Shown piece by piece: positions 1 through 45,853 of a DNA stretch of 45,853 nucleotides. The DNA is from a virus. Taxonomy: Duplodnaviria; Heunggongvirae; Uroviricota; Caudoviricetes. The notes below the pieces were generated by a model. It worked only from the letters and a program-made list of their open reading frames with translations, was not told where the DNA came from and did not search any database. Location: the IMG/VR virus record IMGVR_UViG_3300014890_000015, positions 1 to 45,853 of that record; one strand, given 5' to 3'. Position numbers and translations under genes: made by a program. How positions within the stretch are numbered: the first letter of the stretch is position 1; each line of letters starts with the position of its first letter.

Positions 1-444
1 TTATTCTGGTACGAAATCCCTAACCGACTTCAAATCCTCCAGACTACTCAGCTCCTCTTTCATCTCACGCTGACGACGATAAATCTCGGCGTTGCGATCG
101 ACCTGCGCCTGCGCCAACATTTCTTCGAAGCGTTTCACCACGTCGGGTTTGAGGTCGCCTTCATCAAGGGCAGTCAGAAAGTCGTTCAGCGTGCCGGGCT
201 TTGAATCGTCGTATACGGCAATGTCGCCAACACAGTACTCGTCGCGCCAGTCCTGTTTCAGATATACGCAGTATTTTCCGGTCTGCGCCTTAAAACAGTA
301 CTCGCCACAGTTTCCTGTCACCACATCAGCAACTGTGCGCATCACCACTTCTGACGTGTTTACCCGGGATTTCAGAATTATGTGGCATCCGGACATGGGG
401 ATGCCTGCGCCATCAATCAGCGCACCTGATATCACTACAGACAT
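1..444 (-). CDS. hypothetical Cys-rich protein (147 aa) distal to tail fibre assembly gene
   Basis: Complete ORF ending at window position 1; sits after tfa in the tail-fibre module; no family recognised. Confidence 0.35.
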   Translation of the reverse strand: MSVVISGALIDGAGIPMSGCHIILKSRVNTSEVVMRTVADVVTGNCGEYCFKAQTGKYCVYLKQDWRDEYCVGDIAVYDDSKPGTLNDFLTALDEGDLKPDVVKRFEEMLAQAQVDRNAEIYRRQREMKEELSSLEDLKSVRDFVPE

Positions 445-467
445 AGTTTTTCTCGCAATAAATTAAA

Positions 468-1013
468 TCAGGAAGAGGCTTCCGGAGAGACGGGCCATTC
501 AATGGCGTTATATGAGCTTTTATCAGCGATGGTGCTGAAATCCATCGCCTGCAGCGATTTCGCGTATATACGGTACGCTTTCAGTTTTTCCCTGTCTTCG
601 TCGCTGATTAATCCCAGCAGCAGGTCTTTTTCCCATTCGCTGGTCATGATGCTGGCCCGTTGTAACAGGGCATCGCGCTCATCTTCCGCTTTAAGTTTGT
701 AGTCGAAGACAAATTTATCGTCGCGGTAAAACCAGTAACCAGGCACGGTAATACGGCGGTTAGCGGTAATATCAGGAACTTCAATAACACTAGCGTTACG
801 GGGTTCAATACCTGTCACATCCTTACCGACCCACACCACGCGCCCGTCTCCGGTGTAAACCATTTTTATGGTGTCACTGGCAAAATTTTTCAGCTCTTCA
901 TACCAGTTTCTGTCATCCTCCGAAAAAAGCCAGGTGATACCATGTTGTTTTGTCATCTGATATTGTTCTGCGGTTTTCGGATTGCCTGCAGTAATATTTT
1001 TTAAATGCAACAT
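468..1013 (-). CDS. tail fibre assembly protein (Tfa-like)
   Basis: 181 aa directly downstream of the tail fibre gene (2-nt gap); C-terminal EWP..P motif typical of Tfa chaperones. Confidence 0.6.
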   Translation of the reverse strand: MLHLKNITAGNPKTAEQYQMTKQHGITWLFSEDDRNWYEELKNFASDTIKMVYTGDGRVVWVGKDVTGIEPRNASVIEVPDITANRRITVPGYWFYRDDKFVFDYKLKAEDERDALLQRASIMTSEWEKDLLLGLISDEDREKLKAYRIYAKSLQAMDFSTIADKSSYNAIEWPVSPEASS

Positions 1014-1015
1014 TG

Positions 1016-2569
1016 TTAAACACTCGCCACGTTATACCAGGTGCCGTTAATCAGTTTCTGAAGCGGTCGATAATACACGCCGCCGATGTTATCTGCCGAA
1101 TTACTTCCGGTTTCCTGCACATTAATACCGGATAACCCGTGGCCTGAAGGTGAGCGAAATGTCCAGGATACTTGGTTACCTCCCGGTTTGTAATACATTT
1201 CGGAACCATAACGCACATCCTGCACGCCGCCATTTCGCTGCTGATAACGGGCATCGAAATTTCCATAGTTTAATGGGGTCATCTGTCCGTTTACAGCGAA
1301 TGTGATACTGCCATCGGTATTTCTCTGGCTGTAAAAATGCCAGCCGGAATCATCACCAAGCTCTGCAACTACAGGTCGGGATGAATTACCCCATAAATTA
1401 AACATTGCGTTTTTCGTGGAGTTGTTGGTGCTGGATAACGTGAATTTTTTAGCATTTCCGGCCTGAATATTTTTTAACGCTATCGCCACACCATTCCGGA
1501 AACGAAATACATGCTGTCCATTCGCATAAACATCCAGAATGCCGTCGCCGTTTTGTTTTATACCTGTATCGTTATCCCCGAGAGCAATTGAGTTTCCGCC
1601 CAGCGCGTTCTTAACGCCGATACCCAGTGCACCATTGACCTGAGAACCACCGCCAACAGACACTTTATGCGACATGGATATCTCTCCTGTCCGCAAATTA
1701 ATGGTGAGCGGACGCAGGGGACCAATATCTCCATTCTCGCCCTGACCTTCACTAGTAGGGATAAGGTGCAGGCACTCTTCAGAACGGCGAAAAATAAGGC
1801 CAAAAGCCTCGTTAAAAATCCTCAATGCATTAACACCACGTATTTTCAGCTCCCCGGTCATCAAATCACCAGATTTTTTTACATATCGCAGATCAAAATC
1901 TGAATAGATATTGCCGGGGTTTATCACACTGAAATAACTTTTCTCGCTATCAAGAAGGCAAATCAAAGGAATACCCTTAATGATATCATTCGCTACCAGC
2001 TCGGACTTGTTCCCCTTATAAAGTGGGAACGTACCAAGAACCTTTCCGCCTAGTGTTAGTTGAAGTGTCGCCGCGTTGGTATTGTTCTGAACGGGGAAAA
2101 CTATAATCGGAGTTCGTAGCGTCCAATCTGTACCTCCATTAACAAAAAACGTCGAGGGAAGTTCCAGCGTCAGTGCGTTTGCAGTGCCACCAGTAACACC
2201 CGCAATATAATGACCGCTCTGAAGCTGCGCTATCTGTACGAAATAGTTTTCCGATCCACGCGTGGCAAAGTTAGCCACAACGTCATTAAGGGACCAACCT
2301 TTCGCGGTTGTTCCTTCCTGCCCACGAATGACTTTCAGCACATCACCGCTTACCGATACCAGGTGACAAATCTCAAATGCAGACTCTTTATTATCGGTAA
2401 GCGTAATTTTTGCATAGACGCGTTGCCCGTTCGATTTATTTTCAAAATCGGCAGAAAGCAATTTTGCAAATTTAGCTCCCGTGCCCGGCATCACCGGAAT
2501 ATCAGTCTGAATCGTCGTAATATCACCAGCCAGTGCTGAAACAACGTTATTTCCGAATCCAAGAATCAT
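1016..2569 (-). CDS. tail fibre protein
   Basis: 517 aa, Gly/Asn/Ser-rich C-terminal half; ATGA overlap with upstream baseplate gene; position before tfa. Confidence 0.55.
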   Translation of the reverse strand: MILGFGNNVVSALAGDITTIQTDIPVMPGTGAKFAKLLSADFENKSNGQRVYAKITLTDNKESAFEICHLVSVSGDVLKVIRGQEGTTAKGWSLNDVVANFATRGSENYFVQIAQLQSGHYIAGVTGGTANALTLELPSTFFVNGGTDWTLRTPIIVFPVQNNTNAATLQLTLGGKVLGTFPLYKGNKSELVANDIIKGIPLICLLDSEKSYFSVINPGNIYSDFDLRYVKKSGDLMTGELKIRGVNALRIFNEAFGLIFRRSEECLHLIPTSEGQGENGDIGPLRPLTINLRTGEISMSHKVSVGGGSQVNGALGIGVKNALGGNSIALGDNDTGIKQNGDGILDVYANGQHVFRFRNGVAIALKNIQAGNAKKFTLSSTNNSTKNAMFNLWGNSSRPVVAELGDDSGWHFYSQRNTDGSITFAVNGQMTPLNYGNFDARYQQRNGGVQDVRYGSEMYYKPGGNQVSWTFRSPSGHGLSGINVQETGSNSADNIGGVYYRPLQKLINGTWYNVASV

Positions 2570-3192
2570 TTTTGAATCACCGTTGTTGCATAGGAATAAA
2601 TAAAAGGGAGTTTTACATATTTCTGGTCAATGGCATCTTTCAGAAAATAGCCTATACCATCACCATATTCTGGTATCTGAATAGAAAAAACACTGTCCGA
2701 TACAGTCACGCTCACATCAAAAGTGTGCTGCAACGGCGGGTCTATTCCGTTTTTCCCATGAATGAACCGTGCCACACGGCGCTTTAACCAGTCAATGCAG
2801 AAATGCGAACCGTCAGCCTTATAAAAATTCCAAGTTAATATTCGCTTGAAATAATCATCCGGAACATACGATGCCTGCCCCGGAACATAATTCCGCATTG
2901 CCGCATAAGGGATTGTATTGTATTCAATGGTATCGTATGCGCCGCGTGCAATAGCCTCCTCGGAAACCTGTAGTAAAGGCCTTTCAACGCCATAAATCCC
3001 GAGAGCAATCCAGTCCAGCAATTGCCCGGTTATTGATTCCGATGTCCAGCATGGCAATGCCAGATTGTTGAGTGAATCGAGGTATTCCTGAGCAATTTCA
3101 TTGTATGCATCAAAGAACGCAACAACATTCGGATCATCTCTGTACTGCACAAACGGATTAGCAGGGAGAATTTTTTCAGTCAGATATTGCAT
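2566..3192 (-). CDS. baseplate/tail protein (P2 gpI / Mu gp48-like position)
   Basis: ORF follows the J-like gene and precedes the tail fibre; start taken at internal ATG 3192 to limit overlap with J; start uncertain. Confidence 0.4.
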   Translation of the reverse strand: MQYLTEKILPANPFVQYRDDPNVVAFFDAYNEIAQEYLDSLNNLALPCWTSESITGQLLDWIALGIYGVERPLLQVSEEAIARGAYDTIEYNTIPYAAMRNYVPGQASYVPDDYFKRILTWNFYKADGSHFCIDWLKRRVARFIHGKNGIDPPLQHTFDVSVTVSDSVFSIQIPEYGDGIGYFLKDAIDQKYVKLPFIYSYATTVIQK

Positions 3193-4402
3193 ACTTGTTA
3201 ACTTGAACCTGTGATACCACCGTCGAAAAATAGGAATAGGTATCGCCATAAACCAGGCTTGTGTCTTTTGCCGGAGGAACAATATGGCCATTAATGCCAA
3301 TGCTCACACTGATTGTTGAGATCAACGTCGCATCAACCAACAATCTGACGGAACTGGTAAAAATATCCTGGATTCGCAGCAGATTTATCGGGTGTCCGAC
3401 TTCAATAGAATTGATGTAATCAGCAACGTTTTGCTGCACAGCCATAGCAATACCCGCCGGATCAACATAATCATCAGATACAGTGTTCCAGGTGATTAGC
3501 ACCATGACGTTTTGTGATGACGGGATAACGAACGGCACCTGATAAACATCTGGCGAAACGGTTATTGAAACCGTGCGTTTTTCCACTGCCGCACCAGATG
3601 GATTGCTAACATCGTTGGTCAGTTTCGAAATATCCGGTACAGATTTGTAAATAGCATAAGCCACATCATACGGATCACCGCCACCAACAACCGCAACCCA
3701 TTTCCCCAGCGACGACTGCCGGAAAGAAATCAGGTTTTCTCGCACACCGCTTACTGATTTGAGCATCGCTTTAAAGCAATCCGGTGTTCCCTGCACACCA
3801 AACATGCCGGACTCCATGACTTCGGCGCGGTAAGATGCCCACGTTTGCGCCTCCTGACCTGGCATCCCTGCGGTAAGGTTCGTGCATTTTACAGGCTGAT
3901 CTTTGGGTACCGATGTAATGACCTGCGTTACGGTTCCTTCCGGTACAGCCCATGAGCCTGACGTTGTGGCCACACAGTAGACTGGCTCAGTCTGCCCGCT
4001 TTCCGGCACCACCGTATCGCGGGAAACTGCATACTGGTAGTTGCCGTCACCGACAACAAATCCTTTAGGGATACCAAACCCCGGCAACGCCTCAAACACC
4101 ACGTATACCGCCGTATTTGTACTTAATCCCTTCTGTGCTCCATAAATGTTTCCGAGTTGCATCAGTAACGGAATATTTGCGCCGTATGGGCTTACGGAGT
4201 TAATAAGGTCCACCCGCGCCTGGTCTATTAATGCCAGCGCCCCGACTGCCGTGCTGGCAAGGTCAGTAATAAGCCCCGCCGGAAGGTTGGCTGTATATCC
4301 AGGTACTTTTTCAGCAACTCTGATGATAAGATTTGCAAGCAAATCATTGGGTGGCGTAGGCTGCGCCCCCGCACTGGTCATAGTAATTGGTATTTCTGAC
4401 AT
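3176..4402 (-). CDS. baseplate J-like protein
   Basis: 408 aa in conserved V-W-J-I-fibre order of P2/Mu-type baseplates. Confidence 0.5.
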   Translation of the reverse strand: MSEIPITMTSAGAQPTPPNDLLANLIIRVAEKVPGYTANLPAGLITDLASTAVGALALIDQARVDLINSVSPYGANIPLLMQLGNIYGAQKGLSTNTAVYVVFEALPGFGIPKGFVVGDGNYQYAVSRDTVVPESGQTEPVYCVATTSGSWAVPEGTVTQVITSVPKDQPVKCTNLTAGMPGQEAQTWASYRAEVMESGMFGVQGTPDCFKAMLKSVSGVRENLISFRQSSLGKWVAVVGGGDPYDVAYAIYKSVPDISKLTNDVSNPSGAAVEKRTVSITVSPDVYQVPFVIPSSQNVMVLITWNTVSDDYVDPAGIAMAVQQNVADYINSIEVGHPINLLRIQDIFTSSVRLLVDATLISTISVSIGINGHIVPPAKDTSLVYGDTYSYFSTVVSQVQVNKYAISD

Positions 4403-4414
4403 ATTTACTCCATT

Positions 4415-4440
4415 AAAAAACCCGCTTTCGCGGGTTTTTT
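4415..4440. terminator. bidirectional rho-independent terminator-like hairpin (A6-CCCGC-TTTC-GCGGG-T6)
   Basis: Perfect GC stem flanked by A-run and T-run, between cargo gene stop (4443) and J start (4402). Confidence 0.6.
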
Positions 4441-4442
4441 AC

Positions 4443-5561
4443 TTATTCAACCTCTTCTAAACTACTCGCTCTGGACCCTCGGCGGAAATTATCATCATTT
4501 TTAACATACTCGTATGAATCCAGAATCAAACCAGATATGCGAAGTATATCTTCCGGATTAGTTATATGTATCCTTTTACCATCCGTATCAAGTCGAGCTC
4601 GTCTTATTTCATTCAACTGAACTTCACTAAGCGAAATAGGTAAAGTTATAAATGAAGATTTTTTATCATAAAATCTTAACAGCCATCTATTAGTTTTACC
4701 ATTCAATAGTACACCAAAATATGACTCAGTATCTTTATATTCTATATTATCTTCTGTTTGTATGATTTGTTTTACCCTTTCAAATAGCTCCAATTCTTTG
4801 GCTGTGGTTATTATGTTGGGGTTTTCTTCATCAACAATGGCGTTATTAACTTGTGTATCCGTTGCATCATTTTCTTTAGTTTGCTCTACCGGTTGTGTAG
4901 ATAGCCCGGAAACCACCATTGCGCTAACAGCGCGCTCAACGGCCTGTTTAACTAATGGAGTCACGAACTCAAGAAATCTCTGATTAAGTTGTCTCTCAAT
5001 ATTTGAACGACTAGCAACATATCGAACAAACTCCAGATCAACTTCACGAAGACTAGAACTGATTGTTTTAGTAAATGAATTCAAATAAACACTTTCTTCA
5101 GCCAGTGTCCGTAAAGCCTCTGGTTTGAATTTATCATAACGAAAACGAAATAATTGTGTAATATCGGAGTGAGTTAGAGAATCCATTCTTATTTTTAAAA
5201 ACGGCGTTGAATCCATTATGTTTTTTTGTTTCAAATCCGTAAAAAAACGCCATTCAACACCATTTGTAATGGCTGATATAGTAACTTCCGGTGTTGAATT
5301 AAAATATCTTGATAGCTGTGGGCAGTGATTATCAATTTGTTCTGAAAACGATTTCGCCTCAATGAACATCACAGGAACATCATGACAAAATAAAGCGTAA
5401 TCAACCCGTTCATTAGCCTTAACCCCGGGGAAGTCAGCACTATACTCAGCTTTGACTTTTCTTGGATCATACGGAGTAAAACCAAGAATATCTAGTAATG
5501 GCATAATGAGTGCTTGTTTTGTCGTTTCTTCAGTTGTACAAAACACCCCATTTTGCAACAT
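4443..5561 (-). CDS. HsdR_N-like / PD-(D/E)xK nuclease-domain protein; moron, candidate phage-defence or exclusion gene
   Basis: N-terminal ~110 aa shows the HsdR N-terminal nuclease pattern (TEETTKQALIMPLLD..LGF, DYALF, VMFIEAK, Q..RY, TNGVEWRFF); C-terminal ~250 aa unassigned; gene visibly AT-rich versus flanks; own leader upstream and terminator downstream. Confidence 0.6.
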   Translation of the reverse strand: MLQNGVFCTTEETTKQALIMPLLDILGFTPYDPRKVKAEYSADFPGVKANERVDYALFCHDVPVMFIEAKSFSEQIDNHCPQLSRYFNSTPEVTISAITNGVEWRFFTDLKQKNIMDSTPFLKIRMDSLTHSDITQLFRFRYDKFKPEALRTLAEESVYLNSFTKTISSSLREVDLEFVRYVASRSNIERQLNQRFLEFVTPLVKQAVERAVSAMVVSGLSTQPVEQTKENDATDTQVNNAIVDEENPNIITTAKELELFERVKQIIQTEDNIEYKDTESYFGVLLNGKTNRWLLRFYDKKSSFITLPISLSEVQLNEIRRARLDTDGKRIHITNPEDILRISGLILDSYEYVKNDDNFRRGSRASSLEEVE

Positions 5562-5750
5562 GCTCTGTGTGTATTTTTAACTTATTTGCAAAATTTTCCA
5601 TACTTGTCTCCTCCATGGTAACAATATGTATTTTGCAAATCCGAAATAATATATGTCAATATGCTCCAGCTTAGAAAATTACTCGCCCCCCTAAAATATC
5701 TCTCTACAGCACTCCAAACCAAGGTAAAAGTTTTATCATAAAACTGTGAT

Positions 5751-6098
5751 TCATACCGGCACCTGCGCCCGGTAACTGGTCCCATTAAAAAACACAACAT
5801 CGATGTTATAGGTGGGGTTCGCTGCCCCATCTACCTTTGAAATTGCCAGCGATGCAAAATACCCGGCAAACTGTTGCTGAACCATGTTCACATAGTAGTC
5901 TGGGTAAATCTGCTGCACGATGCACTGCTGCGCAGGAATACCGTAATTCGCGTAAAACGGCGACTCCCCCAATCCCAGCTTTAACGTCTGAATGAGCGTC
6001 GTCAACCAGCCGTAGGAGAAATCACCGTTGGCGTCAGATTCTACTGCAACCCATTTTTTGTTGCCGTTCGCGTCGGTGACGCGGCCCCATGTTCTCAT
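5751..6098 (-). CDS. putative baseplate wedge protein (gpW/gp25-like position)
   Basis: 115 aa from ATG 6098 with GGTGAGGG RBS; position after spike-like gene; assignment by size and synteny only. Confidence 0.35.
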   Translation of the reverse strand: MRTWGRVTDANGNKKWVAVESDANGDFSYGWLTTLIQTLKLGLGESPFYANYGIPAQQCIVQQIYPDYYVNMVQQQFAGYFASLAISKVDGAANPTYNIDVVFFNGTSYRAQVPV

Positions 6099-6105
6099 CG
6101 TGCCC

Positions 6106-6204
6106 TCACCACCATCGGATCTGGCCAACAAAATAACCAGACGCCAGAATCAGAAAGACCAACCAAATAAGCAAAAACTTCCAAGTGGATAATTTTTCAG
6201 CCAT
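6106..6204 (-). CDS. small hydrophobic ORF (32 aa, MAEKLSTWKFLLIWLVFLILASGYFVGQIRWW)
   Basis: ATG preceded by GGGAGA RBS at 8 nt; one predicted TM helix; stop overlaps RBS of downstream gene; absent from ORF track (below 60 aa). Confidence 0.25.
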   Translation of the reverse strand: MAEKLSTWKFLLIWLVFLILASGYFVGQIRWW

Positions 6205-6274
6205 AACTCGAATCTCCCGAATCAGTTTGCTAAAATCAAACACGACTTCTCCTTGCCTTATTCAAGGTCAGAAA

Positions 6275-6307
6275 CAAAAAGCCCCGAACTGTTCCAGCAG
6301 CCGGGGC
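6275..6307 (-). terminator. terminator-like hairpin inside baseplate operon
   Basis: GCCCCG...CGGGGC stem followed by T-rich tract on the minus strand, downstream of spike-like gene. Confidence 0.3.
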
Positions 6308-6349
6308 TTTCGCTTTATGAGATAGAATTTAAAGTGAAATGAACCGGAA

Positions 6350-7063
6350 TTAACCCTGATTTGGTTGCTTCGACGTGATCGTGCTGCCGCCGCTTTGAAC
6401 GCCAGTCACATCGTGGCTGTGGCCGCTGGCACTGACACCTTTTATCACCGCGTCATTTTGCACAGTAAGCGGGCCAATCAGCGAAGCGGTTGTATCCTTC
6501 ATCTGGGCTTTGTCCTGGACGATTGGACCGTTGAGGTGAATTTTCCCGTTCAGGAAAATATCTTCGGCCTCGAGGTAAACAGCTTTCGACTTTTGCCTGA
6601 TTTCTTCCGGTGCCACCGTTACCGAGCTACTGCCGTCCTCTGTTTTGAGGATCGCGCCATCCGGACCGTACAAAACGATTTTTTGCGGATCTTCGTCGGA
6701 CCAGTCCTTGTTTGCCAGTGGCACGAAAAACAGTGGAGTGAGCGACATCGAGTAAGAGAGCGTCGCCATACCGGTTCCCAATCCGGACACACCGCGCAGG
6801 GATACATCAGCGGCAATTGTTACTCCTCGATCGCCCGGCTGTATCGGGTAACGAATATACGGGAATGTGGCGACAGGGATTGTTATCTGCGGAAAGTTGA
6901 TCCCCTCCGGCAGCATATCAAACTGAACTGTCACTATCTGCCCGCTGACACCGACAACATGGCAGGGCAATTCGCGGCCTTTAAGCTCGGCTTGCTGGTT
7001 ACCAGAACTGGTCATCATCTCCGACAGTGTTCGGAGAAACGGTAATTTTTGAGCGTTTGACAT
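6350..7063 (-). CDS. baseplate spike / assembly protein V-like
   Basis: 237 aa, Gly/Ser-rich C-terminus; 1-nt TAATG coupling with upstream gene; position in baseplate module. Confidence 0.45.
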   Translation of the reverse strand: MSNAQKLPFLRTLSEMMTSSGNQQAELKGRELPCHVVGVSGQIVTVQFDMLPEGINFPQITIPVATFPYIRYPIQPGDRGVTIAADVSLRGVSGLGTGMATLSYSMSLTPLFFVPLANKDWSDEDPQKIVLYGPDGAILKTEDGSSSVTVAPEEIRQKSKAVYLEAEDIFLNGKIHLNGPIVQDKAQMKDTTASLIGPLTVQNDAVIKGVSASGHSHDVTGVQSGGSTITSKQPNQG

Positions 7064-8070
7064 TACACCCTCGCCCAGTTCTCAGCATATGCCTCAAATA
7101 CCGTCACCCAGGCATCGCCATCGGCTGTCAGATACGAACCAATGTGTCTGACTGATTTCACAAGAAATTTCCCGGTGAACGTGGTCGAATTTTTTGCGAT
7201 AACGCTGGGTACCGTTGTATTAGCCATCACAATCGACGCAGCGCCAGAATATAGCCCCTCCGGCAGTTTAATCACATCACCACATCTGATATCGCCTCTC
7301 ATAGGGCATTTGAAACTGACGGTAAACGGCGCTATCCATGTCGGCTGCCCGACCAGTTCATGGGCATGAATTGTTTTTGGCTCACCCCACTTTGCCGATG
7401 CGTTATCGTAGATTCGTATTCTGTCGGAAAGAATACTGATGGCGATTCCGCTATACCTTTCATTACGCATCATCGCAATAGAGGCGTTTTTTACGACCAT
7501 AGCCAGCGAACCAATCTCCGTATATTTGCCCGTCCACGGCTCTGGCAAAACCAGGTTGTCGCTGACTGTGCAATCAATAAGTTTATTGGGATATGCTTTT
7601 TGCAAAGCGCGGACTAAAACATCGCCCACCCTTTCCCCTGCTTCCCCCTGCCCCTCAATTGAAAAAGGTTTACCGTCATCGGTTTTGCGTATGCTTGGAT
7701 TTATTACCAGGTTTAAAGTCTGGTTCGTGCCGATCCAGTTGGCATAGGCCAGATAAATTTCACCATAGATTACCTCCCCCTGTTGATCCTTATTTGCCAG
7801 TGGTAACCCCTGAACAAAGCCTGCTTTCATACGTACCAGACAACCCTGCAAACTTACGCTTTGCTTCAGCATGTCAATTGGTAATCCATAGATCGTCAGC
7901 ATCGTACCCGAACAGACTACATCCAGGCCGGTTACTTCAAAGTCAAATTCAACATGCAACCCACATCCTGGTGTTTCATTGGTATCAAAAGGTCCAATGG
8001 GTTTTCCATTGCTATCCACTGGCGGCTTGCCTGTTTTAGGATTAATAATTTCCAGTCGGTAATAACGCAT
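7063..8070 (-). CDS. tail/baseplate protein (335 aa)
   Basis: Translationally coupled ORF between tape measure and baseplate genes. Confidence 0.4.
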   Translation of the reverse strand: MRYYRLEIINPKTGKPPVDSNGKPIGPFDTNETPGCGLHVEFDFEVTGLDVVCSGTMLTIYGLPIDMLKQSVSLQGCLVRMKAGFVQGLPLANKDQQGEVIYGEIYLAYANWIGTNQTLNLVINPSIRKTDDGKPFSIEGQGEAGERVGDVLVRALQKAYPNKLIDCTVSDNLVLPEPWTGKYTEIGSLAMVVKNASIAMMRNERYSGIAISILSDRIRIYDNASAKWGEPKTIHAHELVGQPTWIAPFTVSFKCPMRGDIRCGDVIKLPEGLYSGAASIVMANTTVPSVIAKNSTTFTGKFLVKSVRHIGSYLTADGDAWVTVFEAYAENWARV

Positions 8071-8336
8071 TACGAAACCTCAAACTGATTCGTACTTTCG
8101 CGAAAAACAAGTTTCCCCGGTGAGCAAGGCAGCGCCAGATTGATGTCGTAACTGTCAGGTGACGCGATCAAAGGCATGTATACAATCACGTCGCCTGAAC
8201 TGTCTTTCAGTTCCAGGTAGTAACGATTTGCATACAGATTAAACGGAACGCGGGCGAATGTTTCATATTCTCCGATTCTGGCCGTGAACTGAAATGGTCC
8301 TCGCCCGTCAGGTTTGAAAGGAATTAACGTTGTCAT
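8070..8336 (-). CDS. small tail protein (88 aa)
   Basis: Coupled ORF in tail module. Confidence 0.4.
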   Translation of the reverse strand: MTTLIPFKPDGRGPFQFTARIGEYETFARVPFNLYANRYYLELKDSSGDVIVYMPLIASPDSYDINLALPCSPGKLVFRESTNQFEVS

Positions 8337-9001
8337 AAGCCAAAACCAAACTCCTGCACGACCTGGTTCTTAATACCTGACCACGATAGCGCCCCGTCTG
8401 ACGGCATCCCTTTATCAAATTTATCCAGAACGCTCGCCAGCGTTTTTACCGTTTGTTCGACAGACGACAATGGTTGCTCAAACTCAATCTGCCAGGTGTA
8501 CTGAACCTGCTTGTTCTGCTCAGAGAAACCGGATGTATCGATAAACGACCGCATCAGACAGCGCGTGTAGATGAAAGATGGCGTCATTACGGTGTAACAA
8601 CCGCCATACTGGTTATGCATATCGAGCGCCATTTTCAGCGCCGTGAATGTCATCCCCTTAGTGATGTAGCCACCGTCCTCCGTTGATGCCGGACGGATCA
8701 TCTGCATGACTACCCGGTTAGGCTTCTTGACGGTCGCATTCGCTGCCGTTACCTGGTTATAGAAATTCAGGTTGCAAATATCCTGCTGAACCAACGTTGT
8801 CCCCGCCATCGGGGTAAATGCCGCCATCGAGCGTGTACGAATCTCGCCATGCAGCAGACCGTTCACAATGCTTAGGCCTTCGGTCAAAACAGCAATCGGC
8901 ATCACCCCGCCGGGAATTTTCGACGCTATGCCATCAACTAAAAGAATGGGCGATACTTCAAACGCCAGTTTGAAAGCTTGTCCAAAGTAATTAAGTGACA
9001 T
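8333..9001 (-). CDS. tail protein (222 aa)
   Basis: Coupled ORF immediately after tape measure gene. Confidence 0.4.
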   Translation of the reverse strand: MSLNYFGQAFKLAFEVSPILLVDGIASKIPGGVMPIAVLTEGLSIVNGLLHGEIRTRSMAAFTPMAGTTLVQQDICNLNFYNQVTAANATVKKPNRVVMQMIRPASTEDGGYITKGMTFTALKMALDMHNQYGGCYTVMTPSFIYTRCLMRSFIDTSGFSEQNKQVQYTWQIEFEQPLSSVEQTVKTLASVLDKFDKGMPSDGALSWSGIKNQVVQEFGFGL

Positions 9002-9004
9002 GGT

Positions 9005-11068
9005 TTACCCCGATATTTGTTGCATTCCGGCGAGTTGTGCCAGTATGTCGGAACCTGGTTTTTGTTGAACGTCGAGCCTGATTACCTGAGAAGTATTATT
9101 TGGTGAATATACGTTCCCCCGGTTCATTGCCAGCGCCCGCATCACATCATCGCCACTTACTGCACGAGCGGCGTCCCCATTTTCATGGTTAATAATGCCC
9201 TGAATTAGCTTTCTCATTATCTCAAAATTAGAACCATCGATTTTCTCCTTAACACCTAATCCGGTGTACTGAGAGAGATAGCTTTTATAGGACGATGTGT
9301 TATTTCCATCAGATGAAGGGGCATAAATATCAATAATCTGATCAATCGTATTTTTGCCGCGTTTCAGGTATAGCATTACCTGCCGATCTAAGGCAGCAAT
9401 GCCTTCCAGCATCGTCGGGAAGCTGGCAAAACGGGCATTTGGCCCCGATTCCAGGGTAGCCCCTTTTTGTCCTGCGAAATTAAGATTTCCGGGATTGTTA
9501 TTCCTGATCCCTCTGGATAAATATGCAGATCTGTTTACTTGATTTGAAAATCCCTGCAATCCTCCAGGCCAGACCTTACCCGGATTGTTTTTTTGCCACT
9601 CCTGCACTTCGTTAAAATAATCAAAGTTGAAACGCCCCTCCAGCCCTTTCATTTCCTCACTGGTGGTAGGTGTGTCATTTGTAGGAATAGCCAATCCAGC
9701 TACTGTTCCGGCTGTAGCCCCAAGAAGACTTCCACCAACAACACGGGCGGCAACTCCGGTCGTTGTGGCGGCCACAGCACCAACTCTCGATGGTCCAGCA
9801 AGTACTGCGGCCCCAAAAAGCCAGGGATGTTCAACCGCAAAACCAACAAACCCGCTAAGTGCCTTAACAACCTTTGCAACATTTTCGGCAAAATTATTCA
9901 GGTCGTTATTAAAATCCGGGCCATTTACATACTTACCAAGTTTATCCAGACCTGTTTCAACATCAGTCAAAATTCTTTTAAAGTTCTCACCGTTAAGGAA
10001 ATTTAGACCAGCATTCTTTACACCATTAGATATTCTAATTAACTGTACAGAGTTACCCGACATTGCCCCCTGAAATCCGCTGGTAAGTTGATCCCAGTTA
10101 TTTTCTAAGTTGCTGGTAAGATTCTGATACTGGCTTGTATGTCCAGAGGTGAGCAACGAGTCATTCTGAGAAGCTCGCGATAAAAACTCTTTGTTGAGTT
10201 CAGGTATTTTGTCCTGATATTTGACTAACTGGTTAGCAATACCAAAATTTACCCATCCAAGGCCACGCCCCCTGAGCATGCTCTGAGTAAGTCCGGTTCC
10301 CTCATACTCCTTTGCAAGAGCAGCAACTCTTTCTAACAATACAGGAAGATTTTCTGCTGCCCCTTTTTTAGGATTTATCCCTAATCCAATTAGCCCGTTG
10401 TAGGCAGGATGCTGAGTGTCATTTTGCGCGGCTGCCAGTGTATTGAGCAAATTACCAACACCGGAAAAATAAGGCGAATAAGTGCTTTCTGCCGCCTTTA
10501 ACTCTCCTGGCGTTGCCTGCAATTCATCAGCATTTTTCTGTTTCTCTACAACATTACGAGCCATCATGCCAAAGCCGAACGGCCCGGCAACGCCCATAAC
10601 CGCAAGTTTTGTCCCCCACGATACGGTGGTTTTAAACAGGTTGTTTAATCTCGAAGTGGTCGTCCGTAGCGTAGAATTGATCTGCTTGTAAGTTTTCAGC
10701 GTCTGTTTGGCGTTTTTACCCAGACTACTGAGATACTTATCAAACATCGTTTCGCCGCGACCTTTATAGTTGCTCACCAGCGAATCAGGTGTTTTTCCGC
10801 TACCGACAAAGCGCCCTTTTTCATCCCTTAAACGTCCATCGGTGGGCGCAGGTGAAGATGGTTTTCTGGGAGCCTGATTGGCTTCTCCGCCTGTGGTTAT
10901 CTGCCGGGCGCCACCTCCCTGACCTGTATTTGAAGGTATTTTAAGCGGTGTCCCGGCAGGGCCAATCATCAGTCCGTTGCGATACTTTTCAAATATCGCC
11001 TCAAGCCGCTTGAGGTGTTCTTCATTAACGTCCAGCGTCAGAACTGGCATCTGGTTACCAGCCATCAC
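9005..11068 (-). CDS. tail tape measure protein
   Basis: 687 aa, Gly/Ala-rich hydrophobic central segment; follows tail chaperone pair; start overlaps stop of frameshift frame. Confidence 0.5.
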   Translation of the reverse strand: MMAGNQMPVLTLDVNEEHLKRLEAIFEKYRNGLMIGPAGTPLKIPSNTGQGGGARQITTGGEANQAPRKPSSPAPTDGRLRDEKGRFVGSGKTPDSLVSNYKGRGETMFDKYLSSLGKNAKQTLKTYKQINSTLRTTTSRLNNLFKTTVSWGTKLAVMGVAGPFGFGMMARNVVEKQKNADELQATPGELKAAESTYSPYFSGVGNLLNTLAAAQNDTQHPAYNGLIGLGINPKKGAAENLPVLLERVAALAKEYEGTGLTQSMLRGRGLGWVNFGIANQLVKYQDKIPELNKEFLSRASQNDSLLTSGHTSQYQNLTSNLENNWDQLTSGFQGAMSGNSVQLIRISNGVKNAGLNFLNGENFKRILTDVETGLDKLGKYVNGPDFNNDLNNFAENVAKVVKALSGFVGFAVEHPWLFGAAVLAGPSRVGAVAATTTGVAARVVGGSLLGATAGTVAGLAIPTNDTPTTSEEMKGLEGRFNFDYFNEVQEWQKNNPGKVWPGGLQGFSNQVNRSAYLSRGIRNNNPGNLNFAGQKGATLESGPNARFASFPTMLEGIAALDRQVMLYLKRGKNTIDQIIDIYAPSSDGNNTSSYKSYLSQYTGLGVKEKIDGSNFEIMRKLIQGIINHENGDAARAVSGDDVMRALAMNRGNVYSPNNTSQVIRLDVQQKPGSDILAQLAGMQQISG

Positions 11069-11747
11069 AATACTCCTGCGGGATTTTTGAGTTTGAGCAG
11101 CTCACGAAACTGAGCTGCTGTTTTTACATTCAAACCGGAATCTGCACAGATGTCTCTGAATCCGGCTCCGGCTGAGTAGTCGAGGATGTCGCTGATGATG
11201 TGTTCACCGTCGCGCCAGAACTGGCGGCAGACTTCAATGTCGGCAAGGAAGCAATCCAGTCCGTAAGATTCAAGGATGAGTATTGAGTGCTCCAGATTCC
11301 ATTGACCACATCCAGAGTCCCTTTCGCCTGCTCCGGCGAATTTATTGACGAGACGCATGTAAAAAAAACGAGTTCACCCGCAACATCATCCAGCTCAACG
11401 ATTTCACGCTCCAGCGCCATATCAAGAGGGATTGTGTCGTAACCTTTGCCCTCCACCGGATAAACAAGGTTTGCCAGGCGAATTATTTCGTTCACCAGCG
11501 TATTACGAACTCCCTTATCATCGTCCCAGATACCGGAATCACGCGAGATCCGCTCCAGCATCAGAAAAGCAACGCGCGGCCCGGCAACGACGCCAAGACC
11601 TTCGGAGAAAATGGCAGAAAAAGTTTTACTCAGAATGAAGAAATGCTCTTTAAACACCTCTTTGCTGATCGGCGTGGCATGGATCCAGCCATTACCCTTT
11701 TCTGTCCGGACAGGAATAATCAGATTCAGATTTCGGGAGATTTTCAT
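11065..11747 (-). CDS. tail assembly chaperone frameshift product (GT-like; predicted -1 slip at T8 run 11361-11368)
   Basis: Slippery GTTTTTTTTAC on coding strand; -1 frame stays open and ends in TGA overlapping tape-measure ATG. Confidence 0.4.
11130..11747 (-). CDS. tail assembly chaperone (G-like, zero-frame product)
   Basis: ATG at 11747 overlaps tube stop (ATGA); located between tube and tape measure. Confidence 0.5.
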   Translation of the reverse strand: MKISRNLNLIIPVRTEKGNGWIHATPISKEVFKEHFFILSKTFSAIFSEGLGVVAGPRVAFLMLERISRDSGIWDDDKGVRNTLVNEIIRLANLVYPVEGKGYDTIPLDMALEREIVELDDVAGELVFFTCVSSINSPEQAKGTLDVVNGIWSTQYSSLNLTDWIASLPTLKSAASSGATVNTSSATSSTTQPEPDSETSVQIPV

Positions 11748-12187
11748 ACCAGATCCCACATTTCAGAGTTGATGTAATACGTACCGGTAATGGTGATGGC
11801 CACACCCGGCTCGCCCCCGGCGAAGGTCATATCCTGCACGTTGGTGATCGCCGTGTTATAGATATCGAAGTCACCGAATACCGTGCTGTCGCTATACACT
11901 TTTGCGTCGCCGATCGTGGCGTTTTTTTCCCATTGCGCCTTGAATTGTTTTCCCAGCGCCTGGCTACGCAGCAGATGAACACGCGCCTGTAAAATCATGT
12001 ATGGCTGCGGCGACTGCACGGCTCCCGTCATAGCGGGTAAAAACTCCGTGATATTGCCCTGAAAGGACAATTCGACGCCTTCTTTTGCCAGAAATGAGGC
12101 GGACACATTCAGTTCGGAATGAGAGGTGAATTTAACGCTGGCGCGAACCCGGTTAAGGGTGCCAACGGGGATCATTGGATTAGGCAC
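11744..12187 (-). CDS. tail tube protein
   Basis: 147 aa directly after sheath gene; GTG start with GAGGGA RBS. Confidence 0.5.
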   Translation of the reverse strand: MPNPMIPVGTLNRVRASVKFTSHSELNVSASFLAKEGVELSFQGNITEFLPAMTGAVQSPQPYMILQARVHLLRSQALGKQFKAQWEKNATIGDAKVYSDSTVFGDFDIYNTAITNVQDMTFAGGEPGVAITITGTYYINSEMWDLV

Positions 12188-12198
12188 GGTTCAGTCCC

Positions 12199-13536
12199 TC
12201 ACGAAAGCTGCATTGTCACATTGATGTTAAAAATGATTTCGACAAATCCGCGCATCGGCGTATAGGAGGCCGAAAGGCCCGCATAACGCCCGATACCGTA
12301 ATCATTCGGATTAGTGTTGATATACTGGCGGAAAGGCACTGCATCGACGACAGGCTGACCGTTGACCAGGCCGTAAGATACGCCCGTATTGAACACCGCC
12401 TGTGCGACCTGCTGTAGACGGTCGATCCCGTCCTGGTTGTAGTAAAGCGGGTTAATTGGGTTATTGCTACCGTTGATCACCGTGTTGGCGAGCTGCATAT
12501 CGACGTTAATCTGCACCCAGTCCACGGAATACCAGTACGTCATATCGTTACCGTCACTGGTAACGCCTTTCACCAGAATCGTGTTGGAAATTCCCCCCTC
12601 AGCCCCCGTGTCGACGTAGTTAATATTCTGCTTTGTCATCGTGACCAGAATTGAATTTTTGCCCTTGTGGGCGTTTACCGCCTGTAGATAGCGAAATGCC
12701 ATCGGCGGCACCTTGTTGATTTCTGAAGGTGATGCGGAAACATAGTTCCACATTACGGCTGCTGCCGCGTTTGTCGCCGGGTACGTATCATCCGCCGTTG
12801 CAATAACCGACTTAATACCGGCATAAGGCGAAACGTAATTCGTGTCGTCCGGCGTTTTCGTCAGCACGAAAAAATACTGCATCGCTTCGTTTGCGGTGTG
12901 GAGTTTTGCCAGACTGATAAACTCTGCGTCACCATCCCACGGCTGCGGCACCAGATACGCATAAAAACGCAGGAGCGGATCTTCCATATAAGCTTTCAGT
13001 GCAGCGATTTCCTTACTGACTCCGCCTTTCTGTGCTCCCAGCTCCAGCAGGTAAATCCCCACTGAATTTCCCTGGGCAAAAAACGTGTTTACTGCCGTCA
13101 CCAGATTTTCACTGCCAACAATGGAAAACTGCCCCAGTGTCACTGGCGAACCGGAAAGCTGAGAATCAGCAATCGTCCAGGTCAGTGTTTTTTCATCCGT
13201 GACGGTAGCAGTATATTCGCCATTCCACGCGTCGGGCGAACACCCGGAAACAACAATTTTCACCTCAGAACTGTTTTCGCGTCGGATGTTGCTCCCTTCC
13301 GGAAGCGTCATCGTAACGGTGACGTTTGCCGCAGATTTTCCTGCGGCAGCCGCCGACAACGCAGCAATCGGATTTCTTACCAGATCGTTAATATCCTGAT
13401 TACGGGTGAGTAATACAGGCTTTCCCGACTCATGAGTCGTGGAGCCAAACGAGAGAACCGCAGACATCTGCTGCAAATTCGAGGGAATGGCCCCGATGGT
13501 CTGGGACACATTCACCGTGACGATATTAAACCCCAT
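12199..13536 (-). CDS. tail sheath protein
   Basis: 445 aa, typical size and position ahead of tube gene. Confidence 0.55.
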   Translation of the reverse strand: MGFNIVTVNVSQTIGAIPSNLQQMSAVLSFGSTTHESGKPVLLTRNQDINDLVRNPIAALSAAAAGKSAANVTVTMTLPEGSNIRRENSSEVKIVVSGCSPDAWNGEYTATVTDEKTLTWTIADSQLSGSPVTLGQFSIVGSENLVTAVNTFFAQGNSVGIYLLELGAQKGGVSKEIAALKAYMEDPLLRFYAYLVPQPWDGDAEFISLAKLHTANEAMQYFFVLTKTPDDTNYVSPYAGIKSVIATADDTYPATNAAAAVMWNYVSASPSEINKVPPMAFRYLQAVNAHKGKNSILVTMTKQNINYVDTGAEGGISNTILVKGVTSDGNDMTYWYSVDWVQINVDMQLANTVINGSNNPINPLYYNQDGIDRLQQVAQAVFNTGVSYGLVNGQPVVDAVPFRQYINTNPNDYGIGRYAGLSASYTPMRGFVEIIFNINVTMQLS

Positions 13537-14480
13537 TATTTAACCTCATATTTACAAATAACTTTTTCAATCAACTGCCGGGATATTTTCCGGGCGGTGC
13601 TCTGGTAGTAATTCACGTCAAAATCGACAATCTTTTTCTTCGCCAGAGCGTTGATTTCAACCTGTCCCGACTTTGCGTCCTGAACCACCGGAATATTGGT
13701 TACACCAAACTTTTCCTCCTCCAGCGCCCTGTTCACCACCGAGTCGACAAGATCCAGCGCCATTTTGTTGCTGAATCCGTAAAGCGTCAGGCGAACCGAA
13801 TCCTGGACGAGCTGAAACCGCTCACCGCCGAAAACAACGGGAGCCACCTGCAATGGAATACTGTTGCGAACATCCACCGCGATATACGGTGGGCGAAGGT
13901 TCTGCGGTACCAGGTAAGACGGATACACGGTCGCGGCATCTTTCATTTGCAGCCAGATCGGGATGCTGTTGGAGATGATCTGCTCGTCGCTGATATCCTC
14001 CTCGCAGTCGATAATCTGGGAACGCATGGTTGGCAAAATCGCCATGCCGCGATAATGAAAAATACCCGACTGCTGATAACGGCTCTCCATTCGTGAAAAA
14101 GCGAACTGGACGCCTCCGTACTCACCGAGATAGATCGCATCGGGATTTTCCACATTAAAATCATCAACCTGCTGAACAGGCGTGAAAATAATGTTGTTCA
14201 CATCCTTCGAGACAGACTCGTCCTGAATCGCAATAACCTGACGATGCAGGCTGCCTTTGATTTTCAGACGAGTTGGTGACTCAATATTCAGGCGACACAG
14301 TTCATCGCAACTGATGATTTCCGCATAAACCCAATAGACAAAGCCATCCAGCGGCAGAACCTGCCGGACATAGAGCCTGAACGTGATTTCCTGGTCTGAC
14401 GAGATGGTTTCAACTGCGGATTTAAGAACGGACGAGAGCTGCGAACTGTGCTGTTCGGCTAATTCCTCAAGACTCGGCAT
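13536..14480 (-). CDS. hypothetical neck/tail-completion protein (314 aa)
   Basis: Coupled ORF between head-completion genes and sheath. Confidence 0.35.
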   Translation of the reverse strand: MPSLEELAEQHSSQLSSVLKSAVETISSDQEITFRLYVRQVLPLDGFVYWVYAEIISCDELCRLNIESPTRLKIKGSLHRQVIAIQDESVSKDVNNIIFTPVQQVDDFNVENPDAIYLGEYGGVQFAFSRMESRYQQSGIFHYRGMAILPTMRSQIIDCEEDISDEQIISNSIPIWLQMKDAATVYPSYLVPQNLRPPYIAVDVRNSIPLQVAPVVFGGERFQLVQDSVRLTLYGFSNKMALDLVDSVVNRALEEEKFGVTNIPVVQDAKSGQVEINALAKKKIVDFDVNYYQSTARKISRQLIEKVICKYEVK

Positions 14481-14907
14481 TATTATCTATCCACGCTATA
14501 AAGCTGCCCTTAAACAGGCCGCCGTCTATGAATGACGGACGCCGCTCTCCGGTATATTTGTCCTTAAGCCTGGAGTTAACGCCCAGTAGCGCGGCCTGAG
14601 TTGGCACAGGGTTTCCGTTAATCGTCATCCCGGCCATTTCTTCAGTTTCAAGAAAAATATGGAAAATCTTCCCGGTCCCTTCCAGAAAATGCTCGCCAGG
14701 TAGTGGAGCCTTATACTTGAAGTGATTGACCAACTGGTACGCCAGTTCAGTACCTGCCTCCTGGATAATCTCGTCCTTATGCATTTCCCAGAAGTGCGTA
14801 AAAATTTCGTATCGCTCCTCGAGGTCACAGGCCACGTCAAACGTGGTTTTTCCCGGTTCGTCGCCGTAGTCATACGGCTGGTCGATAACCCCAAAACAAA
14901 GTTTCAT
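14467..14907 (-). CDS. hypothetical head-tail joining protein
   Basis: ATG 14907 forms ATGA overlap with upstream stop. Confidence 0.35.
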   Translation of the reverse strand: MKLCFGVIDQPYDYGDEPGKTTFDVACDLEERYEIFTHFWEMHKDEIIQEAGTELAYQLVNHFKYKAPLPGEHFLEGTGKIFHIFLETEEMAGMTINGNPVPTQAALLGVNSRLKDKYTGERRPSFIDGGLFKGSFIAWIDNNAES

Positions 14908-15344
14908 GGCGTGTAACCCCATACCGTGCCCATCTGCATCAGCACCGCAACAACCTGTCGTCCATACGGATCCTGTAACATCTGCAAATCCAGCAAAGAC
15001 AGATTACTCAGCGCGTCGCTGATGGTGATCGAACCAGATGTCCCCTGGTCTGCTGCCGCGCTGACAAGCCCGGTAGCCAGTTTCCCAAGGTTGAGTTTTT
15101 TTCTCAGGTCGGCAAACCACGAGCCGGGAGCGAAATTCAGGAGAAATGAGGCGGCAGCGTTATAAACCGTTCGCACATAGATGATGGGTAAACGCTCCAG
15201 CCCCTGATCGTGAGGGATTAGCTCCATCGCAGACTGAAAGCAACATTCCAGCGTCGGATCATCGTCAGCAATAGCGTGAACCGGTACTTTCATGTCGTCA
15301 CGAACAAAGCGAATAAATCCCTCCAGTGACGGACGCAAGGTCAT
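14904..15344 (-). CDS. hypothetical head-tail joining protein
   Basis: 146 aa coupled ORF. Confidence 0.35.
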   Translation of the reverse strand: MTLRPSLEGFIRFVRDDMKVPVHAIADDDPTLECCFQSAMELIPHDQGLERLPIIYVRTVYNAAASFLLNFAPGSWFADLRKKLNLGKLATGLVSAAADQGTSGSITISDALSNLSLLDLQMLQDPYGRQVVAVLMQMGTVWGYTP

Positions 15345-15814
15345 TATTTTTTAACCTTAATATTTCGCTTTGTGCTGGGCGGATTTTCCTGTTCAGTGTT
15401 AATCGCTTCCCCGGTGATTTCCATTTCAATACCACCCGGTTGAGGTTTTTCGCCACTTTGAATCACTGCCTGATCCACTGCGTTATTCAGCGATACGGCG
15501 CTGGCTGCAAGAATTTCTTCTGACAGGGATTCCAGATTTTCCGTTTTCTGCTCCGCGCAATCCTCAATGCGACCGACGCTCACAGGTTTATCGATGGAAT
15601 AGCAGATACCGGAAAAATTCTTGTCCACCTTGTCACAACGCTGGAATCCGTAAGGCTCATGCTGTCGGATGATGTGGTCGATAATATCGGACTGATTTTC
15701 GATCATATGCTGACGTCCGGACGGAATTGTCACACCGAACGACTGCGTTTTTTCGGGGAGTTTGTAGTTGAACGTGTGCGGCTGACGTGAGCAGTTAGCG
15801 ATGTAGAGCTTCAT
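15344..15814 (-). CDS. hypothetical head-completion protein
   Basis: Start placed at ATG 15814 just after the post-capsid terminator hairpin; the longer ORF would run through that hairpin. Confidence 0.35.
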   Translation of the reverse strand: MKLYIANCSRQPHTFNYKLPEKTQSFGVTIPSGRQHMIENQSDIIDHIIRQHEPYGFQRCDKVDKNFSGICYSIDKPVSVGRIEDCAEQKTENLESLSEEILAASAVSLNNAVDQAVIQSGEKPQPGGIEMEITGEAINTEQENPPSTKRNIKVKK

Positions 15815-15826
15815 AAATTTTTCCCA

Positions 15827-15852
15827 CAAAAAAGGGGAGCATTTAGCTCCCC
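15827..15852 (-). terminator. rho-independent terminator downstream of major capsid gene
   Basis: GGGGAGC-TAAAT-GCTCCCC stem-loop followed by T6 on the coding strand. Confidence 0.5.
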
Positions 15853-15871
15853 GCATTATCAGATTGAACGT

Positions 15872-16900
15872 TTATGCGTATTTGGCAGACAACAGGGTGA
15901 TCCCCTCAGGGCGGAAGTTCCAGCCCGGCGTCGCGCGCATGGTATACAACGTGGTCAGGCCGCCATCCGGCATAGGGGACGGAATTTCCGTCGGCGCTGC
16001 CATATCACAGAACATCACGTTGACGGCCTGCTGGTTAGGTACCAGCGTGGAGAAAATATTGGTGTTAATGGTGTGACGCGCTTCCGGAACCTCAATCGTC
16101 GGGTTCGTAACGATGATCAGGTCATTACCACCAGCGCCTTTACCGATCAGCGTGTCGTCCTGGCAGAAAATGATGTCGTCGCCTGTCGCCTTATCGGCGA
16201 CTTCTTTAACCATCGTTCCCACCGTTCCGGTACCACCACCAGGACGCTGGTAACTGGTCAGCTCAACAATTCCTGTCCACTCCAGCGCCTTCATGAATCG
16301 CTGTGGGCTCAGAATAACAGTCGTTAATGGCTGCCCCAGCAGCAACATGCGGGTTTTCTGGTCAGCAATCAGGCCAAGCATAAATTTAGCCATCTCACCG
16401 GAATCCCAAGTGGTATATGAATCATTCCCTTTGCTGTCGTTGCCCAGATTCAGCGTCACTGCGTTCGGGGAGTTGGTGATCCCCTCGTTATTAGCTGCAT
16501 TCACGCCATGCAGCAGCATATTACGCAACATTTGAGCGTGTCCCTGACGGTTAGCCAGGCGCAGGCCTTCAATCAGAGAATAGCCCCAGCGATCTGCTGC
16601 ATCAGTATCGAGATAGCTGTATTGCGAGCGGGAAGAAATTCGGTAAGTCATCATTCCGTCATAGCCGCCAGAGATACTGGAAGACGGTAACTGACCCGGC
16701 AGAGACTGGCTGACCTGCGCCTGCGAGGTCATGCGCAGATATTTCTGATAGACCATCAAATCACTGGAACTGATTTTTACCGCTGGAGCACCACCAGCCA
16801 GGACTTCAAACGCCCCGGAAGCCATGCTCTGTTGCACGATCATTTCCGGCAGCACCATTGACGGCGACACAATAGTAGTCGCAGGAGTAAATGCGCTCAT
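15872..16900 (-). CDS. major capsid protein
   Basis: 342 aa, GGGGA RBS, followed by terminator; position after scaffold/protease genes. Confidence 0.55.
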   Translation of the reverse strand: MSAFTPATTIVSPSMVLPEMIVQQSMASGAFEVLAGGAPAVKISSSDLMVYQKYLRMTSQAQVSQSLPGQLPSSSISGGYDGMMTYRISSRSQYSYLDTDAADRWGYSLIEGLRLANRQGHAQMLRNMLLHGVNAANNEGITNSPNAVTLNLGNDSKGNDSYTTWDSGEMAKFMLGLIADQKTRMLLLGQPLTTVILSPQRFMKALEWTGIVELTSYQRPGGGTGTVGTMVKEVADKATGDDIIFCQDDTLIGKGAGGNDLIIVTNPTIEVPEARHTINTNIFSTLVPNQQAVNVMFCDMAAPTEIPSPMPDGGLTTLYTMRATPGWNFRPEGITLLSAKYA

Positions 16901-16914
16901 TAATTAATATCCCC

Positions 16915-17532
16915 TTAAATTAAAAACAGGCCGCACGGTTTGCCGATTTCCCAGACAACGTTACCGCCATCCTCTTTTTTCACCGTCAGGTTTCCGTCAA
17001 CTGAAACCATCAGCAGCTTAATATCCACTTTCGGATTAGCGCCGGGTGATCCCGAATAAACATCAACCATGTTTTTCGTCGGATCCCACACAAAACCACT
17101 GGCAGCAACGGTGTTATTTCCATCAGCCAGCGCAACAACTTCTGCACTGACAGGGAGAGGAATGCGGGCACCTGAGCCAACGCGGTAATAGTGAACAAAG
17201 CCACCCGCGAGATATAACGGCACCGGATTATCCGGCGTGGTAATGCCATGAAATGCCTGATTAAAGACAGTAAAGGCGTTACAGGCGTCATTCGTGGCTT
17301 GTTTAATTACCGCACCGTTAACGCTGTCTTTCGCGGGAGCAATGCACTCCATAACTCCAACGCCACCCCATACCGGTTCAGTGATTTTGCTGTCCAGCCG
17401 ACCGGAGCAAAGTTGCAGACGAATTGCCGGATCATCCTGCGCATCCCCCTGCATCAGCCCACGGGATTCGACGTTAAAAAGGCCACCAAATGCTCCACGG
17501 TTTTTAAACGGATGAAAGTTAATATCAGCCAT
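16915..17532 (-). CDS. head protein (decoration or scaffold-associated)
   Basis: 205 aa between protease/scaffold and capsid genes. Confidence 0.35.
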   Translation of the reverse strand: MADINFHPFKNRGAFGGLFNVESRGLMQGDAQDDPAIRLQLCSGRLDSKITEPVWGGVGVMECIAPAKDSVNGAVIKQATNDACNAFTVFNQAFHGITTPDNPVPLYLAGGFVHYYRVGSGARIPLPVSAEVVALADGNNTVAASGFVWDPTKNMVDVYSGSPGANPKVDIKLLMVSVDGNLTVKKEDGGNVVWEIGKPCGLFLI

Positions 17533-18847
17533 TGTTCAGGCTCCCTTGAGTGTTAATTTTTGCCAGCCGACGCCCCGGAATTTTGAAAGCACTCAGCCAG
17601 ACGTTCGGATCGCCCTGATATTCAGTAATGCGACGTCCGGCTTCATCGTTGCGGATACGTTTATGCAGTTGCCCCTGCGTACTCATCATTTCTTTTTCGA
17701 TGGACTGACGGGCGGCACTGAAAATTGCGTCCTCAAGCACAGCCAGCGTTGCAGAATCCGCAATCGCGCGAATATTGACGTCCTTATGTGCCGGAGAGTG
17801 TTTCTGCATAGCGATTAGCGCACGCTTGCGGTAGTCCAGCGCATTTTCACCAGAAAACGGTGCTGGCGCGTTTTTACCGCAGGCACTGAATGCGGAGTCG
17901 GCTTTTGCCTGTGCTTCTGCCAGGGCTGAGTCATTGCGTTCTTTTTCTGCCTCCTCGTCGGCCTTACGCTGTTCTTCTGCTTCGGAATCAGCCTTTGCTT
18001 TCTCCTCAGCATCTTTGGCTGCAGCCTCGTCAGCTTTGGCTTTTTCTTCCGCCTCCTTTGCCGCAGCTTCATCAGCTTTACGCTGTTCCTCTGCGGCTTC
18101 ATCGGCTTTGGCCTTTTCTTCGGCCTCTTTTTTCGCCTGCTCTTCGGCATCCGCCCGCGCTTTGTCCCGCTGTTCCAGTGAGTCCATGCGCGTGACTACT
18201 CCATCGATTTTCTGATTAATGCCGCTCAGGGCATCGTTCACCACCCCCTGTAACAGGGCCTGGAGTTCTTCTTTTTCCATCTCAATTTCACCTGTATTTG
18301 TCACTTCAACCCCTGCGGGGATCCGGTCTTTATCCCACACGCCCAGCGAGCCGTGGGCTTTCGTCACCAGGGCGATGTGATCAACAAGGAAAGGAACGCC
18401 TTCGATTAAAAAATTGGTGTCACCTTCCTGTACTTCCACATTTCCTGATGTGCTGTTGAACACCACCGACGGGCTTGTCGAAACATCCCCCTCAGTGATT
18501 TCTTCAACAATGCTCTGGAGGTAAACGCGGCACACCGCCCATACCTCATCACCCCGGATATACGGCAGCATGACGCTACCGACGATCCGCGATTTAAAGT
18601 CCTCCTCCGTCAGAACTGCGTCGTCAGGATGGTTTGCGATAACCGGAAGGCCATAGCATCGCCTTAAAAACTCCTCGTTCAGATAGAGCTTTGGATCACG
18701 CCAGACGTGCTCTTTCAGCCCGGCGCGATAGGCAAGCCCGGTTCCGGTTATTCGCAAATTCACCAGCCACATGTTGGAGAATTTCACCGGAGACGGTACG
18801 GTTCCGTCCCTGATGCGTTCTGCCACTTCAAGCTCGGTTAAACTCAC
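17525..18847 (-). CDS. prohead protease/scaffolding protein with Ala/Glu/Lys-rich coiled-coil repeat
   Basis: 440 aa; central AEEKAKADEAA repeats; Mu gpI/Z-like position. Confidence 0.45.
   Translation of the reverse strand: MSLTELEVAERIRDGTVPSPVKFSNMWLVNLRITGTGLAYRAGLKEHVWRDPKLYLNEEFLRRCYGLPVIANHPDDAVLTEEDFKSRIVGSVMLPYIRGDEVWAVCRVYLQSIVEEITEGDVSTSPSVVFNSTSGNVEVQEGDTNFLIEGVPFLVDHIALVTKAHGSLGVWDKDRIPAGVEVTNTGEIEMEKEELQALLQGVVNDALSGINQKIDGVVTRMDSLEQRDKARADAEEQAKKEAEEKAKADEAAEEQRKADEAAAKEAEEKAKADEAAAKDAEEKAKADSEAEEQRKADEEAEKERNDSALAEAQAKADSAFSACGKNAPAPFSGENALDYRKRALIAMQKHSPAHKDVNIRAIADSATLAVLEDAIFSAARQSIEKEMMSTQGQLHKRIRNDEAGRRITEYQGDPNVWLSAFKIPGRRLAKINTQGSLNNG
17930..18180. repeat. in-frame tandem nucleotide repeats encoding the A/E/K-rich segment
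   Basis: Repeated gcttt(g/t)gc(c/t)ttttcttc(g/c)gc units visible across ~250 bp. Confidence 0.5.
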
Positions 18848-19661
18848 GTTTGCCCTTCTCCGTTAAAAATTCGTCGGGTAGTTTCTGAGGGGCGTAGATC
18901 GGCAGTGCATCGCAACTGCAATAAACCTCCTCCCCGGCAGCAGTGATTTCGTCATAAAAACCATATACGGGCTTAATCAGCCCCTGCTCCAGCGCCCACG
19001 AATCGCGGAGGAGATAAATTTTCTCGTCGCGCTCTTTGTGGTCCTGTCGGTATTTGTAGCCCGGACGCCGCCAGTTAGAATGCCAGCGCAGAGCAATCGC
19101 ACCACTCTGAACAGCCAGCAGATACTTAACGTTGCTCGCCAGCTTATGTCCCTGGTCAATTGCCACCCGGCGACTGATAAAATCCATATCCTTCACGGAC
19201 TTCTGAAAACCGGACTTCACTTCCCGGCGATCAATTTCGCTCACCCCGTCAGGCGGAATGGACGTAACCCATCCCTGAAAACGCTGTATGGTTTTCTCGA
19301 TAGCCTGTTCGCGGTTGAGTTTTATCAGGTTGGCACTGGCGAAAATTCGCCTGTCGAGTTCCTTGCGAAACTCAGGTTTCAGTTTTTCAACAGTGATTTT
19401 TTTAGGGCCGTCAGGAGGCTGATCCCGTAATGCCCCGCCGTCGATGACAAGACGGCTGTAGATAGCGGTGAGGTGTTTTCTGGCTACGGTATCATCAGGG
19501 GTTTCTCGCTGAGCGGCTACACGGAGTTTCCGGCACCATTCGAGCAATGATTTTTCGCTATCCCACCCGTGATTTACGTAGTAGTTAACGGCATCCGTCA
19601 GAACCTCATATAGCGTCCTGATCCGTTTCTTCTTCCTCACCGCCCGGCTGGAAATTGCCAT
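18828..19661 (-). CDS. head morphogenesis protein (Mu gpF / SPP1 gp7-like position)
   Basis: Start at ATG 19661 with GGAGA RBS; follows portal gene. Confidence 0.4.
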   Translation of the reverse strand: MAISSRAVRKKKRIRTLYEVLTDAVNYYVNHGWDSEKSLLEWCRKLRVAAQRETPDDTVARKHLTAIYSRLVIDGGALRDQPPDGPKKITVEKLKPEFRKELDRRIFASANLIKLNREQAIEKTIQRFQGWVTSIPPDGVSEIDRREVKSGFQKSVKDMDFISRRVAIDQGHKLASNVKYLLAVQSGAIALRWHSNWRRPGYKYRQDHKERDEKIYLLRDSWALEQGLIKPVYGFYDEITAAGEEVYCSCDALPIYAPQKLPDEFLTEKGKREFNRA

Positions 19662-21042
19662 CAGGCGTCTCCTGCTTCGGTGGTTCATAATTCGCCAGCG
19701 CGTCCACATCAATGATGAGTGGAGCTTCGCCATAGGTTTGCGTGGCATTAACAAGGCTTGCCAGCCATTCAGTGACGGCGGCACGGTTTTCAGGATCAAC
19801 CTGTGGCGACACGGCAGAGAAAAGTGCTATCGCCTGTTGAATCACTTTACTGTCGCTTTCCCGGCGTTTGTCCGGCGACTCCTCCACCAGCTCCTGCCAT
19901 GTCGCGGTAAATTCACGTCGCCACTGGTAAAACGTGGTTTTATAGTCATCAGTTATGATGTCCGGGTAATCATTTTTCAGCGACTGATAAAATTCCTCGT
20001 TCCAGGCGATGTACTGCACCAGGCGCTCGAAATAATCCATCACAGGTTCAATCTGCTGGCGTACACCATCGATATACTGGCTGATGGCTTTCGAATCTTC
20101 GGTCCCCTCACCGAAACCATTCGAAAAGGCTTCCTCTTTAATGAGGATCGCCGGAACGTCACTCCCTGACGCAATATCGGAAATAATATTGTCGCGTGCA
20201 GCGTTTAGCGCACCATCGATGTTTTGTAGATTCAGCGAGGTAACGTCCTCATCCTTCCCGATACTAAGCACACCTTTATTTTTTGCCTCTTTGACGTTTT
20301 CCCTTTTTCGTCCCGTGGCGGCAGCCATGATCCCGTCAAGTTTCGAACCGTACTGCACAACTTTAGCTACCAGTACGCCCGCCTTCTGGCTGACGAGATC
20401 ATTCGCCTCCATCGTGTTGATATAGGATTTCAGGGAATAAAGAACGCGCTGAAACACACTTCGTCCGGTGAATCCGAACGATGAACTCTGAAACTCCAGA
20501 TAAATCGGTGTGCCGTTGAAGATTTTCAGTGTGCGTGACGGATGCCAGTCTTTCCCACCAATCTTCAGTTTTTTATTGGCTTCCTGGAAAAACGGGCTGT
20601 TGGGGTTCTGGTCAGTCACCATCGAACCGGAAGCGTTCAACGGGTCCCACGCGTTGATATACACGTCATCTTCTGTCAGTCCGAACGTCGGAAGCGGTTC
20701 ACGACATGGAACGCTGTCGGTGCCCACGCCGATCGCTGCAGCACCGTAGCAACGAGACAGAAAAAACAGATTTTTAATCTTCTCGTTGACCTTCATGCGT
20801 TCCCATACCTCCTGAAAACGCCTCACAACCCTCTCGTCAGGGTCTGTCTCCACGTTATACTGGCGCGGCTTACACATCGCCATCAGTATGGGTTTTTCGA
20901 CAAGTTTTCCGCCCAGAGGATGGAATTGCCACAGCTGCTTACACAATTCATAGCCAATGTCGGTTCCCGGCTGAATTTCTTCAGCCTCAAGAATATGCAT
21001 CAGTGCTGAACCGAGGCCGCCAGTAATCTCGATCTCTGCCAT
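19606..21042 (-). CDS. portal protein
   Basis: 479 aa directly after terminase large subunit; acidic C-terminus. Confidence 0.5.
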   Translation of the reverse strand: MAEIEITGGLGSALMHILEAEEIQPGTDIGYELCKQLWQFHPLGGKLVEKPILMAMCKPRQYNVETDPDERVVRRFQEVWERMKVNEKIKNLFFLSRCYGAAAIGVGTDSVPCREPLPTFGLTEDDVYINAWDPLNASGSMVTDQNPNSPFFQEANKKLKIGGKDWHPSRTLKIFNGTPIYLEFQSSSFGFTGRSVFQRVLYSLKSYINTMEANDLVSQKAGVLVAKVVQYGSKLDGIMAAATGRKRENVKEAKNKGVLSIGKDEDVTSLNLQNIDGALNAARDNIISDIASGSDVPAILIKEEAFSNGFGEGTEDSKAISQYIDGVRQQIEPVMDYFERLVQYIAWNEEFYQSLKNDYPDIITDDYKTTFYQWRREFTATWQELVEESPDKRRESDSKVIQQAIALFSAVSPQVDPENRAAVTEWLASLVNATQTYGEAPLIIDVDALANYEPPKQETPDGNFQPGGEEEETDQDAI

Positions 21043-21060
21043 CAAAAATATCCTGATTTT

Positions 21061-22389
21061 TTACAACGCCGCGTAATTACCGTGCGCGATAATCAATCCA
21101 TAGGTATAACAATCGAAAAGGTCATCAGCACGTTTATGCGCGTCTTTGTCTGCCAGGTGGAACCCGGCGATTTGTTTAATGAGGTGGTTTGCGGTGGTAC
21201 GTTTGAATGAAACGGTCTTGTCGTAAGCCTCCCGGACGATTTTGCACATCCCCTGATAGTGGTAGCTGGATGCCATCACCGCCCGTTCGTCTTTACCTTT
21301 GCTGGTCAGTGCCGATTTAATCGGCGTCATATCCCAGCCTTCGGTTTCCGCCTTCTGGGTGAGGATTGCCCCCATCGCGGCGTCTTCCATAAAAATTCCC
21401 TGGCTGCCCAGACGCGGACGGCATAATTTCGCGAGGCGCTCGAGGTTGTCATAAACGCCGGGGATATATTCAGGAAGCAATGACGCTTTAATTTGCGTCA
21501 CATCCCAGTCAATAATCGTCAGTTTTGGCTCGTCCGAATACGTTGACTCATAAGCGAAATACACCACGCCAGTACCATCATTTTCGGTCCCGCCTTTCAA
21601 CGCCGTATCCATCACTGCGAAAATCATGTCGCAGTGCGGCGGCATCTCAACCGGCTGACCGTCCACCAGCAGCTTATCGACATCGAGTAACGCATCTTTG
21701 GACCAGTCCACGAACTCGGCAAGATATTCCTGCTGCCAGACGCGCGGATCGGATTTCTTCTCCGTTTCCTCCAGTTCTTCTTTCGGAATGTACGGATTCG
21801 ACGAAGTTGGCGCATGGTGCATGACAAATCCCAGGGATTCATCGTGGCATATCGCGTAGAAAAAATTGCTCTCGTCGATGCCGTTTGGTGTGGAAAATAC
21901 CCACGCACAGCCGCGGTAATCGACAAGCGTCGGGCGTATAGCGCGGGGCCAGATTTCCTCGAGCATTTCCGGCGATTTAGTGAATGCGGCCTCATCAATC
22001 AGCACAGCGTGATATTTACGCCCACGCCCGGCCAGTTTGTTATTGTCCGTTACCCAAAAGTCGATGCGCCCCCCATTACGGAGAATGATGCGCTTTTCAT
22101 TTTTTGACTGACTGAGGATCAGCGGTTGCAGAACGGCGCTAATTTCATCCCAGATTTCCTGGTACTGGCGGTATTGCGCGGTAAAAATCCCCACCCTACC
22201 CGCGATAAGTTGCCCGGTGGTAGGAACGGCAAATTTCCGCGTAGCGAAACTGGTAGCGATGTTCACCAGCATCACCGTTTTACCCCAGCGACGACCACAG
22301 CATACCGCGTGGAAGCGTTCCTCTATTGCCGCCGTCCATGCAGCTATTTGCCCCTCATGAGGTTTTGGGAGGTAGATTTCAATCGACAT
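21061..22389 (-). CDS. terminase large subunit
   Basis: Walker A-like CCGRRWGKT, Walker B-like VLIDEAA, and STPNG / EYLAEF nuclease-region motifs. Confidence 0.7.
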   Translation of the reverse strand: MSIEIYLPKPHEGQIAAWTAAIEERFHAVCCGRRWGKTVMLVNIATSFATRKFAVPTTGQLIAGRVGIFTAQYRQYQEIWDEISAVLQPLILSQSKNEKRIILRNGGRIDFWVTDNNKLAGRGRKYHAVLIDEAAFTKSPEMLEEIWPRAIRPTLVDYRGCAWVFSTPNGIDESNFFYAICHDESLGFVMHHAPTSSNPYIPKEELEETEKKSDPRVWQQEYLAEFVDWSKDALLDVDKLLVDGQPVEMPPHCDMIFAVMDTALKGGTENDGTGVVYFAYESTYSDEPKLTIIDWDVTQIKASLLPEYIPGVYDNLERLAKLCRPRLGSQGIFMEDAAMGAILTQKAETEGWDMTPIKSALTSKGKDERAVMASSYHYQGMCKIVREAYDKTVSFKRTTANHLIKQIAGFHLADKDAHKRADDLFDCYTYGLIIAHGNYAAL

Positions 22390-23470
22390 TATCCACTCCC
22401 GGCATCGGCAAAGAGTTGTGGATAATTATTTCGTTATTCTCACCACCCACGCCTTTTTTGAGGTTTTCAATCTCAGTGCGCAGCTTTTCGTTGCGAAGCC
22501 TCAGTCCTTCAAGCTCCAGATCATTGCGACTGTCAGTTGCACCACCAGCAGAACTTCCTTTCGTCGCCATTATCAGCTTGATAAGTTCGCGCCGGGCGGC
22601 AGCCTTATCCTCCAGCAGGATCTCAACACCAAATTTCCCGAGCTTTGCCCCTGCATATAATTGCCGCGCATCCCCATCAAGCAGAGTGGTATCAGCCATA
22701 TAAAGCTGCCCCGTTCCCTCACCGCAGCACTTCGGGCAGTCCGGATTGGGTATGGCGTTATCAACAAAGCCGAGGCCTCCATATTCCGGCTCGGGTTTGC
22801 CATCTCTGGAGGCCTGTGCCGCTGCCTTATCGAATTCTGCAATATCACGCCACTGGTAGAGATGATTCTCGCCCCAGCAATAACGGCAGTTAACACGGCG
22901 AAATTGTGCAAGCTGATTGGGGTCGGCCTGGACAATGGCCATCAACTGACTCACCAGTAAATCCAGGTCTGCGGTATAGCGTTTCTGGTACTGATTGCGG
23001 AAATAGCTGATGGCACGATAAACCTTAGGATTTCTTAGGAGCTGGCTGGCAGTGACGTAGGCCGCATTCCCCTCTGACTCGTATCCTGCCAGGCGATATG
23101 CCTCAACGAGTTTTCTCCCCTGTGCAACCAGCATCGCAAACTTAGCCTGCTGGTCAGAAATGCCGAATTCATCGGGACAGAATGAAATTTTCTCTGCGTC
23201 GCCCTCATTCAGGCGCGCATCGGATACTGACTTTTTTATCTGAGATTTTCCGTTCCGCTTTTGCGCAGTCTGCGCAGATTTTTTCTGCGCACTTTTTTGC
23301 GCAGTTTTGCACATTTCTGTCTGCGCATTTTTCGGAGGTTTTTTGATGTAACGACGGGCTGTTGCGTAATTCAGTCCCCTTGCTTCACACCATGCCACCG
23401 GAGATATACCGTAGCGGGTGTATTCAGCAATATACTCCTGCTGCAACGCCCCCCAGTCCGGTCTGCTCAT
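22379..23470 (-). CDS. terminase small subunit (DNA-binding, Zn-ribbon containing)
   Basis: N-terminal HTH-like segment, CPKCCGEG motif, overlaps terL start; contains AQK-type repeats. Confidence 0.5.
   Translation of the reverse strand: MSRPDWGALQQEYIAEYTRYGISPVAWCEARGLNYATARRYIKKPPKNAQTEMCKTAQKSAQKKSAQTAQKRNGKSQIKKSVSDARLNEGDAEKISFCPDEFGISDQQAKFAMLVAQGRKLVEAYRLAGYESEGNAAYVTASQLLRNPKVYRAISYFRNQYQKRYTADLDLLVSQLMAIVQADPNQLAQFRRVNCRYCWGENHLYQWRDIAEFDKAAAQASRDGKPEPEYGGLGFVDNAIPNPDCPKCCGEGTGQLYMADTTLLDGDARQLYAGAKLGKFGVEILLEDKAAARRELIKLIMATKGSSAGGATDSRNDLELEGLRLRNEKLRTEIENLKKGVGGENNEIIIHNSLPMPGVDNVD
23262..23328. repeat. five spaced copies of TGCGCA(G/C/T) inside terS 5' region (candidate pac/terminase-binding repeats)
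   Basis: Copies at about 23262, 23271, 23286, 23298, 23322. Confidence 0.4.
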
Positions 23471-23736
23471 CAGTTAGTCCTGATTTTTATCCACCCTGAG
23501 TAGTTCGCGCAGGGCAAAGGCATCCCCTTTTCTGGCAAGCTTAAACAATGCCGCCCGTAGCTCGGCTTCACCTTTCGCTCTGCCCTTACGGATGGACGCA
23601 TAAAAATTTCTCGCTCATACAGCCTCGCTTTATGAATAAAAAAGCCCGCTATCGGCCAGTGCGCTGGGTGCGCGGCGGGTGCCGATGACGAGCTTTGGCA
23701 TTATCGCAGCCCCTCACAGAAGAGCTGCTGTAATGC

Positions 23737-23916
23737 CTAACCATCCTGATGTTGTTGTGATTTCGCATTAACTAAGTCAATGAAGTCCTGGCACATTTCA
23801 AGACGATGACCATGATCATCGACAAAGTTATAACGCCGAAATATATCAATAATTTCATTGGGACTTTTCCCCGCAATATGAGGATATTGTTTTGATTCGT
23901 AATTATGTTTCATCAT
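23737..23916 (-). CDS. hypothetical protein (59 aa)
   Basis: ATGATG start preceded by GGAGA RBS; no family recognised. Confidence 0.4.
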   Translation of the reverse strand: MMKHNYESKQYPHIAGKSPNEIIDIFRRYNFVDDHGHRLEMCQDFIDLVNAKSQQHQDG

Positions 23917-24104
23917 CAAATCTCCAGTCAGTTGGGTATGATTCAGCAACTCTCACACTGGAAATAGCCTTTCACAATGGAGGTATCTATCAATACTCTG
24001 GTGTTCCATCCAGGATCTATCAGGGTCTTATGAATGCCAGTTCAAAAGGCCAGTATTTTCACCAATTCATTAAAAATGTGTATCCATACCGTAAGGTAGG
24101 CTAA
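23892..24104 (+). CDS. KTSC-domain protein
   Basis: SSSNLQSVGYD...LEIAFHNGGIYQYSGVP..IYQGLMNASSKGQYF pattern typical of KTSC domain; TTG start inferred; followed by hairpin 24110-24133. Confidence 0.5.
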   Translation: MIRNYVSSSNLQSVGYDSATLTLEIAFHNGGIYQYSGVPSRIYQGLMNASSKGQYFHQFIKNVYPYRKVG

Positions 24105-24230
24105 CCTTCAGTGGGGGAGAAGAGCATCCCCCACATTCATATATCAACCAGATTAGATAACAGAATTTCATGCCTCCTAGACAATGGCGCCCTTTCATTT
24201 TTCAGCGAAATATTCTGCCCTTACAGGTGA

Positions 24231-24413
24231 TCAGTTCTGCAGGCACTGCCGAACACCGTCGACAATTTCACAGACCTGAGAAGCTGTATCGAAAAGCTGG
24301 CGCGCCTTATCCAGACTGACGCATCCCACCAGAAAAAAAGGCACCAGTATCGCTACCAGTGCCCATTTCGCCGCCGTTCGCGGCATTCTGTGCGTCCAGT
24401 GTTTTCTGCTCAT
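24231..24413 (-). CDS. lysis-associated lipoprotein (possible o-spanin-like)
   Basis: Basic N-region, hydrophobic core and LVGC lipobox; AGGTG RBS; immediately downstream of endolysin. Confidence 0.4.
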   Translation of the reverse strand: MSRKHWTHRMPRTAAKWALVAILVPFFLVGCVSLDKARQLFDTASQVCEIVDGVRQCLQN

Positions 24414-24427
24414 AACACACCTGGTTA

Positions 24428-24811
24428 TCAGCGTTTCAACTGAAAGTGAGGCCCGTCTTTCAGTGTTTTCCAGTCCCCGCCCCATTCGATGGCAGTCCCC
24501 AGCTCTGCGGCAGCCTGCTTAAATGCCTGCGCGATTTTCTCGTACAGAGGCCAGTCCCATGACACCTGGCTGCCAACGTAGGCCACAACATCCACCGCAT
24601 CACCGGTCAGGTGGCGGCTGTTCATGGTCTGGCTCTTACCTTCTGCAACCAGCTGTTTCTGGCGATACTTACTGCGCAGGCCTTCCGTAATACCGAAATC
24701 AACCTCCGTCAGCTCCAGCGCACGGCGAACGACAGCAACCAGCTGTGGTTTGACGCCCTCCAGATTTTTTTCACTGCGACGGCTGAATCTGAATTTACCC
24801 GACATATTCAC
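24428..24811 (-). CDS. endolysin, peptidase M15-type (L-Ala-D-Glu / D-Ala-D-Ala peptidase fold)
   Basis: SRHLTGDAVD and WGGDW...DGPHFQ motifs; ATGA coupling to upstream membrane protein. Confidence 0.65.
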   Translation of the reverse strand: MNMSGKFRFSRRSEKNLEGVKPQLVAVVRRALELTEVDFGITEGLRSKYRQKQLVAEGKSQTMNSRHLTGDAVDVVAYVGSQVSWDWPLYEKIAQAFKQAAAELGTAIEWGGDWKTLKDGPHFQLKR

Positions 24812-25083
24812 CTCAACAATGGAAAGATTTTTGTGACGTTCCCGCGTGCGCGTATTACCAGCACGCAGAACAAGAGATTAAAAAACACTTCCAGCCAGCC
24901 CGTTACTAACGGACGACCGCACAGATAGCTGAGGGGCACAAGGGCATAAAGCAGCATCAGCAGCCAGGCCAGCCATGACATCAGCGGTTTGTGTCTCGAC
25001 TCACCACGACGATAAAAAAAGAGCGTCAGCACGATAACCGTGCTTAACACCACATTCAGTAATCCGGGAAGGTTACTTAACAT
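24808..25083 (-). CDS. small membrane protein (holin/antiholin-like)
   Basis: About 91 aa with two hydrophobic helices; GGAGG RBS; between holin-like gene and endolysin. Confidence 0.4.
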   Translation of the reverse strand: MLSNLPGLLNVVLSTVIVLTLFFYRRGESRHKPLMSWLAWLLMLLYALVPLSYLCGRPLVTGWLEVFFNLLFCVLVIRARGNVTKIFPLLR

Positions 25084-25462
25084 TACCGCCTCCACCCCGC
25101 AGACGGGAGAACAGCCCGGATACCAGCGATGCGATATCCTGCTGGTGGATGAATGAGAGAATCTTCACCGACACCACCGATACCAGTACCGCGCAAAGCG
25201 CGTCGAGAGATGTGCTGTGGAGATTCAGTTTTTCAACCAGGTAAGACGCCATCACATCCGCCCCCAGCACGCCAACAATGAACGACACCAGAAAATGCGC
25301 TGCCACACGCCAGACAGAAATCTGCTGTGGTATCGTGGCCACAAACAGCGCCCCTGCGAATGCACCAAACACAATCCCGAAATCCGTTCCGGTAAACAGC
25401 CCGAATACCGTCGCCCCACCGAGCGCCGCAGCCGTGCCGGAACCGGACAAGGGTTCAGGCAT
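25073..25462 (-). CDS. holin-like membrane protein
   Basis: 130 aa, Gly/Ala-rich TM helices; AGGAGA RBS 6 nt upstream of ATG 25462; first gene of lysis cassette. Confidence 0.45.
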   Translation of the reverse strand: MPEPLSGSGTAAALGGATVFGLFTGTDFGIVFGAFAGALFVATIPQQISVWRVAAHFLVSFIVGVLGADVMASYLVEKLNLHSTSLDALCAVLVSVVSVKILSFIHQQDIASLVSGLFSRLRGGGGNVK

Positions 25463-25778
25463 ACTTTTTCTCCTGTAAATAAAAAAGGGCCTCCAGCGGC
25501 CCGGTAATTGACAACATCCCATCAAAAGCACCCGAAAATGCCTTTTGTGTGACGTTGTCTGATGGAATGAATAAAAAGTTAAGCGGATAAATAAGGGTTA
25601 CCAGAAATTAAGATTAATTTATATGTTTAAACAATATCTTTTTATTAGTAGTATTCATGTGCTCCGGAAGGAGAATGTAATTAAGTCAAACTTCATGGAC
25701 TTTGTCCCGCGGTCTTAATCCGACGACCGCGCTACTTTTTCACCCTCTCGCAAATTGCTATCTAAAGGACTTTGTCCC

Positions 25779-25810
25779 ACGAGTATTCCAGGATGCTCGT
25801 GTCTTTTTTT
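25779..25810 (+). terminator. plus-strand terminator-like hairpin (CACGAG...CTCGTG + T7)
   Basis: Stem-loop followed by TCTTTTTTT on the plus strand, antisense to late operon. Confidence 0.35.
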
Positions 25811-25826
25811 GTCCTGAGGAAGGAAT

Positions 25827-25852
25827 AAAAAAAACCGCCAGATATGGCGGTT
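25827..25852 (-). terminator. strong rho-independent terminator on late-operon strand
   Basis: AACCGCC-ATATCT-GGCGGTT followed by T8 on the minus strand. Confidence 0.55.
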
Positions 25853-26210
25853 GGTCAATGCATGAGATAAATCATTTTATTGTAATAAGAATCGAGGTAT
25901 CGGGTGCCTCCCGAAATATCCATCCCTACAACAGATATTGTGATTCCCCGCTAAACCACTATCTAAACCACCCTCGCACTGAGGAACACCTCTGCGGTGC
26001 TTTTACAACACCAGAATGATGCATCACCGACCCTGCCAGGAAATACAAAATCTCCACCGATAATGCACCATTCTGCTGCCGTAAAAAAATTAGCACTGTG
26101 ACTACAACCGACCTCCAATCATAGTCAGAGAACGGATTGTCTTTTTAAAACAACCCACCCCACGTAATAAAAAATACGCCAGTGCCACGATACAATAAGG
26201 CTTGTTTCTC

Positions 26211-26285
<75 letters not shown>

Positions 26286-26288
26286 ATA

Positions 26289-26364
<76 letters not shown>

Positions 26365-26600
26365 ATTGGTTCTTCAGGGGAGCGATATCACCGAGCAAAG
26401 AAGAGTTCCCCCTCAGAACCGTTTTCGATGATACGATTTAATATTCCAATCGCAACAACACTTTGCGTCAAGTTATGTAAATTATTTATATGTTTTTATT
26501 TTATGTGAATAATTCACTTTCACTTAAAATATATACAACAACATATAAATAAATTTATTTTGAAGGCGATGATTAAATGTCGTTTCTGATATCACACCAC

Positions 26601-26630
26601 AGAAACAACAAAACCCGCTCAATGGCGGGT
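26601..26630 (-). terminator. tR-prime-like terminator downstream of Q
   Basis: ACCCGC-CATTGA-GCGGGT hairpin followed by T-rich tract on the late-transcript strand. Confidence 0.45.
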
Positions 26631-26714
26631 TCTGGTAAAGTTCATGCGCTTGACTCGCCTCGCGATACAGCTTTGCGAAGCATACCGGAATTGAAGCAGT
26701 TTATGCGTAAAAAA

Positions 26715-27257
26715 TCAAACTATTTTTTGAGCAAATGATTCTCGCATGGGAATATATAGGGCATACTCAGCAACAGCCAACCAATTAGCAATTCGCTTTT
26801 CGCATGTGCTAAAACACCACTCAGGATGTGCATCATTCAGCAATTCAGCCATTTTGCGCTTAGTCATCCCCCTCCCTTCATATCGTTGCCGGAGGATACA
26901 AATCAATCCTGGGTGTTCTGCCAGCACTTCACTAATCACACGATCAATGCATAACGCCTCTGCATCAGTACAATGCACCAGCCAGCTTTTTTGCTTGCCG
27001 TTGATCATATCCCGCAAAAAAGCCTCAAGTTCAGGTTTGTCCAGACCTGCTTTTTTCATCCTCCGGAGCGCCTCGTTAATTGCCGTTTTTGTCAGCTTTT
27101 TAGAGGTCAGCAACTGGTTGAACATATTTCCCGTCTTACCGCCGCCAATATACGACCAGCGCCCCCACATGCGCAGTTTTCCCTGAATCCAGACACTTTC
27201 CAGCGTGGTGAGACGAAGGTGTTCCCCGCTTTTGCCTGTATTTGTTGGGTAAATCAT
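26715..27257 (-). CDS. late-gene antitermination protein Q-like
   Basis: 180 aa from ATG 27257 (ATGA overlap with upstream gene); lambdoid position before late promoter, tRNAs and lysis genes. Confidence 0.6.
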   Translation of the reverse strand: MIYPTNTGKSGEHLRLTTLESVWIQGKLRMWGRWSYIGGGKTGNMFNQLLTSKKLTKTAINEALRRMKKAGLDKPELEAFLRDMINGKQKSWLVHCTDAEALCIDRVISEVLAEHPGLICILRQRYEGRGMTKRKMAELLNDAHPEWCFSTCEKRIANWLAVAEYALYIPMRESFAQKIV

Positions 27258-27544
27258 AAATAACCTTCCTTTCTCCAGATTTCTTGCGTACGAAAAACAC
27301 CTTCTGCATGCATCAGGCGTAATTCTTCTTTGGTGTAATCGCTGGTTTTTACCCGCCCGTCGATTAAATCGTGGCATGAGCTGCAGGCAATCGCTGCCTG
27401 CATATCGTGTGGTTTTGTCGCTGTTCCGCACGTCCCCGCCAGCCTGTAATGCGCCAGCACAGATGTTTCGGGATTGTGATTGCAGTAGCCAGGAATTCTG
27501 ACGGTGCACATCTGCCCCCGCGCCGCTTTACGTAAATCCACCAT
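27254..27544 (-). CDS. DUF1364-like Cys-rich nin-region protein (YbcO-like)
   Basis: 96 aa with C..C...C..H Cys/His pattern; resemblance to DLP12 YbcO recalled from memory. Confidence 0.5.
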   Translation of the reverse strand: MVDLRKAARGQMCTVRIPGYCNHNPETSVLAHYRLAGTCGTATKPHDMQAAIACSSCHDLIDGRVKTSDYTKEELRLMHAEGVFRTQEIWRKEGYL

Positions 27545-28143
27545 TACGCAAACTCCAGTAACTGTGCGGCCACATTTTCGACTTCCTCCGGAGAGGAAAA
27601 TTTACGGAACAGGATCCAGTTCCACAGCACATTCAGTACAGATTTATAAACCTGCTGAAACTCGGTTTCGTCCATGTTCGCAAATGCGATAGATTTTGCC
27701 CTGCGCCCACGACTACCATCAGGATAAATATGCTCGGTGTAAAATCCTGCCTGAATGGTTACCCACTCGCGGAAAGCGTCAAACGACTTTAGCAATGCCG
27801 TATCCCGGGTTCTGCGTGTCGCAACTGTATTCAGATATTGCTCTGCGGCTTCGCTCAGAGCTGGCGTATGTTCCCGGCCTACTGATTCGCACAGATAATC
27901 AACGAAACCGGACACCAGTTTTCGTTCGCGAGGAGTGATCGCCCCACCGACCGGAGTCCAGTAATCGAATCCGAGTTGCAGAAGTTTGAAAAAACGCTTA
28001 TGGAATGCGTAGTTACGAACGCGCTTAAAATCAGCGTGTATCCACTCGCCTATTTTGATTTGATGCAGAAAATCACAACTCTCCGGCGTCGCCGGGAGAA
28101 GTAATCCGGAAGAGGTTTGTTTGACCAGTTGTATATGCGCCAT
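27544..28143 (-). CDS. DUF1367-like nin-region protein (YbcN-like)
   Basis: ATG 28143 with TGGAGA RBS; family assignment from memory and synteny. Confidence 0.45.
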   Translation of the reverse strand: MAHIQLVKQTSSGLLLPATPESCDFLHQIKIGEWIHADFKRVRNYAFHKRFFKLLQLGFDYWTPVGGAITPRERKLVSGFVDYLCESVGREHTPALSEAAEQYLNTVATRRTRDTALLKSFDAFREWVTIQAGFYTEHIYPDGSRGRRAKSIAFANMDETEFQQVYKSVLNVLWNWILFRKFSSPEEVENVAAQLLEFA

Positions 28144-28202
28144 TGCTGTCTCCAATGGCGCTGTAGGTTGCCAGTTGTTCAGGCTGGCTTACGAATTATA
28201 AC

Positions 28203-28376
28203 TCATTCGCGAACCACCTTGAAACCGAGCCTTTCAAGGTATTCAATGAATGCCTCGATAGATAAAATTACATGATCATCAGGGATTAACGTTGTGTAGA
28301 CAACTTTCCCATTCTCAACGCGCACAGCATAGAGGCCATTTTCACTAAAAATTTCACGCAATTCTTCGATTTTCAT
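28203..28376 (-). CDS. hypothetical protein (57 aa)
   Basis: ATG preceded by GGAAGGA RBS. Confidence 0.35.
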   Translation of the reverse strand: MKIEELREIFSENGLYAVRVENGKVVYTTLIPDDHVILSIEAFIEYLERLGFKVVRE

Positions 28377-28566
28377 CTTCAGAATCCTTCCAGATAAATA
28401 GCTCTTCCCCTTCGGGGTCCATCCCTCTTCTCCCTGCGCGCTACTTAAGAGCCTCGATTCTAGCCGTGAAGACATACCGATCAACAGCAATAAGCCACCT
28501 GAATAACAGAATCAGCCAGCCACATCAGTACAACCAGATGCATCATGCTCACCGAAAATAAACAAC

Positions 28567-28590
28567 AAAAAACCCGCCGAAGCGGGTTTT
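28567..28590 (-). terminator. terminator hairpin downstream of Doc-like gene
   Basis: AAAAAACCCGCCGAAGCGGGTTTT; T-run on coding strand. Confidence 0.55.
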
Positions 28591-28604
28591 CATTAGAAGC
28601 ATCT

Positions 28605-29090
28605 TTAGTTTTGCTGTTCTATTTTAAGCTTGATAGTTTCATACAAAACAATAGTTGCGCCTGTTTTACATAATTCCCGACTGTCATACGCACGAGACCA
28701 ATAACACAACCAATTTTCAAGCTCTTCTCGTGTATAAATTTTACAGGCCAGCCCCTCAGCCATCTCCACAACTTCATCGCCTGGTGCGGTTAATTCGTAT
28801 CCATTTAACAATAAAAAAACCGCACCAGCCATCATTGCTGTGCGCTTGTTTGCATTGGCAAATGGATGATTCTGAATCAGACTTTCAATCAATACCGATG
28901 CCAGTACAAACATGTCGTTGGTTTGCTCATACCATCGAACCATACTGGGACGAGACTGAGAAGAGCTTAAATTATCAACACTCAGCACACCAACAGGTTC
29001 ATCTGGTGTTTGAAGCTCAATTAAAAGGCGATTAATTTCAGTAAGATCATCAACCGAAAGGTAGTGCACTCCTTCAACAATCTCAGCCAT
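28605..29090 (-). CDS. Doc-like (Fic/Doc family) toxin
   Basis: HPFANANKRTAMMAG matches the Doc H-x-F-x-(D/N)-(A/G)-N-K-R signature; 9-nt gap after an upstream small ORF. Confidence 0.65.
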   Translation of the reverse strand: MAEIVEGVHYLSVDDLTEINRLLIELQTPDEPVGVLSVDNLSSSQSRPSMVRWYEQTNDMFVLASVLIESLIQNHPFANANKRTAMMAGAVFLLLNGYELTAPGDEVVEMAEGLACKIYTREELENWLCYWSRAYDSRELCKTGATIVLYETIKLKIEQQN

Positions 29091-29108
29091 AGAGCACAAT
29101 ACCCATCA

Positions 29109-29288
29109 TTACACTTTTGAAAGATCTTCCATTGCCTTCTCGTAACGAGAAAAACCGAAATCGAAAGCATTTTTCACCTGCTCACGATGAGTGCAATTTT
29201 CATCGATAGCCGGGCGCGGAGCTGCCACAACGCTTTTATCGCGAGGGGGAATAGTCAATCGCGGGTGTTTTTTTAGTGCGTAGCTCAT
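29109..29288 (-). CDS. putative antitoxin partner of Doc-like toxin (59 aa; not in ORF track)
   Basis: ATG with AAGGG RBS; stop 9 nt before toxin start; palindromic operator-like sequence (29351-29374) in its upstream region. Confidence 0.4.
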   Translation of the reverse strand: MSYALKKHPRLTIPPRDKSVVAAPRPAIDENCTHREQVKNAFDFGFSRYEKAMEDLSKV

Positions 29289-29406
29289 TGGTGTACCCTT
29301 ACTTCTCTGTCCTGTTCTTTAACAAAAATTAAGTCAATACAAAATTAGTCAGGCTAATGTTGTTAGCATAGCCTAATACCAATCGTATTCACAACCACAG
29401 TACGTG

Positions 29407-29427
29407 AAAAAACCCGCCGAAGCGGGT
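29407..29427 (-). terminator. terminator hairpin downstream of hok (same 22-nt core as 28567-28590)
   Basis: AAAAAACCCGCCGAAGCGGGTT; T6 on the minus strand. Confidence 0.5.
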
Positions 29428-29497
29428 TAAGTGCGGGTGCGTTGAGGATGCCAACACATCAGAGGTGGCGGGAGATTACTCTCCCGCCTGGTCACTC

Positions 29498-29653
29498 TTA
29501 CTTCTCAGATACGTAGTCCACGAAGACAGCGACCTCCGTCTGGCCGGTTCGGATTCGTACCTCGCAGAGGTCTTTCCTCGTTACCAGTGCCGTCACTATG
29601 ACGGTTAAACAGATGACGATCAGGGCGATTAACATCGCCTTTTGCTGCTTCAT
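29498..29653 (-). CDS. hok: Hok/Gef-family type I toxin
   Basis: 51 aa MKQQKAMLIALIVICLTVIVTALVTRKDLCEVRIRTGQTEVAVF... ; AAGGAG RBS; upstream in-frame/overlapping leader consistent with mok-like region. Confidence 0.8.
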   Translation of the reverse strand: MKQQKAMLIALIVICLTVIVTALVTRKDLCEVRIRTGQTEVAVFVDYVSEK

Positions 29654-29992
29654 AGCCTGCTTCTCCTTGCCTTTCGGCACGTAAGAGGCTAACCTGATGT
29701 TGTCATGCATAGGGAGCCTCAGATTAATGTTAAGCGTCTTGCCGGACGCGTAATGTTAACTGGGGCTTTTCTCTGCCTGCCTTACAGTGGCATGCCCGAG
29801 GCAGACAGCCTCAAGCACCCGCAGCAATCTTACCGACACCGATAAGAAAACGCTATTTTTTATTGCCAGCACCTTCTATCCAGGCTAATTTATCTGCGTC
29901 AGAACGGCGCAATGCGCTCGCCTGAGATACGTTTACTTGCCATGGTAACAACAGATAACGGCAATTGTTGTTTCTGTTTTGTTTCCTTCAAA

Positions 29993-30025
29993 AACCCCGG
30001 ACCATCAATCCGGGGTTTTTGTTTG
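29993..30025. terminator. bidirectional terminator-like hairpin (CCCCGG...CCGGGG)
   Basis: Flanked by A5 and T5 runs; between the 274-aa gene and the hok leader. Confidence 0.4.
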
Positions 30026-30105
30026 TTATCCCCAACGGCAAATCGAATACACCACCAGCGCCACCGCCATTGCAATTCCTACCGTTGTGAACGCTTCAGA
30101 CCAGG

Positions 30106-30930
30106 TCATCGCAAAACATCCTCTGCACTTATCAGTTCGTTCCGCTTCAGGTAGTCCATCGCCTTATCCGGCAATTTACAGTCCGGCTTCACTTTCTTCA
30201 GTTGACTGACCAATTGCTTAACCAGCATGGTTAATTCGTCAGTCTGTTTGCCTGGTACTGGTGGATTGTCGGTTGTTCCATGACTGGCAGTACAGTTGGC
30301 ACTTCCTCCCTTCTCCTCCCGCAGCGGTTCAGGCAACGCATCCAGTGAAGCTTTCACAAACCACGCTGCCTGTACTATAACGCCATGAATCCAGCGCAAA
30401 TCAGCATCACGATCTTTCTTTTTCATCTTCTCGCCACTTAAAGCCTGGCTTATGTGGCTGCGTACCAGGTCTTCATGTAACTCCTTCGCATCCTCAATAG
30501 TGAAACCACCAGGCAGGCGAGCCGAGGTTACATGAGGGTTGCCTTCCCTCTGACTCTGAAGCATGGCGGCGCGGCAGGCGTTCCAGCCATCAACATAATC
30601 AAACGTATTGCTATCGTCTGGCTCGATTTCAGCCGGCACTATCAGCGCAGGCTGGACGGCAACATTGGCAAAGGCTGCACGCAAACCGGCCTTAATTTCC
30701 TCTACTTCATCAGCGCCTAGCGATGAATCTGACAATGCGTGATGGAATGCGTAAGCCATGTCGTCGTTGATTTCTACAGACACACTATCAGCCTTGCGGC
30801 GCTCCTGTAGCTCGCGCAGAGCCGCTGCAACATAATGACTATTGTGCTGGTCAGCCCACAGAATGAGCCGAATCAACGTTGCATTTGAAACGTATTCGTC
30901 TGTTAGTTTGCTATTGGTAAAAGTGGTCAT
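30106..30930 (-). CDS. hypothetical protein (274 aa)
   Basis: Long ORF in nin-like region; no family recognised. Confidence 0.4.
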   Translation of the reverse strand: MTTFTNSKLTDEYVSNATLIRLILWADQHNSHYVAAALRELQERRKADSVSVEINDDMAYAFHHALSDSSLGADEVEEIKAGLRAAFANVAVQPALIVPAEIEPDDSNTFDYVDGWNACRAAMLQSQREGNPHVTSARLPGGFTIEDAKELHEDLVRSHISQALSGEKMKKKDRDADLRWIHGVIVQAAWFVKASLDALPEPLREEKGGSANCTASHGTTDNPPVPGKQTDELTMLVKQLVSQLKKVKPDCKLPDKAMDYLKRNELISAEDVLR

Positions 30931-30982
30931 GCCGTAGCCCCTTCTTGATATTTTTCAAACCAGAACACAACCGGGTCAGATT

Positions 30983-31270
30983 TCATTTCAACCAATCCCN
31001 NNNNNNNNNAAGGAATTCACGACGACCATCACTGATAATTCGCCGATAATCTTCCAGGCTACTGCAATGCTTGTGCAGATTGCATGGGTGGCATGCCGGA
31101 ACCATGTTGGATATATCGTCACGATCCTGGTGAAGCATATTTCCAGCAAAACGAATGACCGGTTTTACGTGGTCTGCGTGCCACTTTTCGCCAAGTTCGC
31201 AGCCGCAATAAGCACAGCGACCGCCGAACTTCATGCGTAATTCTGCACGTTGTTTTTTCGTCAGTGCCAT
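30983..31270 (-). CDS. HNH endonuclease (3' end interrupted by 10-N gap)
   Basis: CAYCGC...HADHVKP...CHPCNLHK HNH/Zn motif; AAGGAA RBS at ATG 31270; Ns at 31000-31009 fall inside the C-terminal codons. Confidence 0.55.
   Translation of the reverse strand: MALTKKQRAELRMKFGGRCAYCGCELGEKWHADHVKPVIRFAGNMLHQDRDDISNMVPACHPCNLHKHCSSLEDYRRIISDGRREFLXXXXDWLK
31000..31009. other. run of 10 ambiguous bases (assembly gap or mask)
   Basis: Literal n characters in the sequence. Confidence 0.95.
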
Positions 31271-31271
31271 T

Positions 31272-31490
31272 TCAGTTTTCCTTATATGGATTAATTTTAT
31301 TGTGCAGTGTATTGAACGACGCCCATACCACGTCGTTATACAATTCAATAAATAGCTCAATTATTTTTCCGATTCCCCATACCAGAATTAAAGGGGATAT
31401 CGGTATCATCAACACGATAAACAGAATGAGAAACAGGAGTTCTATTACCCTGCTTTTTCGCGGATAAATTTTTTTAAATAATGTAGGCAT
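31272..31490 (-). CDS. small membrane protein (72 aa)
   Basis: AAAGGAGAG RBS; one long hydrophobic segment; AT-rich; 1-nt gap to HNH start. Confidence 0.45.
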   Translation of the reverse strand: MPTLFKKIYPRKSRVIELLFLILFIVLMIPISPLILVWGIGKIIELFIELYNDVVWASFNTLHNKINPYKEN

Positions 31491-31491
31491 A

Positions 31492-31686
31492 TCACTCTCC
31501 TTTAGTGCGGAAGTGGTTTTTCCAGCGGTTTTGTGCCGCGCTTCTGTTTCGCCAGACACCGTAAAAACGAATAGAGGACCACTCCCTAAAACCAAGATAT
31601 CTATAGCGAACAACAAGTCGATTTGAGATACGAATAAGTTGCCCTGGCTTTGCTATCAGCAGTCTTGCCTTACGGTTTTTCATCAT
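31492..31686 (-). CDS. hypothetical basic protein (64 aa)
   Basis: AGGAGA RBS; ATGATG start overlapped by stop of upstream small ORF. Confidence 0.35.
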   Translation of the reverse strand: MMKNRKARLLIAKPGQLIRISNRLVVRYRYLGFREWSSIRFYGVWRNRSAAQNRWKNHFRTKGE

Positions 31687-31853
31687 TTTGCTCTCCTGCG
31701 TTTCTTTGCTTCGCGTCGTGCAGCAGCAATACCGGTATGGCGCTTTGGTGCCGGGATGATGTTGTCAGCCATCAGGATATTCGGCTTTGCAATTAGCGCA
31801 GAAGCCCAAAAACGAGTCGGGTACGGTAACAGGCCGATACATGCCACACGCAT
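31683..31853 (-). CDS. hypothetical protein (56 aa; not in ORF track)
   Basis: AAGGAGGTGA RBS and ATG overlapping upstream stop (TAATG); stop overlaps next start. Confidence 0.35.
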   Translation of the reverse strand: MRVACIGLLPYPTRFWASALIAKPNILMADNIIPAPKRHTGIAAARREAKKRRRAK

Positions 31854-32332
31854 TACTCACCTCCTTTGGCGTCAATATTTACAGCCTGGCAAGCCTCGTT
31901 GAGCACCCAGTCAACCGCGTCTTTCCATGCTCCGGTTTCAGCTGGCGGATTCTCACACTTTACCTGTTCATAGAAGCGTACAGCCTTAACCAGTCCGTCC
32001 GGCACTGCCTGTACCATCTGCGCCCTGACCCACGCCACCCGCGACGGGTTCATATGGCACATGTTGTTCCTTTTTTCTTCATGGTAATGCCCATTACTCT
32101 CGTTAAATGGCAACACCTCATACAGCCCGGCACTTCTGAAATCCGTGTGTAATTGTTCCAGTGCCGCTTCGCTGGGGGCACCAATTAATGTGAGATAATC
32201 AAAAAGATTGGCGCATAAACCATAACTTTGAGAAAACACCCCGCCGGGTTTCGCCCCATTACTCAGCCACAAATCATAAGCAATATAAAACCCGTAAAGC
32301 TGTTGTCTGATATTTTCTTTGATGTCTTGCAT
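31853..32332 (-). CDS. hypothetical protein (159 aa)
   Basis: GGTGA RBS before ATG 32332. Confidence 0.4.
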   Translation of the reverse strand: MQDIKENIRQQLYGFYIAYDLWLSNGAKPGGVFSQSYGLCANLFDYLTLIGAPSEAALEQLHTDFRSAGLYEVLPFNESNGHYHEEKRNNMCHMNPSRVAWVRAQMVQAVPDGLVKAVRFYEQVKCENPPAETGAWKDAVDWVLNEACQAVNIDAKGGE

Positions 32333-32427
32333 TATTTATCACCGCCCTTTAGGGCGGCCTCCTGATGTTCTGAGGGTGCAGAAATCCCTCCGGTTAAGGA
32401 TTAAATTTTTAACAGTGCTAAATTTAT

Positions 32428-32784
32428 TTATTCAGTTCTGGGTTTTGTCGCCCTGCGTATCCGCGCTTTCGCGTTACGCTCAATCTGAATTAACTTTTCT
32501 ATATTTTTCCGTCTTTCCTGTTCCTCCTGGCGCAATAGCCTTACATCATCTGCCAGTCTGGTTTCTCTTTTCGCCACAGAGAGCATCCAGTCAAACGGCT
32601 CCACAACTGCACCGCAGATTTTACAGCGGACCTGACGCTCTTTTTCGTCAACCCGGACAGAGGCGTGATGGCAATATGGTCTTTCCGATGGCTCATAAAG
32701 AAAATTAACCTGATTACGTGGGTCATCCTCTTTTGCCGGAAATAAAACAATATTACTTAACTCATCTTCTGGTTTTATTTCCAT
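32428..32784 (-). CDS. hypothetical Cys/His-containing protein (118 aa)
   Basis: AAGGAGAGGAG RBS before ATG 32784; CHH...C..C pattern. Confidence 0.4.
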   Translation of the reverse strand: MEIKPEDELSNIVLFPAKEDDPRNQVNFLYEPSERPYCHHASVRVDEKERQVRCKICGAVVEPFDWMLSVAKRETRLADDVRLLRQEEQERRKNIEKLIQIERNAKARIRRATKPRTE

Positions 32785-33253
32785 ACTCCTCTCCTTTGAT
32801 ATGAATGCCAGCAACACGTAGTTCATGTTCTAAGTCAGCCAGATAAAGCCAGCAGCCATTTTCTTTAGGTATCATGACGTGGCGCTCATCATCATTTATC
32901 GGGTGTCCATATCGAAGACCGTAGCGAGTCGGCAAATGAACTTCCCGCGCTTCCAGCTCTTTAACGCGTCCCTCGAGTTCGTAGACTCTGCATTGTTCTT
33001 TATCATCAATCAGATATAACCCAAGACATTCGCTTTCTACCCAGCCACCGAAATCATGATCGTAACGCTCACACGAAAACTCACCATCGCTGTCCTTTGT
33101 TGGAATGGTGTAACTGTCTAATGGGCCGCCATACGTCGGCACATTGCCCAATTTCGGATGCTCAATCCACATGAAAAATGCACGTCCGGTTATAGGACAA
33201 ATATCTGGTCGCCATTGGTTACTCACTGTTTGCCTCCTGGAAAATAACTGCAT
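32762..33253 (-). CDS. hypothetical protein (start ambiguous: ATG 33253 or GTG 33226)
   Basis: ORF in nin-like block; AGGAGG lies 7 nt before GTG 33226. Confidence 0.35.
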   Translation of the reverse strand: MQLFSRRQTVSNQWRPDICPITGRAFFMWIEHPKLGNVPTYGGPLDSYTIPTKDSDGEFSCERYDHDFGGWVESECLGLYLIDDKEQCRVYELEGRVKELEAREVHLPTRYGLRYGHPINDDERHVMIPKENGCWLYLADLEHELRVAGIHIKGEEYGNKTRR

Positions 33254-33518
33254 GCCCCAGTTTCTCCGCCAGCGCCAGTTCTGCCTTAGCGCCTGCTGAC
33301 CGCTGCCAGCCTTTCAGCATGTAAATCGCATCCACACAACGAATCATTGCCATGCAAATATCCATGTAGTGTGGCTGTGTCAGCCCGTCTGGAAGTACTG
33401 CCAGGTTTAAGACTGTATGCCCTTCCCGTTTCAGTTCCTCTTCCGCCTTGTGGAACGCCTCACGGTTGAAATTTTTATACCCGGTCATTGGACCGGCAAT
33501 ATAGACTCTCACCCTCAC
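33219..33518 (-). CDS. DUF4406-like protein
   Basis: N-terminal VYIAGPMTG..NF..F pattern recalled as DUF4406; GTG start with AGGAGGTGA RBS. Confidence 0.45.
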   Translation of the reverse strand: MRVRVYIAGPMTGYKNFNREAFHKAEEELKREGHTVLNLAVLPDGLTQPHYMDICMAMIRCVDAIYMLKGWQRSAGAKAELALAEKLGHAVIFQEANSE

Positions 33519-33937
33519 GTCATCACCTCCTGAAAATTACCCTGATAAAACGCCAGCACACGCTGCATAACCTTGCTTTTCCGGCACTCGCGACAGATTA
33601 TGTTCTGACGCCTGTCGTAGCGGCGTATTTCTCCGTCTGGTAACGACCAGATAAGGTCCGGATCAACCACAGATGTTTTCTTCAGCTTTGCTCTCGAGAG
33701 TTTTTTGCGGGCGTTTTGCCAGTCCTTACGAGCCTGTTCAGACGGGAATAACCCGTAACCAGAGTTGTATACATCGCCACTGGCAACCAGCTCTCTTGCG
33801 AGAACGCTCATCAGATATCTTGTCGCACCTGTCTTGGCTTCCAATTGTCGTAACGTCTCGCGTCCACTCAGACGTACAAGTTCAACAACCTGCCCTTTAA
33901 TTTTTTCCCGCTCTTCTTGTGTAAATACTTTTGCCAT
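33515..33937 (-). CDS. hypothetical protein (140 aa)
   Basis: ATG 33937 placed after upstream stop; basic C-terminus. Confidence 0.35.
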   Translation of the reverse strand: MAKVFTQEEREKIKGQVVELVRLSGRETLRQLEAKTGATRYLMSVLARELVASGDVYNSGYGLFPSEQARKDWQNARKKLSRAKLKKTSVVDPDLIWSLPDGEIRRYDRRQNIICRECRKSKVMQRVLAFYQGNFQEVMT

Positions 33938-33953
33938 AAGCGCCCCCCGGCAA

Positions 33954-34715
33954 TCACTTTTCCGACACAATACGACTGGAGGAATCGACAATCTGTCGAA
34001 CAATATCCCGGTGCTTGTTCAGCTCCCGCAGCGCGGCGCAGACTCGCTCCCACTTCTGGACATGACTTTTCGCCCGACGCAGTTCACGGTTTGCCATATG
34101 CAGCGATGGTAAAACCAGGTCATCCGCTTGCGTTTCGGTGAACGATGGCAACGACTGCACAATGTCCGTCACAGTTTCTGTTTTAATATCTTCCTGTGCG
34201 GCAGCTTCCTGTACCGGTAACGCAACACCTGCTGGCTGAAGAGAGGCTTTACCATCAGTTTTCTCTACCGATGCTGCTTTCGGCTCTGCTGGTAAATTAT
34301 CGCCCGGTATGCAGTAACGAAATTTACCGCCCTGATTTACGCGAATCAGACGACCTTTGCTGATTGCCATTGCCAGCGTTGAAGCCACTTTGCGTGATGT
34401 GGTACCAAACAATGTAGCCAGCTCATCAGCCGTTTGTGGTCCGCGTTGTTCAATCGTCGCGGTTAAATCGCACTCTGAGATTTTCGCTACTGTTGCTGTG
34501 GTGGTTTCTTCCGGCAGTTCTGCCTGCGCTGGCTGTTCCTGCTGAACGTTGTTATCAGCCACACGCCAGGTGTACGCGCTTTTATCAACAAAACCAGCCT
34601 TTTTCAGTTCCCATAGTTCGTTCAGCACTTCTTCACGACTGATATCAAGTCGCGCAGCAAGTTCTATGGATGTGGCTTTTCCCATTGCTTTCAGTGCGTC
34701 AAAAACAGTCTCCAT
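33954..34715 (-). CDS. hypothetical protein, possible winged-helix DNA-binding N-terminus
   Basis: GGGAGA RBS before ATG 34715; follows DnaC-like gene. Confidence 0.4.
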
Positions 34716-34737
34716 TAAATTTTTCTCCCGATAAAAA

Positions 34738-35484
34738 TTACTTCGCAATTCCTGGCTGGACGACATTCGGACGCCAGCTCTCCCAGTTAAAATTCACCCA
34801 ACACCCGCCGTTCATGGTCATGCGATCCATAATCCTCTCGCCGAGCAATGTTTTCATGTCCTCATAGTTCAGGTTTGTCAGCATTCCCACGCTACGCATC
34901 GACGCTGTCCGTCGATCAATAATCTGGTGCAGTACCACCTGCTCGTTTTTCGTCTCTCGCTGAATGCCAATTTCATCAAGAACCAGCAGATCCACTTCGC
35001 ACAGTTCCCGCAAAAATTTTTCGCCTGACTGCCCGTCGTCATAACTGGCGTGCAGGGCGCTCATAACATCAGCCACGGTAACCACAATCACTGTCTGACC
35101 GTCTTTCAGCAGGCGATTCCCGATAGCTGCCGCTAAGTGGTTCTTCCCGGTACCAGGTTTTCCGCTGAACGCAAAATTTGTACACCCTGACATCAGTTCA
35201 TCAGCGATGGATTTCGCCTGACTCAACGCGTATCGCTGACCGTCGTTCTGCACCTGGTAATTCGCAAACGAACATTTGCGGTGCAACGACTGGATGCCAG
35301 AGCGATTCAGGATTTTTTCCACCCGCAACTGACGATTCAGGCGGTTGATCTCCTCGCAACGTTTCTGGCCTTCAGCAAGTTGCCACTCGCGCCACTCCGC
35401 AACCGTTCTGAATGGGGCGGTTACATGTGGTGGGGTCAGTCGGCGGATGCGTTCCAGAACGCCGCCTGTCGCAATATTTTTCAT
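34738..35484 (-). CDS. DnaC-like replicative helicase loader (AAA+ ATPase)
   Basis: Walker [16 protein letters not shown] and Walker B LLVLDEIG. Confidence 0.7.
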
Positions 35485-35490
35485 GGTCCG

Positions 35491-36279
35491 TTACCCCCTG
35501 AAGCCTGGCGGGATCGCACTGTCCGGCAACGAGACGGTGTTAACCTGTCGGAGCAACGTCTCAGGCCGAACACCTTTCGGCGCGAACAGGCCCTGGTATT
35601 CATTGGCGATGCTGTGTCGAATCACCTGCTCAGGTGTAAAACCCTGCTGACGGAATTTTTCCAGTTCCCGTATCGCCCCGTTAGCGCCCTGCTCCGTTCG
35701 AATCGGTTTTCGCAATGCCTGTCTGAACCGGACCCACTCATGCCAGAGTGTTTCCGGCAACCAATCGGGCAGCTCAATAGCCTCCGGCTCGAATTTTTTA
35801 GACGCTCGTTTTTGGCGAGGGGGATTTAGGGGGAGATCAGTATTTATATCTTCCTCTTCCTCTTCCTCTGGTAACGCTTTTTGATCCGTTTGTGTAACGC
35901 TGGCAGCGTTACCTTTTCGTTTCAGTTCGCGTATTTTTGTAACTCGCTCGTTTGTAACCGCCCGTTTTTTAGAGCTTTTTCCGTTATGACGTTCAAAGTT
36001 AGGTAGAGAAAGCCCAACGTCATTTTCGACCAGCCATCCAACCTGAATTAACGCATCAGCAAAACCAGCCATAAAAGTGATGCGATCTATTGCACTTTTT
36101 GTAACGCCGCGAGCGTTACAATCTGCATTACCGTCTATCATTTGTTGATCCGCCCATGCCCAGAAGCGAATAACCTTCCCTAATGCGGCATCTGGATCAA
36201 TATTCAGAATCTCAGCAAGCCTGAATATTTCCGGCTTATCCGGCGTAATAACCTCGAGCTTTATCCAGTTTGAAGCCAT
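35491..36279 (-). CDS. replication initiation / replisome organiser protein
   Basis: 262 aa immediately upstream of DnaC-like gene; acidic E-run linker. Confidence 0.45.
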   Translation of the reverse strand: MASNWIKLEVITPDKPEIFRLAEILNIDPDAALGKVIRFWAWADQQMIDGNADCNARGVTKSAIDRITFMAGFADALIQVGWLVENDVGLSLPNFERHNGKSSKKRAVTNERVTKIRELKRKGNAASVTQTDQKALPEEEEEEDINTDLPLNPPRQKRASKKFEPEAIELPDWLPETLWHEWVRFRQALRKPIRTEQGANGAIRELEKFRQQGFTPEQVIRHSIANEYQGLFAPKGVRPETLLRQVNTVSLPDSAIPPGFRG

Positions 36280-36356
36280 TTGTTTTCACCTTGTAACGCT
36301 CGCAGCGTTACATTTAACTGATACCGAACAAAACAGTCCGGCGCGATTAATTTCAA

Positions 36357-36779
36357 TCAATGCACTACGACAGAATCGCCAGGCGACCCGCCGCCGCTGA
36401 AATGTGCTTTACGGTAAACGGCCTGGACTGCATCATCATGCGCATCAATTGCCGTACTCAACGCTTCCTGCGCCGCCAGTAATGCACGGCGTTCCAGGGT
36501 ATCGAAGATGCAGAGTCGGTGACGCAGCTCGCGCGGAAGGATTGCCAGAATTGCAGGGATCAGTTTCTGAATTTTTTCCCTTTGCGCTTCCGTTTCACCT
36601 TTTAACCAACGGTGATAGATGTTCTGCTGATTATTCCAGTCCTTGCCTGGTACCAGGGGCAATTCGCCGCCCCCCTGGCGCAGATATTCTTCAGTAATTG
36701 CGTTAGCGACCCACGCCTGCCCTTTTTCAGCGGCTAGGGCTAACAACACTGATTCGATGTGCTCATGCCTGATTTTCAT
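36357..36779 (-). CDS. YdaT-like (CII-position) protein
   Basis: 140 aa; resembles Rac prophage YdaT from memory; overlaps Cro-like gene end. Confidence 0.5.
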   Translation of the reverse strand: MKIRHEHIESVLLALAAEKGQAWVANAITEEYLRQGGGELPLVPGKDWNNQQNIYHRWLKGETEAQREKIQKLIPAILAILPRELRHRLCIFDTLERRALLAAQEALSTAIDAHDDAVQAVYRKAHFSGGGSPGDSVVVH

Positions 36780-37038
36780 GAATCAACTCCTGTGCATTTT
36801 GTGTGTTAGCCTTACATCCAACAGGTAAACCATCGGTCGGATTCGGGTAGATATCAGGCCGGAGTTCATGAGGTGTAACCTCGAAATTCGTAGCCTCTGC
36901 GATACGCAATACCTTTTCAGGGCTTAACTGACTACGTCCAGTAGCAGCGAGGCTAATCATTGATTGCGAACAACCAGCCAGCGCGGCCAAACAAGACTGT
37001 CGTACACGATTTTTTTTCAAATATTCATCTAATGTCAT
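36763..37038 (-). CDS. Cro/YdaS-like HTH protein
   Basis: GAGGTGA RBS; HTH-like segment; first gene of rightward early operon, divergent from repressor. Confidence 0.5.
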   Translation of the reverse strand: MTLDEYLKKNRVRQSCLAALAGCSQSMISLAATGRSQLSPEKVLRIAEATNFEVTPHELRPDIYPNPTDGLPVGCKANTQNAQELIHENQA

Positions 37039-37114
37039 AAGTGTCACCTCAGTAATGCTCACCAAAATATTAACCATACTAATTTAAATGATCAATACCT
37101 ATATCAGTTTGAGA

Positions 37115-37133
37115 TTATGAACTGTATTCATAA
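37115..37133. promoter_or_regulatory. operator-like palindrome TTATGAA-N5-TTCATAA in divergent promoter region
   Basis: 7-bp inverted arms 10 nt upstream of repressor start codon. Confidence 0.35.
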
Positions 37134-37142
37134 GATGGTGGT

Positions 37143-37607
37143 ATGAGAAGAAAACGCGAAGAAATCGCATCGCCGGAAGCTACGCAACGTCTGCGCGCAA
37201 TCTGGGATGCAAAAAAAAGAGAGCTCAAACTGACTCAGGAGCTTGCTGCCGAGCTAATGGGTTTTGAGGCGCAATCTGCGGTTAGCCATTATCTCAACGG
37301 AAAGGCTCCACTTAATACTGATGCGGCATTAAAATTCGCTGTATTACTAAGAGTTAAGCCTGAAGAGTTGAGGCCTGATTTAGCTGATCTGATGAATTAC
37401 GTCCGTTCCTCAGGAACTTATGACGAAAGTTTCGAAGGCGAAGGTTGGCGGATGGTTAACAAGCAACAAGCTGATTTACTAGATCTTTTTGATATCCTTC
37501 CCGAATCAGAAAAAGCAAAACTAATCGAAAGACTTAAAGGTCAGAATGAACTCTACAAAGAAGCATTTGAAAATATGCTGGCAGCTCAAAAACGCATGAA
37601 GAAATAG
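37143..37607 (+). CDS. prophage repressor (RacR-like, HTH)
   Basis: 154 aa with Xre-type HTH segment; divergent from Cro-like gene; followed by terminator. Confidence 0.55.
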   Translation: MRRKREEIASPEATQRLRAIWDAKKRELKLTQELAAELMGFEAQSAVSHYLNGKAPLNTDAALKFAVLLRVKPEELRPDLADLMNYVRSSGTYDESFEGEGWRMVNKQQADLLDLFDILPESEKAKLIERLKGQNELYKEAFENMLAAQKRMKK

Positions 37608-37626
37608 CTCCCACCACCTCGTAACT

Positions 37627-37652
37627 AAACCGCCATTTTTGGCGGTTTTTTT
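37627..37652 (+). terminator. rho-independent terminator after repressor gene
   Basis: AAACCGCCA-TTTTT-GGCGGTTT followed by T-run. Confidence 0.6.
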
Positions 37653-37846
37653 GTCCCCTCCGCCCGCCCCGCCTTACTTTTTATCAAAAAAAACACTAAA
37701 AATTTCATTAGGATAGTACATTTTTATCAACAAAATGCATATTTCTATTGATCATCAATATGAACATTACTAATATTATTACAGAAGCAGCACGGCGCTG
37801 TAGGTTTTAGTTCCGCCACCCGGCGTTAAGGGGAAATGAGGTCAAC

Positions 37847-37999
37847 ATGGATACTATCGATCTTGGCAACAACGAATCTCTGGTATGTGGCGTGTTTCCC
37901 AATCAGGACGGCACATTCACCGCCATGACGTATACCAAAAGCAAATCGTTTAAAACCGAAGCTGGCGCACGTCGCTGGCTTGCCAAAAATACCAGCTAA
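37847..37999 (+). CDS. small protein (50 aa; DUF1391/YdaF-like; not in ORF track)
   Basis: GAGGT RBS before ATG; assignment from memory of Rac ydaF region. Confidence 0.4.
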   Translation: MDTIDLGNNESLVCGVFPNQDGTFTAMTYTKSKSFKTEAGARRWLAKNTS

Positions 38000-38245
38000 A
38001 CCATTTATTGGATTAATTCAATATTCTTGCTGTAGGGGTATAGCCGAGGCCACCAAAGCCCGGAGGTGGTGAAATAAAACCGGGCACAACACGAAGGCGC
38101 ATTTCCGGTATCCATAAAGAGTCGGTCTTGTCTGTTAAATTTAAATGGTGGGAGTGCGCCTCCGGTTGTGAATAACAACACTGCTGTGTGTAGTCCTGGC
38201 GGCATCAGTTTTTTCTTGAAGTTCGACTGATGTCCGCCCTTTTTA

Positions 38246-38391
38246 AAGTGAATTTTGTGATGCGGTGAATGCGGCTCAGCGCACGCGGAACAGTTAAAAC
38301 AAGCGACCTTATGGGTGAAATGCTCCGGCGTTAATTGTTAACTGGTTAACGTCACCTGGAGGCACCAGGCACCGCATCACAAAATTCACTT
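38246..38391. repeat. 22-bp perfect inverted repeat pair (38246-38267 / 38370-38391) flanking a 102-bp spacer
   Basis: AAGTGAATTTTGTGATGCGGTG and its exact reverse complement; spacer contains GTTAACTGGTTAAC. Confidence 0.7.
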
Positions 38392-38412
38392 AGTAACCAA
38401 GAAGGGAATTAT

Positions 38413-38685
38413 ATGCAAGAGATAAGTTTTGAAGTAACAGCAAAAGATGTACAGGTTAAGCCCGATTACAATCAAAAATTATGTATTGAAGTCAATGGCG
38501 TGAAGTTATCAGACCTGATTGATTCAGTTGAAGATAACGACGCTATTATTGAAATGGTTGGAGCCGAAGAAATAGCAGAATACTTTTCAACAGAGGGGCG
38601 TCTTCATGAGCTTCTGGAAGAATTTCCATATCAGGATATCGCTACATTTCTGGAAATTAATGGTTATAAAATTACCGAGGAATAA
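38413..38685 (+). CDS. hypothetical acidic protein (90 aa)
   Basis: ORF starting 20 nt after the inverted-repeat structure. Confidence 0.4.
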   Translation: MQEISFEVTAKDVQVKPDYNQKLCIEVNGVKLSDLIDSVEDNDAIIEMVGAEEIAEYFSTEGRLHELLEEFPYQDIATFLEINGYKITEE

Positions 38686-38703
38686 AGTAGCTCAGGTGGC
38701 GTT

Positions 38704-38913
38704 ATGGAACGTAATCATCTAACAGCTATCAGTGCCGCACAGAGTAAATTCGCCATCGCTGTATTTTTACAGGATGAAGAAATGTTTGAGCAGGCCATTA
38801 TTCAGTTTGCAATTGCGACCGGGAGTAAAATAAATGAACACTTTGTTCGCTCTTGTCATGACCGTTTTTCTGACATCAGGCGAAACTCAGGATGTTGTTA
38901 CCGGAATTTATAA
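38704..38913 (+). CDS. hypothetical protein (overlaps next gene by 80 nt; extent uncertain)
   Basis: ORF-track frame only. Confidence 0.25.
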   Translation: MERNHLTAISAAQSKFAIAVFLQDEEMFEQAIIQFAIATGSKINEHFVRSCHDRFSDIRRNSGCCYRNL

Positions 38914-39070
38914 CTCCGAATCTGAATGCAAGGCCGCAGCTATTGAGCAAAAAGTAGCTGGTGAATGTTTCCCTGTTGAGAAATTTATCCGGCCTGTAGA
39001 TGAAGAAATTCCCGCAGACCTCACAGGAGAAAATCATGAAAATAAAATGTGGTTACCACCTTTGCAATAA
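38834..39070 (+). CDS. hypothetical protein with N-terminal hydrophobic segment (78 aa)
   Basis: GGGAG RBS before ATG. Confidence 0.4.
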   Translation: MNTLFALVMTVFLTSGETQDVVTGIYNSESECKAAAIEQKVAGECFPVEKFIRPVDEEIPADLTGENHENKMWLPPLQ

Positions 39071-39275
39071 AGACGTTGAAGAAAGCAAAACCATTAAAAG
39101 ACCACTTCATTTCATGCGTGGAGTTATCCCAACGACGGAAATGAAAAAAATATTGTAGTGAAAGTTGTGCCGAAAAAGACCAGATGGCACACGAACTTTA
39201 ATTAACTGACTATCCGAAACTGAATTTATGCCAGCAATGGCAGGGATTCGCTCAACCTTAATTAAGGAGAAAAAC

Positions 39276-39551
39276 ATGATTACCAGTTATGAAGCCACTG
39301 TTGTTACTACTGATGACATCGTTCACGAAGTCAGCCTGGAAGGAAAGCGTATTGGCTACGTGATTAAAACAGAAAATAAAGAAACCCCTTTCACTGTGGT
39401 TGATATCGACGGTCCATCAGGCAACGTTAAAACACTTAACGAAGGCGTCAAAAAAATGTGCCTGGTGCATATCGGAAAGAATCTGCCCGCAGAAAAAAAA
39501 GCCGAATTTCTGGCAACTCTGATTGCAATGAAATCAAAGGGTGAAATCTGA
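39276..39551 (+). CDS. hypothetical protein (91 aa; RacC-like position)
   Basis: AAGGAGA RBS before ATG 39276; immediately upstream of recE. Confidence 0.4.
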   Translation: MITSYEATVVTTDDIVHEVSLEGKRIGYVIKTENKETPFTVVDIDGPSGNVKTLNEGVKKMCLVHIGKNLPAEKKAEFLATLIAMKSKGEI

Positions 39552-39651
39552 AAAAAAAGAAAGCCTGCACACTGTGCAGGCCTGAGTGAAGAACCTGGGA
39601 CATTTATTCATCACTCGCAGTAATTTTAATCTGAGTTGAGGTTAAAAAACA

Positions 39652-42600
39652 ATGAGCACAAAACCACTCTTCCTTTTACGGAAAGCGAAAAAATCATCCG
39701 GTGAACCTGACGTCGTCCTGTGGGCAAGCGACGATTTTGAATCAACCTGTGCCACTCTGGACTACCTGATCGTTAAGTCAGGTAAAAAACTGAGCAACTA
39801 TTTTAAAGCTGTTGCCACAAATTTTCCTGTCGTTAATGAACTTCCCCCTGAAGGTGAGATCGATTTTACCTGGTGTGAACGCTATCAACTCAGCAAAGAC
39901 TCCATGACCTGGGAACTAAAACCGGGAGCAGCGCCAGACGACGTTCACCATCAGGAGGATGCACAGGAAACCGAAGAACCGACGGGAGGCCAGGAAGAAA
40001 ACGCGCAGGCAGACGCCCACGAGGATTGCCAGGATTGCGAAGTCTCTGTAGCCACTTTGCGGTTCACACAGCGTCTTCTGCACATTTTTACGTATGCAGC
40101 CGGGGATCGAAAATACCTGCATCATGCCACCCGTGAACAACGCAAACACATTACTGCTCTTGAGATGGATCAGGAAAACAGCTATGTCCAGAATCTGCTG
40201 TTGGCCATACGCAGCATGGCAGAACCGACAACTCTGGATAATGCCGCCCTGCTCCGCCTGACTGATGCAATTAAGGCAGTGTTCTCTATCACGAAAAAAC
40301 ATCAGCCCTATGAATTTAAGAATTTCATTTCAGCCTGGCTGGATACCGAACACATTGATCGCGGTCTTCTGACAAAAGAATGGCGAAAAGGGAATCGTGT
40401 TTCACGCATCACTCGCACGGCTTCCGGTGCTAATGCTGGCGGCGGGAACCTCACCGATCGCGGCGAAGGTTTCGTCCACGATCTGACGTCACTGGCGCGC
40501 GATGTAGCCACTGGCGTACTGGCCCGTTCAATGGACGTGGACATCTATAACCTTCATCCGGCACACGCTAAACGCATTGAGGAAATTATCGCTGAAAATA
40601 AACCGCCCTTTTCTGTTTTCCGCGACAAATTCATCACCATGCCTGGCGGGCTGGATTATTCCCGCGCCATCGTGGTTGCGTCCGTGAAAGAAGCACCAAT
40701 AGGGATCGAGGCCATCCCCGCACACGTCACTGAATATCTGAACAAAGTACTGACTGAAACCGATCATGCCAACCCTGATCCGGAAATCGTGGATATTGCC
40801 TGCGGTCGTTCCTCTGCCCCGATGCCGCAGCGTGTAACAGAAGAAGAAAAACAGGATGATGAAGAAAAACTGCAACCATCTTGCGCAATGGCAGATGAAC
40901 AGGCAACGGCTGAAACAGTGGAACCGGATGCAACTGAACATCATCAGGACACGCAGCCGCTGGATGCTCAGTCACAGGTAAATTCTGTTGATGCGAAATA
41001 TCAGAAACTGCGGGCAGAACTCTATGAAGCCCGGAAAAACATTCCGCCCAAAAATCCTGTCGATGCAGACAAATTACTGGCTGTCTCTCGCGGAGAATTT
41101 GTTGAAGGGATTAGCGACCCGAATGATCCGAAATGGGTTAAGGGGATCCAGACCCGCGATTCTGTGTACCAGAATCAGCCAGAAACGGAACAGAACGACC
41201 CAAATACGCAACAAAACGAGCCAGAAACGAAACAGCCTGAGCCAGTAGTGCAACAACAGGAAACGGAGAAAGTTTGCACCGCCTGCGGTAAGGCTGGCGG
41301 CGGCAACTGTCCTGACTGTGGTGCGGTGATGGGCGACGCAACGTATCAGAAAACCTTTAATGAAGAAAATCAGAATGAATATCAGGAAAAAGGTCTGGAG
41401 GAAATGGAAGGTGCTGAACATCCGCACAAGGAGAACGCTGGCAGCAATCCGCATTGCGATTGCAGTGATGAAGCTGGTGAAACGACAGCACCTGTAGTAA
41501 CTGAAATCATGTGGCCGTCATATTTCGAGCCTGGCCGCTATGAAAACCTCCCGAACGAGGTTTATCACTCCGCCAACGGAATAAGCAGCACAATGCTGAA
41601 GGATGCCCGCATCAGCCTGATGTATTACCACGGACGGCACATTGCCGGAACTATTCCGGGCGAGGAAAGTGATGCATTGCTGCGTGGGCGGATTATTCAC
41701 AGCTATGTTCTGGAAACGGATAAATTCGCTGATGAGTATGCCATTCCGGTACCGGTTCCTGAATATGTGGTTACTACTTCTAACGAACTGATCGCCATCA
41801 TTAAAAAACACAATGCCAGTCTGCCAGCACTGATGACACCAGAGCAGATGAAAGAGTGGATCGAAAGCTACAACAGCACTCTTATACAGCCACTGTCGGT
41901 AAGTGCCGGGGCCGAAGAAACAGGCATCCTTTACGGTTCGCTTCCGGAGGAATTCCGGCGTATTCCTGAGGGGGAAAAACACACAGCATCAGCAATGAAA
42001 GCCTGTATTAAAGAATACAACGCAAGCCTCCCTCCTCTGCTGAAAGCCAGTGGAACACGAGAGCAGCTCCTGGAGCAAATTGAAACTGTAGATCCAGAAC
42101 TGGCAAAAAAAGAACGTGCTAAATCTTTGCCTTACAACATCAGTGGCACAAAAGAGCAATTAACCGAAATCGCCCGGAAAATTCGCCCGGAACTGGTAAC
42201 ACTGGAGGACTGGCAAAAACGCCAGCAAGAAGAAAACGCCGGGAAAACGTTTATCAGTCCGGATATGTATGAACAGGCAAAAAATATTCACGCAGCACTG
42301 CAAAACAATACTGATGCAGCAAGGCTACTCAACCACCCGGATCGCAAATCTGAAATCAGCTATTTCGGGTTTGATGAAGAAACCGGGCTGGAAATCAGGG
42401 TCCGTCCTGATATCGAAATCCGGCTGCCATACGAAAGCATTTGCGCCGACGTGAAGTCAGTCAGCCTCGGTTATGTGCGACAGGAACGACTGAAAGATCG
42501 CCTGCACCGTGAAATTATTGAACGTGATTATCACCTCAGCGCAGCAATGTATTGCGATGTGGCAAACCTGGACAAATTTTTCTGGATCTTCGTCAACAAA

Positions 42601-42798
42601 GATGCTGGCTATCACTGGGTGGCCGTCGTGGAAGCCTCGCAGGAACTCCTGGAACTTGGTCGACAGGAATATCGCCGGACACTACGACAGATAAACGAAG
42701 CTCTGGAGACAAACAACTGGCCAGCACCGATTACCGAAAGTTATACCGACGAATTAAACGACTTTGATCTTCGTCGTCTTGAAGCACTGAGCATCTGA
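39652..42798 (+). CDS. recE: exodeoxyribonuclease VIII (RecE-like)
   Basis: N-terminus [26 protein letters not shown] recalled as RecE-like; C-terminal PD-(D/E)xK-type nuclease region (RPDIEI...ADVKS); Q/E/P-rich low-complexity linker near 41160-41260. Confidence 0.7.
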
Positions 42799-42809
42799 GG
42801 AAGGACACA

Positions 42810-43862
42810 ATGAACGAATTAACTCAACAAGAAAATATTAACTCTAATGTTGCGGTTTTCAGCCCTCAGTCCCTGGCTGCAATTCAGACATTTTCCCAGG
42901 TAATGGCTTCCGGCATGGCTACTGTACCGGAACACCTCCGGGGAAATCCATCAGACTGCATGGCCATCACCATGCAGGCGATGCAGTGGCAAATGAACCC
43001 TTACGCAGTAGCTCAGAAAACTTTCGTTGTGAATGGTGTGCTCGGATATGAAGCGCAACTGGTTAATGCCGTAATCAGTACTCGTGGGCCGCTAACCGGG
43101 CGTATTGAATATGACTGGTTCGGGCCGTGGGAAAAAATTATCGGGAAATTTGAAATCAGGAAGAACGACAAGGGGAAAGAATATCGTGTACCTGGCTGGA
43201 AGCTGGCCGATGAAAACGGGATCGGAGTTCGCGTCCAGGCAACACTACGCGGAGAGAGCAAGCCACGCGTACTGGAGTTACTTCTGGCGCAGGCCAGAAC
43301 ACGTAACTCAACGTTATGGGCCGATGATCCTCGCCAGCAGCTTGCCTATCTGGCACTGAAACGCTGGGCGCGCCTTTATTGCCCTGAAGTGATTCTTGGA
43401 GTGTACACCCGGGACGAACTGGACGAACCACAGGAAAAAATCATTAATCCGGTTCAGGAACATAAAAATACATCCGCCTGCCGTGCGGAACGTGAAACAA
43501 CAATTATTGAGCAGGATGCCGGGGAAAACTGGATCAGTGCTTTCCGTGAACGTATTGAGCAGGCACAAAGCACCGGAGAAACAACATCACTTCGCCAGGA
43601 AGTGGAAGATCATAAAAATACACTTGGCGCTCTCTACACAGAACTTAAAGGAAAAGTGGTTCAGCGTCATCACCGTCTCAATGCTATTGCCCGTATTGAG
43701 ACGATGATAAATGACCTGCCTTCATCAGGTGATCCAGAAGCAGAACAAAAATTTATTGCTCTGGAAAATACGCTGAATGCTGCACGACCACATCTGGGAG
43801 AATTATATGAGGCGTATAAAACGACACTGACAGATATGAAACCAGAATATATCGGCTCCTGA
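42810..43862 (+). CDS. putative single-strand annealing recombinase (RecT-like partner, assigned by position)
   Basis: 350 aa immediately downstream of recE with good RBS; sequence not clearly RecT-like by eye. Confidence 0.4.
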   Translation: MNELTQQENINSNVAVFSPQSLAAIQTFSQVMASGMATVPEHLRGNPSDCMAITMQAMQWQMNPYAVAQKTFVVNGVLGYEAQLVNAVISTRGPLTGRIEYDWFGPWEKIIGKFEIRKNDKGKEYRVPGWKLADENGIGVRVQATLRGESKPRVLELLLAQARTRNSTLWADDPRQQLAYLALKRWARLYCPEVILGVYTRDELDEPQEKIINPVQEHKNTSACRAERETTIIEQDAGENWISAFRERIEQAQSTGETTSLRQEVEDHKNTLGALYTELKGKVVQRHHRLNAIARIETMINDLPSSGDPEAEQKFIALENTLNAARPHLGELYEAYKTTLTDMKPEYIGS

Positions 43863-43925
43863 TATTTACTATGGCGGTGTAGCCTCACCGCCATAACAAA
43901 ACTTTATTTTATGAGAGAAAAGACA

Positions 43926-44120
43926 ATGCGGTATGAAAAAGTCAAAGCATGTCCGTTTTGTGGTTGTCCATCAGTAACGGTGAAAGCTATTTCAGGATAT
44001 TACCGCGCGAAGTGTAACGGATGCGAATCCCGAACCGGCTATGGTGGAAGTGAAAAAGAAGCACTCGAACGATGGAATAAACGAACCACTGGAAATAATA
44101 ATGGAGGTGTTCATGTATAA
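43926..44120 (+). CDS. Lar-family restriction alleviation protein
   Basis: MRYEKVKACPFCGC...C..C...ERWNKR zinc-ribbon pattern typical of Lar/RalR. Confidence 0.55.
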   Translation: MRYEKVKACPFCGCPSVTVKAISGYYRAKCNGCESRTGYGGSEKEALERWNKRTTGNNNGGVHV

Positions 44121-44301
44121 AATTACCGCCACTATTGAAAAGGAAGGTGGCACTCCTACTAACTGGACAAGGTACTCAAAAACAAAGTTAACCAAATCGG
44201 AATGCGAAAAAATGCTCTCGGGGAAAAAAGAAGCAGGCGTTTCCAGAGAGCAGAAAGTAAAGCTGATAAATTTTAATTGCGAGAAACTTCTGCCCTCGTG
44301 A
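44113..44301 (+). CDS. hypothetical small protein (62 aa)
   Basis: GGAGGTG RBS before ATG 44113. Confidence 0.4.
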   Translation: MYKITATIEKEGGTPTNWTRYSKTKLTKSECEKMLSGKKEAGVSREQKVKLINFNCEKLLPS

Positions 44302-44400
44302 GTTGCATTATATCCAAATTATAACTTCATAGCTGATTATTAATAATCAACGTCGGGCGTCAATTTCAGTCTAATATTGTCGCCCGCCAGAGGTGATGCG

Positions 44401-44616
44401 ATGGCACAAGTGATTTTTAATGAAGAGTGGATGGTTGAATACGGTCTGATGCTTCGTACTGGTCTGGGGGCCAGACAAATTGAAGCATACCGTCAGAATT
44501 GCTGGGTGGAAGGCTTTCACTTCAAACGAGTATCTCCTTTAGGTAAGCCAGACAGCAAGCGAGGGATTATCTGGTACAACTATCCGAAGATAAATCAGTT
44601 TATCAAAGACTCATGA
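44401..44616 (+). CDS. xis: excisionase-like protein
   Basis: 71 aa, GAGGTGA RBS, stop 1 nt before integrase ATG. Confidence 0.55.
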
Positions 44617-44617
44617 T

Positions 44618-45853
44618 ATGTCTAAATTACCAACAGGTGTCGAGATTCGGGGTAAATACATTCGCATCTGGTTCATGTTTCGAGGAAAACGATGTCGGGA
44701 AACACTGAAAGGCTGGGAGGTAACTAACAGTAACATTAAAAAGGCCGGGAATTTAAGAGCGTTGATAGTTCATGAAATCAACTCCGGTGAATTTGAGTAT
44801 TTAAGGCGTTTTCCCCAGTCCAGCACTGGGGCAAAAATGGTGACAACGAGGATCATAAAAACGTTCGGGGAGCTTTGTGATATCTGGACAAAAATTAAAG
44901 AGACAGAGTTAACAACAAACACAATGAAGAAAACGAAATCACAATTAAAAACACTCAGAATAATAATTTGTGAGAGCACCCCAATATCACATATTCGTTA
45001 TAGCGATATCTTAAACTATCGGAATGAACTGCTGCATGGAGAAACGCTTTACCTGGATAATCCAAGATCCAACAAAAAAGGAAGAACTGTGCGCACAGTT
45101 GATAACTATATCGCCCTGCTCTGTTCGTTGTTACGTTTTGCATATCAGTCGGGATTTATATCAACCAAACCATTTGAAGGTGTAAAAAAATTACAGCGAA
45201 ACAGAATAAAGCCTGATCCGTTATCTAAAACAGAATTCAATGCATTAATGGAAAGTGAAAAAGGACAGAGCCAGAACTTGTGGAAATTTGCCGTTTACTC
45301 CGGGCTTCGTCACGGGGAACTGGCTGCTCTGGCGTGGGAGGATGTGGATTTCGAGAAGGGAATTGTGAATGTCAGAAGAAACCTGACGATACTTGATATG
45401 TTCGGCCCCCCAAAAACAAATGCGGGGATCCGGACGGTAACACTACTACAGCCTGCTCTTGAAGCACTGAAAGAGCAATACAAACTGACCGGGCATCATC
45501 GCAAAAGCGAAATCACTTTTTATCATCGGGAGTACGGCAGAACCGAAAAGCAAAAACTGCATTTTGTTTTCATGCCCAGGATGTGTAACGGAAAACAGAA
45601 ACCTTATTACTCGGTAAGCAGTTTAGGTGCGAGATGGAATGCAGCTGTAAAACGTGCTGGTATTCGCCGCCGTAATCCGTACCATACGCGGCATACTTTT
45701 GCCTGCTGGCTGTTGACGGCAGGAGCGAACCCGGCGTTTATAGCCAGCCAGATGGGGCATGAAACTGCGCAGATGGTGTATGAAATTTACGGTATGTGGA
45801 TTGATGACATGAACGACGAACAGGTAGCCATGTTGAATGCGCGGTTATCGTAG
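44618..45853 (+). CDS. int: tyrosine recombinase, phage integrase
   Basis: 411 aa; catalytic-region pattern VYSGLRHGEL ... HTRHTFACWLL ... MGHETAQMVYEIYGMW (R, H-x-x-R, Y); ends at last base of window. Confidence 0.85.
   Translation: MSKLPTGVEIRGKYIRIWFMFRGKRCRETLKGWEVTNSNIKKAGNLRALIVHEINSGEFEYLRRFPQSSTGAKMVTTRIIKTFGELCDIWTKIKETELTTNTMKKTKSQLKTLRIIICESTPISHIRYSDILNYRNELLHGETLYLDNPRSNKKGRTVRTVDNYIALLCSLLRFAYQSGFISTKPFEGVKKLQRNRIKPDPLSKTEFNALMESEKGQSQNLWKFAVYSGLRHGELAALAWEDVDFEKGIVNVRRNLTILDMFGPPKTNAGIRTVTLLQPALEALKEQYKLTGHHRKSEITFYHREYGRTEKQKLHFVFMPRMCNGKQKPYYSVSSLGARWNAAVKRAGIRRRNPYHTRHTFACWLLTAGANPAFIASQMGHETAQMVYEIYGMWIDDMNDEQVAMLNARLS

What the first reader, a model, noticed from the sequence alone, without database searches (positions are those of the whole stretch)
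28567..29432. Doc-like toxin with an unlisted 59-aa upstream partner, bracketed by identical hairpins
The 28605..29090 product carries the Doc signature HPFANANKR. Nine nt upstream is a 59-aa ORF (29109..29288) with its own RBS that is missing from the ORF track; this is the usual antitoxin-then-toxin layout. Its promoter region holds nested palindromes (AGGCTAATGTTGTTAGCATAGCCT, 29351..29374), as expected for an autoregulated antitoxin. The cassette is flanked by two copies of the same 22-nt terminator core (AAAAAACCCGCCGAAGCGGGTT at 28567.. and 29407..), suggesting acquisition as a unit. The small protein resembles no antitoxin I can name.
Basis: partly seen in the sequence, partly recalled or inferred. 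Interest (0 to 1): 0.55.

Follow-up and report, generated by a model that had tools for sequence, protein, structure and literature searches.

The report
Mobile Doc toxin cassette, unnamed partner
A Rac-type prophage carries an 840-bp insertable two-gene cassette: a Doc-family toxin preceded by a conserved 59-residue protein of unknown family that is very probably its antitoxin. This is an ordinary kind of system with an uncharacterised partner.

Summary
On the minus strand, 28605..29090 encodes a Doc-family protein (TIGR01550 E=4e-35; motif HPFANANKR, catalytic residues invariant). 29109..29288 encodes a 59-aa protein with a good Shine-Dalgarno. The 22-nt hairpin core occurs exactly at 28567 and 29407.

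The small gene is real: dN/dS is about 0.1, and it is always 59 codons in the Enterobacterales loci examined. It belongs to a tiny family (PHROG 2208) with no Pfam, NCBIfam, PADLOC or PDB match. It sits 2-18 nt upstream of a Doc gene in every enterobacterial and Pseudomonas-phage locus examined. The flanking genes differ between these loci.

E. coli genomes hold precise empty sites: hok, one hairpin, then the rem-like gene. So the 840-bp unit is gained or lost between the hairpin repeats.

Two points are not supported. The "nested palindrome" is no better than chance (125 of 300 shuffles), and no consensus promoter is found here.

Antitoxin function is inferred, not shown. The most likely mechanism is neutralisation through the C-terminal amphipathic helix (residues 34-57), analogous to the C-terminal neutralising domain of Phd. 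No homology to Phd, YhfG/FicA or AbrB-type Doc partners was detected.

Verdict: a new variant of a known kind, of moderate interest.

The parts
28567..28588 (-). Hairpin copy 1: Rho-independent terminator of the cassette. On the minus strand it reads AACCCGCTTCGGCGGGTTTTTT, followed by GTTGTT. It begins 16 nt after the Doc stop codon.
   Evidence: Exact 22-mer. Called terminator-like on the minus strand at 28591..28568. Most of the relatives' cassettes examined (10 of 15 non-E. coli loci, all enterobacterial) also have a terminator directly after the Doc stop, and it is nearly the same stem-loop in Citrobacter L004 and Pantoea L030.
28605..29090 (-). Doc-family toxin gene, 161 aa. Fic/Doc motif H75-P-F-A-N-A-N-K-R83. 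C-terminal extension relative to P1 Doc.
   Evidence: TIGR01550 DOC_P1 120.7 bits against a cut-off of 38.65. Pfam Fic E=1.6e-11. phrog_577 'Doc-like toxin' E=1e-48. PDB sequence hits are E. faecalis Doc 9vzc and P1 Doc 3k33. H75, F77, N81, K82, R83 and T84 are invariant, including against P1 Doc. Foldseek top hits are P1 Doc.
29091..29108 (-). 18-nt spacer between the two genes with no good Shine-Dalgarno. Translational coupling is likely.
   Evidence: Read from the sequence. The gap is 2-18 nt in all relatives.
29109..29288 (-). 59-aa protein gene, the putative antitoxin. Residues 1-33 are extended and carry the motif RLxIPxRDK. Residues 34-57 form an amphipathic helix ending ...RYEKAMEDLSKV.
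   Evidence: phrog_2208, full length, E=5e-42, function unknown. dN/dS 0.08-0.12. 36 clusters among 1.84 billion representatives. AF2 pLDDT 83, helix 34-57. Always directly upstream of Doc.
29296..29300 (-). Shine-Dalgarno (AAGGG) of the small ORF, 7 nt before the ATG.
   Evidence: Read from the sequence. A GAGG-like element sits at the same place in all lineages.
29351..29374 (.). Palindrome AGGCTA-N12-TAGCCT, with an inner GCTAA-N5-TTAGC. Operator role unproven.
   Evidence: Present, but 125 of 300 shuffles reach arms of 6 bp or more. Identical only in the E. coli copies.
29373..29381 (-). TGGTATTAG: candidate extended -10 element. It is homologous to the -10 region of relatives that have TTGACC-N17/18-TAGACT. 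The -35 is degenerate here.
   Evidence: Upstream alignment. No site reaching 9 of 12 in 29289-29406. This is an inference.
29407..29428 (-). Hairpin copy 2: terminator at the end of the upstream hok mRNA, and the right-hand border of the inserted unit.
   Evidence: Exact 22-mer. Homology to empty sites resumes exactly here. hok and sok lie upstream.
28589..29428 (-). The 840-bp insertion/deletion unit: 818 nt of cassette plus one hairpin copy.
   Evidence: A construct with this segment deleted matches E. coli genomes in a single piece of 756-757 nt (H63-H84). Junction alignment A5. GC 41.3% against 47.9% for the window.

Best explanation
This is a two-gene type II toxin-antitoxin cassette carried as a 'moron' in the nin region of a Rac-type prophage.

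The downstream gene encodes a Doc-family Fic-fold kinase. By homology with P1 Doc, it would phosphorylate EF-Tu and arrest translation. The upstream gene encodes a 59-aa protein that neutralises it by direct binding.

Most likely the C-terminal amphipathic helix (residues 34-57; F42, F46, Y49, M53, L56) packs into the Doc groove, as the C-terminal domain of Phd does. The conserved extended N-terminal segment (RLxIPxRDK) would add contacts. The small protein has no recognisable DNA-binding fold, so it is probably a neutralisation-only antitoxin.

The antitoxin has a strong Shine-Dalgarno. The toxin has none and lies 18 nt downstream, so it is probably translated by coupling at a lower rate. A terminator closes the unit.

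The whole 840-bp unit was gained (or can be lost) by recombination at a 22-nt terminator hairpin shared with the end of the hok transcript.

Shown here: family membership of Doc, coding selection on the small gene, strict adjacency across taxa and contexts, and presence/absence at the hairpin. Inferred: toxicity, neutralisation, the binding mode, the promoter, and the recombination mechanism.
For: Doc identity and an intact catalytic motif.

The small ORF is coding. dN/dS is 0.08-0.12 with saturated dS. It is 59 codons with no indels in 17 loci. Variable sites by codon position are 31/21/56. The Shine-Dalgarno is conserved.

Adjacency starting from the small gene:
- 12 of 12 genome loci from nine genera have Doc directly downstream: Serratia, Citrobacter, Kluyvera, Hafnia, Morganella, Rosenbergiella, Providencia, Izhakiella and Yersinia.
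- Four of six distant representatives (40-50% identity) are followed by a Fic/Doc gene at 2-6 nt.

Adjacency starting from Doc: Salmonella, Serratia and Pantoea Doc homologs all have the 59-aa ORF 4-10 nt upstream. They sit in a tail module, next to Bro/pRha genes and in a baseplate module, respectively. In Pseudomonas phages Sirocco and LPPA56 the pair sits at the integrase end.

The distance matrices of the two proteins correlate: r = 0.92, Mantel 0 of 2000.

A terminator follows directly after Doc in most enterobacterial lineages examined.

Empty alleles differ from the occupied allele by exactly the 840-bp unit.

AF2 of the small protein gives one confident helix, 34-57, with an extended N-terminal part.

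Precedent from the literature: an isolated Phd C-terminal peptide binds and inhibits Salmonella Doc (PMC9207808). A Phd-C element alone, when stabilised, neutralises a Doc toxin, and single-domain neutralisation-only antitoxins exist (PMC10440598).
Against: - No experiment and no complex model.
- No detectable homology of the small protein to Phd, YhfG/FicA or any Pfam, NCBIfam, PADLOC or PDB entry. The binding mode therefore rests on analogy and on a hydrophobic-spacing resemblance I noted by eye.
- No consensus sigma-70 promoter upstream in this window, so expression in the lysogen is unproven.
- The palindrome is at chance level.
- Two weak family members lack a Doc neighbour: P0052 clearly; for P0047 the contigs end 13-225 nt downstream, though tblastn found no Doc start in what remains.
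- The Doc AF2 model is poor, pLDDT 62.6.
Confidence: 0.7

Rival explanations
1. The pair works mainly as a prophage-encoded anti-phage or superinfection-exclusion module (abortive infection). The small protein holds Doc inactive until an incoming phage shuts off host expression or degrades it. Doc then blocks translation. The biochemistry is the same as a TA module, but the selected function is defence rather than addiction.
For: The cassette sits in moron positions in many unrelated temperate phages: the integrase end, tail or baseplate modules, and the nin region. It is flanked by terminators, so it is insulated from phage operons. It lies next to another toxin locus, hok/sok. TA modules are increasingly found to defend against phages (PMC10440598).
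Against: PADLOC gives only sub-threshold hits for Doc (E of 0.0016 or worse) and none for the small protein. No infection data exist. This reading does not exclude the best explanation; it concerns the biological role only.
Confidence: 0.3
2. The small protein is not the antitoxin. It could be a regulator, chaperone or adaptor, or have no link to Doc activity. This Doc would then be non-toxic or controlled in another way, for example by an RNA or by a host factor.
For: No homology to any antitoxin. No DNA-binding or known neutralisation motif; [ST]xxxE[GN] occurs in only 2 of 34 members. Rare family members occur without Doc.
Against: It is the only gene that travels with Doc across contexts. 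The spacing is tight, 2-18 nt, with the small gene first. The two proteins co-diverge. The Doc catalytic motif is intact, so an unopposed active Doc should be lethal. No third conserved gene is present.
Confidence: 0.1
3. The two identical hairpins are just two independent, similar terminators (hok's and the cassette's own) and say nothing about how the cassette was acquired.
For: The CCCGC-TTCG-GCGGG-T6 terminator is a common design. A 2-mismatch copy lies at 4419-4440. Citrobacter and Pantoea cassettes in other contexts end with almost the same stem-loop. So copy 1 may be intrinsic to the cassette.
Against: Empty alleles carry exactly one copy. Their left flank continues as the left flank of copy 1 and their right flank as the right flank of copy 2. 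So the breakpoints fall inside the shared 22 nt. That is the signature of a crossover within the repeat. The two readings are compatible: a pre-existing similarity could have provided the homology.
Confidence: 0.2

Closest known systems
Phd-Doc of bacteriophage P1, and Salmonella Phd-Doc
   Same: A Fic-fold Doc toxin with the HxFx(D/N)(A/G)NKR motif. The gene order is small upstream gene, then toxin. It is carried by a temperate phage. The proposed neutralisation is by a C-terminal helical segment of the small protein. The P1 and Salmonella Phd C-termini do this alone (PMC9207808; PDB 3k33 and 3dd7 are the top fold matches).
   Different: The partner is not Phd. There is no Phd/YefM Pfam or TIGR hit, and hhalign probability is 1%. 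There is no N-terminal DNA-binding fold, and the protein is 59 aa rather than 73 aa. This Doc is only about 24% identical to P1 Doc and has a conserved C-terminal extension of about 35 aa (ENWLCYWSRxYDSRxLC).
Enterococcus faecalis chromosomal Phd-Doc (PDB 9vzc; PMC13034048)
   Same: It is the closest solved Doc by sequence (E=6e-14 over residues 6-117).
   Different: According to the paper's abstract, its antitoxin is a Phd with a distinct DNA-binding architecture. The partner here has neither.
PanA_Phd-C:Doc (Corynebacterium doosanense), and neutralisation-only antitoxins in the NetFlax network (PMC10440598)
   Same: The concept that Doc is neutralised by a short, exchangeable helical element, and that antitoxins can consist of the neutralising element alone.
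   Different: There is no Panacea domain here. Homology of the 59-aa helix to Phd-C is not demonstrated. I could not establish whether NetFlax lists this family.
Class I Fic antitoxins (VbhA, YhfG/FicA)
   Same: A small, helical protein of about 55-60 aa encoded directly upstream of a Fic-fold toxin, without a DNA-binding domain. Makarova et al. 2009 list YhfG as a partner of Fic/Doc.
   Different: The inhibitory motif (S/T)xxxE(G/N) is absent, present in only 2 of 34 members. hhalign against YhfG finds nothing. The toxin carries the Doc kinase motif, not the AMPylating HxFx(D/E)GNGRxxR motif.
Phage morons (promoter-gene-terminator units inserted between conserved phage genes)
   Same: The unit lies between conserved genes (hok and the rem-like gene). 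It has its own terminator, lower GC (41.3% against 47.9%), presence/absence polymorphism, and the same cargo in different slots of different phages.
   Different: The own promoter is not convincing in this copy. The borders are a 22-nt direct repeat of a terminator hairpin, which is not a general feature of morons.

Membership tests
Doc (death-on-curing) subfamily of Fic proteins | Scores above the curated cut-off of TIGR01550 (DOC_P1) and of Pfam PF02661 | tested here: met
   120.7 bits against a cut-off of 38.65. 45.3 bits against 24.
Doc (death-on-curing) subfamily of Fic proteins | Doc-type active-site motif HxFx(D/N)(A/G)NKR, the kinase variant of the Fic motif (from established knowledge: Castro-Roa et al. 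2013) | tested here: met
   H75-P-F-A-N-A-N-K-R83. H, F, N81, K, R and T are invariant across 22 sequences including P1 Doc.
Doc (death-on-curing) subfamily of Fic proteins | Fic/Doc all-helical fold | tested here: inconclusive
   The AF2 model is weak (pLDDT 62.6). Foldseek's top four hits are P1 Doc chains (probability 1.00), but E is about 7e-3 and TM 0.42-0.55.
Doc (death-on-curing) subfamily of Fic proteins | Phosphorylates EF-Tu and arrests translation (toxicity) | not testable with these tools
   Needs an expression or kinase assay.
Type II toxin-antitoxin module | Two adjacent co-oriented genes, with the small protein gene conserved next to the toxin gene across genomes | tested here: met
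   Gap of 2-18 nt. Co-divergence r = 0.92.
Type II toxin-antitoxin module | The antitoxin protein binds and neutralises the toxin | not testable with these tools
No experiment.
Type II toxin-antitoxin module | Autoregulated promoter with an operator bound by the antitoxin or the complex | tested here: inconclusive
   The window's palindrome is at chance level. No shared motif is enriched. Providencia-type copies have a dyad in the promoter spacer that keeps symmetry through a compensatory change. No DNA-binding fold is seen in the small protein.
Phd/YefM antitoxins | Match to Phd/YefM profiles, or profile similarity to P1 Phd | tested here: not met
   No Pfam or NCBIfam hit at E of 1 or below. 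hhalign probability 1.1%.
AbrB-type Doc partner (TIGR02609) and Xre-type partners | Match to AbrB/SpoVT or HTH profiles | tested here: not met
   No hit for the window protein or for 34 family members.
Class I Fic antitoxins (VbhA, YhfG/FicA) | Inhibitory helix motif (S/T)xxxE(G/N) | tested here: not met
   Present in 2 of 34 members, at non-equivalent positions. hhalign against YhfG gives probability 0.2%.
Phage moron | A discrete unit with its own terminator, inserted between genes that are adjacent in related phages | tested here: met
   Terminator. Empty alleles in phage Rac MN652886 and in about 20 listed E. coli genomes.
Phage moron | Own promoter active in the lysogen | tested here: inconclusive
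   No site reaching 9 of 12 in 29289-29406. Only a TGGTATTAG element is shared with relatives that do have full promoters.

The most novel reading that the evidence does not exclude
The 59-aa family (PHROG 2208) is a previously unrecognised, minimal, neutralisation-only Doc antitoxin. It would be unrelated, or only convergently similar, to Phd-C, and would use an amphipathic helix plus a conserved extended IPxRDK arm reaching the kinase active site. The cassette would be a self-contained defence moron. It would hop between temperate phages of Enterobacterales and Pseudomonas by short-homology recombination at terminator hairpins, possibly catalysed by the phage's own RecET.
Probability: 0.3. 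Interest if true: 0.55.

Novelty: new variant of a known kind. Interest (0 to 1): 0.4.

Why it matters
Doc toxins are usually discussed with Phd-type partners. Here a whole subfamily lives almost entirely in prophages: at least 239 Doc clusters at 90% identity, from Escherichia, Salmonella, Serratia, Providencia, Yersinia, Pantoea and Pseudomonas phages. It is paired with a tiny protein that every database calls 'hypothetical'.

Naming this partner would correct the annotation of thousands of genomes where Doc looks like an orphan toxin. It would add a case of a DNA-binding-less antitoxin. It would also give a very small (59 aa) natural inhibitor scaffold for a Fic-fold kinase.

The precise empty and occupied alleles bounded by a terminator hairpin are also a clean natural example of how morons are gained or lost.

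Tried and rejected
1. AF2 of the complex as a linker fusion, and as a read-through translation.
2. Scan of viral contigs with the broad alignment.
3. The palindrome as an operator. A shuffle test shows it is not unusual. A k-mer enrichment test across 13 lineages found no motif above shuffles; the (A/T)TAGC half-site I noticed by eye is not significant.
4. Homology of the small protein to P1 Phd and to YhfG by hhalign: none. To PDB by profile: only noise. By fold: no hits.
5. PADLOC: no defence-system assignment.
6. Literature. No paper mentions WP_000119356. Searches on Doc and prophage terms gave only general TA papers. The NetFlax supplements gave no way to link this family.
7. The C-terminal pattern match to Salmonella Phd hot spots (F56/M60/H63/L67/L70 against F42/F46/Y49/M53/L56, both ending 3 residues after the last Leu) is my own by-eye alignment. 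No statistic supports it, and I keep it only as an idea.
8. A sigma-70 promoter by hand. Several weak candidates were found, none convincing.
Full report
**1. What is in the sequence**

On the minus strand the region reads, in transcription order, as follows.

- The hok/mok gene at 29498..29710 (Pfam HOK_GEF E=1e-22), with its sok antisense region at 29648-29820 (Rfam RF01794, 110 bits).
- A hairpin at 29428-29407.
- A 118-nt intergenic region.
- A 59-aa ORF at 29288..29109.
- An 18-nt spacer.
- A 161-aa ORF at 29090..28605.
- 16 nt further on, a second hairpin at 28588-28567.
- A rem-like small gene, then DUF1367, DUF1364 and DUF1133/Q-like genes.

The 22-mer AAAAAACCCGCCGAAGCGGGTT is exact at both positions. 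None is expected by chance, and a 2-mismatch copy lies at 4419-4440. On the minus strand both copies read as a CCCGC-TTCG-GCGGG stem-loop followed by T6. The scanner calls copy 1 a terminator. Copy 2 fails that scan only because the scanner extends the stem into the T run; this is my reading of the sequence.

The window as a whole is a Rac-type prophage. It has RecE- and RecT-like genes, an integrase and a YdaT-like gene. Its best identity to E. coli genomes over this region is about 92-96%.

**2. The toxin gene**

The 161-aa product passes TIGR01550 (DOC_P1) at 120.7 bits against a cut-off of 38.65. It also matches Pfam Fic and PHROG 577 'Doc-like toxin'.

Its nearest solved relatives by sequence are Enterococcus faecalis Doc (9vzc, E=6e-14) and P1 Doc (3k33, E=2e-4).

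The Doc-type motif is H75-P-F-A-N-A-N-K-R83. In an alignment of 21 subfamily members plus P1 Doc, the residues H75, F77, N81, K82, R83 and T84 are invariant.

An AF2 model is of low quality (pLDDT 62.6). Even so, its top Foldseek hits are P1 Doc chains, followed by VbhT and other Fic domains.

The subfamily has a conserved C-terminal extension (ENWLCYWSRxYDSRxLC) that P1 Doc lacks. RefSeq already names the gene 'type II toxin-antitoxin system death-on-curing family toxin'. Homolog N-termini (MAE(I/F)VEG) fix the start at ATG 29090, not at the TTG at 29099. The intergenic gap is therefore 18 nt, not 9.

**3. The small gene is real, and it is Doc's constant companion**

Coding evidence:
- It is exactly 59 codons in all 17 enterobacterial loci I compared.
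- dN/dS against the window is 0.08-0.12, with synonymous sites saturated.
- Variable sites by codon position are 31/21/56.
- A GAGG-type Shine-Dalgarno precedes it in every lineage. Here it is AAGGG, 7 nt before the ATG.

It is full-length PHROG 2208, function unknown. Public records call it 'hypothetical' or 'bacteriophage protein' on more than 1000 contigs.

The family is tiny. It has 16 clusters at 90% identity in 5.8 billion proteins, and 36 representatives with E of 1e-3 or better among 1.84 billion. All have a core of about 45-60 aa with the consensus M..A.KK..RL.IP.RDK..VA.P.P..G...H..QV.NAF...F.RYEKA.E.LSKV.

Adjacency was tested in both directions.

- Starting from the small protein. 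All 12 genome loci found have a Doc homolog directly downstream. They come from Serratia, Citrobacter, Kluyvera, Hafnia, Morganella, Rosenbergiella, Providencia, Izhakiella and Yersinia pestis. Four of six distant representatives (40-50% identity) are followed at 2-6 nt by a Fic/Doc gene. The two exceptions are the weakest hits. P0052 has no Doc. For P0047 the contigs end 13-225 nt downstream, though tblastn found no Doc start in what remains.
- Starting from Doc. Salmonella, Serratia and Pantoea homologs all have the 59-aa ORF 4-10 nt upstream.

The surrounding genes differ completely between these loci:

| Host | Genes around the cassette |
|---|---|
| This window (Rac-type prophage) | hok and rem-like gene |
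| Salmonella | tail tube, KilA-N, tape measure |
| Serratia | Bro-N or pRha antirepressor genes |
| Pantoea | baseplate genes |
| Pseudomonas phages Sirocco and LPPA56 | integrase end |

No third gene is conserved. The pairwise distances of the two proteins across 18 lineages correlate with r = 0.92 (Mantel 0 of 2000). So the two genes travel and diverge together.

**4. What the small protein looks like**

With the 34-sequence alignment, AF2 gives pLDDT 83. The model has one helix, residues 34-57, and an extended N-terminal 33 residues that include three prolines in the conserved IPPRDK...PRP stretch. The helix is amphipathic.

There is no match to any of the following:
- Pfam, for the window protein or for any of 34 members;
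- NCBIfam, including the Phd and AbrB-type 'doc_partner' models;
- PADLOC;
- PDB, by profile or by fold.

hhalign against P1 Phd and against YhfG/FicA is null. The class I Fic inhibitory motif (S/T)xxxE(G/N) is absent.

The families known to partner Fic/Doc toxins are PHD, AbrB, Xre and YhfG (Makarova et al. 2009), plus PanA carrying a Phd-C element (Ernits et al. 2023). This protein is none of them by any test I could run.

**5. Most likely mechanism**

The catalytic motif of Doc is intact. The gene order, the spacing, the strong-then-absent Shine-Dalgarno pattern and the co-inheritance are those of a type II TA operon. I therefore take the 59-aa protein to be the antitoxin.

It has no fold beyond one helix, so direct neutralisation by that helix is the simplest model.

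There is precedent. A 22-residue C-terminal Phd peptide alone binds Salmonella Doc with a Kd of about 73 pM and inhibits the kinase. Its hot spots are F56, I59, M60, H63, L67 and L70 (PMC9207808). A stabilised Phd-C element alone neutralises a Corynebacterium Doc, and neutralisation-only antitoxins are known (PMC10440598).

By eye, F42, F46, Y49, M53 and L56 of the small protein have the same i, +4, +7, +11, +14 spacing. Both proteins end three residues after the last Leu. No statistic supports this, and it remains a hypothesis.

The role of the invariant N-terminal IPxRDK arm is unknown. It may give extra contacts or reach the active site.

**6. Regulation: weak evidence**

The palindrome exists, as AGGCTA-N12-TAGCCT with an inner GCTAA-N5-TTAGC. 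But 125 of 300 shuffles of the intergenic region give an equal or longer perfect inverted repeat. It is shared only with the near-identical E. coli copies.

Across 13 lineages no k-mer is enriched above shuffles. No sigma-70-like site reaching 9 of 12 lies in 29289-29406.

Relatives do have clear promoters. Izhakiella and Salmonella have TTGACC-N17/18-TAGACT. Providencia and Morganella have TTGACT-N17-CATTAT. The Providencia-type copies carry an 8-9-bp dyad in the spacer that keeps its symmetry through a compensatory change (TAATGAAA/TTTCATTA against TAATGTAA/TTACATTA).

In this window only the TGGTATTAG(G)CT element around the -10 is retained (29373-29381). The -35 position is degenerate, about 25 nt from the hairpin junction.

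How this copy is transcribed is open. Candidates are a weak extended -10, read-through of the hok terminator, or anti-terminated early phage transcription.

**7. Acquisition as a unit: supported**

Phage Rac MN652886 has hok, then one hairpin, then rem. blastn shows that homology to the window resumes exactly at 29407 on the right. The single hairpin, plus 5 nt to its left, matches copy 1.

As a further test I built a construct with 28589-29428 deleted. It matches about 20 listed E. coli genomes (mostly porcine ETEC) in one uninterrupted piece of 756-757 nt at 90.6-92.4% identity. Cassette-bearing genomes match it in two pieces spanning about 1600 nt.

The junction alignment shows that the empty allele equals the left flank of copy 1, one hairpin, and the right flank of copy 2. 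The polymorphism is therefore exactly 818 nt of cassette plus one 22-nt repeat.

About 120 of 5426 complete E. coli genomes carry the occupied form. In the O103:H2 strain fetched, copy 2 has since mutated, so the perfect identity is not universal.

Most of the relatives' cassettes examined (10 of 15 non-E. coli loci, all enterobacterial) end with their own terminator directly after Doc. In Citrobacter and Pantoea it is almost the same stem-loop.

A reasonable inference follows. The cassette's own terminator was similar to the hok terminator, and this provided the short homology for a crossover. For example, a circular or heterologous intermediate could integrate Campbell-style. The prophage encodes RecE/RecT, which can use short homologies; that point rests on established knowledge, and the mechanism was not tested. 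Deletion between the repeats would equally produce the empty allele, so the direction of the event is unresolved.

Cassette GC is 41.3% against 47.9% for the window, in the lowest 6% of windows of equal size.

**8. Comparison and novelty**

The module works like Phd-Doc. The toxin is a member of the Doc family, with the defining sequence features met. The partner is not a member of Phd/YefM, AbrB-type, Xre-type or YhfG/VbhA antitoxins; their defining features were tested and not met.

I found no paper that names or tests this small protein. I could not determine whether large TA network surveys list it.

I classify the finding as a new variant of a known kind: a widespread, prophage-borne Doc subfamily with an uncharacterised, minimal, probably DNA-binding-less antitoxin. 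For a TA specialist this is useful and testable, but not startling.

**9. Verdict**

- Observation: confirmed, with the gap corrected to 18 nt.
- Interpretation: partly supported. The TA layout, the novelty of the partner and acquisition as a unit hold up. The palindrome and autoregulation do not, and function is unproven.
- Confidence in the TA reading: 0.7.
- Interest: 0.4.

Noticed in passing
window 29498-29820 (-): A complete hok/mok/sok type I toxin-antitoxin locus sits directly upstream of the Doc cassette (HOK_GEF E=1e-22; Rfam sok 110 bits). Two toxin systems are stacked in the nin region.
   Followed up: partly
window 4419-4440 (-): A third near-copy (2 mismatches) of the same terminator core, AAAAAACCCGCGAAAGCGGGTT, lies between structural ORFs 3176-4402 and 4443-5561. 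This stem-loop design recurs in the phage.
   Followed up: no
window 39652-43862 (+), 44618-45853 (+), 36357-36779 (-): The prophage encodes a 1048-aa RecE-like exonuclease VIII, RecT, an integrase and a YdaT-like protein, so it is Rac-type. RecET could mediate the short-homology recombination inferred at the hairpins.
   Followed up: partly
L007 about 1540-1570; L009, L012, L013, L014 at equivalent positions upstream of the small ORF: The Providencia and Morganella copies have a TTGACT-N17-CATTAT promoter. The spacer is an 8-9-bp dyad that keeps its symmetry through a compensatory change (TAATGAAA/TTTCATTA against TAATGTAA/TTACATTA). This is a better operator candidate than anything in the window.
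   Followed up: partly
L015-L017 (P0047) and L018-L019 (P0052): The weakest family members occur without a Doc gene. One follows an asparagine-synthase-like gene; for it the contigs end 13-225 nt downstream, with no Doc start detected in what remains. The other lies in an array of small phage-like genes. They may be orphans or false positives.
   Followed up: partly
L023 529-1920: A metagenomic relative has the small gene followed by two tandem Fic-domain genes (145 aa and 242 aa).
   Followed up: no
L034 about 2700-2725 (E. coli O103:H2 strain 129): Hairpin copy 2 is mutated in the O103:H2 strain fetched (AAAAAAAACCGCCGAAGTAGGTT), which would weaken the hok terminator stem. This could allow read-through into the cassette.
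   Followed up: no
window 28203-28490 (-), 28457-28484 (-): The rem-like small ORF downstream (phrog_340) has the only promoter-like site reaching 9 of 12 in the region, just upstream of it. RefSeq annotates only a pseudogene fragment at the equivalent place in E. coli.
   Followed up: no
cluster 2 (E. coli Doc): Truncated Doc variants (139-140 aa and 117 aa partial) are recorded on dozens of E. coli contigs. This may indicate decay of the toxin in some lysogens.
   Followed up: no

What the first reader, a model, noticed from the sequence alone, without database searches (positions are those of the whole stretch)
29407..30025. hok-type type I toxin locus adjacent to the Doc module
A canonical Hok/Gef peptide (29498..29653) with strong RBS lies in a ~450-bp leader bounded by terminator hairpins at both ends. 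The leader should hold mok-like overlapping translation and a Sok-like antisense RNA on the plus strand, neither of which I can place precisely. Two unrelated toxin modules are packed within 1.5 kb of the nin-like region.
Basis: partly seen in the sequence, partly recalled or inferred. Interest (0 to 1): 0.4.

Follow-up and report, generated by a model that had tools for sequence, protein, structure and literature searches.

The report
Ordinary prophage hok/mok/sok toxin-antitoxin locus
This is an intact but ordinary copy of the well-studied hok/sok toxin-antitoxin module, the hokW/hokD type common in E. coli lambdoid prophages.

Summary
The Hok peptide is real: 29498..29653, minus strand, 51 aa, Pfam HOK_GEF E=4e-23, 50/51 identical to the experimentally validated HokW of phage 933W/Sp5.

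- The hok mRNA runs about 29820 to 29407 (416 nt).
- mok is an in-frame 70-codon ORF, 29498..29710.
- The Sok promoter is TTGCCT-17-TAACCT (29667-29695, plus strand).
- Sok RNA spans about 29702..29770.
- The 5' tac element (29809-29820) pairs with the 3' fbi element (29435-29447). This pairing covaries across 22 loci from five genera.

The Rfam 'sok' family hits at 109.6 bits (threshold 59), but on the hok-sense strand. It therefore detects the hok leader, not Sok itself.

The 'about 450-bp leader' is wrong. The leader is 167 nt, and homology to other hok loci stops at about 29828. The proposed Sok position (29850..30025) is also wrong. That stretch is a separate, rare conserved module that also occurs without hok. 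It has the layout of a roughly 130-nt plus-strand small-RNA gene, which is unproven.

The adjacent Doc toxin is confirmed.

Verdict: a known system, correctly recognised, with the anatomy partly misplaced. Low interest.

The parts
29827..29832 (-). Putative hok promoter -10 hexamer (TAAGAT), 6 nt upstream of the inferred +1 at 29820. The -35 is weak and not conserved.
   Evidence: Read from the sequence. The same position holds TAGAAT in 933W and TATAAT in hokC-type loci. Inferred; below the threshold of the promoter scan.
29407..29820 (-). Full-length hok (mok-hok) mRNA, about 414-416 nt.
   Evidence: The Rfam RF01794 model starts at 29820. Homology to hokW and other hok loci spans 29407..29828. 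MFE is -176 kcal/mol, z=-6.85. Of the cells of the folded structure, 80.5% pair across 22 loci against about 40% in slid controls, and 49 pairs carry two-sided changes.
29809..29820 (-). tac (translational activator) element, the 5' end of the mRNA: GGGUGCUUGAGG.
   Evidence: Pairs with fbi in the MFE structure. The duplex energy is -21.5 kcal/mol.
29762..29770 (-). ucb / anti-SD box (AAAAGCCCC), which sequesters the mok SD in the closed form.
   Evidence: In the MFE structure GCCCC pairs with GAGGC of the mok SD. The role is assigned by analogy with R1 (PMC9841398).
29717..29720 (-). mok Shine-Dalgarno sequence (GAGG), 6 nt before the mok AUG.
   Evidence: Conserved across the loci of alignment A2.
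29498..29710 (-). mok reading frame: 70 codons, in frame with hok and sharing its stop codon.
   Evidence: ORF list. Same layout as the annotated mokW of 933W.
29685..29690 (-). dcb box (AGCCUC), complementary to the mok SD. It overlaps the sok promoter on the other strand.
   Evidence: Duplex energy -10.6 kcal/mol with the SD region. Nearly invariant in A2. The role is assigned by analogy with R1 (PMC9841398).
29663..29668 (-). hok Shine-Dalgarno sequence (AAGGAG).
29498..29653 (-). hok toxin gene, 51 aa: MKQQKAMLIALIVICLTVIVTALVTRKDLCEVRIRTGQTEVAVFVDYVSEK.
   Evidence: PF01848 E=4.3e-23. phrog_251 E=3e-31. One residue (E48V) differs from HokW. This exact sequence is not in the 15-billion-protein collection.
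29510..29516 (-). 7-nt loop CUACGUA of a predicted hairpin. It carries the Tyr47 codon UAC followed by G, and mimics the tRNA-Arg2 anticodon loop. The candidate TadA A-to-I editing site is the A at 29514 (Tyr to Cys).
   Evidence: Predicted hairpin, and UACG invariant in 22/22 loci. Editing is reported for hokB and for hokC/D/E in the literature (bioRxiv 10.1101/2025.08.07.668861, introduction). Inferred here.
29467..29488 (-). Stable 3'-UTR hairpin (GGCGGGAGAG-UAAU-CUCCCGCC), the expected protective 3' end of the processed mRNA.
   Evidence: Helices 16-17 pair in 96-98% of cells and include two-sided changes. The role is assigned by analogy with R1 (PMC9841398).
29435..29447 (-). fbi (fold-back inhibitory) element: CCUCAACGCACCC.
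   Evidence: Forms 12 bp with tac, with one bulge. Across 22 loci 88% of cells pair, against 35-54% in slid controls; pair 4 is U-A in 14 loci, C-G in 5 and U-G in 2.
29407..29428 (-). Intrinsic terminator of the hok mRNA (7-bp stem, UUCG loop, U6).
   Evidence: The scan missed it because the stem absorbs part of the T-run.
29667..29695 (+). sok promoter: -35 TTGCCT (29667-72), 17-nt spacer, -10 TAACCT (29690-95).
   Evidence: Identical in 933W. The -10 is the hexamer replaced in the sokW 'pro-less' construct, which lost antitoxin activity (PMC8621323, Fig. 1E legend and primer YO-421).
29702..29770 (+). Sok antisense RNA, about 69 nt. It has a 10-nt single-stranded 5' tail over the mok start codon, a long hairpin and a U-run.
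   Evidence: The annotated sokW (L001 1777..1847) maps to 29702..29770. Fold -31.1 kcal/mol, z=-5.1. No transcript data exist for this window.
29857..30025 (+). Separate conserved module that is not part of hok/sok, and a candidate plus-strand small-RNA unit of about 130 nt. It has a -35 TTGCCA (29863-68), a -10 TAATTT (29886-91), a conserved block from about 29896, a U-rich stretch and a terminator.
   Evidence: No Rfam family matches. Unproven.
29990..30020 (.). Bidirectional intrinsic terminator hairpin. On the minus strand it ends the upstream phage operon (the 27-aa ORF 30026..30109). On the plus strand it would end the candidate small RNA.
   Evidence: Across the variants the stem is nearly invariant while 6 of the 8 loop positions vary.
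28605..29288 (-). Neighbouring Doc module: a 59-aa upstream ORF (29109..29288, putative antitoxin) and the Doc toxin (28605..29090).
   Evidence: Fic/DOC PF02661 E=1.7e-11. TIGR01550 120.7 bits. phrog_577 'Doc-like toxin' and phrog_2208. Both exact proteins are in public E. coli / E. marmotae records.

Best explanation
The locus is an intact hok/mok/sok type I toxin-antitoxin module of the hokW/hokD subgroup. It sits in the nin-like accessory region of a Rac-like lambdoid prophage and has the same orientation as the early-right operon.

Proposed mechanism:
1. A weak minus-strand promoter makes a hok mRNA of about 416 nt (29820 to 29407).
2. Its 5' end (tac) pairs with a 3' element (fbi). The mok ribosome-binding site is held by the ucb box, so the full-length RNA is neither translated nor bound by Sok.
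3. Slow 3' trimming removes fbi and the terminator. The RNA can then refold so that mok can be translated, and hok translation is coupled to mok translation.
4. A constitutive plus-strand promoter makes the unstable 69-nt Sok RNA (29702..29770). Sok pairs with the mok start region of the processed mRNA and leads to its destruction.
5. When Sok supply stops (loss of the prophage, transcription shut-off or prophage induction), the stable mRNA pool is translated. The 51-aa Hok inserts into the inner membrane and kills or lyses the cell.

The likely biological role is prophage stabilisation and/or helping lysis on induction, as shown for hokW in Sp5.

Shown here: every sequence element, its complementarity, its conservation and its covariation. 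Inferred by homology: transcription start and end points, 3' processing, refolding, RNase III cleavage, toxicity and physiological role.
For: - Toxin: the Hok domain matches at E=4e-23, and the peptide is 50/51 identical to HokW.
- Rfam: RF01794 scores 109.6 bits against a gathering score of 59, over 29648..29820.
- Homology: 92.7% nucleotide identity to the annotated mokW/hokW/sokW of 933W over 405 nt, with the features mapping one to one.
- tac/fbi: they pair in the MFE structure. Across 22 loci from Escherichia, Kluyvera, Photorhabdus, Pantoea and Citrobacter, 88% of cells pair against 35-54% in slid controls, with a U-A to C-G compensatory change.
- Whole-mRNA structure: 80.5% of cells pair against about 40%, and 49 pairs have two-sided changes against 22-32 in the controls.
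- ucb, mok SD and dcb are all present and complementary.
- The sok promoter is identical to the experimentally mutated sokW promoter (PMC8621323).
- Sok folds as a 5' tail plus hairpin plus U-run, z=-5.1.
- hokW-sokW is proven to be a toxin-antitoxin pair. sokW RNA was seen on Northern blots, and HokW reaches the inner membrane after induction (PMC8621323). The R1 mechanism is described in PMC9841398.
- hokD occupies the same slot in related Rac-like prophages.
Against: - There are no expression data for this window.
- The promoter scan found no site above its threshold. Both promoters are sub-consensus, as they also are in R1 and 933W.
- The thermodynamic fold of the 3'-trimmed RNA gives the local 5' hairpin, not the open tac/ucb form. 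Enforcing tac/ucb costs 8.5 kcal/mol, so the refolding step is not reproduced in silico.
- Hok here carries E48V immediately after the UACG motif, with unknown effect.
- Chromosomal hok loci tested in the past did not mediate post-segregational killing (cited in bioRxiv 10.1101/2025.08.07.668861).
Confidence: 0.9

Rival explanations
1. The locus is a decayed, functionally silent chromosomal hok relic, like hokD of E. coli K-12, which lacks its regulatory region. It would be kept only by hitch-hiking in the prophage.
For: Some loci in the comparison set have lost the 5' elements: L011, L012, L030 and L040 lack tac, and L017 has a broken fbi. Older work found chromosomal hokA/B/C unable to mediate post-segregational killing (cited in bioRxiv 10.1101/2025.08.07.668861). 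The Hok here carries a private E48V change that is not in the protein collection.
Against: Every element is intact and in register: both promoters, tac, ucb, mok SD and AUG, dcb, hok SD, the ORF, the 3' hairpin, fbi and the terminator. The nearly identical hokW-sokW is active (PMC8621323).
Confidence: 0.08
2. One reading: the whole of 29407..30025 is one hok unit with a leader of about 450 nt, and Sok is transcribed from 29850..30025.
For: Hairpins do bound that interval. There is a possible plus-strand promoter at 29863-29891.
Against: Homology with all other hok loci and the Rfam model both stop at 29820-29828. 29857..30025 occurs without hok in L050, L051, L059, L062 and L071. An RNA made there would have no complementarity to the hok mRNA. 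sokW maps to 29702..29770.
Confidence: 0.02
3. For the sub-region 29857..30025 only: it is an independent small-RNA gene of about 130 nt on the plus strand, transcribed divergently from hok, with its own promoter and an Hfq-type U-rich 3' end.
For: - The module boundary lies 6 nt upstream of a -35 TTGCCA.
- Across 15 variants the -35 varies at 1 of 6 positions and the 17-nt spacer at 13 of 17. The -10 keeps T1, A2 and T6 in all variants.
- The conserved block starts at the predicted start site.
- The fold gives z=-4.3.
- The terminator stem is nearly invariant while its loop varies.
- The one-sided changes are A-U to G-U, which preserve pairing only on the plus strand.
- In L050 and L051 the module follows another plus-strand terminator, so it would need its own promoter.
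Against: - No true covariation was seen, and only a few haplotypes exist even after viral and metagenome scans.
- The promoter matches only 8 of 12 consensus positions and is below the scan threshold.
- There is no Rfam family, no literature hit and no convincing target in the window.
- The conservation may simply reflect recent common ancestry.
Confidence: 0.35

Closest known systems
hokW-mokW-sokW of Stx2 phage 933W / Sakai prophage Sp5
   Same: 92.7% nucleotide identity over 405 nt. Hok is 50/51 identical. mok is in frame and 70 codons long. [quoted passage not shown]
   Different: - The region of the Sok 5' tail and the mok start is diverged, so cross-recognition is unlikely (mean pairwise identity 62% among seven close loci, against 90-98% in the flanking elements).
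- The 3' terminator and the promoter -35 differ.
- The position in the phage differs: here the nin region, co-oriented with early-right genes; in 933W near the right end of the genome.
- Hok carries E48V.
hokD (relF) and 'Hok/Gef family protein' loci of E. coli lambdoid/Rac-like prophages
   Same: They occupy the same slot between the DUF551/DUF4014-type accessory genes and the DUF1367 / RusA / Q genes. Identity is up to 98.6% (E. coli A8). RefSeq annotates them as hokD.
   Different: In the two relatives whose annotation was inspected, no Doc module lies next to hok. From background knowledge, not tested here: K-12 hokD itself lacks the mok/sok regulatory region and lies downstream of relBE.
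hokC (gef)/mokC/sokC chromosomal locus
   Same: Hok is 76-78% identical. tac and fbi are the same. From background knowledge, mokC is also in frame with hokC.
   Different: The Sok-target hairpin is shorter by 18 nt at its apex. The -10 is a strong TATAAT. The locus is chromosomal rather than prophage-borne.
hok/mok/sok (parB) of plasmid R1, the paradigm
   Same: The architecture and the folding logic (tac/fbi, ucb, dcb, 3' processing, Sok with a 5' tail) are the same (PMC9841398). The sok promoter has the same geometry.
   Different: HokW is only about 44% identical in protein sequence to R1 Hok (PMC8621323). From background knowledge, mok of R1 is in a different frame from hok, whereas here it is in frame. 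R1's system is plasmid-borne with a proven post-segregational killing role.

Membership tests
[quoted passage not shown] | A small (about 50 aa) single-helix membrane toxin of the Hok/Gef family. | tested here: met
   PF01848 E=4.3e-23, 81 bits against 22. phrog_251 E=3e-31.
[quoted passage not shown] | A conserved hok mRNA leader structure (Rfam RF01794). | tested here: met
   109.6 bits against a gathering score of 59, over the full model, at 29648..29820 on the hok-sense strand.
[quoted passage not shown] | A mok reading frame that starts upstream of hok and overlaps it, with its own SD. | tested here: met
   A 70-codon ORF at 29498..29710, with GAGG 6 nt upstream. It matches the annotated mokW. 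Translational coupling itself was not tested.
[quoted passage not shown] | Long-range pairing between the mRNA 5' end (tac) and a 3' element (fbi). | tested here: met
   A 12-bp duplex in the MFE structure. It covaries across 22 loci.
[quoted passage not shown] | ucb and dcb boxes complementary to the mok SD, which allow a closed-to-open switch after 3' processing. | tested here: inconclusive
   The boxes are present and complementary. The predicted fold of the trimmed RNA does not adopt the open form, and the enforced open form is 8.5 kcal/mol less stable.
[quoted passage not shown] | A cis-encoded antisense Sok RNA (about 65-70 nt) with its own promoter, overlapping the mok translation start. 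| tested here: met
   At the sequence level: the promoter TTGCCT-17-TAACCT and a tail-hairpin-U-run RNA at 29702..29770, homologous to the annotated and Northern-detected sokW (PMC8621323). Transcription in this organism cannot be tested with these tools.
[quoted passage not shown] | Hok is toxic and Sok neutralises it. | not testable with these tools
   Shown for HokW, which is 50/51 identical (PMC8621323). It needs an induction assay here.
Doc/Phd type II toxin-antitoxin (neighbouring module) | A Doc kinase-type Fic-fold toxin with the HxFx(D/N)(A/G)NKR motif, preceded by a small antitoxin gene. | tested here: met
   TIGR01550 120.7 bits against 38.65. The motif HPFANANKR is present in the translation. 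The 59-aa upstream ORF has no Phd-family hit, only phrog_2208 of unknown function, so the antitoxin role is inferred.
Trans-acting (Hfq-type) small RNA gene, for 29857..30025 | Its own promoter, a conserved transcribed block, an intrinsic terminator with a U-tail and evidence of a transcript. | tested here: inconclusive
   The conservation pattern (promoter-like) and the terminator are present. There is no covariation, no transcript data, no Rfam family and no target.

The most novel reading that the evidence does not exclude
The 170-bp module at 29857..30025 would be an undescribed prophage small-RNA gene of about 130 nt. It has its own promoter, a conserved 5' hairpin, a U-rich stretch and a bidirectional terminator, and it is transcribed divergently from hok. 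It moves as a unit among lambdoid prophages: it is present in 40 of 5426 complete E. coli genomes and 37 IMG/VR contigs, and sometimes occurs without hok.
Probability: 0.3. Interest if true: 0.35.

Novelty: already known. Interest (0 to 1): 0.12.

Why it matters
For the finding itself, the value is mainly annotation. The locus adds one more intact hok/sok copy to a prophage that also carries a Doc module and the RalR/RalA system. That makes three toxin systems in one Rac-like element, in line with the reported enrichment of hok in prophages.

Two practical points follow for genome scans.
- The Rfam 'sok' model reports the hok-sense strand. Sok must therefore be placed on the opposite strand, over the mok start.
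- Boundaries of hok units should be set by the tac and fbi elements, not by the nearest hairpins.

The only part that could lead somewhere new is the neighbouring 170-bp module. It can be tested with a single Northern blot.

Tried and rejected
- The promoter/terminator scan of 29300-30150 found no promoter and only the 29989-30021 hairpin. Its thresholds exclude the sub-consensus hok and sok promoters, and it misses the 3' terminator.
- A permissive Rfam scan of 29250-30150 gave only sub-threshold, terminator-driven hits in the spacer, such as STnc30 and ncr1015. These were rejected.
- The fold of the 3'-trimmed mRNA did not give the open tac/ucb conformation.
- The spacer has no match in GenBank phages.
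- A second viral scan with the terminator motif added only two unrelated chance hits.
- The metagenome scan added no new haplotypes, and its other matches were unrelated GC-rich DNA.
- RNAalifold on 15 spacer variants showed no real covariation.
- A minus-strand mini-ORF in the spacer (MASKRISGERIAPF) was rejected. It is interrupted by a stop codon in L051 and has no SD.
- The 80-aa plus-strand ORF 29912..30154 was rejected because it runs through the terminator hairpin.
- The Pas sRNAs of EPEC prophages were considered for the spacer. They were rejected on context, because they lie near the Q and lysis genes (bioRxiv 10.64898/2026.05.13.724894).
- A literature search for spacer sequence strings found nothing.
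- A duplex-energy target scan timed out. A k-mer complementarity scan found only low-complexity or chance matches.
- The genome-collection scan did not recover the window's own genome, so the host species remains unidentified. Exact Doc-module proteins occur in E. coli and E. marmotae.

Full report
**Context**

The window is a Rac-like lambdoid prophage. recE and recT lie at 39.6-43.9 kb, the RalA antitoxin RNA at 44119..44297 (Rfam, 216.7 bits), an integrase-side ORF from 44618, two tRNA genes at 26214..26364, and terminase and structural genes to the left. It is about 93% identical to E. coli prophages over at most 78% of 24 kb. All genes around the finding are on the minus strand, which is the direction of the early-right operon towards Q and lysis.

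**Observation**

The ORF 29498..29653 (minus strand) encodes a 51-aa peptide. It matches Pfam HOK_GEF over the whole model (E=4.3e-23) and PHROG 'MokW-like host killing' (E=3e-31). An AAGGAG lies 9 nt upstream of the start codon.

Hairpins with T-runs are present at 29407-29428 (minus strand) and at 29990-30020 (bidirectional).

**What the unit is**

Rfam's 'sok' family (RF01794) matches 29648..29820 at 109.6 bits, against a gathering score of 59. The match is on the minus strand and its consensus ends in the hok SD and AUG. The model therefore describes the hok mRNA leader, not the antisense RNA.

Megablast finds relatives in 4716 of 5426 complete E. coli genomes, with a median of 2 copies and up to 9, and in 78 phage records. 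The common homology covers only query positions 28-449, which is window 29407..29828.

The best characterised relative is hokW/mokW/sokW of phage 933W and Sakai prophage Sp5, at 92.7% identity over 405 nt. Its annotation maps one to one onto the window:

- hokW corresponds to 29498..29653.
- mokW, in frame and sharing the stop codon, corresponds to 29498..29710.
- sokW corresponds to 29702..29770 on the plus strand.

Hok differs from HokW by one residue, E48V. This exact peptide is not in the 15-billion-protein collection.

**Anatomy of the mRNA**

Taking +1 at 29820, the full-length RNA (29820 to about 29405) folds at -176 kcal/mol, z=-6.85. In that fold, nucleotides 1-12 (tac, GGGUGCUUGAGG, 29820-29809) pair with CCUCAACGCACCC (fbi, 29447-29435).

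I tested this pairing on 22 hok loci from Escherichia, Kluyvera, Photorhabdus, Pantoea, Citrobacter and an unnamed enterobacterium.

- 88% of cells pair, against 35-54% when the partner is slid by 1-3 columns.
- Pair 4 is U-A in 14 loci, C-G in 5 and U-G in 2.
- Per-locus duplex energies are -18 to -26 kcal/mol, against shuffled means of about -8 to -12. The exceptions are three loci that have lost an element.

For the whole predicted structure, 80.5% of cells pair against about 40% in the slid controls. Forty-nine pairs show changes on both sides, against 22-32 in the controls.

The other named boxes of the R1 model (PMC9841398) are all present:

| Element | Sequence | Window position |
|---|---|---|
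| ucb / anti-SD | AAAAGCCCC | 29770-29762 |
| mok SD | GAGG | 29720-29717 |
| dcb | AGCCUC | 29690-29685 |
| 3'-UTR hairpin | GGCGGGAGAG-UAAU-CUCCCGCC | 29488-29467 |
| Terminator | 7-bp stem, UUCG loop, U6 | 29428-29407 |

I could not reproduce the closed-to-open refolding. The fold of the 3'-trimmed RNA keeps the local 5' hairpin, which is the known 'metastable' pairing. Enforcing tac/ucb costs 8.5 kcal/mol.

**Sok**

On the plus strand lie TTGCCT (29667-72), a 17-nt spacer and TAACCT (29690-95), followed by a G at 29702. These are identical in 933W.

TAACCT is the hexamer that Takada et al. replaced in their sokW 'promoter-less' construct, which lost antitoxin activity. The same authors detected sokW RNA by Northern blot (PMC8621323: Fig. 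1E and Fig. 4A legends, primers YO-421 and YO-592).

The predicted RNA has a 10-nt free 5' tail over the mok AUG, a long hairpin and a U-run (-31.1 kcal/mol, z=-5.1).

Among seven closely related loci, the stretch under the Sok 5' tail is the most variable part. Its mean pairwise identity is 62%, against 90-98% for the flanking elements. This fits selection against cross-talk between the several hok/sok copies a cell can carry. That reading is an inference.

**Mechanism and role**

By homology, the locus should work like R1 hok/sok and hokW/sokW.

1. The full-length mRNA is stable but locked.
2. It is slowly activated by 3' trimming.
3. Sok binds the activated form and causes its destruction.
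4. Hok is made only when the Sok supply stops.

For Sp5, HokW is produced after RecA-dependent induction, reaches the inner membrane, and the locus doubles phage release (PMC8621323). Here hok is co-oriented with the early-right operon and lies just downstream of a terminator. Antiterminated read-through on induction could therefore both raise hok-sense RNA and interfere with sok transcription. This is speculation and was not tested.

A further inferred layer concerns RNA editing. The Tyr47 codon lies in a 7-nt loop, CUACGUA, of a predicted hairpin. UACG is invariant in 22/22 loci. This is the TadA editing motif reported to recode Tyr to Cys in hokB and in hokC/D/E (bioRxiv 10.1101/2025.08.07.668861).

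**What the rest of the interval is**

The stretch 29829..30030 is found in only 40 of 5426 E. coli genomes, in no GenBank phage record and in 37 IMG/VR contigs.

In five loci (L050, L051, L059, L062, L071) the part 29857..30025 occurs without hok. For the two whose annotation was inspected (L050, L051), it lies next to a plus-strand 93-aa gene that has its own terminator. In all cases examined, the module stays attached to the terminator hairpin and to the 27-aa hydrophobic ORF (30026..30109). It is therefore a separate mosaic module, not a hok leader.

Its conservation pattern across 15 variants looks like a small plus-strand transcription unit:

- The -35 TTGCCA varies at 1 of 6 positions.
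- The 17-nt spacer varies at 13 of 17 positions.
- The -10 TAATTT keeps T1, A2 and T6 in every variant.
- A nearly invariant block follows from about 29896.
- A U-rich stretch comes next, then a terminator whose stem is fixed while 6 of 8 loop positions vary.

The fold of 29898..30030 has z=-4.3.

Against this reading:

- No covariation could be shown, because only a few haplotypes exist even after viral and metagenome scans.
- No Rfam family matches.
- There is no literature match.
- No target is evident in the window.

I rate it a candidate small RNA at about 0.3-0.35. It is not Sok.

**Neighbour**

The Doc toxin (28605..29090) is confirmed by TIGR01550 at 120.7 bits, and the motif HPFANANKR is present. 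It is preceded by a 59-aa ORF with no known antitoxin family. Both proteins occur identically in E. coli and E. marmotae records.

In related prophages the same slot holds hokD without Doc. The claim of two toxin modules within 1.5 kb is true, and it reflects the mosaic nature of this accessory region.

**Verdict**

This is a real, intact and already well-understood system: the hokW/hokD subgroup of hok/sok. hok genes are known to be enriched in prophages (bioRxiv 10.1101/2025.08.07.668861). Interest is low (0.12). The only open lead is the adjacent 170-bp module.

Noticed in passing
window 29857..30025 (+): A conserved 170-bp module independent of hok, with a promoter-like conservation pattern, an invariant block, a U-rich stretch and a terminator. 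It is a candidate undescribed prophage small RNA of about 130 nt. It is present in 40/5426 E. coli genomes and 37 IMG/VR contigs, and occurs without hok in five loci.
   Followed up: partly
window 29648..29820 (-): The Rfam RF01794 'sok antitoxin' model matches the hok-sense strand, and its consensus ends in the hok SD and AUG. It therefore models the hok mRNA leader. The real Sok is on the opposite strand and covers only part of the match.
   Followed up: yes
window 29510..29516 (-), A at 29514: The Tyr47 codon of hok lies in a predicted 7-nt loop, CUACGUA, which resembles the tRNA-Arg2 anticodon loop. UACG is invariant in 22/22 hok loci. This is the likely TadA A-to-I editing site (Tyr to Cys). 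This allele has UACGUA instead of the usual UACGAA, which causes E48V.
   Followed up: partly
window 29696..29714: The stretch under the Sok 5' tail and the mok start is much more variable among near-identical hok loci than the flanking elements (62% against 90-98% identity). This suggests diversification that keeps co-resident hok/sok copies from cross-reacting.
   Followed up: partly
window 30026..30109 (-): A 27-aa hydrophobic ORF (MTWSEAFTTVGIAMAVALVVYSICRWG) overlaps the stop of the upstream 274-aa gene in an ATGA. Homologues sit just upstream of hokW in 933W and in L050. No family hit was found and the function is unknown.
   Followed up: no
window 44119..44297 (-): RalA antitoxin RNA (Rfam RF02694, 216.7 bits), the antitoxin of the RalR/RalA type I system of Rac. 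It is a third toxin system in the same prophage.
   Followed up: no
window 26214..26364 (-): Two adjacent prophage tRNA genes. The anticodon loops read UGU (Thr) and UCC (Gly), matching the tRNA-Thr and tRNA-Gly annotated at the same place in E. coli ETEC1706.
   Followed up: no
window 29109..29288 (-): The 59-aa ORF upstream of Doc has no Phd or other antitoxin family match, only phrog_2208 of unknown function. It is a possible uncharacterised Doc antitoxin family.
   Followed up: partly
window 31000..31009: A run of 10 N (a masked stretch) interrupts an HNH-endonuclease-like ORF (30983..31360, minus strand).
   Followed up: no

What the first reader, a model, noticed from the sequence alone, without database searches (positions are those of the whole stretch)
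30983..31853. Tightly coupled operon of three small proteins ending in an HNH endonuclease
Four ORFs are chained with 1-nt gaps or overlaps: a 56-aa and a 64-aa basic protein, a 72-aa AT-rich membrane protein, then an HNH endonuclease. Only the HNH gene is in the ORF track at full length, and two of the small genes carry strong RBSs. A membrane peptide fused in an operon to a nuclease is reminiscent of toxin or exclusion modules rather than packaging HNH enzymes, which normally sit beside terminase. The HNH 3' end crosses the 10-N gap, so its true C-terminus is unknown.
Basis: partly seen in the sequence, partly recalled or inferred. Interest (0 to 1): 0.4.

Follow-up and report, generated by a model that had tools for sequence, protein, structure and literature searches.

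The report
Ordinary prophage early-gene cassettes with HNH
The four chained genes are real, but they are independently shuffled accessory cassettes in the early operon of a Rac-like E. coli prophage, including a small stand-alone HNH nuclease, and not a dedicated toxin or exclusion module.

Summary
All four ORFs exist on the minus strand with the stated 1-nt gaps and overlaps. They match known phage families: phrog_13831 (56 aa), phrog_1380 (64 aa), DUF4014/PF13198 (72 aa, one transmembrane segment) and PF01844/phrog_2118 (HNH).

The chain is not a closed four-gene operon. A 159-aa gene is coupled upstream (TAATG). Once the N run is resolved, the HNH overlaps a 274-aa gene downstream (ATGA). 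Relatives show that the 10 Ns stand for 32 nt, giving a 121-aa HNH with intact zinc and catalytic residues.

The window is a Rac-like lambdoid prophage. The block lies between the replication genes and the Q-like antiterminator, 7.5 kb from a headful-type terminase, so the HNH is not a packaging enzyme.

Each gene assorts independently:
- HNH directly follows DUF4014 in only 11 of 80 DUF4014 loci.
- DUF4014 neighbours the HNH in only 2 of 79 species-level genomes.
- The four-gene block occurs in 5 of 80 HNH loci.

No promoter, terminator, RNA family or defence-system match sets the block apart. This is ordinary, already-catalogued phage mosaicism. The roles of the nuclease and the small proteins remain untested. 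One residual oddity: the same HNH family abuts DUF4014 in the opposite order in HK225 and P22-like phages.

The parts
31853..32332 (-). 159-aa early gene, coupled upstream neighbour (its stop TAA overlaps the ORF56 ATG by 1 nt)
   Evidence: phrog_26213, phrog_6418, phrog_660 segments; 100% identical in E. coli ECL27977
31683..31853 (-). ORF56: 56-aa basic protein (pI 11.8) with a conserved arginine/lysine-rich tail ...IPAPKRHTGIAAARREAKKRRRAK
   Evidence: phrog_13831 E 2.7e-38; pN/pS 0.22 with third-position bias; 17 distinct variants, all open
31492..31686 (-). ORF64: 63/64-aa very basic protein (pI 12.0). Ends are conserved (MKNRKAK... / ...AAQNRWKNH[LF]RTKGE*) and the middle is variable. 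Often left unannotated
   Evidence: phrog_1380 E 1.1e-12; most of 21 variants open at 62-65 aa; pN/pS 0.40; no Rfam hit and fold z-score +0.31; 12 representative clusters in 1.84 billion proteins
31492..31545 (-). Conserved gene-boundary sequence (3' end of ORF64, Shine-Dalgarno AAAGGAGAG, stop). In relatives it is followed by different genes: DUF4014, HNH or a 933W L0068-type gene
   Evidence: conserved at nucleotide level, with no third-position bias in its variable columns
31272..31490 (-). DUF4014 family protein: 72 aa, AT-rich, one hydrophobic segment (about residues 17-41) after a positively charged N-terminus
   Evidence: PF13198 80.5 bits against a cut-off of 23.2; phrog_1832; an identical protein is in public databases (P0136); hydropathy
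30927..31270 (-). Stand-alone HNH (beta-beta-alpha-Me, zinc-finger) endonuclease. True length is 121 aa, with 32 nt hidden by the N run. Its stop overlaps the next gene's ATG (ATGA)
   Evidence: PF01844; phrog_2118 E 3.4e-56; alignment restoring the gap; invariant C19 C22 H31 D33 H34 N55 C60 C63 N64 K67; AF2 pLDDT 90.6
31000..31009 (.). Run of 10 N standing for 32 nt of HNH coding sequence
30106..30930 (-). 274-aa gene coupled downstream (the MTTFT... Ead/DUF551-neighbour type). This is the last gene of the coupled run
   Evidence: phrog_12449, phrog_660, phrog_924; the relative in E. coli A8 is annotated as DUF551 domain-containing
29989..30021 (.). Bidirectional terminator-like hairpin (AAAAACCCCGGA...TCCGGGGTTTTT), 85 nt after the 274-aa gene and before the hok/sok module

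Best explanation
The region is an ordinary stretch of the mosaic accessory-gene array in the rightward early operon of a Rac-like lambdoid prophage. This array is the counterpart of the lambda nin region and the P22 ea region.

The genes are co-transcribed from the early promoter region near 37.0 kb. They are read one after another by translational coupling, through stop/start overlaps or 1-nt gaps, each with a Shine-Dalgarno motif in the tail of the preceding gene.

Each gene is a separately exchangeable cassette. Short conserved sequences at the gene boundaries are shared with unrelated genes. Recombination therefore swaps single genes in and out, and tight coupling is a property of the whole array, not a sign of a four-gene unit.

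The HNH is a small stand-alone zinc-finger HNH nuclease with intact catalytic residues, made only during lytic growth. My committed reading of its role (inferred, about 40%) is a free-standing, homing-type or otherwise selfish nuclease cassette that rides in polycistronic operons. An accessory DNA-processing role is the next most likely (about 25%).

DUF4014 is a single-pass inner-membrane peptide of unknown target. ORF56 and ORF64 are small, very basic, probably nucleic-acid-binding proteins.
For: Context.
- The window matches Rac-type prophages at ttcA, with intR, xisR, ralR/RalA, recE, recT and ydaS-V-type genes.
- The block lies between DUF1627/ydaV-type replication genes and the YbcO, DUF1367 and DUF1133/Q-like genes.
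- All genes from about 37077 to 30106 are on one strand.
- Only one weak promoter-like site and no minus-strand terminator lies in 30100-32332. There are 4 promoter-like sites in the region against 10 expected from shuffles.
- A terminator-like hairpin follows at 29989-30021.

Cassette behaviour in DUF4014-anchored loci.
- In 80 such viral loci the gene after DUF4014 always starts 1 nt after the stop.
- That gene is an 87-aa protein (37 loci), a 933W L0066-type protein (12), HNH (11), a 125-aa zinc-ribbon-like protein (5), a 78-aa protein (1), or directly an MTT[FI]T-type gene (13). One contig ends at this point.

Cassette behaviour in HNH-anchored loci.
- In 80 such loci DUF4014 is directly upstream in 58, ORF64 in 5 and a 159-aa-like gene in 5.
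- Twelve have another arrangement: two have one gene between DUF4014 and the HNH, and ten show no recognised upstream gene.
- The full ORF56 > ORF64 > DUF4014 > HNH order occurs in 5.

Shared boundary sequences.
- The ORF64 3' end precedes DUF4014, HNH or an L0068-type gene.
- The HNH 3' end recurs in a 55-aa chimeric ORF.

Wider HNH family.
- Homologues at 61% (Klebsiella), 75% (Yersinia) and 49% (Salmonella) identity lie in early or nin-type regions without DUF4014.
- At species level, DUF4014 is adjacent in 2 of 79 loci. A 4-nt overlap is the commonest junction on both sides.
- Neighbours are Ead/Ea22, NinG, DUF551, DnaB, DNA methylases, RusA, NinE, VRR-NUC and Lar. None of the 25 neighbour families listed is a terminase.

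Nuclease integrity.
- Both CxxC pairs, H31-A-D33-H34, N55 and N64 are invariant.
- pN/pS is 0.07 and the model is confident.

Prevalence in 5,426 complete E. coli genomes.
- HNH is full length in 385.
- DUF4014 is present in 697.
- The full ORF56+ORF64 segment is present in 13.
Against: - No experiment exists for any of the four proteins, and three literature searches found nothing. Every functional role here is inferred.
- The same HNH family abuts DUF4014 in the opposite order in HK225, a P22-like phage, and 11 of 42 related viral loci. This is more recurrence than a purely random cassette model would suggest.
- 58 of 80 close HNH copies do have DUF4014 upstream, although these are near-identical lineages and not independent events.
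- Homing is unproven. No target site or inheritance bias was tested. The protein is small for a sequence-specific homing enzyme, and strong purifying selection across phyla also fits a function useful to the phage.
- The promoter and terminator scans are consensus matches only.
Confidence: 0.8

Rival explanations
1. One reading: DUF4014 (membrane peptide) and the HNH, perhaps with the two basic proteins, form a dedicated toxin or superinfection-exclusion module. The membrane component would sense or gate, and the nuclease would kill or degrade incoming DNA.
For: - The genes are adjacent and translationally coupled.
- DUF4014 is directly upstream in 58 of 80 close HNH copies.
- The same HNH family sits directly upstream of a DUF4014 that is about 50% identical, in HK225, BIS08P22 and 11 of 42 related loci.
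- A frameshift-fused DUF4014-HNH ORF is on record from Shigella sonnei (P0002).
Against: - DUF4014 lacks a directly following HNH in 69 of 80 loci and lacks an adjacent HNH in 31 of 42 loci.
- HNH lacks DUF4014 in 77 of 79 species-level genomes and in the Klebsiella, Yersinia and Salmonella prophages examined.
- There is no own promoter, so no expression is expected in the lysogen.
- PADLOC has no hit for the small proteins and only weak HNH-core similarity to PtuB, with no PtuA partner present.
- The coupling extends equally to unrelated flanking genes.
Confidence: 0.08
2. The HNH is a structure-specific DNA-processing nuclease useful to the phage, like T4 endonuclease VII or lambda Rap/NinG. 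It would trim branched replication or recombination intermediates during lytic growth.
For: - The gene lies in a nin-type region. Relatives lie next to NinB, YbcO, RusA, NinG, DnaB and VRR-NUC genes.
- There are PHROG hits to families labelled endonuclease VII: phrog_1035 at 3.5e-12 and phrog_2914 at 2.5e-8.
- There is a weak Pfam NinG hit at 4.3e-4.
- Full-length BFVD structural matches include two proteins labelled recombination endonuclease VII, with TM 0.70-0.76.
- Purifying selection is strong across many phyla.
Against: - The gene is dispensable: it is full length in 7% of complete E. coli genomes and absent from most otherwise similar arrays.
- It co-occurs with NinG or RusA and does not replace them.
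- No hit to the Pfam endonuclease VII family was returned at E <= 0.01.
- The solved T4 endonuclease VII structure matches only weakly: probability 0.44, TM 0.31.
- The 'endonuclease VII' labels are automatic names.
Confidence: 0.25
3. ORF64, and less likely ORF56, is not a protein gene. On this view the stretch is a conserved recombination linker or RNA element that merely stays open.
For: - ORF64 has weak third-position bias (161/205/246), and its conserved 3' end varies without codon-position bias.
- PGAP leaves it unannotated in ECL27977, and 933W leaves the equivalent unannotated.
- The family is very small.
Against: - The ORF is kept open at 62-65 codons, with the same ATG, the same stop and the ATGA coupling, across at least five sub-types that are under 55% identical. 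My calculation for the chance of this in random sequence is about 0.05 per lineage.
- pN/pS is lowest in the ORF frame: 0.40 against 1.02 and 0.63 in the other two frames.
- It matches phrog_1380 over its full length.
- There is no Rfam match and no excess RNA structure, z = +0.31.
- ORF56 has a clear coding signal: pN/pS 0.22 and positions 25/31/83.
Confidence: 0.1
4. The HNH is a terminase-associated packaging nuclease of the HK97 gp74 type.
For: - It is similar in size (121 aa) and shares the CxxC...DH...N...CxxCN motif with the Gme/HK97-type small HNH proteins (4h9d E 0.042).
- Such enzymes are described as sitting next to cos sites and terminase genes (PMC3592412 abstract).
Against: - The terminase genes are at 21061-23470, 7.5 kb away beyond the Q-like gene and the tRNAs, and are Terminase_2 / Terminase_6N types.
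- None of the 25 families listed for the 127 family neighbours is a terminase.
- Relatives sit in early regions.
Confidence: 0.02

Closest known systems
Lambda nin region / P22 and ES18 'ea' region / 933W early-left ORFs L0066-L0068 (mosaic accessory arrays of lambdoid phages)
   Same: - A same-strand run of small, mostly non-essential genes in an early operon.
- Stop/start overlaps throughout.
- Mosaic joints exactly at gene borders.
- Direct homologues: DUF4014 corresponds to 933W L0067, epsilon15 gp46 and ES18 gp39. ORF56 and ORF64 relatives lie upstream of L0068 in 933W.
   Different: - Here the cassettes lie right of the replication genes in a Rac-type prophage, whereas in 933W and P22-like phages they lie in the leftward exo-xis/ea region.
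- The particular combination 159 > 56 > 64 > DUF4014 > HNH > 274 is rare. Four complete E. coli records cover at least 80% of it.
Small phage HNH endonucleases of Pfam PF01844 / phrog_2118
   Same: - The beta-beta-alpha-Me core, two CxxC zinc pairs, and the DH...N...N catalytic pattern.
- 98-100% identical proteins are already annotated 'HNH endonuclease' in E. coli and in phage ArgO145.
   Different: - It matches only positions 161-275 of the 301-position phrog_2118 profile. The best BFVD structural matches (TM 0.70-0.86) are longer proteins of 146-247 aa.
- The C-terminal helical part has no close solved relative: PDB Foldseek E > 0.01, and the low-rmsd alignments span only about 75 columns.
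HK97 gp74-type terminase-associated HNH
   Same: Size and motif.
   Different: - Not adjacent to terminase or a cos site.
- The terminase here is a headful-type pair.
Free-standing homing endonucleases of phages (T4 seg/mob genes; HNH such as I-HmuI), from general knowledge
   Same: - Sporadic presence or absence at a fixed intergenic slot.
- No own promoter.
- Very high conservation compared with the flanking genes.
- Also found inserted in F-type conjugation operons.
   Different: - No target site, cleavage or inheritance bias has been shown.
- It is much smaller than characterised examples and has no recognised DNA-binding module.
Septu PtuB / retron-associated HNH effectors
   Same: Weak HNH-core similarity (PADLOC PtuB 4.3e-8; NCBIfam TIGR02646 at 20.9 bits against a 52.15-bit cut-off).
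   Different: - No PtuA ATPase or retron neighbour.
- Scores are far below the family cut-offs.
- It is half the length.

Membership tests
HNH endonuclease (Pfam PF01844, His-Me finger) | Profile match above the curated cut-off | tested here: met
   30.0 bits against a cut-off of 21.4 on the 87-aa part before the gap; phrog_2118 E 3.4e-56 on the restored 121 aa
HNH endonuclease (Pfam PF01844, His-Me finger) | Catalytic His, structural Asn, metal ligands and two CxxC zinc pairs are present and conserved | tested here: met
   C19, C22, H31, D33, H34, N55, C60, C63, N64 and K67 are invariant in 42 homologues down to 48% identity. The residues align with the Gme HNH structure 4h9d
HNH endonuclease (Pfam PF01844, His-Me finger) | Beta-beta-alpha-Me fold | tested here: met
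   AF2 model has pLDDT 90.6. The core superposes on Cap5, Cas9-HNH and Gme HNH at 2-3 A over about 75 alignment columns, but Foldseek E > 0.01
HNH endonuclease (Pfam PF01844, His-Me finger) | Nuclease activity | not testable with these tools
   Needs purified protein
Terminase-associated packaging HNH (HK97 gp74 type) | Gene lies next to terminase or a cos site | tested here: not met
   The terminase small and large subunit genes are at 22379-23470 and 21061-22389, 7.5 kb away. None of the 25 families listed for 127 family neighbours is a terminase
DUF4014 (Pfam PF13198) | Full-length profile match above the cut-off, about 70 aa | tested here: met
   80.5 bits against 23.2, residues 2-72 of 72
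Two-gene toxin / exclusion module (membrane peptide + nuclease) | The partners co-occur consistently across relatives | tested here: not met
   HNH follows DUF4014 in 11 of 80 loci. An adjacent HNH is seen in 11 of 42 loci of the other DUF4014 sub-type. DUF4014 is next to HNH in 2 of 79 species-level genomes
Two-gene toxin / exclusion module (membrane peptide + nuclease) | Own promoter, or expression from the resident prophage | tested here: not met
   No minus-strand promoter-like or terminator-like site sets the block apart. The scan is consensus-based only
Two-gene toxin / exclusion module (membrane peptide + nuclease) | Match to a catalogued defence or toxin-antitoxin family | tested here: not met
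   PADLOC gives none for ORF56, ORF64 or DUF4014 and only weak PtuB/PDC-M01B HNH-core hits. Rfam finds sok and RalA elsewhere in the window, not here
Two-gene toxin / exclusion module (membrane peptide + nuclease) | Toxicity or exclusion phenotype | not testable with these tools
   Needs expression and plating assays
Free-standing homing endonuclease | Sporadic presence or absence at a conserved site between genes | tested here: met
   The slot after DUF4014 holds HNH, other genes or nothing. A chimeric 55-aa ORF carrying the HNH 3' end occurs in 15 loci
Free-standing homing endonuclease | Cleaves the endonuclease-free allele and is over-inherited in crosses | not testable with these tools
   Needs biochemistry and phage crosses
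Lambdoid early-operon accessory array (nin/ea type) | Lies between the early regulatory/replication genes and the late regulator, or between int-xis and the recombination genes. Same strand, overlapping starts and stops, mosaic joints at gene borders | tested here: met
Septu PtuB | Paired with a PtuA ATPase; full-length PtuB profile match | tested here: not met
   Only residues 6-79 match positions 20-88 of a 227-position profile. No ATPase is adjacent

The most novel reading that the evidence does not exclude
DUF4014 and this HNH family are functional partners after all. The evidence is their recurrent direct adjacency in both gene orders: DUF4014 > HNH in E. coli/Stx/Rac-type phages, and HNH > DUF4014 in HK225 and P22-like phages at about 50-60% protein identity. 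The partnership could be a membrane-anchored or membrane-gated nuclease acting at the site of DNA entry. The HNH family would then work alone or with other partners outside Escherichia and Salmonella phages.
Probability: 0.08. Interest if true: 0.5.

Novelty: already known. Interest (0 to 1): 0.12.

Why it matters
It matters little beyond housekeeping.

- The locus is a textbook case of lambdoid mosaicism, and all four proteins already sit in public family catalogues. Identical or 98-100% identical copies are on record.
- Useful by-product 1: the HNH C-terminus is recovered despite the N run.
- Useful by-product 2: the analysis shows that ORF56 is a conserved small-protein gene. ORF64 probably is too. 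Standard annotation often skips ORF64.
- Useful by-product 3: 'tightly coupled' cannot be read as 'functional module' in phage early operons.

If the residual HNH-DUF4014 linkage turned out to be functional, it would add a small membrane-associated nuclease system to phage biology. The present evidence is against that.

Tried and rejected
- **RNA element in the ORF56/ORF64 stretch.** Rfam at E <= 1 found nothing. The fold energy is no better than shuffles, z = +0.31. Rejected.
- **Known defence or toxin-antitoxin system.** PADLOC and NCBIfam gave only sub-threshold HNH-core hits (PtuB, IscB, TIGR02646). Rejected.
- **Solved-structure relatives that would name a function.** The PDB sequence search gave at best Gme HNH at E 0.042. 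PDB Foldseek gave only generic HNH cores. BFVD gave uncharacterised phage HNH proteins. Uninformative.
- **AlphaFold test of DUF4014-HNH packing** using the natural frameshift fusion P0002.
- **Literature.** Searches for 'DUF4014', the PHROG label 'released from the phage upon host infection', 'O-polysaccharide acetyltransferase inhibitor', and HNH + nin region + lambdoid found no paper. Broader exo-xis and HNH-prophage searches returned papers, read as abstracts only, that do not treat these genes.
- **The 'acetyltransferase inhibitor' name** attached to some DUF4014 records. It also appears on phage records such as HK225 and Salmonella phage P6, and epsilon15 gp46 is a DUF4014 homologue. I found no experiment behind it, so it is not adopted.
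- **NinG/Rap membership.** The Pfam hit is 20.6 bits, below the 25.4-bit cut-off. Not adopted.
Full report
**1. What is in the sequence**

All relevant genes are on the minus strand.

| Gene | Coordinates | Junction to the previous gene |
|---|---|---|
| 159-aa gene | 32332..31853 | first gene of the run |
| ORF56 | 31853..31683 | its ATG shares one base with the preceding TAA |
| ORF64 | 31686..31492 | ATGA/TGATG overlap; relatives use the second ATG, 31683 |
| DUF4014 (72 aa) | 31490..31272 | 1-nt gap |
| HNH | starts 31270 | 1-nt gap |

- Each start is preceded by a Shine-Dalgarno motif.
- ORF56 and ORF64 are very basic, with pI 11.8 and 12.0.
- The 72-aa protein has a charged N-terminus and one strongly hydrophobic stretch. 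Its GC content is 34%, against 48% for the window.

**2. The gap**

- The Ns are at 31000..31009.
- I aligned the region with E. coli ECL27977 and A8 and with phage ArgO145. They are about 97-100% identical on both sides of the gap.
- The alignment shows that the 10 Ns stand for 32 nt.
- With those 32 nt the HNH gene is 366 nt / 121 aa. It ends ...GLVEMKSDPVVFWFEKYQEGATA*.
- Its TGA overlaps the ATG of the next gene (30930..30106, 274 aa) as ATGA.
- The apparent early stop (DWLK*) is a frame artefact of the placeholder.
- The chain therefore does not end at the HNH. The coupled run is six genes (32332..30106).
- A bidirectional terminator-like hairpin follows at 29989-30021.

**3. Are the small ORFs genes?**

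- All four match PHROG families over their full length: phrog_13831, phrog_1380, phrog_1832 and phrog_2118. The 72-aa protein is Pfam DUF4014, at 80.5 bits against a 23.2-bit cut-off.
- From 164 related loci I extracted every copy.
- In-frame pN/pS values:

| Gene | pN/pS in the ORF frame | Differences by codon position 1/2/3 |
|---|---|---|
| ORF56 | 0.22 | 25/31/83 |
| ORF64 | 0.40 | 161/205/246 |
| DUF4014 | 0.24 | 10373/5455/15298 |
| HNH | 0.07 | 1197/1035/8860 |

- ORF64 is the weakest case. For comparison, its other two frames give 1.02 and 0.63.
- Its ends are conserved at the nucleotide level and its middle is highly variable.
- It nevertheless keeps the same start, the same stop and a length of 62-65 codons in sub-types that are under 55% identical.
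- It has no Rfam match and no excess RNA structure.
- I take both small ORFs as real genes, ORF64 with about 90% confidence.
- The ORF64 family is tiny: 15 clusters, and 12 representatives among 1.84 billion proteins.

**4. Where the block sits**

- The window is a Rac-like lambdoid prophage next to ttcA.
- It carries intR, xisR, ralR with RalA RNA, recE and recT. It also has a divergent regulatory region near 37.0-37.1 kb and ydaS/T/U/V-type genes.
- It further carries DUF1627, YbcO, DUF1367, a DUF1133/Q-like gene, two tRNAs, lysis genes, and a Terminase_2 / Terminase_6N pair.
- The finding lies in the stretch between the replication genes and the Q-like gene. That stretch is the counterpart of the lambda nin region.
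- In 933W, P22-like phages, ES18 and epsilon15 the same cassettes lie instead in the leftward exo-xis/ea region.
- No promoter-like or terminator-like site on the coding strand isolates the four genes.

**5. Is it a unit?**

No.

- DUF4014-anchored viral loci (80). The gene that starts 1 nt after DUF4014 is:
  - an 87-aa protein in 37 loci;
  - a 933W L0066-type protein in 12;
  - the HNH in 11;
  - a 125-aa zinc-ribbon-like protein in 5;
  - a 78-aa protein in 1;
  - directly an MTT[FI]T-type Ead/DUF551-neighbour gene in 13;
  - unknown in 1, where the contig ends.
- HNH-anchored loci (80).
  - DUF4014 is directly upstream in 58. These copies are 94-100% identical, so they are not independent events.
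  - ORF64 is directly upstream in 5, and a 159-aa-like gene in 5.
  - Twelve have another arrangement: two have one gene between DUF4014 and the HNH, and ten show no recognised upstream gene.
  - The full ORF56 > ORF64 > DUF4014 > HNH order occurs in 5.
- Prophages of other genera.
  - In Klebsiella (61% identity) the HNH lies between DnaB and DUF551/NinE/NinG/Q.
  - In Yersinia (75%) it lies right after NinB and before YbcO/RusA/Q.
  - In Salmonella (49%) it lies after an RNase_T/Ead-like gene.
  - None of these has DUF4014.
- Species-level scan of one genome per species with the family profile.
  - It returned 80 loci from Enterobacterales, Acinetobacter, Comamonas, Vibrio, Paracoccus, Sphingobacterium and others.
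  - DUF4014 is adjacent only in E. coli and Shigella, 2 of 79 loci.
  - A 4-nt overlap is the commonest junction on both sides of the HNH.
  - The 127 distinct immediate neighbours include DUF6012, Ead/Ea22, NinG, DUF551, DnaB, two kinds of DNA methylase, DndB, RusA, NinE, VRR-NUC, Lar and Rha.
  - Two loci lie in F-type transfer operons, next to TraU, TraN and TrbC.
  - None of the 25 families listed is a terminase.
- Family ranges. DUF4014 is narrow: 123 clusters, in Escherichia, Shigella and Salmonella.
- Prevalence in 5,426 complete E. coli genomes.
  - The HNH is full length in 385, DUF4014 is present in 697, and the ORF56+ORF64 segment is complete in 13.
  - Only four records cover at least 80% of the 1.7-kb query around the block.

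**6. How the cassettes are joined**

The joints fall exactly at gene borders, and the border sequences are shared by unrelated genes.

- The ORF64 tail (...CAAAACCGCTGGAAAAACCACTTSCGCACTAAAGGAGAGTGAT) precedes DUF4014, the HNH or an L0068-type gene.
- The DUF4014 tail (...TAAGGAAARCTGAWATG) precedes all the alternative downstream genes. Several of those genes share their first codons (MALTKK / MATLTKK).
- The HNH tail (...PVVFWFEKYQEGATA*, ATGA) recurs in 15 loci at the end of a 55-aa chimeric ORF. I read that ORF as a deletion remnant of the HNH.

This is the classical pattern of lambdoid mosaicism (general knowledge). It explains why tight coupling holds across the whole array.

**7. The nuclease**

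- In 42 homologues down to 48% identity the following are invariant:
  - the two CxxC pairs (C19/C22 and C60/C63);
  - H31-A-D33-H34;
  - N55, N64 and K67.
- The AlphaFold model is confident, with pLDDT 90.6 and pTM 0.78. It shows an HNH core plus a C-terminal helical part.
- Solved structures match only the generic core: Cap5, Cas9 HNH, Gme HNH and T4 endonuclease VII, all with E > 0.01.
- BFVD holds full-length matches (TM 0.70-0.86), but they are uncharacterised phage proteins.
- It is not a packaging enzyme: the terminase is 7.5 kb away and of headful type.
- Its role is inferred only.
  - I lean towards a free-standing selfish or homing-type cassette, at about 40%. The reasons are its sporadic presence at a fixed slot, its very high conservation relative to the flanks, the lack of its own signals, and its presence in both phage and conjugation operons.
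  - A structure-specific or accessory DNA-processing role is the next most likely, at about 25%. The reasons are the nin-type neighbourhood, similarity to families labelled endonuclease VII, and strong purifying selection across phyla.
  - The remainder is unassigned.

**8. The residual oddity**

- In HK225, in a P22-like Salmonella phage, and in 11 of 42 viral loci carrying the epsilon15/HK225-type DUF4014, an HNH of the same family lies directly upstream of DUF4014 with an ATGA overlap. It is 61% and 49% identical to the window's.
- Adjacency in both orders is more than I would expect from a very large cassette pool. However, both genes belong to the same small slot between Ead-like and EaA/DUF551-like genes, and most copies of each lack the other.
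- I give a real functional partnership about 8%.

**9. Verdict**

- The gap is resolved.
- The 'toxin or exclusion module' part does not.
- The locus is ordinary and already catalogued, and no protein in it has a tested function.

Noticed in passing
L176:1618-2210 (phage HK225), L175:1585-2219 (Salmonella phage BIS08P22), L177-L218: An HNH of the same family (61% and 49% identical) lies directly upstream of an epsilon15-type DUF4014 with an ATGA overlap. This is the reverse of the order in the window. It occurs in 11 of 42 related viral loci.
   Followed up: partly
L013:2995-3162, and 14 similar loci among L015-L059: A 55-aa ORF joins an MTTIT...LASLEAEP N-terminus to the last ~15 residues of the HNH (PVVFWFEKYQEGATA*). 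It looks like a deletion remnant of the HNH cassette.
   Followed up: partly
window 31492-31686 and relatives: ORF64 has nucleotide-level conserved ends (MKNRKAK... / ...AAQNRWKNHLRTKGE*) around a highly divergent middle that keeps an (I/L/V)SNR(R/L) motif. PGAP does not annotate it in ECL27977, and the 933W record does not annotate the equivalent.
   Followed up: partly
P0002 (Shigella sonnei, 194 aa): A frameshift fuses DUF4014 and the HNH into one annotated ORF (...NKINPYRKADMALTKK...).
   Followed up: no
window 29648-29820 (-): A sok antisense RNA (Rfam RF01794, 109.6 bits) of a hok/sok-type module lies just downstream of the terminator-like hairpin. The corresponding gene is annotated hokD in relatives.
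   Followed up: no
window 44119-44297 (-), with ORF 44041-44301 (+): RalA antitoxin RNA (RF02694, 216.7 bits) lies opposite the ralR toxin gene, as in Rac.
   Followed up: no
window 28605-29099 (-): A Fic/DOC family protein (PF02661, E 1.7e-11) is encoded between the hok/sok module and the DUF1367/YbcO/Q-like genes. It may be a moron-type cargo gene.
   Followed up: no
window 26214-26364 (-): Two tRNA genes lie between the Q-like gene and the lysis genes. The corresponding pair is annotated tRNA-Gly and tRNA-Thr in the relative ETEC1706.
   Followed up: no
L233 and L291 (genome contigs): Members of the same HNH family sit inside F-type conjugative transfer operons. TraU, TraN and TrbC are among the Pfam families of the neighbours, coupled on the same strand.
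   Followed up: no
E. coli plasmids, hits of window 31492-31853: 221 of 555 matching places for the ORF56/ORF64 segment are on plasmids. Examples listed are 86-90 kb replicons, with the ORF56 half next to Ead/Ea22-like genes. These may be phage-plasmids.
   Followed up: no
DUF4014 records in public databases: Some records name DUF4014 'sugar/O-polysaccharide acetyltransferase inhibitor', and PHROGs labels it 'released from the phage upon host infection'. Neither label could be traced to any paper in the library.
   Followed up: partly

What the first reader, a model, noticed from the sequence alone, without database searches (positions are those of the whole stretch)
36357..37652. Rac-type immunity switch with YdaS/YdaT-like genes
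A RacR-like repressor is divergent from a Cro/YdaS-like HTH gene followed by a YdaT-like gene, with a 7-bp-arm palindrome (TTATGAA-N5-TTCATAA, 37115..37133) next to the repressor start. In Rac, the YdaS/YdaT pair has been reported as toxic when de-repressed, so this switch may double as a host-killing module. Family assignments are from memory.
Basis: partly seen in the sequence, partly recalled or inferred. Interest (0 to 1): 0.4.

Follow-up and report, generated by a model that had tools for sequence, protein, structure and literature searches.

The report
Rac-like prophage immunity switch variant
This is the ordinary lysis/lysogeny control region of a Rac-family prophage of E. coli, carrying a different repressor and operator set from the K-12 Rac prophage; it is a regulatory switch, not a dedicated host-killing module.

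Summary
The window is a Rac-family E. coli prophage whose right end is the integrase gene. Gene 36357..36779(-) is a true YdaT: 95% identical to K-12 Rac YdaT, with DNA-contact residues H56/R57 kept. Gene 36763..37038(-) is a YdaS/Cro-family HTH protein, only distantly related to Rac YdaS. The repressor 37143..37607(+) is not RacR-like (hhalign probability 0.1%). It has a lambda-CI-type N-terminal domain and a DicA/PaaR-type C-terminal helical domain, and no LexA-like cleavage domain. DNA homology to K-12 Rac stops at 36785 and resumes at 37843, so this is a swapped, probably heteroimmune immunity cassette. It occurs in 75 of 5426 complete E. coli genomes.

The palindrome alone is near chance (P≈0.1). 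It is, however, one of three related 17-bp dyads overlapping predicted PR, PRM and PL promoters, and the half-sites co-vary between OR and OL in relatives. A YdaT-box spans the ydaT start codon. Published work treats YdaS and YdaT as Cro and CII analogues whose toxicity follows overexpression. Verdict: a new member of a known kind, low interest.

The parts
36357..36779 (-). ydaT: CII-analogue transcription factor, 140 aa
   Evidence: 95% identical to K-12 Rac YdaT, with H56/R57/W58 kept. Pfam YdaT_toxin 44.2 bits against 21. PHROG 163 'CII-like transcriptional activator', E 8e-37. PDB 3c4r and 8bt1 (YdaT of CP-933P), E 1e-7 and 1e-6.
36763..37038 (-). cro-like gene of the YdaS family, 91 aa; overlaps ydaT by 17 nt
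   Evidence: Pfam YdaS_toxin 39.1 bits against 30, plus HTH_3. PHROG 35, E 2e-28. 42% over 50 aa to Rac YdaS. 65% to 'DicC' of phage Rac-SA53 and 45% to the Cro of Stx2 phage F039. 49% to the YdaS of an O157:H7 PaaR-type prophage. SD GAGGTG at 37044..37049; start as in RefSeq.
36769..36786 (-). YdaT-box TTGATTCATGAAAATCAG, with the ydaT ATG in its spacer
   Evidence: Exact match to TTGATT-N6-AATCAR. The footprinted Rac box is ATGATTCATGAAAATCAA (PMC11879457) and the CP-933P box is TTGATT-N6-AATCAA (PMC9986795). The same box is at the ydaT start in Rac-SA53, SCU-116, an O157:H7 prophage and a Hafnia prophage. It is also the left breakpoint of homology to K-12 Rac.
36804..36812 (+). predicted PRE-like extended -10 (TGT-TAGCCT) reading toward the repressor gene; inferred
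   Evidence: A TAnnnT hexamer lies exactly 20 nt after the box in six loci with otherwise different sequence: TAGCCT, TAACCT, TATTCT, and TATGAT in K-12. This would put the box centre near -41.5. No transcript data.
37067..37095 (-). predicted PR-like promoter for cro-ydaT: TTGATC, 17 nt, TAATAT
   Evidence: Own scan. Same hexamers and spacing as the PL-like promoter. The -35 and -10 positions are conserved in the alignment of six related loci. Inferred, no transcript data.
37068..37084 (.). OR1-like operator TATTAAC-CAT-ACTAATT, overlapping the PR -10 and spacer
   Evidence: (D3). The position is conserved in relatives, 47-49 nt from the OR3-like site.
37109..37136 (+). predicted PRM-like promoter TTGAGA, 16 nt, TAAGAT; transcription start predicted at about 37143, the A of the repressor ATG, so the mRNA may be leaderless
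   Evidence: The -10 to ATG distance is 6 nt in the window and five of the six other aligned loci (10 nt in Stx2 F039), while the intervening bases vary; Rac-SA53 has no SD there. Lambda cI and PaaR2 are leaderless (PMC8630535). Inferred.
37115..37133 (.).
   Evidence: It fills the spacer of the PRM-like promoter, centred about -19 from the predicted start. A homologous dyad is at the same position in relatives.
37143..37607 (+). prophage repressor (CI analogue), 154 aa: lambda-CI-type N-terminal domain, linker, DicA/PaaR-type C-terminal helical domain
   Evidence: Residues 12-82 match the lambda CI N-terminal domain, E 5.5e-9. Foldseek TM 0.74-0.82, rmsd 1.4-2.1 A. Residues 105-154 match the DicA C-terminus (NCBIfam E 7e-9). 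hhalign to DicA 97.8%, E 1.3e-12. 69.5% identical to 'dicA' of Rac-SA53 and 53% over residues 15-89 to an S24-bearing CI of Stx2 phage F039. No S24 domain. AF2 model pLDDT 79: helices 11-89, disordered 90-106, helices 107-118 and 121-153.
37627..37652 (+). intrinsic terminator after the repressor gene
   Evidence: 9-bp stem with 5 GC pairs, 4-nt loop, then a T-run.
37725..37741 (.). possible weak OL2-like site TATCAAC-AAA-ATGCATA
   Evidence: 2 mismatches to the pattern. At that stringency 8 hits were found against 4.2 expected, so this site is not significant on its own.
37748..37776 (+). predicted PL-like promoter: TTGATC, 17 nt, TAATAT
   Evidence: Hexamers identical to the PR-like promoter. 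The same arrangement is seen in Rac-SA53 and SCU-116. Inferred.
37759..37775 (.). OL1-like operator TATGAAC-ATT-ACTAATA, overlapping the PL spacer and -10
   Evidence: Exact match to the pattern. Its left half equals the OR3 left half and its right half equals the OR1 right half. In four related loci the OL site shares locus-specific half-sites with that locus's OR sites.
37802..37846 (+). conserved leader and right junction of the exchangeable cassette
   Evidence: Homology to K-12 Rac resumes at 37843. The 45-nt piece is present in over 1000 E. coli genomes next to different repressors, including Qin dicA-ydfA. No stable fold.
37847..37999 (+). first PL-operon gene, DUF1391 (ydaF/ydfA-like)
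   Evidence: Pfam DUF1391, E 3.5e-29. 88% identical to Rac YdaF.

Best explanation
This is the immunity (lysis/lysogeny) region of a Rac-family lambdoid prophage of E. coli. It carries an immunity cassette different from the K-12 Rac one.

**Repressor.**
- The 154-aa protein binds DNA through a lambda-CI-type N-terminal HTH domain. That much is shown by homology and by the predicted fold.
- It probably oligomerises through a DicA/PaaR2-type C-terminal helical domain. This is inferred.

**Operators and promoters (all binding and regulation inferred).**
- The repressor is proposed to bind 17-bp dyads of the form TAT(G/T)A(A/G)(C/T)-N3-inverse.
- One dyad overlaps the -10 of the rightward promoter for cro-ydaT (OR1-like, 37068..37084).
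- One overlaps the leftward early promoter (OL1-like, 37759..37775).
- Binding at OR1 and OL1 would silence cro, ydaT, replication and the Kil/DicF/RecET/xis-int operon. Binding at OR3, by excess repressor or by the Cro-like protein, would shut off repressor synthesis. Together this would give a bistable switch.
- The repressor mRNA is probably leaderless.

**YdaT.**
- YdaT is the CII analogue. It should bind the YdaT-box spanning its own start codon and activate an adjacent promoter reading back through cro toward the repressor gene. This is a PRE-like lysogeny-establishment circuit.
- The box is shown by sequence and the binding is known for the 95%-identical Rac protein. The promoter location is inferred.

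**Induction.** The repressor lacks a LexA-like domain, so induction is not by RecA-stimulated self-cleavage. The trigger is unknown.

**Toxicity.** Harm to the host on de-repression would be a consequence of prophage early gene expression, not the purpose of the module.
For: **Context.**
- Relatives 98.8% identical to the 1.6-kb query around the finding (36300..37900) are prophages at ttcA with intR/xisR/recET.
- The window is collinear with K-12 Rac except for defined patches.

**Proteins.**
- YdaT, the cro-like protein and the repressor were assigned as listed under parts.
- Lambda DNA-contact positions Q33, Q44 and N52 align with the family-invariant Q32 and Q44 and with N52, which is conserved in over 90% of sequences. 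The outer TAT of lambda half-sites is kept in these operators.

**Sites.**
- Three related dyads lie exactly at the three predicted promoters.
- OR1-to-OR3 spacing of 47-49 nt is conserved in five diverged loci, and each locus's OL site re-uses that locus's own half-sites: TATGAAC here, TATGAAT in Hafnia, TATTAAT in L007, TATTAGT in Rac-SA53.
- The YdaT-box, followed after 20 nt by TAnnnT, is conserved across six loci.

**Synteny.** The repressor / cro / ydaT trio is kept in prophages whose repressors are 56-78% identical and whose replication modules are unrelated.

**Experiments on homologous systems.**
- PaaR2, YdaS and YdaT act as CI, Cro and CII, with OR, OL and PRE, and the locus is bistable (PMC8630535).
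- The YdaT-box has been footprinted and activates repressor expression in Rac (PMC11879457).
- A YdaT-DNA structure has been solved (PMC9986795).
Against: - No binding, transcript or phenotype data exist for this allele. All promoters, start sites and operator assignments are from sequence.
- No convincing central OR2-like site was found, so cooperative lambda-style OR1-OR2 binding and PRM activation cannot be argued.
- The operator pattern was derived from the sites it then scores.
- In Rac, YdaS was reported not to repress racR (PMC9638921), so Cro-like behaviour is not guaranteed.
- Wons et al. place the YdaT-activated promoter about 190 bp from the box, not next to it (PMC11879457).
- I did not establish that the prophage is intact or inducible.
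Confidence: 0.85

Rival explanations
1. One reading: a RacR-type repressor whose main role is to hold down a YdaS/YdaT toxin pair, so that the locus is a toxin-repressor (host-killing or addiction) module.
For: - racR is essential in K-12 because of ydaS/ydaT expression (PMC5700373, PMC5700377).
- Rac YdaT expression causes filamentation and death (PMC11879457).
- YdaT here is 95% identical to the Rac protein, with the DNA-binding residues H56/R57 intact.
- Pfam still names both families 'toxin'.
Against: - The repressor is unrelated to RacR and RacR operators are absent.
- The cro-like protein is only 42% identical to Rac YdaS, over 50 aa.
- CP-933P YdaT showed no toxicity, and YdaS and YdaT behave as Cro and CII analogues (PMC8630535, PMC5917428).
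- YdaT has a defined DNA site and regulatory role (PMC9986795, PMC11879457).
- The module sits at the canonical immunity position of a prophage with replication, Q-like, lysis and recombination genes.
Confidence: 0.08
2. YdaS-like and YdaT form a type II toxin-antitoxin pair, as the Pfam names imply, with the upstream HTH protein as an extra regulator.
For: - Pfam family names.
- Overlapping small genes.
- An O157:H7 relative carries a genuine RelB/ParE pair next to its repressor.
Against: - Both proteins are HTH DNA-binding regulators.
- Earlier tests found no TA behaviour, as summarised in PMC5917428 and PMC8630535.
- No toxin fold or catalytic domain was detected.
- The PaaA/ParE genes of the O157 relative are absent here.
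Confidence: 0.02
3. The region is an inactive relic: the genes are intact by chance or recent acquisition, and the dyads are AT-rich coincidences.
For: - Many Rac-type prophages are cryptic.
- A close relative carries pseudogenes and an IS in its late region.
- The palindrome alone is near chance.
Against: - All three ORFs are full length, and the cassette is kept at 94-99.7% identity in 75 genomes.
- The same architecture, with co-varying OR and OL half-sites, is kept in relatives down to 56% repressor identity.
- The site family exceeds chance: 4 hits against 0.31 expected.
Confidence: 0.05

Closest known systems
racR-ydaS-ydaT of the K-12 Rac prophage
   Same: - Same prophage family and the same slot, between the ydaF-like gene and ydaU/ydaV.
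- YdaT is 95% identical, and the YdaT-box spans the ydaT ATG.
- Same gene order and divergent layout.
   Different: - The repressor is unrelated to RacR.
- The operators differ: TATGAAC-type dyads here, TAGGC-N3-GCCTA in Rac.
- The cro-like protein is only a distant YdaS relative.
- There is no ydaG or sieB.
- The 1.06-kb cassette has no DNA similarity to Rac.
PaaR2-YdaS-YdaT switch of CP-933P (E. coli O157:H7), Jurenas et al. 2021
   Same: - A non-cleavable HTH repressor with the same type of C-terminal helical domain: 30% over 46 aa, E 6e-5, to a PaaR-type repressor of an O157:H7 prophage.
- The cro-like protein is 49% identical to that prophage's YdaS.
- Both have OR and OL with identical PR and PL hexamers, a probably leaderless repressor mRNA, and a YdaT-box with a PRE.
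   Different: - There is no paaA-parE toxin-antitoxin pair after the repressor.
- The N-terminal DNA-binding domain is lambda-CI-like rather than PaaR2-like.
- YdaT is the Rac type, only 32% identical to the CP-933P type.
- The O157 locus I compared (L011) is a PaaR-type paralogue, not verified to be CP-933P itself.
dicA-dicC-ydaT of Escherichia phage Rac-SA53 (KU052037)
   Same: - This is the closest sequenced phage.
- Repressor 69.5%, Cro 65% and YdaT 96% identical, with the same spacing of all elements.
   Different: - The recognition helix differs (QSAVSHY here, QGTVSQY in Rac-SA53), and so do the operator half-sites (TATGAAC against TATTAG/TATTGG). A different immunity specificity is therefore probable.
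- The cassette DNA is only 68% identical.
DicA-DicC of the Qin prophage
   Same: - Whole-length profile match of the repressor to DicA: 97.8%, E 1.3e-12.
- The same conserved leader and DUF1391 gene lie downstream.
- The repressor controls an operon with cell-division inhibitors.
   Different: - It scores 35.6 bits against the NCBIfam DicA cut-off of 101, so it is not a DicA orthologue.
- DicC is not a YdaS-family protein.
- Qin's YdaT-like gene (ydfX) is truncated.
cI-cro-cII of phage lambda
   Same: - The repressor N-terminal domain is homologous: 35-42% identity, TM 0.74-0.82.
- 17-bp dyads begin with TAT.
- OR1-like and OR3-like sites lie about -67 and -19 from the repressor start, as in lambda. 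This is from my knowledge of lambda.
- A PL/OL lies beyond a terminator.
   Different: - There is no S24 self-cleavage domain.
- Cro and CII are replaced by unrelated YdaS and YdaT families.
- No clear OR2 was found, and there are no rex genes.

Membership tests
K-12 Rac racR-ydaS-ydaT module | Repressor homologous to RacR | tested here: not met
   No BLASTP hit at E<=10. hhalign of a 21-sequence family profile against RacR: probability 0.13%, E 0.45.
K-12 Rac racR-ydaS-ydaT module | RacR operators (T/A)TAGGC-N3-GCCTA(T/A) in the intergenic region (PMC9638921) | tested here: not met
   With up to 2 mismatches there is only one hit in the window, at 16369, far from the locus.
K-12 Rac racR-ydaS-ydaT module | YdaS-family protein encoded divergently from the repressor | tested here: met
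   PF15943, 39.1 bits against a cut-off of 30. 42% over 50 aa to Rac YdaS, E 1e-6.
K-12 Rac racR-ydaS-ydaT module | YdaT orthologue with a YdaT-box at its start codon | tested here: met
   95% identity over 140 aa. TTGATTCATGAAAATCAG at 36769..36786.
Lambdoid immunity region (CI/Cro/CII-type switch) | Divergent repressor and cro genes separated by a short region with back-to-back promoters | tested here: met
   104-nt intergenic region. PR-like promoter at 37067..37095(-) and PRM-like promoter at 37109..37136(+). Promoters are predicted only.
Lambdoid immunity region (CI/Cro/CII-type switch) | Repeated dyad operators at OR and at a second, distant OL/PL | tested here: met
   Sites at 37068, 37116 and 37759: 4 hits against 0.31 expected. 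OR and OL half-sites co-vary per locus in relatives. Protein binding was not tested.
Lambdoid immunity region (CI/Cro/CII-type switch) | Three operators at OR allowing cooperative binding | tested here: inconclusive
   Only two clear sites, 48 nt apart. The central 17-mer matches at chance level.
Lambdoid immunity region (CI/Cro/CII-type switch) | Bistability and immunity to superinfection | not testable with these tools
   Needs lysogens, reporters and phage crosses.
LexA-like (S24) CI repressors | C-terminal peptidase S24 self-cleavage domain | tested here: not met
   The 154-aa protein has only HTH_3/HTH_31 in Pfam. Its C-terminus is modelled as two helices. Relatives with the same N-terminal domain that do carry PF00717 exist (P0034 and P0035; F039 CI).
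DicA-type repressors (NCBIfam PRK09706) | HTH_3 domain plus the DicA C-terminal helical segment, scoring above the family cut-off | tested here: inconclusive
   The architecture is shared: hhalign 97.8%, E 1.3e-12 over 120 columns. The NCBIfam score is 35.6 bits against 101, and only residues 105-154 match. It is a relative, not an orthologue.
Type II toxin-antitoxin pair (YdaS/YdaT as named in Pfam) | A protein toxin with a cellular target, neutralised by direct binding of the antitoxin | not testable with these tools
   Sequence shows two HTH regulators. Published tests argue against TA behaviour (PMC5917428, PMC8630535).

The most novel reading that the evidence does not exclude
**The reading.** The YdaT (CII-analogue) regulon of Rac-type prophages may be wider, and differently wired, than published.

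**Evidence at the ydaT start.**
- The YdaT-box at the ydaT start is followed after exactly 20 nt by a TAnnnT -10 hexamer in six diverged loci, including K-12.
- This suggests a class-II-type PRE promoter immediately next to the box, rather than activation of a promoter about 190 bp away.

**Evidence near xis.**
- A second perfect box, at 44333..44350 here and at L001 3504..3521 in K-12, sits between the RalA antitoxin sRNA promoter and a predicted xis-int promoter, with -10 hexamers 20-21 nt away on both sides.
- YdaT may therefore co-activate int/xis, as lambda CII does at PI, together with the RalA antitoxin.

**The repressor.** It is a natural chimera of a lambda-CI DNA-binding domain and a DicA/PaaR2 oligomerisation domain. 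That implies SOS-independent induction.
Probability: 0.3. Interest if true: 0.45.

Novelty: new member of a known kind. Interest (0 to 1): 0.2.

Why it matters
- **Annotation.** The locus shows that 'Rac-type' prophages carry at least three interchangeable immunity cassettes. In 5426 complete E. coli genomes the counts are K-12 racR type 1085, Rac-SA53 type 180 and this type 75. All are joined to the same ydaT and the same ydaF-like leader. Results on RacR (essentiality, cross-talk with C proteins) should therefore not be transferred to every prophage that has a 'toxin YdaT family protein'.
- **Prophage biology.** The cassette gives a clean natural example of repressor domain shuffling: a lambda-CI N-terminal domain on a DicA/PaaR-type C-terminal domain. 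It also provides a predicted operator set that could be tested in a day.
- **Limits.** It does not open a new question, because the circuit logic is already established for CP-933P, Rac and lambda.

Tried and rejected
- **Third (OR2-like) operator.** I looked between 37085 and 37115. No 17-mer there beats chance, and only a weak TGAT-N10-ATCA dyad is present.
- **SOS-linked induction.** No LexA box was found (TACTGT-N8-ACAGTA, up to 2 mismatches, 0 hits). None of the 30 ORFs scanned against Pfam, of which 14 were also scanned against PHROGs, is an antirepressor. Not every ORF of the window was scanned.
- **Known RNA families.** Rfam at E<=1 finds nothing in 36300..38184 apart from a spurious tmRNA fragment. 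The nearest hits are the DicF-like and STnc100-like matches downstream at 38185..38416.
- **Leader fold.** The predicted PL leader 37783..37860 folds no better than shuffles (z +1.5), so I dropped the idea of a nut-like or attenuator structure.
- **Longer cro ORF.** The ORF from ATG 37077 (104 aa) was rejected in favour of ATG 37038. That start has a GAGGTG SD, matches RefSeq, and the extension would overlap the predicted PR.
- **Weak sites not counted.** The weak TTGATT-N6-AACCAG site inside cro (36960..36977) and the 2-mismatch OL2-like site were not counted as evidence.
- **Paper not available.** Jobling 2016 (PMC4957749), which describes Rac-SA53, is not held in the library.
- **Searches not used.** The large representative-protein search and the metagenome and genome collection scans were not used, because close and distant relatives were already in hand.
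Full report
**1. What is in the sequence**

ORF listing and direct reading show three genes.
- A 154-aa gene lies at 37143..37607 on the + strand. It is followed by a clean intrinsic terminator at 37627..37648 plus a T-run.
- A 91-aa gene lies at 36763..37038 on the - strand. This start is the one RefSeq uses in near-identical genomes.
- A 140-aa gene lies at 36357..36779 on the - strand. It overlaps the 91-aa gene by 17 nt.

The palindrome TTATGAA-CTGTA-TTCATAA is exactly at 37115..37133.

**2. Context**

- The 1.6-kb region around the finding matches prophages in E. coli chromosomes at up to 98.8% identity.
- In strain W13-16 the neighbourhood runs ydaV, ydaT, regulator, HTH protein, DUF1391, kil, recE, recT, ralR, xisR, intR, ttcA.
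- Alignment to the K-12 Rac prophage shows collinearity at 88-95% identity for ydaV/ydaW, ydaT, the ydaF-like gene, recET and xis-int. The window ends at the end of intR.
- Homology to K-12 stops at window 36785, which is 6 nt upstream of the ydaT ATG. It resumes only at 37843, just before the ydaF-like gene.
- The 1057 bp in between (the cro-like gene, the intergenic region, the repressor gene and the PL region) have no DNA similarity to the 1362 bp that hold ydaS, racR and ydaG in K-12. This is a classical lambdoid immunity-cassette exchange.

**3. The three proteins**

*YdaT*
- It is 95% identical to Rac YdaT over all 140 residues.
- The seven substitutions spare H56, R57 and W58. Wons et al. 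showed these are needed for DNA binding (PMC11879457).
- It hits Pfam PF06254, PHROG 163 ('CII-like transcriptional activator') and the solved YdaT structures 3c4r and 8bt1.

*The 91-aa protein*
- It passes the Pfam YdaS_toxin threshold, 39.1 bits against 30.
- It is a distant relative of Rac YdaS, 42% over 50 aa.
- It is closer to 'DicC' of phage Rac-SA53 (65%), to the YdaS of an O157:H7 prophage that carries a PaaR-type repressor with a RelB/ParE pair (49%), and to the Cro of Stx2 phage F039 (45%).

*The 154-aa protein is not RacR-like*
- There is no BLASTP hit to RacR, and the profile-profile probability is 0.13%.
- Residues 12-82 are homologous to the lambda CI N-terminal domain. PDB sequence search gives E 5.5e-9. 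The AlphaFold model, mean pLDDT 79, superposes on 1lmb, 1lli and 3kz3 with TM 0.74-0.82 and rmsd 1.4-2.1 A.
- Residues 15-89 are 53% identical to the N-terminal domain of an S24-bearing CI of Stx2 phages.
- Residues 105-154 match the C-terminus of DicA, the Qin prophage repressor (NCBIfam E 7e-9). The whole family profile aligns to DicA with 97.8% probability and E 1.3e-12.
- The same C-terminal segment is shared with the PaaR-type repressor of the O157:H7 prophage (E 6e-5).
- The model shows a disordered linker at 90-106, then a short helix and a long helix at 107-153.
- There is no peptidase S24 domain. Database relatives do exist in which the same N-terminal domain is fused to S24 (P0034 and P0035).
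- The protein is therefore a non-cleavable CI analogue with a lambda-type DNA-binding domain and a DicA/PaaR-type C-terminal domain.
- PaaR2 is reported to octamerise (PMC8630535). Oligomerisation here is only an inference from that.
- Full-length homologues of 50-88% identity occur in Salmonella, Hafnia, Enterobacter, Phytobacter, Dickeya and Yersinia. In the two loci I fetched, the repressor / cro / ydaT trio is kept next to unrelated replication modules.

**4. Regulatory sites**

*The palindrome on its own is weak evidence.* There are 100 perfect 7-bp-arm palindromes in the window, and 9.6% of shuffles of the AT-rich intergenic region contain one.

*It belongs to a family of three related dyads.*

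| Site | Coordinates | Sequence |
|---|---|---|
| OR1-like | 37068..37084 | TATTAAC-CAT-ACTAATT |
| OL1-like | 37759..37775 | TATGAAC-ATT-ACTAATA |

- The unbiased repeat search paired all three (families D3 and D5).
- The pattern TATKARY-N3-RYTMATA with at most 1 mismatch gives 4 hits in 45.8 kb against 0.31 expected. Three of the four are these sites.
- The pattern was written from the sites, so independent support matters.

*Independent support from relatives.* I compared Rac-SA53, SCU-116, a Hafnia prophage, a metagenomic locus and Stx2 phage F039.
- Dyads lie at the same two OR positions, 47-49 nt apart.
- Each locus's OL site re-uses that locus's own half-sites: TATGAAC here, TATGAAT in Hafnia, TATTAAT in L007, TATTAGT in Rac-SA53.
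- The repertoire tracks the recognition helix: QS(A/S)VSHY here and in Hafnia, QGTVSQY in Rac-SA53. F039 was compared at OR only.
- The lambda contact positions Q33 and Q44 are invariant in the family as Q32 and Q44. N52 is conserved in over 90% of sequences. This fits the shared outer TAT of the half-sites. That last point rests on my knowledge of the lambda repressor-operator complex.

*Predicted promoters.*

| Promoter | Coordinates | Elements | Operator overlap |
|---|---|---|---|
| PR-like | 37095..37067 (-) | TTGATC, 17 nt, TAATAT | OR1 covers the -10 and spacer |
| PRM-like | 37109..37136 (+) | TTGAGA, 16 nt, TAAGAT | the palindrome fills the spacer |
| PL-like | 37748..37776 (+) | TTGATC, 17 nt, TAATAT | OL1 covers the spacer and -10 |

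- The PRM-like -10 ends 6 nt before the repressor ATG. This distance is kept in the window and five of the six other aligned loci (10 nt in Stx2 F039), while the intervening bases vary, and Rac-SA53 has no Shine-Dalgarno there.
- A leaderless repressor mRNA, as for lambda cI and PaaR2 (PMC8630535), is therefore likely.
- I found no convincing central OR2 site.
- RacR operators are absent from the window's switch. The window-type dyad is absent from K-12 Rac. The two cassettes should therefore be heteroimmune.

**5. The YdaT circuit**

- The sequence TTGATTCATGAAAATCAG at 36769..36786 (- strand) carries the ydaT ATG in its spacer.
- It differs at the two outermost bases from the footprinted Rac YdaT-box ATGATTCATGAAAATCAA (PMC11879457).
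- It differs from the CP-933P consensus TTGATT-N6-AATCAA (PMC9986795) only at its last base.
- In Rac, this box is needed for YdaT to activate racR transcription 29-fold (PMC11879457). In CP-933P, YdaT activates a PRE between ydaS and ydaT (PMC8630535).
- In the window, and in Rac-SA53, SCU-116, the O157:H7 locus, the Hafnia locus and K-12 itself, the box is followed after exactly 20 nt, in the direction of the repressor gene, by a TAnnnT hexamer. The hexamer is TGT-TAGCCT here, TAACCT in the O157:H7 locus, TATTCT in Hafnia and TATGAT in K-12.
- This would centre the box near -41.5 of a PRE-type promoter. That is my inference. The published Rac model instead invokes a promoter about 190 bp away.

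**6. Is it a host-killing module?**

- Two 2017 papers reported that racR is essential because ydaS and ydaT are toxic (PMC5700373, PMC5700377).
- Jobling's letter (PMC5917428) argues that YdaS and YdaT are Cro and CII analogues, and that prophage repressors are 'essential' only because of what they repress. The CP-933P study (PMC8630535) supports this with experiments.
- Wons et al. (PMC11879457) show that Rac YdaT is a tetrameric transcription factor. Its forced expression filaments cells, in part through direct activation of host rcsA.
- With 95% identity, the YdaT here may do the same. That is plausible but untested, and it is a by-product of a regulator.
- Downstream of the predicted PL lie a DicF-like sRNA (38185..38239; 39.3 bits, below the Rfam cut-off of 48) and a lambda-Kil-like ORF (38704..38913). 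These are the usual cell-division inhibitors controlled by such repressors.

**7. How common and how new**

Counts are for 5426 complete E. coli genomes, requiring at least 80% coverage of the cassette.

| Cassette type | Genomes |
|---|---|
| This window's type | 75 |
| Rac-SA53 type | 180 |
| K-12 racR-ydaS type | 1085 |

- The best match to this cassette is 99.7% identical.
- No sequenced phage in the phage collection carries this cassette. The nearest is Rac-SA53, at 68% DNA identity.
- RefSeq already annotates the three genes generically.
- The circuit type is established. This allele is uncharacterised. Hence 'new member of a known kind'.

**8. Limits**

- Everything about binding, promoters, start sites, oligomerisation, immunity specificity and toxicity is inferred from sequence and from homologous systems.
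- The induction signal is unknown. There is no S24 domain, no LexA box, and no antirepressor among the ORFs scanned.
- I did not establish whether the prophage is intact.

Noticed in passing
window 44333..44350 (also K-12 Rac L001 3504..3521 and Rac-SA53 L012 2326..2343): A perfect YdaT-box-like palindrome, CTGATTATTAATAATCAA, lies between the RalA antitoxin sRNA (Rfam RF02694, 44297..44119, minus strand) and xis (ATG 44402). -10 hexamers lie 20-21 nt away on both sides: TATAAT at 44312..44307 toward ralA, and TAATAT at 44372..44377 toward xis-int. This suggests a YdaT (CII-like) input on int/xis and on the RalA antitoxin, analogous to lambda PI. It is not mentioned in PMC11879457.
   Followed up: partly
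window 34332..34349 (also K-12 L001 13119..13136): Another box-like perfect palindrome, CTGATTTACGCGAATCAG, lies inside the DUF1627/ydaW-like gene. No obvious -10 hexamer lies at the 20-nt offset.
   Followed up: partly
window 38185..38416: There is a DicF-like sRNA match (38185..38239, 39.3 bits, cut-off 48, E 1.7e-6) and an adjacent STnc100-like match (38241..38416, 40.7 bits, cut-off 47). Both are in the predicted PL operon upstream of a lambda-Kil-like ORF at 38704..38913.
   Followed up: no
window 35853..36358: The N-terminal half of the replication initiator (262 aa, 35491..36279) has no DNA similarity to K-12 ydaU, whereas the C-terminal 124 aa are 81% identical. This is a second mosaic patch, presumably changing origin specificity.
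   Followed up: no
window 29498..29820 and 28605..29099: A hok/mok-like ORF with a sok antisense RNA is present (Rfam RF01794, 109.6 bits; ORF 29498..29710 hits a MokW-like PHROG). A Fic/Doc-family ORF lies at 28605..29099(-). These are genuine toxin-type loci elsewhere in the prophage.
   Followed up: no
window 26214..26364: Two tRNA genes lie on the minus strand between the Q-like (DUF1133) gene and the lysis genes.
   Followed up: no
window 25643..25659: A fourth operator-like 17-mer, TATTAGTAGTATTCATG (1 mismatch), lies about 110 nt upstream of the holin gene start (25531, minus strand). It may be chance.
   Followed up: no
window 37802..37846: This 45-nt leader before the DUF1391 gene is conserved in over 1000 E. 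coli genomes next to different repressors, including Qin dicA-ydfA. It has no stable fold. With the YdaT-box on the other side, it looks like a conserved junction that brackets exchangeable immunity cassettes.
   Followed up: partly
window 31000..31009: There is a run of 10 N, a masked or unresolved stretch in the source sequence.
   Followed up: no
L004 (E. coli SCU-116) 1069..2322: The Rac-SA53-type repressor and cro are joined here to a CP-933P-type YdaT, 33% identical to the Rac type. The YdaT-box at the junction is identical. This shows that ydaT alleles and immunity cassettes reassort independently.
   Followed up: no

What the first reader, a model, noticed from the sequence alone, without database searches (positions are those of the whole stretch)
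38246..38391. 22-bp perfect inverted repeat pair in the early-left operon
AAGTGAATTTTGTGATGCGGTG (38246..38267) recurs as its exact reverse complement at 38370..38391, 102 bp away and 20 nt before the next gene. A perfect 22-bp repeat is far beyond chance in a window this size. It could form a long RNA stem in the early-left transcript (processing or retroregulation site), be a protein-binding pair, or be the ends of a small mobile or invertible element.
Basis: seen in the sequence. Interest (0 to 1): 0.45.

Follow-up and report, generated by a model that had tools for sequence, protein, structure and literature searches.

The report
RNase III stem after DicF-like sRNA
The 22-bp inverted repeat is the basal helix of a conserved, folded RNA spacer between a DicF-like small RNA and the cell-division-inhibitor ('kil') genes of a Rac/Qin-type prophage; it is the counterpart of an RNase III cutting site reported in E. 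coli K-12 in 1990, so it is real but mostly already explained.

Summary
Arms 38246-38267 and 38370-38391 are 22/22 complementary, with 0 matches expected by chance.

It is not a mobile element or a protein-binding palindrome. It is the closing helix (P1) of a ~146-nt, four-helix RNA element on the + strand. The element lies between a DicF/KilS-like sRNA with its terminator (38148-38244) and the next cistrons (38413-38685, then a lambda-Kil-like ORF).

The same element lies between dicF and dicB in K-12 Qin and between kilS and kilR in K-12 Rac. It occurs in 4642 of 5426 complete E. coli genomes and downstream of all 106 genuine DicF-like loci sampled.

In 32 distinct variants, 10 of the 22 P1 pairs show compensatory changes. 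G·U pairs on the + strand outnumber A·C by 59 to 6, which points to selection on the sense RNA.

Reviews citing Faubladier 1990 report RNase III processing of read-through dicBF mRNA 19 nt past the 53-nt DicF end. By my arithmetic that falls at nt 13 of this stem. An rnc-mutant RNA-seq table flags the dicF-dicB spacer.

The inner domain is a sub-threshold relative of Rfam STnc100 (40.7 bits, cut-off 47). Its own function is unknown.

Verdict: new member of a known kind; interest moderate to low.

The parts
38086..38171 (+). Imperfect hairpin of about 20 bp upstream of, and overlapping, the 5' end of the DicF/KilS-like sRNA. Tentatively a second RNase III target.
   Evidence: It appears in the MFE and centroid folds of 38000-38250. 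The K-12 KilS 5' end (1418502) maps into its 3' arm. The rnc/WT RNA-seq peak at 1418510, 'kilR-sieB', is in PMC5371410 Table S1. An RNase III site upstream of DicF is reported in Qin (PMC10448788). Cleavage at this hairpin is inferred, not shown.
38148..38244 (+). DicF/KilS-like small RNA. Its 3' part is a terminator hairpin (~38198-38239) followed by a T-run (38240-38244).
   Evidence: Rfam DicF RF00039 matches 38185-38239 at 39.3 bits (below the cut-off of 48), E 8.4e-7. The stretch is near-identical to the annotated K-12 Rac ncRNA kilS b4833. KilS was validated by northern blot in PMC8175672.
38246..38267 (+). P1 5' arm: the left arm of the 22-bp inverted repeat.
   Evidence: On alignment A2, 10 of 22 P1 pairs change on both sides and 96.2% of cells are paired. 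By homology with the 72-nt DicF species of Qin, I predict an RNase III cut after ~38258 (inference).
38270..38283 (+). P2 hairpin, UGCG-GCUCAG-CGCA.
   Evidence: MFE fold. It is 99% paired but almost invariant in A2, so there is no covariation for or against it.
38329..38351 (+). P4 hairpin, CGUUAA / UUAACG, with a conserved loop UUGUUAACUGG.
   Evidence: 5 of its 6 pairs show compensatory changes in A2, while the loop is nearly invariant.
38355..38369 (+). P5 hairpin, CCUGG-AGGCA-CCAGG. It is part of the motif UCACCNGGAGGCACCNGGCAC shared with STnc100.
   Evidence: The N positions covary, U-A versus G-C. The motif is present in more than 120 IMG/VR prophage stretches. There is a single copy in the window.
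38370..38391 (+). P1 3' arm: the right arm of the inverted repeat.
   Evidence: The predicted partner cut, assuming a 2-nt 3' overhang, falls near 38380/38381. That would leave a leader of about 32 nt on the downstream mRNA (inference).
38241..38416 (+). Extent of the sub-threshold match to Rfam STnc100 (RF02076).
   Evidence: 40.7 bits against a gathering score of 47, E 3.7e-7, model positions 1-206. In the reciprocal direction, model R1, built from this element type, hits bona fide STnc100 loci at E 1e-8 to 1e-3.
38413..38685 (+). First cistron downstream of the element, 90 aa, function unknown. GAAGGG at 38401-38406 is a likely Shine-Dalgarno sequence and lies outside the stem.
   Evidence: ORF list. 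phrog_7311 at E 3e-17 and a weak DUF5983_N match. The RBS is not paired with P1 in the fold.
38704..38913 (+). Second downstream cistron, carrying a lambda Kil (septation inhibitor) domain.
   Evidence: Pfam PF06301 Lambda_Kil at 32.1 bits, above the cut-off of 27.6; PHROG 'Kil protein for bacterial septation inhibition'.

Best explanation
The two 22-nt arms pair in the + strand RNA. Together they form the basal helix (P1) of a ~146-nt structured spacer with four helices: P1, P2, P4 and P5. The spacer lies in the early-left (dicBF-type) operon of a Rac/Qin-like prophage.

Proposed sequence of events:
1. Transcripts that stop at the DicF/KilS-like terminator (T-run 38240-38244) never contain the element.
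2. Transcripts that read through fold P1 into a perfect 22-bp duplex. That is the length the RNase III dimer accommodates.
3. Staggered RNase III cleavage follows, predicted after ~38258 and before ~38381.
4. Cleavage gives the DicF-like sRNA a 3'-extended end that can be trimmed back to the terminator hairpin.
5. It excises the inner STnc100-like domain.
6. It leaves the downstream message (38413 onward, the kil module) with a 5'-monophosphate leader of about 32 nt.

The downstream mRNA's fate is thereby uncoupled from the upstream RNA. I predict this shortens its life and so damps expression of toxic genes from terminator read-through.

Shown here: the repeat, its conservation, the compensatory changes, the sense-strand G·U bias, and the homology to the Qin and Rac spacers and to STnc100.

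Taken from the literature, for Qin only: RNase III processing in this spacer.

Inferred: the exact cut positions in this window, the effect on the downstream mRNA, and any function of the excised inner domain.
For: - Exact 22/22 repeat with 0 expected by chance.
- The + strand RNA folds with P1 closing three inner hairpins: MFE -62.8 kcal/mol, z = -6.8.
- Alignment with the K-12 Qin dicF-dicB and Rac kilS-kilR spacers.
- Matches in 4642 of 5426 E. coli genomes, median 2 places per genome.
- In 32 distinct variants, 97.4% of cells are paired, against 34-41% when partners are slid. 16 pairs change on both sides, 10 of them in P1. None of 500 shuffles reaches the observed value.
- A sub-type (L029, L034, L082) has a completely different distal arm sequence that is still 20-22 bp perfect.
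- 59 G·U cells against 6 A·C cells on the + strand.
- The element follows all 106 genuine DicF-like loci, always in the same orientation.
- It is followed within 7-34 nt by dicB, kilR, small hydrophobic peptides or, in this window, a kil-containing module.
- With the annotated dicF coordinates, that end falls at nt 13 of the Qin left arm.
- The dicA-dicF-dicB intergenic region is listed among RNase III substrates (PMC2777011).
- An rnc/WT read-ratio peak at 1649470, labelled 'dicF-dicB, known', lies 7 nt (1649470 minus 1649463) past the Qin left arm (PMC5371410 Table S1).
- The RNase III valley accommodates about 22 bp (PMC6212723).
Against: - No experiment exists for this prophage.
- I could not read the primary paper (Faubladier 1990). 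The '72-nt' end is placed on the stem by my own arithmetic from secondary sources.
- A 2023 study (PMC10448788) describes RNase III as making the 5' end of a 190-nt DicF species upstream. It does not mention a downstream cut, so the literature is not uniform.
- The rnc RNA-seq signal rests on 26 reads against 0.
- Most of the P1 compensatory cells come from a few lineages: type C, L070 and L061.
- A plain RNase III hairpin does not need the invariant inner loops (UUGUUAACUGG, AGGCA) or the invariant junction motif GGUGAAU. Processing is therefore probably not the whole function.
- Relatives with an inner domain like this one but only a ~8-bp P1 exist (L110, L019).
Confidence: 0.7

Rival explanations
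1. The element is mainly a cis-acting leader that controls the toxic downstream genes by its fold. That fold might bind a protein, or set translation or stability. The long P1 merely stabilises the fold, and RNase III cleavage is incidental.
For: - Stems covary while the loops and the GGUGAAU junction stay invariant.
- The element always sits 7-34 nt upstream of dicB, kilR, Kil-like or small hydrophobic peptide genes.
- STnc100 relatives sit in the late leader ahead of holin/lysozyme or esterase genes.
Against: - The SD and start codon of 38413 lie outside P1 and are unpaired in the fold, so simple occlusion is unlikely.
- No ligand or binding protein is known.
- RNase III dependence is reported for the Qin homologue.
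Confidence: 0.2
2. The inner domain is a trans-acting sRNA of the STnc100/PasD/EcOnc27 kind that binds Hfq. RNase III cutting at P1 releases it from the operon transcript.
For: - Sub-threshold but full-length STnc100 match, and reciprocal CM hits.
- STnc100-region RNAs are reported as Hfq-bound (EcOnc27/sRNA103) and PasD is reported in RIL-seq (PMC12711010; bioRxiv 10.64898/2026.05.13.724894).
Against: - There is no terminator or U-tail after the element in the window.
- In K-12 wild type the spacer had 0 reads, against 26 in the rnc mutant. The excised piece therefore does not accumulate under those conditions.
- No ncRNA is annotated in the Qin or Rac spacers.
Confidence: 0.12
3. A put-like, cis-acting processive antiterminator RNA that binds RNA polymerase in the early-left and late operons.
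For: - Promoter-proximal or leader positions. Type C lies just after cI. Type B lies 5-8 nt after TTGACA-N17-TAAATT promoters.
- Several copies per phage in different operons.
- Conserved sequence in the loops.
- put RNA can act without remaining tethered to the transcript (PMC9378689).
Against: - No similarity to the HK022 put regions by Rfam, by motif or by model R1.
- In type A the element lies after the DicF terminator, not before it.
- Nothing here tests antitermination.
Confidence: 0.05
4. The repeat marks the ends of a small mobile (MITE-like) or invertible DNA element, or a pair of protein-binding DNA sites.
For: A perfect 22-bp terminal inverted repeat flanks a 102-bp segment. Mosaic junctions lie next to the element.
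Against: - There is no target-site duplication.
- There is one copy in the window.
- The element always occupies the same syntenic slot and orientation behind DicF-like loci, 106 of 106. No empty site and no inverted core was seen.
- G·U outnumbers A·C by 59 to 6, so pairing is selected on one RNA strand, not in duplex DNA.
- No transposase or invertase gene lies nearby.
Confidence: 0.03

Closest known systems
Intercistronic dicF-dicB spacer of the E. coli K-12 Qin dicBF operon, with an RNase III processing site (Faubladier, Cam & Bouché 1990, as cited in PMC5069750, PMC9438474 and PMC2777011)
   Same: Homologous sequence at about 87% identity. The position is the same, immediately after the DicF terminator T-run and 15-21 nt before the next start codon. 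The four-helix layout is the same.
   Different: The Qin stem is 21 bp and has one or two G·U pairs. The window stem is 22 bp, all Watson-Crick. The central variable region differs by indels. The downstream gene is dicB there and a phrog_7311 gene plus a lambda-Kil-like gene here. Cleavage was mapped only in Qin.
kilS-kilR spacer of the K-12 Rac prophage (KilS: Bar et al. 2021, PMC8175672)
   Same: The upstream sRNA is near-identical to KilS, and the same element follows it. The closest E. coli match to the window element (97.5%) has kilR downstream.
   Different: The Rac stem carries a 1-nt bulge and G·U pairs. The sieB gene that separates ydaF from kilS in Rac is absent from the window. No processing data exist for the Rac spacer itself.
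Rfam RF02076 STnc100 (also known as the EcOnc27/sRNA103 region; related to PasD)
   Same: Shared GGUGAAU after the closing stem. Shared hairpin with a CUGG-containing loop. Shared UCACCNGGAGGCACCNGGCACC 3' module. The closing stem covaries. There are CM hits in both directions.
   Different: The window element scores 40.7 bits, below the cut-off of 47. STnc100 proper has a closing stem of only 6-9 bp and a CCCCC/GGGG 5' hairpin. It lies in the late region between the Q-like gene or late promoter and the lysis, stx or esterase genes, often in tandem and next to tRNA genes.
Phage RNase III processing signals: T7 early R sites, the lambda N-leader site, lambda sib (from my own knowledge, not tested here)
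   Same: Long hairpins inside polycistronic phage early transcripts. RNase III cleavage at them separates RNA segments and changes their stability or translation.
   Different: There is no sequence relationship. Those hairpins have internal loops and no conserved multi-helix inner domain.
HK022 putL/putR antiterminator RNAs
   Same: Structured, cis-encoded RNAs in the leaders of lambdoid operons in phages that lack N.
   Different: put is about 70 nt with two stem-loops. No similarity was detected by any search.

Membership tests
dicF-dicB / kilS-kilR intercistronic RNase III hairpin of Qin/Rac-type prophages | Sequence homology to the K-12 Qin and Rac spacers | tested here: met
   Alignment A1. 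About 87% identity to most E. coli copies and 97.5% to the best. Model R1 scores 156.6 bits on the Rac spacer.
dicF-dicB / kilS-kilR intercistronic RNase III hairpin of Qin/Rac-type prophages | Synteny: directly after a DicF-like sRNA terminator and directly before a division-inhibitor module, in the operon downstream of the repressor gene | tested here: met
   DicF-like/KilS-like RNA at 38148-38244. Lambda_Kil-domain ORF at 38704-38913. Repressor and DUF1391 genes upstream. All 106 DicF-like loci carry the element.
dicF-dicB / kilS-kilR intercistronic RNase III hairpin of Qin/Rac-type prophages | Sense-strand RNA duplex of about 20 bp or more, maintained by selection | tested here: met
   22 bp here. 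10 of 22 pairs are compensatory and 96.2% of cells are paired. G·U to A·C is 59 to 6.
dicF-dicB / kilS-kilR intercistronic RNase III hairpin of Qin/Rac-type prophages | rnc-dependent cleavage within the stem in vivo | not testable with these tools
   Only literature on Qin is available. I placed the cut on the stem by arithmetic.
Rfam STnc100 (RF02076) | Score at or above the curated gathering threshold of 47 bits | tested here: not met
   40.7 bits. Not reported in the gathering-threshold scan of the window. The Qin, Rac, L029, L082 and L070 copies are not called either.
Rfam STnc100 (RF02076) | Significant full-length similarity in sequence and structure | tested here: met
   E 3.7e-7 over model positions 1-206. 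Reciprocal R1 hits on loci that pass the STnc100 threshold, E 1e-8 to 1e-3. Caveat: those loci were chosen for sharing the 21-nt core motif.
Rfam STnc100 (RF02076) | Expressed as a discrete, Hfq-associated small RNA | not testable with these tools
   Reported for the stx2-proximal copy only. There were 0 wild-type reads over the Qin spacer.
MITE / small invertible element | Terminal inverted repeats | tested here: met
   22-bp perfect arms.
MITE / small invertible element | Target-site duplication, dispersed copies in unrelated contexts, and empty or inverted sites | tested here: not met
   The flanks TTTTTA and AGTAAC are not duplicated. Single copy in the window. 106 of 106 DicF-like loci are occupied in the same orientation.
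HK022 put antiterminator RNA | Similarity to putL/putR in sequence or structure | tested here: not met
   No STnc100, motif or R1 hit in HK022 24000-34000. put is about 70 nt with two stem-loops.
Intrinsic terminator | GC-rich hairpin followed by a U-run | tested here: not met
   The right arm is followed by AGTAACCAAG. The scan calls nothing at this site.

The most novel reading that the evidence does not exclude
The dicF-dicB-type spacer and STnc100/PasD belong to one widespread superfamily of prophage RNA domains. Members share an invariant GGUGAAU junction, a CUGG-loop hairpin, a CCNGG-AGGCA-CCNGG hairpin and covarying stems.

Members sit in the leaders of the operon segments that carry a prophage's lethal genes (kil/dicB, small membrane peptides, holin/lysis, stx). 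On this reading the domain has a cis-acting function that nobody has described. Examples would be binding RNA polymerase or another factor, or gating the expression of lethal genes. In the early-left versions the 22-bp P1 would be an added RNase III 'release' module.
Probability: 0.15. Interest if true: 0.7.

Novelty: new member of a known kind. Interest (0 to 1): 0.33.

Why it matters
DicF, DicB and KilR are prophage products that stop host cell division. They matter for stress survival, phage exclusion and EHEC virulence. How read-through transcripts are split between the sRNA and the toxic proteins sets the dose of each.

This analysis shows that the spacer is not an inert linker. It is a conserved, covarying RNA present in most E. 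coli genomes, whose long stem matches the reported RNase III site.

It also ties the spacer to STnc100/PasD, an RNA family of unknown function found next to stx and the lysis genes. That link gives a concrete, testable handle on the family.

Tried and rejected
- **put-like antiterminator.** I fetched HK022 pL/pR. There was no Rfam STnc100 hit, no core motif and no R1 hit. I dropped it as a family assignment and kept it only as a low-probability analogy.
- **Small ORF inside the loop** (ATG at 38269, MRLSARGTVK...).
  - It looked interesting at first, because the window/Qin/Rac differences in the first 10 codons are synonymous.
  - However, the ORF length varies from 21 to 62 codons and the frame is broken by indels.
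  - There is no SD, and the ATG lies at the top of P1.
  - The variable positions coincide with the P2 loop.
  - An ORF of about 20 codons staying open by chance is not unlikely. I judged it not supported.
- **MITE or invertible element.** Rejected.
- **Strand assignment by folding.** Folding both strands of the window element does not discriminate, because the stem is perfect. The strand comes from the G·U bias in relatives.
- **Primary literature.** Faubladier 1990 and Faubladier & Bouché 1994 (PMC205167) are not held. The supplement of Altuvia 2018 with nucleotide-resolution RNase III sites is not held either.
- **Promoter scan of 37550-38750.** It found nothing, so I cannot place the operon promoter or an independent KilS promoter.

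Full report
**1. Observation**

The sequence AAGTGAATTTTGTGATGCGGTG lies at 38246-38267. Its exact reverse complement lies at 38370-38391, 102 nt further on. Allowing 3 mismatches, these are the only two copies in the 45.8-kb window, and none occurred in 100 dinucleotide-preserving shuffles. It is the longest perfect inverted repeat within 400 nt in the window. The right arm ends 21 nt before the ATG at 38413.

**2. Context**

The window is a Rac/Qin-like lambdoid prophage.
- Rfam finds RalA (44119-44297, - strand), sok, and two tRNA genes.
- On the + strand, the region around the repeat reads in this order:
  - an HTH repressor gene (37143-37607);
  - a DUF1391 ydfA/ydaF homologue (37847-37999);
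  - the non-coding stretch 38000-38412;
  - a 90-aa gene of unknown function (38413-38685, phrog_7311);
  - an ORF with a lambda Kil septation-inhibitor domain (38704-38913; PF06301, 32.1 bits, above the cut-off of 27.6);
  - a DUF1482 ORF;
  - a RecE-type exonuclease VIII gene (39652-42798).
- A YdaS-like HTH gene (36763-37077) is transcribed divergently on the - strand.

'Early-left operon' is therefore a fair description.

**3. What lies immediately upstream**

A permissive Rfam scan finds a DicF-like RNA at 38185-38239 (39.3 bits, below the cut-off of 48; E 8.4e-7). It ends in a hairpin followed by a T-run at 38240-38244. Alignment with K-12 shows that 38148-38244 is near-identical to the annotated Rac ncRNA KilS (b4833). 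KilS was validated by northern blot (PMC8175672). The left arm of the repeat starts two bases after the terminator T-run.

**4. Homologues**

The same alignment (A1) shows the repeat and the whole segment between its arms in two K-12 loci. One lies between dicF and dicB in cryptic prophage Qin. The other lies between kilS and kilR in Rac.

- In RefSeq complete E. coli genomes, 4642 of 5426 carry a match. The median is 2 places per genome and the maximum is 9.
- The best match (97.5%) has kilR downstream rather than the window's gene. A mosaic junction therefore lies just after the right arm.
- Many lambdoid phage records conserve exactly the DicF terminator plus this element, at about 87% identity, while their flanks differ.
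- I sampled IMG/VR loci with a DicF-core pattern. Of 111 evaluable matches, 5 were chance hits in unrelated DNA.
- All 106 genuine DicF-like loci carry the element downstream in the same orientation. In 100 the core motif is exact, and in 6 it has one substitution.
- No empty site and no inverted core was seen.

**5. It is an RNA structure on the sense strand**

I aligned 32 distinct variants (A2) and scored a four-helix structure.

| Helix | Description | Result on A2 |
|---|---|---|
| P1 | the repeat, 22 pairs | 96.2% of cells paired; 10 pairs changed on both sides |
| P2 | UGCG/CGCA | invariant, so uninformative |
| P4 | CGUUAA/UUAACG, loop UUGUUAACUGG | 5 of 6 pairs compensatory; loop nearly invariant |
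| P5 | CCNGG-AGGCA-CCNGG | 1 compensatory pair |

Overall, 97.4% of cells are paired, against 34-41% when the 3' partners are slid by 1-3 columns. None of 500 shuffles reaches the observed covariation.

The strongest single piece of evidence is a sub-type found in L029, L034 and L082. Its distal arm is a wholly different sequence (CAACAGACCTTGCAATGCAGTG) but still forms 20-22 perfect pairs. L070 and L061 add independent double changes.

Non-Watson-Crick cells are 59 G·U against 6 A·C on the + strand. On the - strand, or in duplex DNA, those G·U pairs would be mismatches. Pairing is therefore maintained in the + strand transcript.

One caution applies. These cell counts are not independent events, and most of the P1 covariation comes from a few lineages.

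**6. Link to RNase III**

I could not read the primary paper. Three open-access sources cite it for the relevant facts:
- PMC2777011 lists the dicA-dicF-dicB intergenic region among RNase III substrates.

With dicF annotated at 1649382-1649434, a 72-nt species ends at 1649453. That is nucleotide 13 of the 22-nt left arm in Qin (sequence). This placement is my own arithmetic.

In the rnc-versus-wild-type RNA-seq of PMC5371410, Table S1 lists a read-ratio peak at 1649470, labelled 'dicF-dicB' and marked as a known site. It had 26 reads in Δrnc and 0 in wild type. The peak lies 7 nt (1649470 minus 1649463) past the left arm, inside the element.

RNase III accommodates about 22 bp of dsRNA and makes staggered cuts that leave 2-nt 3' overhangs (PMC6212723).

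Transferred to the window, the predicted cuts fall after ~38258 and before ~38381.

Not all of the literature agrees. PMC10448788 assigns RNase III to the 5' end of a 190-nt DicF species upstream and does not mention the downstream cut. The two accounts are compatible if both hairpins are substrates. The window does have a second, imperfect hairpin of about 20 bp at 38086-38171. The same RNA-seq table lists a peak at 1418510, 8 nt upstream of the KilS 5' end.

**7. The '102-nt loop' is a conserved domain related to STnc100**

Rfam STnc100 (RF02076) matches 38241-38416 over its full length at 40.7 bits, below the gathering score of 47, with E 3.7e-7.

A search for the shared motif TCACCNGGAGGCACCNGGCAC returned more than 120 IMG/VR prophage stretches. 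They fall into two groups:
- the dicF-downstream type with a long P1 (10 bp plus a bulge plus 12 bp, or 20-22 bp);
- STnc100 proper, which scores 52-161 bits and has a covarying closing stem of only 6-9 bp (GCATGGTG/CACCATGC, TGTGGTG/CACCACA, CTACGGTG/CACCGTAG and others).

A covariance model built from the long-P1 type (R1) hits STnc100 loci at E 1e-8 to 1e-3. Most of those hits lack the distal P1 positions. It also finds intermediates, L110 and L019, that combine a type-A-like P2 with a short P1. Because these loci were selected on the shared core motif, part of that score is there by construction.

STnc100 copies lie in the late region. Several sit 5-8 nt after a TTGACA-N17-TAAATT promoter, between a Q-position gene and the holin/lysozyme or nanS-p esterase genes. 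They are often in tandem and next to tRNA genes.

Published work treats STnc100/EcOnc27/PasD as prophage sRNAs of unknown function.

The long P1 therefore looks like an addition specific to the early-left versions. The invariant loops suggest that the inner domain does something beyond spacing the arms. I cannot say what.

**8. Mechanism I commit to**

Read-through transcripts fold P1, and RNase III cuts both arms. This matures the DicF-like sRNA from read-through RNA. It excises the inner domain. It leaves the kil-module mRNA with a 5'-monophosphate, unstructured leader of about 32 nt. I predict that this lowers the mRNA's stability and so damps expression of toxic genes. The SD and start codon of 38413 lie outside P1 and are unpaired in the fold. 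Direct occlusion of the ribosome-binding site is therefore unlikely. My confidence that the repeat is an RNase III-processed RNA helix is about 0.7. The downstream consequences are inference.

**9. Rivals**

- A cis-regulatory leader whose fold matters more than cleavage (0.2).
- An excised trans-acting, Hfq-binding sRNA (0.12). Against it: there is no terminator after the element, and wild-type K-12 had 0 reads over the spacer.
- A put-like antiterminator (0.05). HK022 shows no similarity.
- A MITE, an invertible element or DNA-binding sites (0.03). Against it: no target-site duplication, fixed synteny and orientation, and the strand-specific wobble bias.
- An ORF starting at 38269 inside the loop was considered and judged unsupported.

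**10. Verdict**

The repeat is real and functional. It is a new member of an element already known in K-12 Qin, the dicF-dicB RNase III site.

Three modestly new points come out of this analysis: the covariation support for a four-helix fold, the strict linkage to DicF-like sRNAs, and the relationship to STnc100/PasD.

Interest is about 0.33.

Noticed in passing
window 36100-36121 and 36291-36312: A second 22-nt inverted repeat, 95% complementary. Each arm is itself palindromic (TGTAACGC-N6-GCGTTACA). It looks like two copies of a dimer-binding operator about 190 bp apart, next to the ydaT-like ORF at 36357-36779 on the - strand.
   Followed up: no
window 38086-38171: An imperfect hairpin of about 20 bp overlaps the 5' end of the DicF/KilS-like sRNA. 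The K-12 KilS 5' end maps into its 3' arm, and an rnc-dependent RNA-seq peak (1418510) lies 8 nt upstream of that end. The sRNA may therefore be bracketed by two RNase III hairpins.
   Followed up: partly
L005 1121-1794; L010 2265-3380; L020 3121-3798; L088 4349-5513: Rfam STnc100 copies occur in tandem arrays of 2-5. They lie between a late-type promoter or Q-position gene and the holin/lysozyme or nanS-p esterase genes, often next to phage tRNA genes. Their closing stems are short and covary.
   Followed up: partly
L029 9746-10351 (also L034, L082): A variant of the element has a completely different but perfect 20-22-bp P1. It sits just downstream of a cI-like S24 repressor gene with no DicF upstream. 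It is followed by a 36-aa hydrophobic, toxin-like peptide and a lambda-Kil-like ORF.
   Followed up: partly
window ~38396; L123 2501-2657: The nearest E. coli copy (strain CD45, 97.5% identity) is followed by kilR-ydaE, not by the window's phrog_7311 gene. A mosaic recombination junction therefore lies immediately after the right arm. The conserved RNA module seems to act as a boundary for gene-cassette exchange.
   Followed up: no
window 38269-38334: A short ORF (MRLSARGTVK..., 21 codons) starts at the top of P1. Its first 10 codons differ only synonymously between the window, Qin and Rac. However, its length and frame are not conserved (21-62 codons) and it has no SD, so it is probably not coding.
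   Followed up: partly
window 37678-37692 and 37721-37735: A direct repeat, TTTTTATCAA(A/C)AAAA, spaced 43 bp apart, lies in the gap between the repressor gene and the DUF1391 gene. These could be operators or part of the early-left promoter region. The consensus promoter scan found nothing there.
   Followed up: no
window 37627-37648: A terminator-like hairpin with a T-run lies right after the repressor gene (37143-37607), upstream of the DUF1391 gene.
   Followed up: no
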